This document shows positions 1 through 64,000 of a stretch of 64,000 nt of DNA, piece after piece. The stretch lies in assembly GCA_963920595.1 (NCBI GenBank), contig OY986946.1, positions 186,001-250,000 on the forward strand. Direction: 5' to 3'. This stretch comes from Eimeria praecox. Its lineage: Eukaryota. The notes beneath the pieces were generated by a model. It was not told where the DNA came from, made no database searches, and was given only the letters and a program-made list of their open reading frames with translations. Position numbers and translations under genes: made by a program. How positions within the stretch are numbered: the stretch's first letter is position 1; every line of letters begins with the position of its first letter.

Positions 1-16900: not shown

Positions 16901-19154
16901 TCTATATATCTGTATCTATATCTATATCTATATCTATATATCTATATCTATATATCTATATCTATATCTATATCTATATCTATATATCTATATCTATATA
17001 TCTATATCTATATATCTATATCTATATCTATATCTATATCTATATCTATATCTATATCTATATCTATATCTATATCTATATCTATATCTATATATCTATA
17101 TCTATATATCTATATCTATATATCTATATCTATATATCTATATCTATATATCTATATCTATATATCTATATCTATATCTATATCTATATATCTATATCTA
17201 TATATCTATATCTATATATCTATATCTATATATCTATATCTATATATCTATATCTATATATCTATATCTATATATCTATATCTATATATCTATATCTATA
17301 TATCTATATCTATATATCTATATCTATATATCTATATCTATATATCTATATCTATATCTATATCTATATCTATATCTATATCTATATCTATATCTATATC
17401 TATATCTATATCTATATCTATATCTATATCTATATCTATATCTATATCTATATCTATATCTATATCTATATCTATATCTATATCTATATCTATATCTATA
17501 TCTATATCTATATATCTATATCTATATATCTATATCTATATATCTATATCTATATATCTATATCTATATATCTATATCTATATATCTATATCTATATATC
17601 TATATCTATATCTATATCTATATATCTATATCTATATATCTATATCTATATATCTATATCTATATCTATATCTATATCTATATCTATATCTATATCTATA
17701 TCTATATCTATATCTATATCTATATCTATATCTATATCTATATCTATATCTATATCTATATCTATATCTATATCTATATCTATATCTATATCTATATCTA
17801 TATCTATATCTATATCTATATCTATATCTATATCTATATCTATATCTATATCTATATCTATATCTATATCTATATCTATATCTATATCTATATCTATATC
17901 TATATCTATATCTATATCTATATCTATATCTATATCTATATCTATATCTATATCTATATCTATATCTATATCTATATCTATATCTATATCTATATCTATA
18001 TCTATATCTATATCTATATCTATATCTATATCTATATCTATATCTATATCTATATCTATATCTATATCTATATCTATATCTATATCTATATCTATATCTA
18101 TATCTATATCTATATCTATATCTATATCTATATCTATATCTATATCTATATCTATATCTATATCTATATCTATATCTATATCTATATCTATATCTATATC
18201 TATATCTATATCTATATCTATATCTATATCTATATCTATATCTATATCTATATCTATATCTATATCTATATCTATATCTATATCTATATCTATATCTATA
18301 TCTATATCTATATCTATATCTATATCTATATCTATATCTATATCTATATCTATATCTATATCTATATCTATATCTATATCTATATCTATATCTATATCTA
18401 TATCTATATCTATATCTATATCTATATCTATATCTATATCTATATCTATATCTATATCTATATCTATATCTATATCTATATCTATATCTATATCTATATC
18501 TATATCTATATCTATATCTATATCTATATCTATATCTATATCTATATCTATATCTATATCTATATCTATATCTATATCTATATCTATATCTATATCTATA
18601 TCTATATCTATATCTATATCTATATCTATATCTATATCTATATCTATATCTATATCTATATCTATATCTATATCTATATCTATATCTATATCTATATCTA
18701 TATCTATATCTATATCTATATCTATATCTATATCTATATCTATATCTATATCTATATCTATATCTATATCTATATCTATATCTATATCTATATCTATATC
18801 TATATCTATATCTATATCTATATCTATATCTATATCTATATCTATATCTATATCTATATCTATATCTATATCTATATCTATATCTATATCTATATCTATA
18901 TCTATATCTATATCTATATCTATATCTATATCTATATCTATATCTATATCTATATCTATATCTATATCTATATCTATATCTATATCTATATCTATATCTA
19001 TATCTATATCTATATCTATATCTATATCTATATCTATATCTATATCTATATCTATATCTATATCTATATCTATATCTATATCTATATCTATATCTATATC
19101 TATATCTATATCTATATCTATATCTATATCTATATCTATATCTATATCTATCTA

Positions 19155-19208
<54 letters not shown>

Positions 19209-22200
19209 GCATATCCTGAAGCGGAGCGACTGCCTGCCACGACTGACCCCGCCAGATAACGTTGCTTTCGGGCTCCTACTTTCTGGACAAAAGCGCGTGC
19301 TGAAGCAACTCTAGAGAATTTGCCGCCAAACACACCCTGGCACTTGCACATGCATCTTCCCTAGCGTGCCGCCGAGTAATGTATAAACCTCTAATCGCAC
19401 CTTATTAGAAGACCAACAATAAAAGAAAATGTTCAAGGCGTTCGTTAACGACTAATGGCCTGCAGGCATAAGAAGGGTTGCTTTTTGTTTGCCTCTGCCT
19501 ACTGTGATCCGGACGCGAATGAATAACACATTCATAAATTGCACTCACTGCGAAGCCAAAACAGCCTAACTAGCCTCGCCAAGTCAGAACCAAATGCCTG
19601 CACTACAGCGTTTTGCTTGTCGGTGTGCTACATCACACTGCGGTGCGATACCAAGCCCGGACGCGAATGAATAACACATTCATAAACTGCACTCACTGCG
19701 AAAGCAAAACAGCCTAACTAGTCTCGCCCAAACAGAGGCAAATGCCTGCACAACGGCTTTTTGCTTGTCGGTGTGTTACCAAATGACTACACAATGCGCT
19801 AGGGTTTGCGCCGTCTCAGGCCTCAACTGAATTTACATCAGTCGTGTTGAGTCCAGATGCTCCCGTTCTCTGCAGAACAGCTGCTGCGATTAGCAACGTT
19901 TTGACCAGTCGTCAGCACTACCAAAACGTTAGAACAAATCCCCAAGGAGCCACTGCTTTTCGCCACCGAATACTGCTCCTCGTATGGAGTGTTTGACCGA
20001 TTCAGTGACATCGTGAGTAATGTCATATCCTGGCTCATAAGGGTAAACAGCGTATTCAAGCTTCCCTCCCTACTAGATGCAACAGAACATCAAACGTCTA
20101 GCTGAGCCGTATTGCGTTGCATTGAAGTGCATACTTTCTGAGTAAAATAGCAGGCCGCAGTAACGCCACCGAAGGTTTCGCCACGCCGCTTTCGAGACAA
20201 GCACAAGTGGGCTTTCACGCACGCCATTGCACACGCATTCTGGCCCCCAGCAGCCCGCCAAAATACCACGGGTACTCTTATTATGCGCAAAGAGAAGACG
20301 TTAATATGCCGGCCCCACTGTACTGCACTTCTCTGTGAAAAGGTTCTACGAACAGCCTGCCGAGCAGCATGAGCGCCACATTCTTAACGCGCACCTACTC
20401 CGGACACAAAGCAGCTAAAAGAACCCATCCAAACAGGGAATAACCGACTGCACAATAGCACTACAGGCTGCACTGTGATTGGTGCAATGCAATAACTACT
20501 CAGTGAGCTTTAAGCTCTGCGTTCTTTTGTGCAGGCGCCAGTACATACCCCAATTCAGGTTGGGCGCACCATCAAATCTAGCTCGCCCCTTCGCCATCCC
20601 CGCACTTATCAGAGCACCTACCGCCATGCAAGGCCGGGATAATTGTCAATGCCACTGCGCGTTCGATGCAAGTTAAAGCGTGGCGAATATCTCTTCCTAT
20701 CATGTTCTACACTGTGCATACTCTGTCTCCCTAATTCAGTGATGTCACTTGTCGTCCCAGCTCACAAACGCAAAGTGCAGCGCACACGGACCGATCCAGT
20801 AAGTGGATGCCAAAGCAGAACACAGGCACAGCAAGAGGAGCTACTTATCACACTCACTAAATATCAATATATTCACATATATGCCCATGCCCGCCCTATG
20901 GCATCCTGAAACGGGGGAGTACAAAACACCGAGCCGAGCAGATGAGCGTGCTTTTCCATTAGTTGGTTTTCTTTCTCATGTCCATACTTCCTGGGAAAAG
21001 AGGCGCGGTGTCATTATATATAAGAGACAGGCTCGATAAGCCATGCCCGTAGATTCTTGAGCACAAACTAATTTCTCTAAGGAGGCTTATGCATGCAGGT
21101 CCTATAGCATTCCACCCAATACTGCTACACGCCAATCGGCATACACAGCGAATTCCCTGCAGGGGAAGAGAAGCTAGCCGAAGCTTAAGAGCAGCTACAA
21201 ACGGACGCAGTTAGGTGCCTGGGGCATACCTGTCGATCCTAGCCTATGTGGAGGAACAAAGAAAATCGAATACTATCAAGACGCAGAAGATATATGAAGC
21301 AGATGCACCAAGTCTTCCTCTGTCGCGTTGGTGCCTGCGATGGCTCTAGAAAGGCGTTACGAACTCCCGCCCAGAAATGGCAAACTCGAAAGAGAATAAG
21401 TGACGCATTCACGAACTGCGCCTAAACCCTGAACCCTAAACCAACAAAAACAGCGTTCATAGTCTCGACAAACCAAGAACATTCCCCTGCAATAAGGGTT
21501 TCGCATTCTTTTGTGTTTCCCCAATAGCTACGCAGCGCATGACAGGTTCCGCGCCCCTTTACGCAAGCCCCATAAGAATATACACAGTTGCAGTTGACCA
21601 CGTCGTAGGCCTTCCTCCCTGTGTCTCCCCCATGCCCCCTTCTTTACAATCATTTTCCGCCAAGCAACAACCTCCATGCATATCTCCATGCATATCTTGG
21701 CTGATCGCTAATGCTACCTAACCTTGAACAGAAATCGCCACTTAGTCGTTTCTTCGCATGCGACGCACATATGCGTGCTCCCCAATTCCCTGACGTCATC
21801 TGTAACACTAGGCTCTGCTCTGCAGATGCATCAGGCTTCGAACTACCCTGTGCCAACAGATGCGAAATTAGAAAGATCCTAGACCAAAGTGCACCACCAT
21901 TTCTCCTTACACTGCACCGCAGTTGACAAAAAATGATTCACGCATAATCTACGCCTACCATCAGAGAACTTGAAACCCAACAGCACCCATACATTCGATA
22001 AACAAGATGAACTCTACTCCCGTTGACCAGATTCCCTACACGCTGCTCTAGGTGCTGAATAACACGCGCATCGCCGCTATTCTCATACTCTCTGGATATG
22101 GCGGAGGTGGCTGAAACACCAGAAAATGCTCCTGCACGCCAATATCATACACCCGACACAGCACACACACACACGCAAAGTATACTTTTCGAGGCATGCA

Positions 22201-25200
22201 CCATGCATCACGCATGTGGACAGAGGTGCCTTGTTCCGCTTCCAGTTGTCACGAATATGGAGATATGTGCTATAAATGCCCTGCCGCGAGATGGCTCCTT
22301 CCAACAAATAGCAGCGATACACTCGTAAATTACGCCACCTCCAAACTCAGGGCTGCTGAACTGAACACGCTGAGCAAAAGCATCCGGCATTTGACGCTGG
22401 GTTCATGTTGCCCAGCGGCTCCGCAGTGCGGTGGCACCTTCGGGCAATTTTCCACAAGGGCGGTGCGGATTGATACTAATCGCGTTGGTCATGCTGTCCG
22501 CAGCGGCTCAGCAAACCAGTTGTCGTCATAGCAGTGCTAAAGGCCAATGCTGCTAAATGCTCGACACAAGTTTCCGCTTAGTCTCCGCTTCCTTCAGGCG
22601 CATACGCACACACACATTGCAAGCCCTTTGCATTAGCATGAACGCCAGCCAAAGAGGGAGAAAGGTAGCAGTACCCCAAATGGCGCCGTGCAGATGATCC
22701 TCCTTCTAAGTTCATACTTCCTGGGCAAAGCAGCGCGCGATCGCAACAGCGAGGAAAGCTTGGCTACGCCGCAGCTGCAGGCTCGCACGGGAACTGAATA
22801 ACCCGACGGTGCTCACGCAGGCAGGACCTATAGCGTTTCATCCAGTACTGCCAATATTACCTCCAAGAACCTACCGCAGAACAATTTAGCTGACGGCCGT
22901 GGCCGCCCATGTCCGATCTCGCGCTTTTGCAGTTGCAACGAGAGTCAATGCATCAAGCTACCCTGCCCCATGTTCGCCTCTGATGAATGTGGAAAGGCCT
23001 TACGAGCATCCCTGCCCACCTCGAAAATTTTGAGAATAAGCTCCGAACCCCTTGCTAGGATATGGCTCCGTCGATAGTTATCTGTGGCACAGCGGCCAAC
23101 TGCAACTCCTCCGAACACACATCAGATGATCTAATTTTGTCAAACTAGAACCAATCGTGTACATAGGAGCGCCATGCGGATGTGAAGAAGACGTGTTGGC
23201 GGCAATGAAAGCCGCGCGTCCTTCGTTATCCTTGTCCTCCGCACAGCAACTACCACATGCCTAACTGGTCTTTATACGATGCCTCCCCAGTTCAAGAGCA
23301 TCCTTTTTAATGCCAACCTTTGCATCGACGCCCCGCATCTCAAGGCCAGAACCACCCCGTGTAGTTATATGTAAAAGACGGACGCGGGTACAGCAAAGCA
23401 AACTCCCAGTCCAGAATCAACCCACATGCACATTGATGCACACTACCAAGCAGCCTGAAAGTGGCACCAAGCACGTTAGTTTGCTTCGGGTGTTTGATAT
23501 ATGCTGGAAACTGCTCTATCAAGATGATATACCTCTTCGTAGCACCTCCAGCTAACTGGCTTCCTACTTTCTGGGGGAAACAGCTTGCGATCGCAACTTT
23601 AGGAGTCTTCTACACATAGCTGCCGTTGACTATCGCACAGCCGCAGTGCAACTACACAATGATAGCGCTCGCAGGTCTACTAGCACTTAACCAAGTGCTG
23701 CGTATGTCCATATGCGCGAACAGGGCTGAGTGCAACCAGGGAAAGTCAAGGCAGCGCATGTTTAACACCGGTAAGTCCATGCAGATAGCTGCATGAGGCT
23801 TCCCTATCGAACCGCTTCTTTTGGCAAGAGTAGCGAAGCCCGGAGATTTCCATGACCGAGACAATTATAGCAAACACATGAACCAAGGTGTCCTGTGCCC
23901 CATTCGTGCCATATGGCTATAGAAAAGTGCTACAAGCACCCTGCTGCGAGATACGTAGCTCGAGAATAGTTTACCCTGTGCCATCAAGCCAGAACCATCC
24001 GTTCTCCTCTCTATTTTCTGTTGGCCAGTAGCCACACAGTGCGCTACGCCACGGTCCTACTCTGCAAGCGCCATGAGGATAGACTGTTGACTAGGCTGCT
24101 GGCTGCCGCCCGCTCTTCGCTATTCCCGTCCTTCGCAGAACGACTACTAACGTATTCCGTAGGATAGGCGGATTAATCAGCAGTGTTGCAGAACCTTCAG
24201 CACAAATCGGCGTGTGGGCGGGGATGCTTCAAACCACATGCTGCACTGCACAGTTACTGCTTCACCAATCTGCTGATGCCGTCTGTATCAGACTGTTTGG
24301 TGAGCCCATGTCCGTTTCAAAACAGCACGTTGTAGTATGAACCATAGAACCGCACGGCTAAAAACAAGCAAATCCCCACCTTTATTCATACAGTTAGTGA
24401 GTAAATCTGCAGGCGTTTGCATTTACCACTAGGCAGCATTAAGCATTGCTATTCTGAGTGCGCCCAGAAAATAGATTTCTTTTGAATGGTGGCGCTTCGC
24501 TACAAACTGTTCCAGGCTCTAAACGTTTCAGCTCCCCTGAAGTGTAGAAGCAAAATATGTGCATACTCTCTGGCCAGAATAGTGCGGGATAGCAACGCGA
24601 GAGATGCTGTCGCCATGCCCGTGGAGACGCTCACAAACTGCATAATCTCTCGTTGCATACACAGGAAATGCTTAGCTAACAGTTCATTAACACTTCACTA
24701 TGTTGCCAATAACCCACCATGCGCGTTGAGCTTATCGTAGCTAGAACACGGCAACCAAGCCGAATCTTCATATCAACTACAGAGCTGGCTGCATCGCGCA
24801 TCCTCATCGACCCGCGGTCCCTCGGAAGACCAGAAAAAAAGGGGAAATGCTAATGACAAGGGGAATGCTCCACTCACCTGCACCGAAGTGCCTTGCCTTG
24901 CGCTTGTTTCTGAAGACTGGATACCACCGACACGAACATCCAGAGAAAGGTCAACCTGAACGAAAATCAGCTACGCAATCACAGATTGCACCTGAAGAGA
25001 AAGCAGCTTAGTGCCGCCTATACAAATGGATTTGCATTATGTTTCAATTACCCAATAGCTAAACAATGAGCTACGGGTCCCATGCTTTGTTGCGCAAACC
25101 AAGAAGATCGGCAAAAGCCCTGTTGGCGGCGCTGCCTGCAGCAAACCGCCATTGGCTGCTGTTCTCCTCCGGCAGCATTCACCATCCTACATTGCCAGGC

Positions 25201-28200
25201 TTATCGACAGTGCTACTAAACCTTTTACACAAATCACCCCTTAGCCGCTGCTGCCTGGTGGCCACGGCGCCTCCCCATCCACTGACAATGCTTGCGGTGC
25301 ATGGCTATACCAAAGCATTCATACCTTGCAGATGCCAAAGACGAACGTAGGCACAGCAACCCAAACTCCCACCTATTGAACATTCAACCCCTTCTGAGAC
25401 ACCAAACATCCTGGACAGTAACAGAAACTGCACTCGAGCGGGAAAGATCCACCTGCGTCAATGCTCGTACTTCCTGGGCAAGCCAAGGCCGTTTCGCTGC
25501 AGCAAAGGACACTTCGCCACATTGCCGCCGGAATCAAGCACAGATACACTGCATAACCCCACGATGCTCATGTATGCAGGTATGCTAGCTCTCCGGCATG
25601 CTGATATTTTCCTGTCGGCTGGCCACAGTGATTTTAACCAGGGCACGCAAAGGAAAGCCAAGCTCAATGCCGAATGCAAAGCGCGGCAGGTAGCTGCGCT
25701 GGGTTTTCTTGTAGGCTTCTATGTTCTCTTATAGACAATGAAGACTGCAAATGGTAGAGAGAAAGATGATATAGCATTCATTTGACCTGATCGTAGCACG
25801 TTCGTGTACGATAAGAAAGGACAGCTGGTACAAATAACCTGCCGCACAAGAATAGCTACCACATATTTATGAATTGCACGCATACGAAACACAGAAGAGC
25901 AGACACACTTTTGTTAAACGAGGAACATCCGCCTGCATCACTTGTTCTTTCCCCGTTTGGGGCCCCTGGTTTTTCGATTGAACTGCCATGGCAATCTACA
26001 CATGCCCGATTTGGCGGTGCCATTCTCCAACGCCCGCCATTTTCCATTCCAGTCCTCCACTAAAAAGCTTAGCTCATTGTTTACCATGAAAGGAGGGGGC
26101 GGGTAGTAAGCATTGCAAAAAGCAAGGCGAAGACGTGTTTCGTATCACGCTGCAAATCAGCAGAAGGACGTTCACAACCATCCTTGCCATTAGCTAGCCC
26201 GAAATGGAGCAGTGCCCGTAACTGCACTCGCCAGATTGCACTGCTTGTACGCGCGTACGTTCTGCGCAAATCAGCGATCAAAAGCAACGCCGGAGACGGC
26301 TTCGCCACAACGTGTTCGCAGACGTTCGTGCACACAATCTGTATAGCCTTATGGCACTCATTGTTGCAGTTCCCCCCGCTCTCCATCAAATACTGCATAT
26401 ATTGCTGTCGCCAGGCGATGCTGAGTTCACCCAGGGCAACCGGTTCAACGCAAGGCTTAATGAATACTCCAAAGAGGTGCAGCTGGTCGAAACGTCGAGA
26501 ATCCAAACGATTAAAGGTGCAGCAGGGATATATCACACATAGACGATGACAGGCTTTGTCACGTTCGTCTCTGTTGATTACGGAGAAGTGCTCTGAACAC
26601 CCTCCAAAGGGATGACTAGCTTGGATGGCCACTTATACGCTCAAAAATGTTACCCTGTCCCCACATAATACAGCTAGTAACCTCGGCAAGCTCGAAACAC
26701 CCGCATGCTCTACACGCTCCTCCCTTTGTGTAATACTCAATAGCTACACAATGAGCTACTGGTTCGGTGTCGTGCACTACCAGTTGTTTTGTGATATCAA
26801 ATAACTACGCAATACGCTACGAGATTTACCAAACCCCGCTCAGATATTGGCTAGTCGTGCTGGTCGTGCCTCCGGCAGGCCGCCGACTGAAGCCCCCCCT
26901 TCGCTATTCCCATCCTCCGCATGGCCACTACCGTCATGCATTCCCGGGCTGAAGGGCAGTGCTACTAAGGTTTTGCAGCAAATAGCCGCGGCTAAGTGCT
27001 TGTTCCTTGCGCATATCGCGATGCAAGCACACTGCCACACACGTTCACCGACATCGCTTTTAATGCCATTATGTCCCCCAAACGCGCATCGGGGTTGTAA
27101 GTGCTCTAAGGGGATATCTTAACAAGAACATACTTGCTGGTCCAGCCCGCGGACGATCGCAATGTTAGAGCAGGTTATGCCAAACACTGCGCCAATATGC
27201 TCGCACAAACCAGCGCCGATATGCTCGCAGATGGTGCTTCCCTAGGCCTCAGCCATGTATTGCCTATCGGCGGGCGGGGAGGACCGAGCTCAAGCGTCAC
27301 TTTGGAATGGGACACCTGGACGCATTTGGCTCCTCTTGTAGTTGGAGGTTCAACCAGAATCCAAAAGGTTCGAGACATTCTAAAGTTATCACGAGCTCGC
27401 AGGCGGAGGGCCTGCAAGCACCTTTCCGCAGCTGCGCCAGCATATTACCGTGAGAAACCGAGCTTGAACAAAGTGGGTGGCGCATGCACAAATTGCACGT
27501 ACTCCGAAAAGAAAAGGCTACATTCGCCCAGCGAATCCAAAGCAACCGTTTTTTACTGCGCTTCTCCCTGTTTGTGTTGAGCAATATCTGCACAATGAGC
27601 TAACGGCTCTGCCTACTCCTTTGCTTTGCAAAGACTTGGAGGCCCTACCTAACCCCACGCAGGCCGTGCTGCAGGCTGCAACCCGCCCTTTGTTGCTCCC
27701 ATCCTGCGGATAACAATTACCTCCACGCAATGCCGTGCTGACGAGCAATGATATTAAACGTCTGAAGCAACTCATCGCGAGTCGTTGATTTCCTACCACA
27801 TATTGCAGTGTTCGTCTACTGTCTAACAGATTCGCTTACATCTTTTGCAGTTCCAGACTGCCTCCCTCAAACGCACATCGTCTATCGAAACACTCCACCC
27901 CTAAACATACCAGACACAAGCACCACACTGCAAGCGGATCATCCGCTTCTCACTCTGCAAATCTGCAAATCTGCTTGCAAGCGTCTACCCCTACATGTCA
28001 GCGAGCAGAAAACGTTTAATGTGTAAAGGCAGCCCGGAAGGCGAATGGGCGTCTAAGTGCACACTTCCTGGCCAAATCAAGGTTGACTCTAGCTCTGGAA
28101 CAGGCGTCTCCACACGGCAGAAGCAGGCGCTCGCGCATAACGTCAATAAAGTCCCAACTGTCGCGCATGCACGTCCTGTAGGTCGCAGATGTATACTGCC

Positions 28201-31200
28201 CATACGCATATCAGAAGGCGGAGCTGCTTCAATCAAAGCAGGCGAACGAAGCCCAAGCGACGCCAACTGCAAAGGAGACAAATGGCTGCATGAGGCAGCC
28301 TTGGCACATAGACTCCAGCGAAACTACGAACTAAAATCTAACTGTTCTGGATATCTGAAAGATATGATGGAATTATAGACTGTCAGCCTGCTTCCTGCTT
28401 GCCTTCGGGTACTATGCTTGACACTTTCCAGCGAGCTACTGAACTCGAACGAAAACTGGTAGCACATTAATAAGCCGCATCTACTCTAGACGAAACAGCT
28501 TAACTGGTCTCACCGAACCAGAAATACCATTACTGGCTCCTCTTTCTTTTATGCTCCCCAGTTACTACGTTTATGCAAACGGCGTGCGGGATTACACGAT
28601 CCGTAGTGGTAGCGCTGGCCGTGGTCTGCCCTTCGCTATTTGCAGTCGCAAGGCTATTGCCGCTAAGCACACCCAAGCATGTCGCCGATGCAATTAAGCA
28701 TGTGACAAAAATAAGGGTGAAGCCCTTTCTTACTCCTCGCATGTATTGTGCCGCACAGATCCTGCCTCAGTAATTCACTGATGCACTTTGCAGTGCACGC
28801 ATCTGTCTCGCAAACGCATATCGCACGAAGAACCACCCAGCTTCAGCAGGTGCCCAACACCTAGATCAAAACGAACTGGTACTCATCCCTATATTGTGAT
28901 ACCATATATCTACCATATACCTGAACAATTCACACGTGGACTATCATACCTTGGCCCAGAATATTAATGTACTGCTGGGGGTACGCACGCGCCCCCAACA
29001 GTTCGAGCAGCTAAGCGATTCACATTTGCGCAACTCTGTAGCCATACTCTCTGTGCGAACCAACGCACCTTCGTGACGCGAGAGAACACTTCTTCGCAAA
29101 TATTTCGTAGACGCGCTCACGGAAATCCTAGAACAACACCTTGCTCACGATGGTCTCAATTGTAGGTTTCGTAGTGCTCCACCAAGTCCCCCATGTCCCT
29201 TCGGCAGATGGGCGCGGGTTCAGCCGTAGTTAGCGAAAGCATGCTTAATACTGGCTGCAAAATGCTGCTGCGTCCATTGATCTTGGTCACGCTCTCGTCC
29301 GCTGAACGGCTCTTCGGTCCTCGCTCACTTGCAAAGGAAATGGCATGGTACACAGTGAAAGGTAATCAACACTGCTACAGAACGCTTGGCACAGTTTTGT
29401 TGTTGCTGCTTCCTCTTGCCGCGTTCTGCGCAGGACAAATGTTGCCCCGCCTATTCGCTGGAAATGTTTGCAATATCGGAAGAGGCCTCGCAAACCCACA
29501 TCGCGTTTCTAAATGCCCGGCCCACTAGACCTCAAAGAAGAACAAAGTTAAGGGAAGCGAGCATCGATTTCTCGCACTGCAGCCCCGCATGCCTTCAAGC
29601 ATGCCTGCATACAGCCATGACTACCGCCAAAAAACCTGAACCAAAACAGCTGTCGTCCCAGCGTCGAATAGATGCATCATACTTCCTGGACGAAGCAGCG
29701 CATGATGATGAGGGAAAAGAAAGCTAAGCCAAATCGTCGCTACAACCAGGCGCACATAATCTGCATAGGCCCACGATGCTGACACCCGCAGGTCCCGTAG
29801 CCCTCCGGCAAATACTGCCCGTTTTCTTCTCCGCAGACTGAGCTGCCTTCAACCAGCTCAAGCAAGCCAAGCTGAAGCTCAGTACCAACTGCGAAACATG
29901 GGACATGGTTGCATGGGGCATGCCGGGCCATTCCCTTCTTCGAAAGCCAATGAAGAAGTTTGCGAGGCGTCAGGGGCTTGCAAATCGACGGCTTGTTTTC
30001 CGTTTGCCCCTGCCTACTAGGTTAAAATCTATCAGCGTTTTGCAAGAAGATGCCGGGATTGAGTGACAATGAGTAACATATTCACATGCTACACCTACTT
30101 GGAATACAAAGCCGCTTAACTGATCGTGCCAAAAAGAAATACCCGCCTGCACTGCGAGTTACGCTTTACTCTGCGTTTTCCAATAAACACACACTACCGC
30201 TAAGGGTTCTACTTATTTTCGTCCAGCCCCATGCCCGTTTACACAATTTATGCTGCCCTCCGCAGGAGGACGGCTCTTCACCCTTGACTGCTCATGTCAT
30301 CCGCAGTACAGTTGCAATCACACGTAACCACCCTGTGAGTCAACCATACTAAACCTTTGACAGACGTAATTGGGCACGCATTGCTTCCTCTTACCACGTG
30401 TTTCCTTACACATATACTGCTTCGCCAATCTAGTGAAAACGGTTGTTATGTCACATGCTGTCTCGCAAGCGCATACGGCGTGTCCAAATGTCCCGGCCCA
30501 TTAGGTAGCAACTTTCACCACAGTAAACGGAAAAACAAAATGCTCTGCCCTGCGCTGTAGCAGTAAAAAATTGCATTCATGCAAATACATTCCCATTCCT
30601 GCTCGCATACAATCTGAAATGTACCAACGTCCGTATCTCCGTTCAGAAGATGAATTTGTTTCGGCGTTTCACACTCGCGTCAAACAATTCAAGCTGACAA
30701 ACGCTACGCGTACCCGCAACTCTTTTCGTTATTTATGTGCATACGTCCTGGGTAAAACAATGGGGAGCCCAAACGTTAGAGAATGATTCGCCACACGGTG
30801 GCACCGAACGCAAGAGCATACGCTGCATATTCCAACGATGCTTACACATTCACCTCTCCTGCCACTCCAGCAGCCACTGAGTGGCTTATTCCTTTCCGCA
30901 AAAGTAGATGATCCCGACAAGGCCAGTCGAACGGACTCCAAGCTCAATACCAACTGAGAAACGAGGCAGACGGCTGTACGGGACGTTCTTGTTCTCCTTT
31001 CTTTGACGCCCGAAGAGTGTCGAAAATACCCAAGCAGCTCGCCAGGCATCATGGCGCTAGGGCTGCGGCTCTGCTTCCCGGTTTCAGCTGCTACTATGGT
31101 ATTTCTTCGGCACTTTAATGAGCTTGAACGAGAATAGATTGGGCATTCACAAGCTGCACCTACTCCAACCTCAAAACGGCTTAACTGATTTCTCCAAAGC

Positions 31201-34200
31201 GAAACCATTTGCACAGACTAAAGGGTTCTTCTTCTTCCGCCTTACCCTATAGCTGTACAGTAGGCTAGGGCTTTCGCAGTGTCTTTTCCGAGACCCACGG
31301 AAATTAAAACAACTTGTGGCGTTTAGGCTACTTGCCGCGGAGCAAAATACGATAATAAGATTGTGCACCAAATGACAAATACACCCATATCCAGGCTGGT
31401 CGACAATGCAAGCAAACATTAGGACGAATACCCTGTAATATTTGAGTCTCCCTTTTGCGTATTGCGCTGCTCATGCGCACCCTTTACCGATTAACTTACA
31501 TCGCTGTTATTATCATAGCTTGCCCTGCACACGCATGCCAAGTAGTGAATTACCCCGTCGTTGTAGAGACGAACGCAAAGCGCGGCAAACGCAAAGCGCT
31601 CCTCCACTTCTCCCCATAATGCTTATACAGAAGCCTGGTCCCATAAACGCGTTCGCACCCCCGCCCAAAGAACCTGAACCCCGGCATTATTCAGACCTCC
31701 GCCGATCAAACACGATTGCTCCTACGCTCATACTGCCTGGAAAAGGCAACACACCACTGGAACTTAACAGGGCACCTTGCCACGCCGCGGCAGCAGGTGC
31801 GCGCAAACAAAACTACACAACGCCACGATGCTCAAGCATGCAGGCGCCCCGCAGGTTTCTCTTTTTTCAATGCTAGCCATTACCTGTACAATCAAATACA
31901 GATCCCCAAGCACTTCTGTGCAGGCGCCATGCGAATCTACGAGATTCGTGTTGCATGCATCGTCATCTATGCTCAGCCGTTCGCCATGAGCATCCCCCAC
32001 ACAACAACTGCCGTCATACCTCATAGGGTTGATCCGCAATTCCACTGACGATTTGACAGAAATCATTGCGTATTCACTGCTCCTTCCTTAGGCATTATGT
32101 TGCATATAAAGTGCTCCATCATTTGAATGGAACCTCTTGGAATCTCAGAGTCTGCCTTCCGGACTCATAGCACGGAGGAACTACTGTCCGAAAAAGAGTA
32201 CGATGAATGCAAAAATACCTCCCAGCTATTCTCATACTGCAACTGCGCATGCCTGTATGTATGCTTCTACACTCCCATGCCTCACATGAGATAGCGTGAA
32301 GCATAGCAGCATGCATGCACTTGCCCGAAAGAGAAACATGCTTCTATGCGCATACTGCCTGCAAAAATCAGTAGCCAATCGTATCTCCAAGAACAGCTGC
32401 CCCACACCGTTTTCGTGTGCATTTCGAGCACGAACAAGTTAAGCCCACAATGCGCACGCATGCAGGCTCCCTAGTGCTCAGTCAAATACTGCGTACACTG
32501 CTTTCGGCAGAAAGAGGTAACTTCAACCAAAGCATGCGAAGCCCGCCGAAGGCCAACGATAATCAAAAATGTTCAGCGCATTCAGGAGGCACCGTGTGCT
32601 TGGAGGCCGAGGGCATGCTTTTCTTTGCCCCTTCATATTATGTTGGAGTGCTACGAACGCTTTGCCCTGAGATGTCAAGCTCGAAGGAATGCCAATAGCA
32701 CGTTCATAAGTTGCACCTCCTCCGAGTCATAGAGGTTAACTACCCTTGCTACAAAAAAAACCGTCTGCACTGCAGGTGCCCCTCGTCTTTGTGATACCTA
32801 ATAACTACACGCTGTGATACCGGTTGCACCTTCGCTTCTGCAAGCGCCAAGCGAATCTGCTCAATTCATGTTTATCCCGCAGCCAGCGGTGGCCTGCCCT
32901 TCTCTGGTCCCGTCGCTGGCTGCCAATAACCTTTCCCACTTATCAGTGAGTAATTGCTCCTCCATTCTCTCATGTATTGCGCTGCACACATACTGCGTCG
33001 CCAATTGATAGCTATCGTTTGTATTGTCACACTCTGCCTCGCAAGCGCATATCCCGTATCGAAGCACCCAGCACCAGCGCATACCAAAACAGGGGACGGG
33101 TAGAGCAAGAGTCCCTACTCCCTCTCTGAAACAGCTCGACAAATCTGGCCGCATCCGCACACATATTCATGCCTGCTCGCGTACTATCTGAAACATATTC
33201 GTATCCACAACAGGGCCCAGAAACTTGATTTGGTCCGGGCGCTTCACGCACCACCTGCAAACAGGTCGAGCTAAGACGCGTTCCTTATCTCAGCAATGGC
33301 GCAGATCTGCTAGCTAATTAGGTCCTTACGCTCTGGGTGATACATCGACCGATCTCAGTGGCCGAGAAAGCTTCACCACACTGTGTGCTTAGGCGTGTGC
33401 GCACAAATTGCTTTAGCCCACGAAAGGGCACACCCACAAGCTTGCTGGCCCTCTTCAGTATGATCACATGGCATCACTTGCGTGCAAAGGAGGGCTTGCT
33501 TCCCTTTTGCCTATTGGAATGCTTTGGGCACTTTCCAGTCAGCCAACCGAAATCGAACCTTTGCCGTGGCGCGATGCGGATTTACAAATTATGTTGGCTG
33601 CGCCGCCAGATTCAGCCCTCGTTTCGCTCCTCCTGTCGCACCTCAAAACCAGGAATACCTTACACAAACGAGACAAGCGCTAATGCTGCTTAATGTACTA
33701 AACACTTGACACAAATCACAGCGTAACCGCTGGACCCTCCTGCCATGCATTTCCCTTGACATCCATTGGCACACCAATTAATCGACTTAGTTTGCTCTGC
33801 TCATTCTTGTCAAGCAAACGTATAGCGCTCTTCAAAGCACGCCATCCCTATAAAAGACACAAGGAGCAAGGGTAAAGCAAATGGAAGTCTCACCTTGAAC
33901 AATGCAAGCGTGCGGATGCCAGCAATTGATCTCTGACGCCAGACACACTGAGACCTCGCAGTACTCGCAGACGCGCAAAGTGGACGCAAAACCTTCTAAA
34001 TGCATACGTCCTGGGAACAAAAATAAGCGATCATAGTGGCGACGAACGGTTTGCCTAGCCGTGGCTGAAATCGTGTAGACCCACAAACCGCATTATCCCA
34101 CGATGATCCTACCTCCGGCTGTGCTAGCTCCGCCAAATATTGTCTGTATTCCTATCCGCAGACGGAACTGCGTTTAACAAATGAAAGCAACACAAGGTGC

Positions 34201-37200
34201 AGTTCAGTATCAACTGTGAAACAAGGCGTCTGACTGCATCGGGCGGCGGCTGCTGTTGGAAGGCAAACGAGAATCGAAAATGCTGGAAGTTTTCAGGGTC
34301 TGTCAGATCAGGGGCCTGACTCCCGCTTACCCCTACCTATTAAGTTGGCCTGCTACCAGCGTTCTGTCACAGGATGCAGAGCTTGATTGAAAATGAGTGA
34401 CACATATGTGTGTTTTACCAACTTGGAAGGTACAACAGCATTACTGGTCTCACAAAGCCAAAAGCACCCGCCTGCAGCGCACGTTGCGCTTTTCCGGTGT
34501 TACCCAGCTGGTGCACAGTGGACGACGGGCTCCGCGTCGTGGGAGCTGCACGCATACATACGCAACTCACGTTGGCCGTGCGCTCGACGGCTACCCGCCC
34601 TTGCGTATTCTCGCCATCCGGAAAATTGCCACTCCCATACATAAACGGGCGGATTGCTAAGGTCAGTGAGGCATTAGAAAAAAGGCATCACGTTGTTGCT
34701 TTTTCCTACAACGGTGCTTCGTGCTGCGGATGCACTGCCCTACCCATTCACTGGCATCACTTACTATTGTGTGGCACTCTGTCTCGCAGGCACATATCGA
34801 GTATCGAAGCAATCTGCCCCAGTAGAAGTCAAACAAAGTCAGAGCTGAAGTTAAAAATGTTGATTCGCTGCACACTGCAACTCCACGAGTATGCGCGTAA
34901 GGGCATACAAGTGTATGCCTGCTCCCATACAAGCTGGATTGTAGCATTGCCACCAACAGCAAAACGACGATATAGTTCGCATCAACACCATCACAGGATG
35001 CTAAATGCTTAGCCCCTCAGCAGGGGCCTGCACCTAGAGGTGTGCATACTCTCTAGACAAAATGGCACGCGATCGCAAGGCCGCGCCTGCACACAAACAA
35101 CTTCGTACCAAGATTCTCACATAGGGAGGATCCATAGCTTGCCGTCGATTACTTTACATGCAGCGGCAGGCGAATCGTACTGCAAGCAGTCCAAGCTTAA
35201 TATCAAGAGCGCAGCAAAGCCGCAGCCTGCACGGACCGGGATCGACGATTCGCTCCACATCGCATCCCGGGTTACAATCACGCATTTGCAGCACTCCCGC
35301 GAGGAATCATGTGCATGTAGGAAACATGATGACATCCCATTTGCATCTACTGTTGCCAAACTGTAAGCACTTTGTACTGAGATAGGGAGCTAAAACAAAA
35401 ATGAACGACACATTCATAAAGTACACCTACTCCGAACAGAAAACCTCCGTACTAGTATCGCCCGGCGAAAAGCATCTGCCTGGTACCCTGTTATGCTTGT
35501 GGCTCTCATTAGCGACACACACAAGCGATTGTGGGCTCCGCAGCTTTTCGTGCAAGCCTCATATGCATTTGCATAATTCATGCTCGTCGCGCTTCCAGCC
35601 ACGGGCATCCCTCGGGTATCGCCGCCCTGTGCAGTACAACAACTGGGCTGGTCGCCATGACACCTAAGCCCTTGCCACAAACCACCATGTGGCCCCTGCT
35701 TCCCCATACAACGTATGGCACTGCATAGACGCCATCTCACCATTACACGAATACATTCTGCAATTTCACTCTCTGTCTTAGAAACGCACATCGCGTTTCG
35801 AAGCACATCGCCCAAGTAATTAGCAGAAAATGGGGCTAAAGGGGGAGGCTGCTCCAGCACACCTTCACACCGCATTCCTAGGGATCTGCACGCAAGCTTA
35901 TCTAGATCCAAGATTGCCACCATGCACGCTGAGGCACAACGGTGTCCGTCACTTCCCCCGGAATATAAGGATTCCTCTAAGCGCATACTTGCTATGCAAA
36001 ACGGCGGGAGATAGTAATGACAGCTTTCTTTTGCTCTAATCACACGACGGGTGTGCCACTGGCTCCATGCTCTCGTTTGTAATTTGCAGGCACGTTTGCA
36101 CAACTCGTGTTGGCCCTTTCGTCAGCCGTGGCCGGTTCATCCGCAGAAGACCTATCATAATGCATATCCAGGTTAAGGTAAGGTTGCCAGTGCTGTTAAA
36201 GTATCTGGCACAAGCCGCAGCGTTATCCTTGTCTCGTTTTTGCAAATACTGAGCTGGCCATATGCCGCCTCACAAGTTCATTGACGGACTTCAAAACGTC
36301 AGGATATGTGCGGCAAAAGCTTGTAGTGTATCGAAAAAAACCCGCCCCAGTGGGCAACAAAGAAGGGCATGCCACAGCAAAACCAGGCTCACTCGTCTGT
36401 ACTTTGTAACTCTCATAATTCGCATGCATGCATATATCTGCATCTATGGACGTTTGCATACAGCCTGAGACGCAGGAGCACCCATATTCGTGCCGTGCAG
36501 ACGGCTTTGTTGCTGATAGAGTAGCTGCTTGGCTAACCACCACATGATCGTTAGCAGTGAGGCCTGTAGACGCCAGCACGCAAGGTGCATAACCCCACAA
36601 AGCTCGCACATGTAGGGTCGCAGACTCGCCGCCCTGTAATGTGGCTGCCTATGCTCCTACAGGCAAACTACACGGATTCTCACAAGGGCAAGCGAAAAAA
36701 ACCGAAGTTCTATACGAAATTCAAAGCTGTGCATCCGGCTGCATGGGGCCTCCCCGCTCAGCCCCTTCTTGTTGGGAGATCAACAAGAGTCAAATCTGTT
36801 CACAACACTCGGAGCAGATCACGGCTATGGCAGCAGCAGATCTGCTTGCCCTTGCCTTCTGGCAACTATGTTGGGATATCACCATCCCCATGCCGTGTCA
36901 TACCCCGCTCGAACGAAACTAATTAACGCCTGAAGGCAAAGATCCTTCTTTAGCCTCGTCACAACAGATACACTCGCCTGCAATGCAGGTTCCTCTTTCG
37001 TTTGTGCTAGCCAATGGATATACAACAGCCTTCCGTCCCGCCTTACACCCATGCAAACACCATAACAATCTACACGATTAATGGTGACGTGCTTGCCGCC
37101 TTTCGCTGTTGTTGCCCTCTGCCGAATGGGTGCCACCATGCATTACTGGGCCTGTCGAAGACCTTATTGCGCCTTTGGTAGAAAGCTAAGCGTAGTCGCT

Positions 37201-40200
37201 GTTTTCCCTCATCACGGACTGCGTTGCGTACATAATGCCTTGCAAATTCGATGGCATCGCTTGCGATCTCGGGCTCTGTCTTGCAAGTGCACTGCGCGGA
37301 TGGAAACACCACGCGCAAGCAGAGAAAAGCAAACGGAGCACGTGCTTTCCTTCACACTGCTCCTCTAAGAACATTGACGCATCCCTATACGCATTTATGC
37401 CTGTTTCCATACAGACTGAAACGTAAATGTATCAATTGCTGCCCCAGGATGTGGATCTGCATCGTGTAATTCGCACTTTCCAGAAAGTACACTCCGCATC
37501 TCCGGGACACTGGTATCAGGCTATTTACATACTCTCTGGCCGAAATAGCGTGCGAGTAGAGTATCGAGCTCGAACGAAAATAAGTAACAGATTGTAGGGT
37601 GCACCTCCACCGAACACAAAACAGCTTACCTAATCCTTGCAACCAGAACCACCCGCCTATACTGTAGATTGGTATTTCTTTTCTGTTGCTCAGCAGCTGC
37701 ACAAAGTAGCAGGCGCCCTATTACTTTCTTTACACGCCCTACGCGGGTCTGCACAGCTTGTGTTGGTCTTCCAGTCAGCTCCTGCCTCCCCATCGCTACT
37801 ATCGTCATCCGCAGAATAACTGTAATCCACAACTGGGATGATCACCAGTAGCGCCAGGTCTTCCGCAAAAAAAACATTAATCTATCGCTGCGTCTTTCTT
37901 TCACGCAATACGCTGCAAATAGGCTGCGCTGCCCATTCACTGGCATACTTGGAAATGGCGTACTCTGTTTCGAAAATTCCGATCACGTGTCGAAAGACTC
38001 CAGGCCAGCAGATACCGGAGACTAGCACGGATAGACAGAAAGAAAATCGTACTTCTCAATATGCAACTCCAGAGATCTGCACGCGCGCAAATCCACATTA
38101 CGGTCAAAGACCCCGAAACGTAACAGTATCATCGCTGTCCCCAGAAATTGTGTTTGCTTCGTCAGCTCCAACCGCGTTGACAGCCGGTTCGGCGCGCACG
38201 TCCCGTGCACTTCCTTAGCTACGGAAGCTATTTATGCGCTCACTCTCTGGCCAAAACAGCGGGGGAATTGGAACTGAGGAGAAGGCTTCGCCACACGGCG
38301 ACTGCTGGTGCGTTCATACAAGCTGCATGAAACTGCGATGCTCACACACAGAGCACGGGTAACTCTTTCCCTAGTACTGCATGCATGCCCCTTGGCAGAG
38401 AGAGTGGATTTCAATTAAGGCGGGTGAGCAAAACCCAAACTAAGTGCCAACTGCAACACCAAGCAGATGGTTTCATAGGGCCTCCTTGGAGAAACGCTTC
38501 TTGTTGGAAGCTGAACGAGATTCAAAATAGTTCTAAACGCTGAAGAAGCATCAGCGCCGTAGAGGTGAACGACCTGCCCCTACGTCGGTGCTGCTTCCTC
38601 AAGCGCAGTAGTATCAACACTCCAACATAAATTGCAAACAAGCTCGAACGAAAATGAGCTTTGACCACCTATGATTCGCAGCTGCTCCCACTGCCCGTGC
38701 GCATCCGCACAATTCGGGTTCGTCGCTCTGTTGTCACGTAGCCGCCCTTAGGCATTCCCCCATAGCCGCAGCAATCAAGCGTACCCGGCAGCTTCAAAGT
38801 GTTACTCATTGTTTGTACAATACAAATTGCCGCGTACTTGTTATTTCTTCGAACCTCGAATTGCGCTTCACGTATACCTTCTCTCCAAATAAAATGTTGC
38901 ATGCCGCGCTGTAGCATTCTGGTGGGCACCTCCTCATTAGGAACTAAAGAAAAGTGCAGATAAACCTACATGAGCTAGTACCTCCCCTTACCTTGCAATT
39001 ACGCACATGCACACACGTAGCGGTACGCATCCACGCCTGTCCACATACAAGCTGAAACGCCAAGGCGGCATAAACTCCTCCGGGAGACTGGATTTGAATG
39101 AAGTGCTTCTCACGTGCTAGAACCTTTCCTGGGTGCCAAACCCTTCTCATCTTCGCGCGCCTAGCAAGTAGCTATTTGCGTACTTTCTGGCCAACATGGC
39201 GTGCGATCATAACGGCATAGGAAGCTCTACCACACCGGGACGCTAGCCGCGCGTATGCAAACTGCATATTTCCGCGGTGTTCATGCATGCAGATTCCTCA
39301 GATCCCCCGCAAGTACTGCTGACACTCGTATGGACAGACGGGGTTGATTCCAGCAAGAGCAAACGTGTCAAGCCCAACCTTGACAATAAGTACAAAACGC
39401 GGCAGCTAGCTGGTTGGGGAGAATTCGGACAGTAGATGTTTGTTGGAAGACCCACGAAAAACGAAAATTTCTAATTGTGTAAAACGCTCGCGACGTTCCA
39501 TGCACGCCAGATCGCGGTGATGCCTCTTGTTTGCCTATCTATACTATATCGTGCTATCAGCACTTTACACTTGACAACCCGAACAACGTTGGGTAACACA
39601 TTTATCTGCTGCACTTCCTCCAAACAAACCTCAGCTTAACTAATTTGGCAGGACTAAGCCTGTCTGCAGTGCAGGCTCAGCTCCCGTTTGTGGCACCGTC
39701 TAGCGGCAGAATGAGCTAGGGGTTCCATATGATTCTGTGCAAAGGCCATGCGGGTTTACACAGTTCATCGTTGTGGCACTTTCGGCCGCTGGCCTGCTTT
39801 TCTCAATTTCCATCATGCGCAAAGCCTCTACCGCGTACGCTAACCAGCGGACCAGCAATGCTACGGAACGCTAGGCGGCAGTCACACCGCTTTCGCTGCC
39901 TCCCCCTACCGCATATACTTTGCAATTCACGCCACCCCAGTGACACAGTTTGTAGTGCCGCATTCTATCTCGCAGGCACGCACTGCACGTCAAACAGCTC
40001 CCGCGCAGTGGATACCACAGAACATCGCGGCTGATGTTAAACCAACTCCTGCTTCCTGTCACACTGCAAGTCCACATTTGGAAGCCAAGGTAGGCGCGCA
40101 TCAACACATGCATTCGTGCGTTCCGTTGGACAGCCCGAAAAGCAAACGCAGGCTTAGCGGTGCCCAGAAGGTGAATGCTCTCATGGTGCATCCTACATGC

Positions 40201-40440
40201 CACTGCGCGTTGGAGCTCCTAGGCACTTCACATCCTCGCACCTCTGGAAGCTAATTATGTGCATACCTCCTGGTAAGCGTAGAGCGTGACTGGAACGGAA
40301 GATGCGGATTCGACACACCGTGCCTGAATACCGGAGGATTCAAGCTGCATACGTCCGCATGACTCACGGCAGCAATGCACGTAGACCCTCCAGTTATCGG
40401 CTGTAGTCTCTGTGCGCCTATCGACAGAATGAGCTGCTTT

Positions 40441-40474
<34 letters not shown>

Positions 40475-43400
40475 AAGGCAAACTTCAATAACAACTGCAA
40501 AACAATGCACCTAATCGCACGAAGCAGGCTTGTCGGATTGGTTCCCGTTAGCGCGATTTTAGATGCTCGAAATGAAGAAATAGCGCGCATGGAGGATAAG
40601 CACGGCATTACTGAGCTTCAAACCCGCTACTGCGTTACGGTTAACCCTAAACAACACCCGACACACAAACACAAGGCGCACGTCGTCTGCACTCGAAGCA
40701 ACCTAACTACTCTCGCCAAACGGTGTCGTAGTTCTGCGCTATGAGTTCCGCGTCCTTTTGTCATCCCCAATACCTAAGCGGCGAGCAACGGATTCCTCGT
40801 CTCCCCGTGCAAGCTCTATGCGAATTTAAGCAATTCCTGAAGTTCACACAGCCGGATGCTGTTAGTGGCCCCCTTAAAGCAACTAACAGAATAACCGGGC
40901 AGACCGCCAACGCTACTAAATATATGGTACAAATCGCTGCTTAATCTCTGCGTGCTGTTACTACTAGCTAAGGTACCCAGATGGTGACTCGCGAATTCAT
41001 TAAGATCGTTTTTAATGTCGGACTCCGTCTCGCGAACGCATAGCGCATGTCGAGGCATCCGGCATCAGTACACGCCGAAGAAAAGCGCAGATAGACAAAA
41101 CGAGCACCCGCTTTCCCTTTCACAGCAACTGCACAGATCTGCGCGTAGGACACCCTGCATATCCACCTGAGTTCGCATACTGCCTACAGCGGAGCAATAC
41201 CCTCAAACGCTCCGAGCAGATGCCTGTGCTGCTCACAGCATCGTTGGTGCGCAAACCATGACAGGATCGAGGGTGCAAAGAAAGCAAAATACTTCCTAAA
41301 CACTTGTTGATAGGCGGATTCAATTTCATCCAGGGCAAATCAACAAACCCCAGGCCAAATACCGGCCGCAGCAGGAGGCAGCTGGCTCCAAGGGCTGTCC
41401 CTTTCGAATCGCGTCTTGTTGGAAACCAGCACGAATCCAGAATCTACAAGCCATGCAAGCTGTGTCTGCTCGAAAAGGACAGCGTAAGTCCTCTGGTTAA
41501 GCCAAAGTTACGCACCTGTGCTCCGAGCTTGCCTTTTCCTTCAGTGCGAGCATACAGGAGAAGCGACGCTCATAGAATGTTTGTTCTGGCATACGATTTC
41601 CCTATTCCCAAACGTCGTGAACGTCTTTCCTTCGCTACTTCCGCCATCCGCAGAACTGGTGCCATCATGCATCACTGGGCTGGTCCGCAGCCCTAGTAAG
41701 CGTTTTGGGTAAAACAACGCGTAGCCGGCTTTCACCCCTATCACGCGCTGCGCTGCAAATGCAATTAAACGATATTATTCATGACGCTAGATTGTGTCGT
41801 GCTAACCCATACCGCGTACTAAAACGCCTTTCACAAGTGCATGTAGTAGAAGAGCACGAGCAGGGTTCTCGTACAAGCTGGAAGGTGGAACACACAACAA
41901 CGGGCGAACGGTTGGAAGCGATTCGGCTACTTCAGAATTGGTGCAAGCTGCATGGCGTGCTGAACGTGCCGCATTTCCGCTCCTCTGGCAGCGAGTTAGA
42001 TGAATACGTTATGGACAAACCCCCGTGCGATCTCAATGCTCGGGAAGGCATCCTCACACAGCGCCCGTAAACACAAGCATGGGCACCTCGTGCACACGTG
42101 TGAGCACATCGGGTCCTTTGCTCACACAGCCAGGTCTACGAGGCTCCTTTTGCTAGATGGAGGCGAGTCCTTGTAAGGCAAACGAGCCAAGCCCAAACCC
42201 TGAATGTCCTGCAAAACAGTGCTTCTGGCCGCACCGGGTGTGCCGGCGAAATCATTTCTACCTGGCAGCCCAATAAGATGAAGACAAAGAAGTGCGCATC
42301 ACCAGCATGCATGACTTTGCGCTGTATTACGTTGGTCTCGGACATTCACGGAAGCGTGTTACAAACATCCTCTGATAAGTCGGTTAGACCGAAACAATGG
42401 AAGTAGCACATCAAGCTGCACCTGTTCCGAAACGAAAACAGAATGGGTTATTCAGCCAAACAGGGAATACTCTACTGAGTTACGAGTTTCGTTTTCTTTT
42501 GTGTTAACCATGCAAGCGCCCCTTAGGTTTAGAGGTCCACGGCTTCTGTTCTTGCCGGCGTTTTGCTATACGCGTTCTCTGCAGAACAGCGAAGATAGCA
42601 TAACGGGTATTGCACCCAGTCGGCATAGACGTTTGACACGAATCACAGATCAGCCATTCATACCTCGTATTACATACTGCTCGGCACATACACTGCCTCA
42701 TCATTTCATTTGCACTGTCTGCAGTGCTAAACGTGGCCGCATCAAAACATGGCACCCACCGGAGCACTGCTTCCATTAGCAATCAAAGCCCAACGCAGGT
42801 AGGTTAAACCAATCTCCATTTCCTTACACTGTTACTCCAGAAATCTTCACGCATGCACACGCACCTTAGTCCCTGTTATCAGACAGTCTGAGATGCAGAA
42901 GCGCCCATACCTAACCATCCCAAGACCTAAGCTCCAAGTGCATACGTCCTGGACGAAGGGGCGACCCGTGGTAAAGCTACACAAAGCTTCTTCACACCAC
43001 GAGTGCAGGTGCAGGCATACAAACTGCATAGCCCCATGATGCCCTCTCATGTAGTCGCTGCACCGTTTGTGCCATTTACTGATTAGTCGACTCCTACCGG
43101 CAGAGGAAGCAACGTATGGACAAGGGAAGCGAACCATGTGGAGGCTCAGTGTCAACTGCAGAACGAGCCAGCTGGCTGTATGGGATGTTCCTGCCGTAAC
43201 ACGTTTGGTTGGACAAACTAGAGAGAGTCGAAAATGTTCAAGATGTTCACCCGGCATGACGGCACTGCAGTCCGACGGCCTACATCCTCTTCGCTTGTGC
43301 CTACGACGCCGCCGTAGCTTACCGGGCACGAACGCAAATGATGCATTCTTACGTTTCGCCTACTGCAGATACAAAGTAGCTTAAGTGTGAATTTATACCC

Positions 43401-46400
43401 GGGCCATCCCCTTTAACCCCCAGGTTTCCTTTATTTTGTGTTACTCAATAGCCGCAACTGGTGCTACAAATCCTGCTTTCTCCTGTGCGCGTGCCATGCG
43501 GATCGTGTCCACAGCCCTTGGCCGTCATGCTGCAGGCAGCAGTGCAATCTCATCTACTCCTGTCACTCGCCGAAAAGTAGCCATCAGACGCACGCGCAGT
43601 GACCTTCAATCATTGTAGACGACACAAACCAGTGCGCAGTCCGTTTTGACTCCTATTATGTACTGCGCGGCACACGCCCTGACAATTCTGTGTCACTATG
43701 TCTGATGCCAGGCTCTGTGCTACAAGCGCATGCCGGGTATCGGAAATTCCCGCCCCAGCAGACACCAAAAATAAGGGCACAGCTAAAGCAAAGAGGCTTC
43801 AACGTCTGCTGAGCCCGCAATTGCGTGAAGTGCACGCTGGCACATACACAAACATGCCTGATCGCATACAAACTGAACCGTAAACGTCCCCTTAGCCGCG
43901 TAAAAAAACTGGATTTATTTGTGGTGCTATGCACTTTCACAAACACCTCGAGCTGCTGAATGCATCGCCTCGGCGCACTTCTTAAAGCTAGTTTTGTGCA
44001 TACGTGCTGAACAAAAAGCGCACGATCCGAAGCCCGGGAGTCGTAATACTGCACCTGAAGACACGAGCACGCAAATCGCATAACCGTATTATGCGAACGT
44101 ATGCAGGTCCCCTAGCTCCTCGGCTCCTCGGGATATATAAAAACGTTTTCAAGCGTGGCCAGTAAACCAGCCAAAGATAAGGAATGTTTAAGGCGTTGAG
44201 GGAACATCAAGGGAATGGCGACGCGGAGCCTGCTTCCCGTTTGCCTCGGCATGCTACGGTGATTTGCTATCAATGCCTTGCCGTAAGCTAGCCAGAACCC
44301 ACGAAAATAGATAACACATTCATACGGTGCCACTTCGTCGAACACAAGACAGCATGGCTAGTCTCAGCAAACCAGAAGTACCAACCCGCACCACGAGCTC
44401 CGCTTTCCTTTGTGTTAAGTAATCATTATATGGTGGCTTACGGGTGCCGCATTCCTTTGTGCAAATGCTGCATGGCTCTACACAATTCGCGGCTTCGCCG
44501 TTGCTCGCGGCCCCACCTTCTCGAACCCCCATAAAACAAACAATTATTATGCTTACCCTAGGATATCGCCAAAGTTACTAAACGTGGGAGGCAAATGACC
44601 GAGCAGCGAGCAGTTCTTCCTATCCTGTGTGGGGCCGCGGATATAAAGCCTCACCAATTGATTGATAGTCTGTAGTGCCAGTCTGTCTCGCCAGCGCACT
44701 GCGCATTTTCATACACCCCGCCTCTGTAGGTACCAATCAAGAGCCCAGCTACAGCAAAGCAAGATAATCGCTTCTCTTCACGCAGGATTTCCACAAAGCT
44801 GCACGCTGCATAAGTACATCAATACATCCAGGGAGACAGCCTGAGACCTATCCATCCACCAAGCCGAGCCGACGAGTTAGCGTCAAACTGCATAGGCACT
44901 GGCCAAACCATCCCAATACTACAACGCTAGAAAAGGCTTCACCATCCTGTATCACCAGAGCAAAGCGCAAATACTACACACCTTTACAATGCTTACACAT
45001 GCACGCCCCGTAGCGTTCCGTGAGGCATCGCCTATGCTCTCTCAACAGGCCTTCCTGCTCTCTCCGCAAATACCATTTCCCAAGACGGCCCTTCAAGGCA
45101 TGCCCGTGCATATCAACGAGAACGTATATAATGCCCTCAGCCTTCCTAGAAACCCAGGACGAACCGCCGCCCGCACCGTTTGCAGAACCGTACACCCACC
45201 GCCACACGCCATGTTCCCTCAGCACAACCTTTCCCACTTTCTGCATACAGCCGTTCACACACCTGGAATTGCTTCAAACCATCACCATCCCTCTCTTTTC
45301 AAAAGCCAAAATATCTCAAAGTATCGCAAACAGCGAATGCGAACAAACACGCCACTACGGACCACTAACGCACCTCCTGTGAAACACCACACCCACTGCC
45401 ATACACCATACACAGTGATCCCACCTAGCTGCTCCCTCCTAGAACGCCCCCCACCCGTACAGTACAACGCCCATAATCACATCTGCCTCAGAGCAAGCAA
45501 GCCCTACCCATACCACGCGTGCTCACATAAACACCAACACCTCACGATACGCACTTCCTGCGAAACACCACATCCTCTCCCACACACCCTGCACCCTCAA
45601 AACATTCTCCACCCGCCCCCTGCAGACAGTTATCGGTCGGTCCCCATCAACTCCAAATAAAATCCCTGATCACCCTCATCAACCCAAACAAACATCAAAC
45701 CGCCCTCCTGCGTCTGTAGACGTTCCAGCGCACACAGCGCTACTCACCTCCTGTGAAACACCATGTAGATATCTACTCCCACGCAGCATACGCGCTCAAC
45801 GAACGCACCTTCATTCTCTCTCTCAAACTCTCCACTCCTGTACTCCACACTGTCACCACTCACCTTTGCTCCTATTTGCAAAACTAGCACAATCCACCAC
45901 GCCTTTACAGCCACTTCGCTGCGGACAACTAACTCACTTCCTGTGAACAACCATTCATATGGCCCCACACCTTGTTAACGTTAACGCACCATGCTACCCT
46001 CTCTGCACATATCCCGACCCAGGCGAACTACAGGCAACACCTGCCTCTGCTCCTGAATGTAAACCCACAACAAAACATGCGCCTATACAGGAAGGCCGCA
46101 GCAAACGACCTAACTCACCTTCGGTCAAACACAGCACCCACTCTCACACACCATCCGCTCCAAGCCCAACTGCCTCCGCTCTCTGCATGTATCCCTTACC
46201 ATACTCAACAGCCAAAACACCTGCCTCTCGTGCGAAATCGCAGCCTATCCCAAATCATCGTGTCTCTAGTCAGCATGGGCACCCTTGCGCACCTTCTGTA
46301 AAACACCACAACTACGCCAACACAAGCAGCTCATCCTGAAGGCGCCTTCTTGCTCTCCCTTTCTCTCTCTGCCTCCAACCATCTGCCCCCATGCTTAACG

Positions 46401-49400
46401 CCTCCAAGATATGCCTGTGCTGCTGAAGGGGCATCTAGCTGAAATAACCCTCTTCCCTAAAAATCAACAATCAACACAAGCCACCATGCGCACCTTCTGT
46501 GAAACATCACACCTACTCCCGCACACCATGCTCCCTCAACACCCATTGCTGCTCTATCTCCACATACCCATATCCCTCTCCAAAAGCACCTCCTCAAATA
46601 CCTGCCTCTGCGTCCCAGTGTGAGCGCACATCATATCGACAGCCTGCCTAAAAACAATCTGCACCAACCGCTTTGCGCACCCTCTGGAAAACATCACACC
46701 TACGACAATACGCCATGCCCGCTCAGCCTATACCAGCCCCCACACCTCGAAATACTTGACACGTTCGCCACCGCCATCTGCCCTCATGCGCCAAAGTTTC
46801 TCAAACAACACATGCGTACAACACACGCCACTACGGACCACTAACGCACCTCCTGTGAAACACCACACCCACTGCCATACACCATACACAGTCACCCCAC
46901 CTAGCTGCTCCCTCTTAGCACGAACCCCACCCCTACAGTACAACGTTCATCATCACATCCGCCTCAGAGCAAGCAAGCCCTACCCATACCACGCGTGCTC
47001 ACATACACACCAACAGCTCACGATACGCACTTCCTGCGAAACACCACATCCTCGCCCACACACACTGCACCCTCAAAACATTCTCCACCCGCCCCCTGCA
47101 GACAGTTATCGGTCGGTCCCCATCAACTCCAAATAAAATCCCTGATCACCCTCATCAACCCAAACAAACATCAAACCGCCCTCCTGCGTCTGTAGACGTC
47201 CCAGCATACACAACGCTACTCACCTCCTGTGAAACACCATGTAGATATCTACTCCCACGCAGCATACGCGCTCAACGAACGCACCTTCATTCTCTCTCTC
47301 AAACTCTCCACTCCTATACTCCACACTGTCACCACTCACCTCTGCTCCTATTTGCAAACCTAGCACAACCCACACGCCTTTACAGCCACTTCGCTGCGGA
47401 CAACTAGCTCACTTCCTGTGAACAACCATTCCTATTGCCCCACACCTTGTTAACGTTAACGCACCATGCTACCCTCTCTGCACATATCCCGACCCAGGCG
47501 AACTACAGTCAACACCTGCCTCTGCTCCTGAATGTAAACCCACATCAAAACATGCGCCTATACAGGAAGGCCGCAGCAAACGATCTAACTCACCTTCGGT
47601 CAAACACAGCACCCACTCTCACACACCATCCGCTCCAAGCCCACCTGCCTCCGCTCTCTGCATGTATCCCTTACCATACTCAACAGCCAAAACACCTGCC
47701 TCTCGTGCGAAATCGCAGCCTATCCCAAATCATCGTGTCTCTAGTCAGCATGGGCACCCTTGCGCACCTTCTGTAAAACACCACAACTACGCCAACACAA
47801 GCAGCTCATCCTGAATGCGCCTTCTTGCTCTCCCTTTCTCTCTCTGCCTCCAACCATCTGCCCCCATGCTTAACGCCTCCAAGACATGCCTGTGCTGCTG
47901 AATGGGCATCTAGCTGAAGTAACCCTCTTCCCTAAAAATCAACAATCAACACAAGCCACCATGCGCACCTTCTGTGAAACATCACACCTACTCCCGCACA
48001 CCATGCTCCCTCAACACCCATTGCTGCTCTATCTCCACATACCCATATCCCTCTCCAAAAGCACCTCCTCAAATACCTGCCTCTGCGTCGCAGTGTGAGC
48101 GCACATCATATCGACAGCCTGCCTAAACAAGCTGCCCCCAACCGCTTTGCGCACCCTCTGGGAAACATCACACCTGCTACAATACGCCATGCCCGCTCAG
48201 CCTATACCAGCCCCCACACCTCGAAATACTTGACACGTTCGCCACCGCCACCTGCCCTCAAGTGGCAAAGTCTCTCAGATAGCAAACGCGTACAACACAC
48301 GCCACTTCGGACCACTAACGCACCTCCTGTGAAACACCACACCCACTGCCACACACCATACACAGTGATCCCACCTAGCTGCTCCCTCCTAGAACGCCCC
48401 CGCCCCTACAGTACAACGCCCATAATCACATCCGCCTCAGACCAAGCAAGCCCTACCCATACCACGCGTGCTCACATAAACACCAACACCTCACGATACG
48501 CACTTCCTGCGAAACACCACATCCTCTCCCACACGCACTGCACCCTCAAAACATTCCCCTCCTCCCCATGCAGACAGATATCGGTCCTCATCAACTTCAC
48601 ATTAAATCGCTGCTCATCCTCATCAACCCAAACAAACATCAAACCGTCCCCCTGCGTCTGTAGACGTTCCAGGGTACACAGCGCTACTCACCTCCTGTGA
48701 AACACCATGTAGATATCTACTCCCACGCAGCATACGCGCTCAACGAACGCACCTTCATTCTCTCTCTCAAACTCTCCACTCCTATACTCCACACTGTCAC
48801 CACTCACCTCTGCTCCTATTTGCAAACCTAGCACAACCCACACGCCTTTACAGCCACTTCGCTGCGGACAACTAGCTCACTTCCTGTGAACAACCATTCC
48901 TATTGCCCCACACCTTGTTAACGTTAACGCACCATGCTACCCTCTCTGCACATACCCCGACCCAGGCGAACTAGAGTCAACACCTGCCTCTGCTCCTGAA
49001 TGTAAACCCACAACAAAACATGCGCCTATACAGGAAGGCCGCAGCAAACGATCTAACTCACCTTCGGTCAAAACACAGCACCCACTCTCACACCATCCGC
49101 TCCAAGCCCACCTGCCTCCGCTCTCTGCATGTATCCCTTACCATACTCAACAGCCATAACACCTGCCTCTCGTACGAAATCGCAACCTATCACAAATCAT
49201 CGGTGTCTCTAGTCAGCATGGGCACCCTTGCGCACCTTCTGTAAAACACCACAACTACGCCAACACAAGCAGCTCATCCTGAATGCACCTTCTTGCTCTC
49301 CCTTTCTCTATCTGCCTCCAACCATCTGCCCCCATGCTTAACGCCTCCAAGATATGCCTGCGCTGCTGAAGGGGCATCTAGCTGAAATAACCCTCTTCCC

Positions 49401-52400
49401 TAAAAATCAACAATCAACACAAGCCACCATGCGCACCTTCTGTGAAACATCACACCTACTCCCGCACACCATGCTCCCTCAACACCCATTGCTGCTCTAT
49501 CTCCACATACCCATATTCCTCTCCAAAAGCACCTCCTCGAATACCTGCCTCTGCGTCGCATTGTGAGCGCACATCATATCGACAGCCTGCCTAAAAACAA
49601 TCTGCACCAACCGCTTTGCGCACCCTCTGGAAGACATTCCACCAACGACAATACGCCATGCCCGCTCAGCCTATACCAGCCCCCACACCTCGAAATACTT
49701 GACACGTTCGCCACCGCCACCTGCTCTCAAGTGGCAAAGTCTCTCAGATAGCAAATGCGTACAACACACGCCACTTCGGACCACTAACGCACCTCCTGTG
49801 AAACACCACACCCACTGCCACACACCATACACAGTGATCCCACCTAGCTGCTCCCTCCTAGAACGCCCCCGCCCCTACAGTACAACGCCCATAATCACAT
49901 CCGCCTCAGAGCAAGCAAGCCCTACCCATACCACGCGTGCTCACATAAACACCAACACCTCACGATACGCACTTCCTGCGAAACACCACATCCTCGCCCA
50001 CACGCACTGCACCCTCAAAACATTCTCCTCCTCCCCGTGCAGACAGATATCGGTCGGTCCCCATCAACTCCAAATAAAATCCCTGATCACCCTCATCAAC
50101 CCAAACAAACATCAAACCGCCCTCCTGCGTCTGTAGACGTTCCAGCATACACAACGCTACTCACCTCCTGTGAAACACCATGTAGATATCTACTCCCACG
50201 CAGCATACGCGCTCAACGAACGCACCTTCATTCTCTCTCTCAAACTCTCCACTCCTATACTCCACACTGTCACCACTCACCTCTGCTCCTATTTGCAAAC
50301 CTAGCACAACCCACACGCCTTTACAGCCACTTCGCTGCGGACAACTAGCTCACTTCCTGTGAACAACCATTCCTATTGCCCCACACCTTGTTAACGTTAA
50401 CGCACCATGCTACCCTCTCTGCACATATCCCGACCCAGGCGAACTACAGTCAACACCTGCCTCTGCTCCTGAATGTAAACCCACATCAAAACATGCGCCT
50501 ATACAGGAAGGCCGCAGCAAACGACCTAACTCACCTTCGGTCAAACACAGCACCCACTCTCACACACCATCCGCTCCAAGCCCACCTGCCTCCGCTCTCT
50601 GCATGTATCCCTTACCATACTCAACAGCCAAAACACCTGCCTCTCGTGCGAAATCGCAGCCTATCCCAAATCATCGTGTCTCTAGTCAGCATGGGCACCC
50701 TTGCGCACCTTCTGTAAAACACCACAACTACGCCAACACAAGCAGCTCATCCTGAATGCGCCTTCTTGCTCTCCCTTTCTCTATCTGCCTCCAGCCATCT
50801 GCCCCCATGCTTAACGCCTCCAAGACATGCCTGCGCTGCTGAATGGGCATCTAGCTGAAATAACCCTCTTCCCTAAAAATCAACAATCAACACAAGCCAC
50901 CATGCGCACCTTCTGTGAAACATCACACCTACTCCCGCACACCATGCTCCCTCAACACCCATTGCTGCTCTATCTCCACATACCCATATCCCTCTCCAAA
51001 AGCACCTCCTCAAATACCTGCCTCTGCGTCCCAGTGCAAGCGCACATCATATCGACAGCCTGCCTAAACAAGCTGCCCCCAACCGCTTTGCGCACCCTCT
51101 GGAAAACATCACACCTGCTACAATACGCCATGCCCGCTCAGCCTATACCAGCCCCCACACCTCGAAATACTTGACACGATCGCCACCGTCATCTGCCCTC
51201 ATGTGCCAAAGTTTCTCAAACAACACATGCGTACAAACACGCCACTTCGGACCACCAACACACCTCCTGTGAAACACCACACCCACTGCCATACACCATA
51301 CACAGTCACCCCACCTAGCTGCTCCCTCTTAGCACGCCCCCCACCCCTACAGTACAACGTTCATCATCACATCCGCCTCAGACCAAGCAAGCCCTACCCA
51401 TACCACGCGTGCTCCCATAAACACCAACACCTCACGATACGCACTTCCTGCGAAACACCACATCCTCGCCCACACACCCTGCACCCTCAAAACATTCTCC
51501 ACCCGCCCCCTGCAGACAGTTATCGGTCGGTCCCCATCAACTCCAAATAAAATCCCTGATCACCCTCATCAACCCAAACAAACATCAAACCGCCCTCCTG
51601 CGTCTGTAGACGTTCCAGCGTACACAGCGCTACTCACCTCCTGTGAAACACCATGTAGATATCTACTCCCACGCAGCATACGCGCTCAACGAACGCACCT
51701 TCATTCTCTCTCTCAAACTCTCCACTCCTATACTCCACACTGTCACCACTCACCTTTGCTCCTATTTGCAAACCTAGCACAATCCACCACGCCTTTACAG
51801 CCACTTCGCGGCGGACAACTAGCTCACTTCCTGTGAACAACCATTCCTAATGCCCCACACCTTGTTAACGTTAACGCACCATGCTACCCTCTCTGCACAT
51901 ACCCCGACCCAGGCGAACTAGAGTCAACACCTGCCTCTGCTCCTGAATGCAAACCCACATCAAAACATGCGCCTATACAGGAAGGCCGCAGCAAACGATC
52001 TAACTCACCTTCGGTCAAACACAGCACCCACTCTCACACACCATCCGCTCCAAGCCCACCTGCCTCCGCTCTCTGCATGTGTCCCTTACCATACTCAACA
52101 GCCATAACACCTGCCTCTCGTACGAAATCGCAACCTATCCCAAATCGTCGGTGTCTCTAGTCAGCATGGGCACCCTTGCGCACCTTCTGTAAAACACCAC
52201 AACTACGCCAGCACATGCAGCTTATCCTGAATGCGCCTTCTTGCTCTCCCTTCTTATATCTGCCTCCAGCCATCTGCCCCCATGCTTAACGCCTCCAAGA
52301 CATGCCTGCGCTGCTGAATGGGCATCTAGCTGAAATAACCCTCTTCCCTAAAAATCAACAATCAACAGAAGCCACCATGCGCACCTTCTGTGAAACATCA

Positions 52401-55400
52401 CACCTACTCCCGCACACCATGCTCCCTCAACACCCATTGCTGCTCTATCTCCACATACCCATATCCCTCTCCAAAAGCACCTCCTCAAATACCTGCCTCT
52501 GCGTCCCAGTGCAAGCGCACATCATATCGACAGCCTGCCTAAACAAGCTGCCCCCAACCGCTTTGCGCACCCTCTGGAAAACATCACACCTGCTACAATA
52601 CGCCATGCCCGCTCAGCCTATACCAGCCCCCACACCTCGAAATACTTGACACGATCGCCACCGTCATCTGCCCTCATGTGCCAAAGTTTCTCAAACAACA
52701 CATGCGTACAAACACGCCACTTCGGACCACCAACACACCTCCTGTGAAACACCACACCCACTGCCATACACCATACACAGTCACCCCACCTAGCTGCTCC
52801 CTCTTAGCACGCCCCCCTCCCCTACAGTACAACGTTCATCATCACATCCGCCTCAGACCAAGCAAGCCCTACCCATACCACGCGTGCTCACATAAACACC
52901 AACACCTCACGATACGCACTTCCTGCGAAACACCACATCCTCTCCCACACACACTGCACCCTCAAAACATTCTCCACCCGCCCCCTGCAGACAGTTATCG
53001 GTCGGTCCCCATCAACTCCAAATAAAATCCCTGATCACCCTCATCAACCCAAACAAACATCAAACCGCCCTCCTGCGTCTGTAGACGTTCCAGCGTACAC
53101 AGCGCTACTCACCTCCTGTGAAACACCATGTAGATATCTACTCCCACGCAGCATACGCGCTCAACGAACGCACCTTCATTCTCTCTCTCAAACTCTCCAC
53201 TCCTATACTCCACACTGTCACCACTCACCTTTGCTCCTATTTGCAAACCTAGCACAATCCACCACGCCTTTACAGCCACTTCGCGGCGGACAACTAGCTC
53301 ACTTCCTGTGAACAACCATTCCTAATGCCCCACACCTTGTTAACGTTAACGCACCATGCTACCCTCTCTGCACATACCCCGACCCAGGCGAAATAGAGTC
53401 AACACCTGCCTCTGCTCCTGAATGCAAACCCACATCAAAACATGCGCCTATACAGGAAGGCCGCAGCAAACGATCTAACTCACCTTCTGTCAAACACAGC
53501 ACCCACTCTCACACACCATCCGCTCCAAGCCCACCTGCCTCCGCTCTCTGCATGTATCCCTTACCATACTCAACAGCCATAACACCTGCCTCTCGTACGA
53601 AATCGCAACCTATCACAAATCGTCGGTGTCTCTAGTCAGCATGGGCACCCTTGAGCACCTGCTGTAAAACACCACAACTACGCCAGCACATGCAGCTTAT
53701 CCTGAATGCGCCTTCTTGCTCTCCCTTCTTATATCTGCCTCCAGCCATCTGCCCCCATGCTTAACGCCTCCAAGACATGCCTGCGCTGCTGAATGGGCAT
53801 CTAGCTGAAATAACCCTCTTCCCTAAAAATCAACAATCAACAGAAGCCACCATGCGCACCTTCTGTGAAACATCACACCTACTCCCGCACACCATGCTCC
53901 CTCAACACCCATTGCTGCTCTATCTCCACATACCCATATCCCTCTCCAAAAGCACCTCCTCAAATACCTGCCTCTGCGTCCCAGTGCAAGCGCACATCAT
54001 ATCGACAGCCTGCCTAAACAAGCTGCCCCCAACCGCTTTGCGCACCCTCTGGAAAACATCACACCTGCTACAATACGCCATGCCCGCTCAGCCTATACCA
54101 GCCCCCACACCTCGAAATACTTGACACGTTCGCCACCGCCATCTGCCCTCATGTGCCAAAGTTTCTCAAACAACACATGCGTACAAACACGCCACTTCGG
54201 ACCACCAACACACCTCCTGTGAAACACCACACCCACTGCCATACACCATACACAGTCACCCCACCTAGCTGCTCCCTCTTAGCACGCCCCCCACCCCTAC
54301 AGTACAACGTTCATCATCACATCCGCCTCAGACCAAGCAAGCCCTACCCATACCACGCGTGCTCACATAAACACCAACACCTCACGATACGCACTTCCTG
54401 CGAAACACCACATCCTCGCCCACACACACTGCACCCTCAAAACATTCTCCACCCGCCCCCTGCAGACAGTTATCGGTCGGTCCCCATCAACTCCAAATAA
54501 AATCCCTGATCACCCTCATCAACCCAAACAAACATCAAACCGCCCTCCTGCGTCTGTAGACGTTCCAGCGTACACAACGCTACTCACCTCCTGTGAAACA
54601 CCATGTAGATATCTACTCCCACGCAGCATACGCGCTCAACGAACGCACCTTCATTCTCTCTCTCAAACTCTCCACTCCTATACTCCACACTGTCACCACT
54701 CACCTCTGCTCCTATTTGCAAACCTAGCACAATCCACCACGCCTTTACAGCCACTTCGCGGCGGACAACTAGCTCACTTCCTGTGAACAACCATTCCTAT
54801 TGCCCCACACCTTGTTAACGTTAACGCACCATGCTACCCTCTCTGCACATACCCCGACCCAGGCGAACTAGAGTCAACACCTGCCTCTGCTCCTGAATGC
54901 AAACCCACATCAAAACATGCGCCTATACAGGAAGGCCGCAGCAAACGATCTAACTCACCTTCGGTCAAACACAGCACCCACTCTCACACACCATCCGCTC
55001 CAAGCCCACCTGCCTCCGCTCTCTGCATGTATCCCTTACCATACTCAACAGCCATAACACCTGCCTCTCGTGCGAACTCGCAGCCTATCCCAAATCATCG
55101 GTGTCTCTAGTCAGCATGGGCACCCTTGCGCACCTTCTGTAAAACACCACAACTACGCCAGCACATGCAGCTTATCCTGAAGGCGCCTTGTTGCTCTCCC
55201 TTTCTCTATCTGCCTCCAGCCATCTGCCCCCATGCTTAACGCCTCCAAGACATGCCTGTGCTGCTGAAGGGGCATCTAGCTGAAATAACCCTCTTCCCTA
55301 AAAATCAACAATCAACACAAGCCACCATGCGCACCTTCTGTGAAACATCACACCTACTCCCGCACACCATGCTCCCTCAACACCCATTGCTGCTCTATCT

Positions 55401-58400
55401 CCACATACCCATATTCCTCTCCAAAAGCACCTCCTCAAATACCTGCCTCTGCGTCGCATTGTGAGCGCACATCATATCGACAGCCTGCCTAAAAACAATC
55501 TGCACCAACCGCTTTGCGCACCCTCTGGAAGACATTCCACCAACGACAATACGCCATGCCCGCTCAGCCTATACCAGCCCCCACACCTCGAAATACTTGA
55601 CACGTTCGCCACCGCCACCTGCTCTCAAGTGGCAAAGTCTCTCAGATAGCAAATGCGTACAACACACGCCACTTCGGACCACTAACGCACCTCCTGTGAA
55701 ACACCACACCCACTGCCACACACCACACACAGTGATCCCACCTAGCTGCTCCCTCCTAGAACGCCCCCGCCCCTACAGTACAACGCCCATAATCACATCC
55801 GCCTCAGACCAAGCAAGCCCTACCCATACCACGCGTGCTCACATAAACACCAACACCTCACGATACGCACTTCCTGCGAAACACCACATCCTCTCCCACA
55901 CGCACTGCACCCTCAAAACATTCTCCTCCTCCCCATGCAGACAGATATCGGTCCTCATCAACTTCACATTAAATCCCTGCTCATCCTCATCAACCCAAAC
56001 AAACATCAAACCGTCCCCCTGCGTCTGTAGACGTTCCAGCGTACACAGCGCTACTCACCTCCTGTGAAACACCATGTAGATATCTACTCCCACGCAGCAT
56101 ACGCGCTCAACGAACGCACCTTCATTCTCTCTCTCAAACTCTCCACTCCTATACTCCACACTGTCACCACTCACCTCTGCTCCTATTTGCAAACCTAGCA
56201 CAACCCACACGCCTTTACAGCCACTTCGCTGCGGACAACTAGCTCACTTCCTGTGAACAACCATTCCTAATGCCCCACACCTTGTTAACGTTAACGCACC
56301 ATGCTACCCTCTCTGCACATATCCCGACCCAGGCGAACTACAGTCAACACCTGCCTCTGCTCCTGAATGCAAACCCACATCAAAACATGCGCCTATACAG
56401 GAAGGCCGCAGCAAACGATCTAACTCACCTTCGGTCAAACACAGTACCCACTCTCACACACCATCCGCTCCAAGCCCACCTGCCTCCGCTCTCTGCATGT
56501 ATCCCTTACCATACTCAACAGCCAAAACACCTGCCTCTCGTGCGAAATCGCAGCCTATCCCAAATCATCGTGTCTCTAGTCAGCATGGGCACCCTTGCGC
56601 ACCTTCTGTAAAACACCACAACTACGCCAACACAAGCAGCTCATCCTGAATGCGCCTTCTTGCTCTCCCTTTCTCTATCTGCCTCCAGCCATCTGCCCCC
56701 ATGCTTAACGCCTCCAAGACATGCCTGCGCTGCTGAATGGGCATCTAGCTGAAATAACCCTCTTCCCTAAAAATCAACAATCAACAGAAGCCACCATGCG
56801 CACCTTCTGTGAAACATCACACCTACTCCCGCACACCATGCTCCCTCAACACCCATTGCTGCTCTATCTCCACATACCCATATCCCTCTCCAAAAGCACC
56901 TCCTCAAATACCTGCCTCTGCGTCCCAGTGCAAGCGCACATCATATCGACAGCCTGCCTAAACAAGCTGCCCCCAACCGCTTTGCGCACCCTCTGGAAAA
57001 CATCACACCTGCTACAATACGCCATGCCCGCTCAGCCTATACCAGCCCCCACACCTCGAAATACTTGACACGATCGCCACCGTCATCTGCCCTCATGTGC
57101 CAAAGTTTCTCAAACAACACATGCGTACAAACACGCCACTTCGGACCACCAACACACCTCCTGTGAAACACCACACCCACTGCCATACACCATACACAGT
57201 CACCCCACCTAGCTGCTCCCTCTTAGCACGCCCCCCACCCCTACAGTACAACGTTCATCATCACATCCGCCTCAGACCAAGCAAGCCCTACCCATACCAC
57301 GCGTGCTCACATAAACACCAACACCTCACGATACGCACTTCCTGCGAAACACCACATCCTCTCCCACACACACTGCACCCTCAAAACATTCTCCACCCGC
57401 CCCCTGCAGACAGTTATCGGTCGGTCCCCATCAACTCCAAATAAAATCCCTGATCACCCTCATCAACCCAAACAAACATCAAACCGCCCTCCTGCGTCTG
57501 TAGACGTTCCAGCGTACACAGCGCTACTCACCTCCTGTGAAACACCATGTAGATATCTACTCCCACGCAGCATACGCGCTCAACGAACGCACCTTCATTC
57601 TCTCTCTCAAACTCTCCACTCCTATACTCCACACTGTCACCACTCACCTTTGCTCCTATTTGCAAACCTAGCACAATCCACCACGCCTTTACAGCCACTT
57701 CGCGGCGGACAACTAGCTCACTTCCTGTGAACAACCATTCCTAATGCCCCACACCTTGTTAACGTTAACGCACCATGCTACCCTCTCTGCACATACCCCG
57801 ACCCAGGCGAAATAGAGTCAACACCTGCCTCTGCTCCTGAATGCAAACCCACATCAAAACATGCGCCTATACAGGAAGGCCGCAGCAAACGATCTAACTC
57901 ACCTTCGGTCAAACACAGTACCCACTCTCACACACCATCCGCTCCAAGCCCACCTGCCTCCGCTCTCTGCATGTGTCCCTTACCATACTCAACAGCCAAA
58001 ACACCTGCCTCTCGTGCGAAATCGCAGCCTATCCCAAATCATCGTGTCTCTAGTCAGCATGGGCACCCTTGCGCACCTTCTGTAAAACACCACAACTACG
58101 CCAACACAAGCAGCTCATCCTGAATGCGCCTTCTTGCTCTCCCTTTCTCTATCTGCCTCCAGCCATCTGCCCCCATGCTTAACGCCTCCAAGACATGCCT
58201 GCGCTGCTGAATGGGCATCTAGCTGAAATAACCCTCTTCCCTAAAAATCAACAATCAACAGAAGCCACCATGCGCACCTTCTGTGAAACATCACACCTAC
58301 TCCCGCACACCATGCTCCCTCAACACCCATTGCTGCTCTATCTCCACATACCCATATCCCTCTCCAAAAGCACCTCCTCAAATACCTGCCTCTGCGTCCC

Positions 58401-61400
58401 AGTGCAAGCGCACATCATATCGACAGCCTGCCTAAACAAGCTGCCCCCAACCGCTTTGCGCACCCTCTGGAAAACATCACACCTGCTACAATACGCCATG
58501 CCCGCTCAGCCTATACCAGCCCCCACACCTCGAAATACTTGACACGATCGCCACCGTCATCTGCCCTCATGTGCCAAAGTTTCTCAAACAACACATGCGT
58601 ACAAACACGCCACTTCGGACCACCAACACACCTCCTGTGAAACACCACACCCACTGCCATACACCATACACAGTCACCCCACCTAGCTGCTCCCTCTTAG
58701 CACGCCCCCCACCCCTACAGTACAACGTTCATCATCACATCCGCCTCAGACCAAGCAAGCCCTACCCATACCACGCGTGCTCACATAAACACCAACACCT
58801 CACGATACGCACTTCCTGCGAAACACCACATCCTCTCCCACACACACTGCACCCTCAAAACATTCTCCACCCGCCCCCTGCAGACAGTTATCGGTCGGTC
58901 CCCATCAACTCCAAATAAAATCCCTGATCACCCTCATCAACCCAAACAAACATCAAACCGCCCTCCTGCGTCTGTAGACGTTCCAGCGTACACAGCGCTA
59001 CTCACCTCCTGTGAAACACCATGTAGATATCTACTCCCACGCAGCATACGCGCTCAACGAACGCACCTTCATTCTCTCTCTCAAACTCTCCACTCCTATA
59101 CTCCACACTGTCACCACTCACCTTTGCTCCTATTTGCAAACCTAGCACAATCCACCACGCCTTTACAGCCACTTCGCGGCGGACAACTAGCTCACTTCCT
59201 GTGAACAACCATTCCTAATGCCCCACACCTTGTTAACGTTAACGCACCATGCTACCCTCTCTGCACATACCCCGACCCAGGCGAACTAGAGTCAACACCT
59301 GCCTCTGCTCCTGAATGCAAACCCACATCAAAACATGCGCCTATACAGGAAGGCCGCAGCAAACGATCTAACTCACCTTCGGTCAAACACAGCACCCACT
59401 CTCACACACCATCCGCTCCAAGCCCACCTGCCTCCGCTCTCTGCATGTGTCCCTTACCATACTCAACAGCCATAACACCTGCCTCTCGTACGAAATCGCA
59501 ACCTATCCCAAATCGTCGGTGTCTCTAGTCAGCATGGGCACCCTTGCGCACCTTCTGTAAAACACCACAACTACGCCAGCACATGCAGCTTATCCTGAAT
59601 GCGCCTTCTTGCTCTCCCTTCTTATATCTGCCTCCAGCCATCTGCCCCCATGCTTAACGCCTCCAAGACATGCCTGCGCTGCTGAATGGGCATCTAGCTG
59701 AAATAACCCTCTTCCCTAAAAATCAACAATCAACACAAGCCACCATGCGCACCTTCTGTGAAACATCACACCTACTCCCGCACACCATGCTCCCTCAACA
59801 CCCATTGCTGCTCTATCTCCACATACCCATATCCCTCTCCAAAAGCACCTCCTCAAATACCTGCCTCTGCGTCCCAGTGCAAGCGCACATCATATCGACA
59901 GCCTGCCTAAACAAGCTGCCCCCAACCGCTTTGCGCACCCTCTGGAAAACATCACACCTGCTACAATACGCCATGCCCGCTCAGCCTATACCAGCCCCCA
60001 CACCTCGAAATACTTGACACGATCGCCACCGTCATCTGCCCTCATGTGCCAAAGTTTCTCAAACAACACATGCGTACAAACACGCCACTTCGGACCACCA
60101 ACACACCTCCTGTGAAACACCACACCCACTGCCATACACCATACACAGTCACCCCACCTAGCTGCTCCCTCTTAGCACGCCCCCCACCCCTACAGTACAA
60201 CGTTCATCATCACATCCGCCTCAGACCAAGCAAGCCCTACCCATACCACGCGTGCTCACATAAACACCAACACCTCACGATACGCACTTCCTGCGAAACA
60301 CCACATCCTCTCCCACACACACTGCACCCTCAAAACATTCTCCACCCGCCCCCTGCAGACAGTTATCGGTCGGTCCCCATCAACTCCAAATAAAATCCCT
60401 GATCACCCTCATCAACCCAAACAAACATCAAACCGCCCTCCTGCGTCTGTAGACGTTCCAGCGTACACAGCCCTACTCACCTCCTGTGAAACACCATGTA
60501 GATATCTACTCCCACGCAGCATACGCGCTCAACGAACGCACCTTCATTCTCTCTCTCAAACTCTCCACTCCTATACTCCACACTGTCACCACTCACCTCT
60601 GCTCCTATTTGCAAACCTAGCACAATCCACCACGCCTTTACAGCCACTTCGCGGAGGACAACTAGCTCACTTCCTGTGAACAACCATTCCTATTGCCCCA
60701 CACCTTGTTAACGTTAACGCACCATGCTACCCTCTCTGCACATACCCCGACCCAGGCGAAATAGAGTCAACACCTGCCTCTGCTCCTGAATGCAAACCCA
60801 CATCAAAACATGCGCCTATACAGGAAGGCCACAGCAAACGATCTAACTCACCTTCTGTCAAACACAGCACCCACTCTCACACACCATCCGCTCCAAGCCC
60901 ACCTGCCTCCGCTCTCTGCATGTGTCCCTTACCATACTCAACAGCCATAACACCTGCCTCTCGTACGAAATCGCAACCTATCCCAAATCGTCGGTGTCTC
61001 TAGTCAGCATGGGCACCCTTGCGCACCTTCTGTAAAACACCACAACTACGCCAGCACATGCAGCTTATCCTGAATGCGCCTTCTTGCTCTCCCTTCTTAT
61101 ACCTGCCTCCAGCCATCTGCCCCCATGCTTAACGCCTCCAAGACATGCCTGCGCTGCTGAATGGGCATCTAGCTGAAATAACCCTCTTCCCTAAAAATCA
61201 ACAATCAACACAAGCCACCATGCGCACCTTCTGTGAAACATCACACCTACTCCCGCACACCATGCTCCCTCAACACCCACTGCTGCTCTATCTCCACATA
61301 CCCATATCCCTCTCCAAAAGCACCTCCTCAAATACCTGCCTCTGCGTCCCAGTGCAAGCGCACATCATATCGACAGCCTGCCTAAACAAGCTGCCCCCAA

Positions 61401-63979
61401 CCGCTTTGCGCACCCTCTGGGAAACATCACACCTGCTACAGTACGCCATGCCCGCTCAGCCTATACCAGCCCCCACACCTCGAAATACTTGACACGATCG
61501 CCACCGTCATCTGCCCTCATGTGCCAAAGTTTCTCAAACAACACATGCGTACAAACACGCCACTTCGGACCACCAACACACCTCCTGTGAAACACCACAC
61601 CCACTGCCATACACCATACACAGTCACCCCACCTAGCTGCTCCCTCTTAGCACGCCCCCCACCCCTACAGTACAACGTTCATCATCACATCCGCCTCAGA
61701 CCAAGCAAGCCCTACCCATACCACGCGTGCTCACATAAACACCAACACCTCACGATACGCACTTCCTGCGAAACACCACATCCTCTCCCACACACACTGC
61801 ACCCTCAAAACATTCTCCACCCGCCCCCTGCAGACAGTTATCGGTCGGTCCCCATCAACTCCAAATAAAATCCCTGATCACCCTCATCAACCCAAACAAA
61901 CATCAAACCGCCCTCCTGCGTCTGTAGACGTTCCAGCGTACACAGCCCTACTCACCTCCTGTGAAACACCATGTAGATATCTACTCCCACGCAGCATACG
62001 CGCTCAACGAACGCACCTTCATTCTCTCTCTCAAACTCTCCACTCCTATACTCCACACTGTCACCACTCACCTCTGCTCCTATTTGCAAACCTAGCACAA
62101 TCCACCACGCCTTTACAGCCACTTCGCGGCGGACAACTAGCTCACTTCCTGTGAACAACCATTCCTAATGCCCCACACCTTGTTAACGTTAACGCACCAT
62201 GCTACCCTCTCTGCACATACCCCGACCCAGGCGAAATAGAGTCAACACCTGCCTCTGCTCCTGAATGCAAACCCACATCAAAACATGCGCCTATACAGGA
62301 AGGCCGCAGCAAACGATCTAACTCACCTTCTGTCAAACACAGCACCCACTCTCACACACCATCCGCTCCAAGCCCACCTGCCTCCGCTCTCTGCATGTGT
62401 CCCTTACCATACTCAACAGCCATAACACCTGCCTCTCGTACGAAATCGCAACCTATCCCAAATCGTCGGTGTCTCTAGTCAGCATGGGCACCCTTGAGCA
62501 CCTTCTGTAAAACACCACAACTACGCCAGCACATGCAGCTTATCCTGAATGCGCCTTCTTGCTCTCCCTTCTTATATCTGCCTCCAGCCATCTGCCCCCA
62601 TGCTTAACGCCTCCAAGACATGCCTGCGCTGCTGAATGGGCATCTAGCTGAAATAACCCTCTTCCCTAAAAATCAACAATCAACACAAGCCACCATGCGC
62701 ACCTTCTGTGAAACATCACACCTACTCCCGCACACCATGCTCCCTCAACACCCATTGCTGCTCTATCTCCACATACCCATATCCCTCTCCAAAAGCACCT
62801 CCTCAAATACCTGCCTCTGCGTCCCAGTGCAAGCGCACATCATATCGACAGCCTGCCTAAACAAGCTGCCCCCAACCGCTTTGCGCACCCTCTGGAAAAC
62901 ATCACACCTGCTACAATACGCCATGCCCGCTCAGCCTATACCAGCCCCCACACCTCGAAATACTTGACACGATCGCCACCGTCATCTGCCCTCATGTGCC
63001 AAAGTTTCTCAAACAACACATGCGTACAAACACGCCACTTCGGACCACCAACACACCTCCTGTGAAACACCACACCCACTGCCATACACCATACACAGTC
63101 ACCCCACCTAGCTGCTCCCTCTTAGCACGCCCCCCACCCCTACAGTACAACGTTCATCATCACATCCGCCTCAGACCAAGCAAGCCCTACCCATACCACG
63201 CGTGCTCACATAAACACCAACACCTCACGATACGCACTTCCTGCGAAACACCACATCCTCTCCCACACACACTGCACCCTCAAAACATTCTCCACCCGCC
63301 CCCTGCAGACAGTTATCGGTCGGTCCCCATCAACTCCAAATAAAATCCCTGATCACCCTCATCAACCCAAACAAACATCAAACCGCCCTCCTGCGTCTGT
63401 AGACGTTCCAGCGTACACAGCCCTACTCACCTCCTGTGAAACACCATGTAGATATCTACTCCCACGCAGCATACGCGCTCAACGAACGCACCTTCATTCT
63501 CTCTCTCAAACTCTCCACTCCTATACTCCACACTGTCACCACTCACCTCTGCTCCTATTTGCAAACCTAGCACAATCCACCACGCCTTTACAGCCACTTC
63601 GCGGCGGACAACTAGCTCACTTCCTGTGAACAACCATTCCTATTGCCCCACACCTTGTTAACGTTAACGCACCATGCTACCCTCTCTGCACATACCCCGA
63701 CCCAGGCGAAATAGAGTCAACACCTGCCTCTGCTCCTGAATGCAAACCCACATCAAAACATGCGCCTATACAGGAAGGCCGCAGCAAACGATCTAACTCA
63801 CCTTCTGTCAAACACAGCACCCACTCTCACACACCATCCGCTCCAAGCCCACCTGCCTCCGCTCTCTGCATGTGTCCCTTACCATACTCAACAGCCATAA
63901 CACCTGCCTCTCGTACGAAATCGCAACCTATCCCAAATCGTCGGTGTCTCTAGTCAGCATGGGCACCCTTGAGCACCTT
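639..63979 (-). CDS. Putative interior of a giant gene made of ~130 three-nucleotide (single-codon) microexons; predicted product is an E/K/R-rich charged helix. No start or stop seen in the window.
   Basis: Minus-strand YAG|NNN|GTRnG motif once per repeat unit. Old-array exons (plus-strand coordinate of lowest base, minus-strand triplet): 44004 CAC, 42946 GAC, 41181 GCA, 40267 GAG, 39184 AAA, 38244 AGA, 37533 AGA, 35989 CAA, 35050 AGA, 34008 GAC, 33330 AGC, 32356 GCA, 31734 GCA, 30745 GAC, 29683 GAA, 29048 AGA, 28065 GAA, 27134 CAA, 26259 AAC, 25471 GAA, 24567 AGA, 23568 AAA, 22718 GAA, 22089 AGA, 20988 GAA, 20135 AAA, 19280 AAA, 10253 GAA, 9201 CAA, 7588 GCA, 6532 CTA, 5782 GGA, 4770 CGG, 4300 GCA, 3264 ATG, 2698 GAA, 1710 AAC, 639 AGA. 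Young array, first unit: 46681 AGG, 46494 AAG, 46293 AAG, (46119 AAG, acceptor CG), 45938 GAA, 45748 GAG, 45555 GAA, 45374 GAG, repeated every ~1475 bp. Splicing is inferred, not shown. Confidence 0.6.
10940..19208. repeat. 8.3-kb (TATATC)n/(GATATA)n microsatellite with interrupted blocks containing TATATATC variants; begins with (TC)n and ends with (TC)n(TA)n
   Basis: Read directly. Pure tracts at ~11240-11665, 12690-13190, 13570-14125, 15045-16745 and 17655-19150 alternate with blocks of mixed 6- and 8-nt units. Confidence 0.99.
19509..19775 (+). repeat. Local direct duplication of ~119 bp (19509-19627 and 19657-19775)
   Basis: Both copies start ccggacgcgaatgaataacacattcataaa and end ttgcttgtcggtgtg; offset 148 bp. 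Confidence 0.9.
21421..21442 (+). repeat. Short interstitial telomere-like tract, 3 heptamers (CCTAAAC CCTGAAC CCTAAAC)
   Basis: cctaaaccctgaaccctaaacc is the reverse complement of TT(T/C)AGGG repeats; it interrupts a motif that is continuous in sibling units. Confidence 0.6.
40444..40472. repeat. (GA)14 microsatellite
   Basis: Read directly. Confidence 0.95.
45020..45345. repeat. Junction zone: ~2 degenerate ~184-bp monomers at the edge of the young array
   Basis: 45030-45230 aligns by eye to monomers 7-8 of the 1475-bp unit (atgctctctcaacaggcc vs atgctccctcaacaccc; gcaccgtttgcagaaccgtacacc vs gcaccctctggaaaacatcacacc). Confidence 0.65.
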
Positions 63980-64000
63980 CTGTAAAACACCACAACTACG
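45345..64000. repeat. Young tandem array, 1,475-bp unit (~12.7 copies, continues past the window end); each unit is a higher-order repeat of 8 diverged ~184-bp monomers
   Basis: Marker atgcctg(t/c)gctgctgaa at 46411, 47886, 49354, 50827, 52302, 53777, 55252, 56721, 58195, 59670, 61145, 62620 (steps 1468-1475). Monomer core cacNNNctgtgaaacaccacacctactccc recurs with spacings 181, 193, 190, 181, 174, 201, 187, 169 bp. The + strand is strongly C/A-rich and G-poor. Confidence 0.98.

Follow-up and report, generated by a model that had tools for sequence, protein, structure and literature searches.

The window, by which we mean the whole 64,000-nucleotide stretch analysed here, is probably the interior of one minus-strand coding gene made of single-codon exons (approximately 139-142 in 63 kb), which would be read in phase 0, encode a charged helix and extend beyond both ends of the window. 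That the candidate sites are spliced coding exons is in itself very likely, judging from the sequence. The locus contains two repeat families, independent of each other, and carries a measurable sign of selection. One is the array from which single-codon exons were originally predicted; the other is an older array that fills the remainder of the window, so that the feature is larger than first described. The micro-exon reading is supported by selection on splice dinucleotides in this older array, which the original prediction had overlooked, with splice use itself being predicted.

The young higher-order array (45374..64000, minus strand) repeats with a period of 1475 nt and comprises 12.6 units of about that length. 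Each unit holds eight monomers consisting of a predicted intron of 166-198 nt and a 3-nt candidate exon. All eight site types of the original prediction were present on the minus strand at the positions given there, which are those of the last base of each triplet; the corresponding first bases in the last unit are 46683, 46496, 46295, 46121, 45940, 45750, 45557 and 45376. A probe search likewise reproduced the count of 102 acceptor-NNN-donor sites (45376-63979), 93 of them with AG and GT, and a G at donor position +5 is additionally present in 90 of these 93. The nine broken sites are all copies of site 3 with an AG>CG change. Site 0 (AGG, Arg in phase 0; 46681..46683) and site 1 (AAG, Lys; 46494..46496) are intact in 12/12 copies each. 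Site 2 (AAG, Lys; 46293..46295) carries a donor +5 G>T change in the copies at 63979, 62504 and 53661, and the copy whose first base is 53661 also has the sole altered triplet of the young array, CAG, as a dead exon might show. Site 3 (AAG, Lys; 46119..46121) has the altered acceptor in 9/13 copies and is intact in those at 63804, 62329, 60854 and 53486. Site 4 (GAA; 45938..45940), site 5 (GAG; 45748..45750) and site 6 (GAA; 45555..45557), all of which would encode Glu, are intact in 13/13 copies. Site 7 (GAG, Glu; 45374..45376) is the final intact site of the young array, and its donor reads GTGTGT in 8/13 copies.

Units of the young array are 93.5-99.7% alike, and the monomers and introns within a unit are 42-62% alike. 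Every one of the eight introns of one unit starts with GT, ends with AG and has a pyrimidine-rich acceptor, and all are G-rich (36-43% G, 11-15% C). The strict pattern CAG-NNN-GT[AG][AC]G was found seven times in one unit, whereas 2000 dinucleotide shuffles averaged 0.41 and never exceeded 3; the pattern is therefore not a product of copy number. Over the whole young array, TTNNCAG-N(l)-GT[AG] occurs 91 times on the minus strand at l=3 and 0-26 times at the other lengths from 0 to 12, these being counts over repeated copies of the unit, and is absent from the plus strand at all lengths 0-12. Variable columns among the recent copies amount to 1/24 in exons, 1/16 in AG, 0/16 in GT and 101/1222 in introns, which are so few that selection is not directly demonstrable within this array.

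The young array adjoins the old one via two decayed young monomers (45034..45373, minus strand; monomer profile E = 5e-9 and 1e-9). The site at 45179 in the adjoining decayed monomer has lost its AG, while the eight young monomers keep AG, GT and a pyrimidine-rich acceptor. The old tandem array (118..45049, minus strand, as for the young array) is made of ~950-nt units, with 41 anchor sites and 39 aligned units, and extends off the left end of the window. Mean pairwise identity among the 39 units is 49%, and their tree, calculated with the A sites described below masked, is star-like: its end branches measure ~0.45 changes per site, and 3/36 of its inner branches are supported. Units of the old array can therefore be regarded as near-independent trials. 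No similarity was found between the old and young arrays at E<1e-5. Predicted introns of the old array range from 60 to 9024 nt (median 851), and one of them, between the A sites at 19282 and 10255, contains an 8.3-kb (TCTATA)n microsatellite (10951..19207).

Each old unit contributes one 3-nt candidate exon, termed the A site, and 37 of these are intact (639..44006, minus strand). Their first bases lie at 44006, 42948, 40269, 39186, 38246, 37535, 35991, 35052, 34010, 33332, 32358, 31736, 30747, 29685, 29050, 28067, 27136, 26261, 25473, 24569, 23570, 22720, 22091, 20990, 20137, 19282, 10255, 9203, 7590, 6534, 5784, 4772, 4302, 3266, 2700, 1712 and 641; A sites are broken at 44898, 42010 and 8235. 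AG and GT are jointly kept at the A site in 35/38 aligned old units, compared to a median retention of 19% and a best of 52% among 971 control words spaced in the same way (P=3e-23 against the median dinucleotide retention, P=2e-9 against the best other pair). Although intact sites served as the initial anchors of the old units, the three broken A sites were retrieved too by a profile search and are included in these counts. The donor +5 position is G in 37/38 stacked A sites. The bases of the triplet, by contrast, are no better kept than their surroundings (42-66% retained versus a background mean of 65%). Fixed borders around a free interior are the pattern of a 3-nt exon. When the young array and the microsatellite are set aside, the minus strand contains 43 matches to YAG-N(l)-GTAYG at l=3 and 1-8 at each of the other lengths 0-15, and the plus strand 0-4.

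A second set of 12 sites with a strong donor, the B sites (1573..43872, minus strand), lies ~63 or 120-145 nt after an A position, with first bases at 43872, 41877, 41183, 39051, 37415, 36464, 34933, 33187, 30613, 9140, 8172 and 1575; their codons are mostly hydrophobic. AG and GT are found at the B position in 17/37 units, which falls in the top 1% of controls, and an A at donor +3 accompanies 11/17 intact sites compared to 2/20 broken ones (P=0.0013). The B site is strong where the A site is broken or not alignable (42010, 8235, 41183, 36464). A control column of the old-unit consensus, column 680 (a TAG triplet), nevertheless has AG..GT in 13/30 units, near the 17/37 of B, and B sites are less certain as exons than A sites. 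Two further positions, site C, 75 nt before A (AG and GT in 9/33), and site D (3/29), were not above background and were excluded from the exon count; adding them leaves the open phase unchanged. A high-scoring triplet at 33254 was excluded on account of its non-conserved position. Adding 37 A and 12 B sites to the 90-93 of the young array gives 139-142 candidate exons, with ~420 coding bases in 63.4 kb. A conserved canonical branch point was not found, YTRAY being present at -45 to -10 of 4/37 A acceptors and near the 3′ end of just 2/8 young introns, which is a point against efficient splicing.

Contigs of sequencing runs X1 and X2 show no difference from the window over 27000-45387 in the pieces listed, and in all three runs the young array is at raised depth; the array is therefore not an assembly artefact. 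Over 27000-46860 the three runs, which come from two studies and none of which is recorded as RNA, behave as DNA, with flat cover and no joint at any predicted intron, and one of them is possibly the source of the window itself and so is not independent support for function. One X2 contig, on the part common to all copies, has 13.1x the single-copy depth, and X1 contigs have 8.9-9.9x. This suggests approximately 13 copies of the young unit, too few for a large satellite, with the caveat that contig depth is a poor and rough measure of copy number, and suggests also that the window contains nearly all of the young array, which by this rough estimate would end no more than about one unit beyond 64000. 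Rather than a free-standing satellite, the array, with ~13 copies by this rough depth, would be a section of a gene that extends beyond the window.

The three phase readings originally quoted for the young array were reproduced, and the array is stop-free in all three. The A sites alone, joined computationally, are free of stops in phases 0 and 1 and have one in phase 2; with A and B sites together the stops in phases 0, 1 and 2 number 0, 5 and 2. Provided that the B sites are exons and both arrays are in one frame, phase 0 is hence the only reading without stops. On the same proviso for the 12 B sites the original choice of phase 0 holds, whereas the A sites alone allow phase 1 as well. By itself, an open phase 0 is weak evidence (neutral chance 0.07-0.24), and the A-site residues (30/37 D/E/K/R/Q/A) are within the range of control purine triplets. 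The amino acid mix of the A sites and the lack of stops in them were accordingly discarded as evidence of coding, being indistinguishable from neutral drift. The 49 codons that would follow the young array in phase 0 include 23 for charged residues and none for Pro, a composition that would suit a helix or coiled coil. Within the window there is no start, no stop and no conventional exon. None of 18 long ORFs matched Pfam; these, of ~150 aa or more, were chosen among the 113 ORFs that reach 90 aa in 1-45400, with microsatellite ORFs omitted. There were no Rfam matches at the gathering score.

A closer look at sites 2 and 3 indicates that the repeat of the predicted peptide is likely to be seven residues, RKKEEEE, and not the eight codons originally proposed, since these two sites are weakened in a complementary manner (site 2 by +5 G>T, site 3 by AG>CG). 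Among the 13 young units, nine have the site-3 change only, three the site-2 change only, one neither and none both (Fisher P=0.014 if units are independent; the picture goes back to two mutation events spread by copying, and the value therefore overstates the case). A donor +5 G>T change is a weakening rather than a proven loss; if it abolishes inclusion, 12/13 units would give RKKEEEE.

The predicted 90-residue phase-0 product has the opposite charges at i+3 and i+4 that characterise ER/K single alpha-helices (SAHs), with 148 opposite and 25 like pairs at these distances. Shuffling the same residues 5000 times gave a mean of 85 opposite pairs and a maximum of 107, a comparison in which the array copies are not independent. 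If the same residues are rearranged, an equally favourable order of charge blocks is reached in 20% of cases for the 7-mer and 11% for the 8-mer, which leaves the original suggestion, that helical periodicity set the higher-order period, a weak one. The companion idea, that the length of a spacer is tuned through array copy number, is likewise speculative. EEEEKKK is the top-scoring SAH heptad of the predictor Waggawagga, as described in PMC5812594, and 98-residue AEEEKRK repeats have been measured as stable monomeric helices according to PMC5347031. On the gene model that we consider probable, the young array would encode ~90 residues forming a single alpha-helix spacer of about 13.5 nm (1.5 A per residue).

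Such a gene would probably have grown by two rounds of tandem duplication of a cassette consisting of an intron and a codon. The old round would have produced the ~950-nt units and the later round the ~184-nt monomers, followed by recent amplification of an eight-monomer block to ~13 copies. Splicing in phase 0 would then yield the single alpha-helix of ~90 residues and, after it, at least 49 further residues, putatively helical. As every exon is 3 nt long, its skipping or loss preserves the frame. This tolerance would explain the persistence of so fragmented a gene, in which sites can die or be replaced. A bolder version, to which we give somewhat less than an even chance, holds that the product is a rod of over 140 residues, that each residue has an exon to itself in a stretch exceeding 63 kb, and that the whole arose by repeated tandem duplication of such cassettes. 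Selection on the helix would then be visible as the complementary loss of splice sites that holds the seven-residue repeat, with the protein evolving by splice-site switching and codon substitution and changing length through unequal crossover between intron-sized units.

The predicted structure is likely to be an extreme form of that of micro-exon genes (MEGs), which have been defined operationally as having at least seven exons, at least half of which are shorter than 70 nt and divisible by three (PMC7653826). Compared to this definition the locus has 139-142 three-nucleotide sites, the exons being inferred from DNA and the gene ends lying outside the window, and, as sequence structure, runs of at least seven intact 3-nt sites occur across the young array. 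Like the MEGs of Schistosoma, Echinococcus and Hymenolepis, as they are described in PMC7653826 and PMC10526429, it would have consecutive micro-exons divisible by three, far longer introns and frame-neutral skipping, and would be difficult for gene prediction and read mapping. The MEG exons of those accounts are 3 to 81 nt long and encode secreted flatworm proteins, whereas here all candidate exons are exactly one codon, with ~140 in succession. A further difference from MEGs is that the introns here are paralogous to one another in tandem and that the product is predicted to be a charged helix. The locus is thus likened to MEGs by predicted structure alone and is not placed in the flatworm MEG family.

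ER/K single alpha-helix domains are described from myosin VI/X and INCENP and from the de novo designs EK3 and EK2R1 (PMC5347031, PMC5812594, PMC4571873). The heptad predicted here, four Glu and three Lys/Arg, has the charge pattern given the maximum score in PMC5812594, and the predicted ~90 residues are near the 98-residue designs that were matched to natural SAH lengths in PMC5347031. The literature searched yielded no SAH whose codons each occupy a separate exon, the helix here being predicted. The P exons of avian fast troponin T, as presented in PMC7581897, are also multiple small exons with a repeating charged motif that lengthen a variable segment; they number up to seven, encode multi-residue His/Glu motifs and are developmentally switched, whereas the locus here has single codons and far more of them. 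Splicing of very short exons is itself backed by RNA evidence, both for the exons of 1-3 nt among the ultra-short micro-exons (1-15 nt) of plants (PMC8831610) and for a 3-nt exon of Drosophila homothorax (PMC7392893). Those exons, in the accounts cited, are isolated or paired in ordinary genes, in contrast to the long tandem runs seen here. No gene with long runs of single-codon exons was found in the literature searched, which included few subscription papers and no supplements and does not establish absence from print. A scan of metagenome contigs for the pattern returned six loci, none of them related to the window as far as inspected. One, L001, is a run of ~60-nt units with variable triplets, unrelated to this locus, and from it the architecture seems to recur. 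The other five (L002-L006), minisatellites of 48 or 51 nt whose triplets hardly vary, were not accepted as support.

Other explanations were weighed against the same sites. The exons could be real and yet serve combinatorial skipping, as in flatworm micro-exon genes, producing length and sequence variants of, for example, a secreted or surface protein instead of a single fixed spacer; the structure would be compatible with the gene model preferred here and the function would differ. All sites are 3 nt and frame-neutral, splice-site strength differs among sites and copies, and exon skipping in MEGs is described as yielding proteins with single-residue differences (PMC7653826). We nevertheless regard this as unlikely, given that the A sites are kept in 35/38 old units and most young sites are invariant, as for constitutive exons, and that a near-perfect low-complexity repeat such as the young array would gain little sequence diversity in this way. 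It is quite unlikely that the exons are real and read in phase 1 or 2, or that the two arrays belong to different frames or genes, giving an Arg/Gly/Glu- or Arg/Lys-rich product and no single alpha-helix. The young array is indeed open in three phases and the A sites alone in phase 1, and a 1.37-kb gap with dead sites separates the arrays; yet the arrays abut on the same strand, the A sites alone bring a stop in phase 2, and with the 12 B sites five stops appear in phase 1 and two in phase 2.

Stepwise removal of one giant intron by recursive, zero-length splicing, or a spliced non-coding RNA, would add no codons and is very unlikely. Five of the eight young triplets do end in AG, forming an AG|GT junction, and the AG>CG change at site 3 leaves precisely such a junction. 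A conserved AG directly before GT, the ratchet expected of recursive splicing, was not found, and is possible at only 5/8 young site types; 3/8 young, 36/37 A and 12/12 B triplets do not end in AG, and the AG that is retained sits 3 nt before the GT. The spacing is moreover exactly 3 nt, lengths of 2 and 4 being at background, which points to a reading frame. Hardest to credit is that the arrays are non-genic satellite DNA, or a long-dead gene, with a protein-binding motif resembling splice sites. The young array does have the form of a higher-order satellite, with diverged monomers inside a near-identical higher-order unit, and an 8.3-kb microsatellite, the lack of Pfam or Rfam matches in the searches above and the lack of a clear branch point fit with this. 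Against it, two unrelated families independently keep a pyrimidine tract with AG, a variable 3-nt gap and GT with a +5 G on one strand, and retention is far above that of all control words. Nor does the array combine high copy number with a want of strand-specific coding signal, as its signals are on the minus strand only and it has ~13 copies by rough depth.

If spliced as predicted, the locus would be ~0.7% coding over 63 kb, with some 140 successive 3-nt exons each having to be defined and joined, a run far exceeding the isolated or paired ultra-short exons of the published comparisons. It would be a natural test of exon definition by the spliceosome where the exon is too short for both splice-site complexes, a clear case of mass intron gain through tandem duplication, and an instance of selection on protein periodicity acting via splice sites. 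Neither gene finders nor read aligners would see such genes, which would pass for satellite DNA in annotation, and hence a class of protein may be missing from annotations. Two minor observations concern the origin of the DNA. The motif TGCATGCA occurs 10 times compared to 4.4 expected, inside non-independent repeats, an excess too weak to point to a taxon. The contigs of run X1 total 67.5 million letters, which suggests a small genome.

Units of the old array (~950-nt tandem repeats, minus strand) come in long and short forms between window positions 641 and 44900, the short form having lost, by eye, ~72 nt downstream of the A site, the one 3-nt candidate exon of each unit. Also by eye, GAA tends to go with short units and AGA with long ones, a tendency that hints at an ancestral Glu/Arg dimer but is not resolved by the tree. 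Single units have been altered further. One contains a recent internal duplication of 148 nt (19509-19779), the copies of which are 89% alike. An 8.3-kb (TCTATA)n microsatellite (10951-19207) has been inserted in one old-array unit, so that the intron separating the intact A sites on either side is 9 kb long. At consensus columns 660-690, a pyrimidine-rich stretch is followed by AG-TAG-GT on the minus strand (e.g. window 20414, 19695 and 2128). It is retained somewhat above background (AG..GT in 13/30 units, AGGT in 10/31) and may reflect chance or a weak ratchet-like site.

Loose ends of sequencing-run contigs lie at window positions 30599, 33165, 38228, 38261, 43241, 45574 and 46490. Seven of the eight motifs checked at such loose ends were absent from the window, and therefore related units of both arrays lie outside it or elsewhere in the genome. 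The loose end at 45574 may mark the upstream border of the young array.

Of the six metagenome loci matching the splice-like pattern, L002-L006 are 48- and 51-nt minisatellites with near-invariant triplets, and are probably unrelated. In L001, on an AT-rich contig, the triplets between AG and GT are highly variable. Its ~60-nt AG-NNN-GT units form two arms (800-2800, minus strand; 4300-6310, plus strand), each with 23 strict sites. The arms are inverted copies that differ by small indels, an arrangement that probably arose as an artefact of a fold-back read. The introns (~57 nt) contain a branch-like motif, CTCAC. L001 is likely an independent single-codon exon array, unrelated to the window and fungal-like in its intron features; its 1-nt exon peak is only apparent, because the motif is self-complementary.
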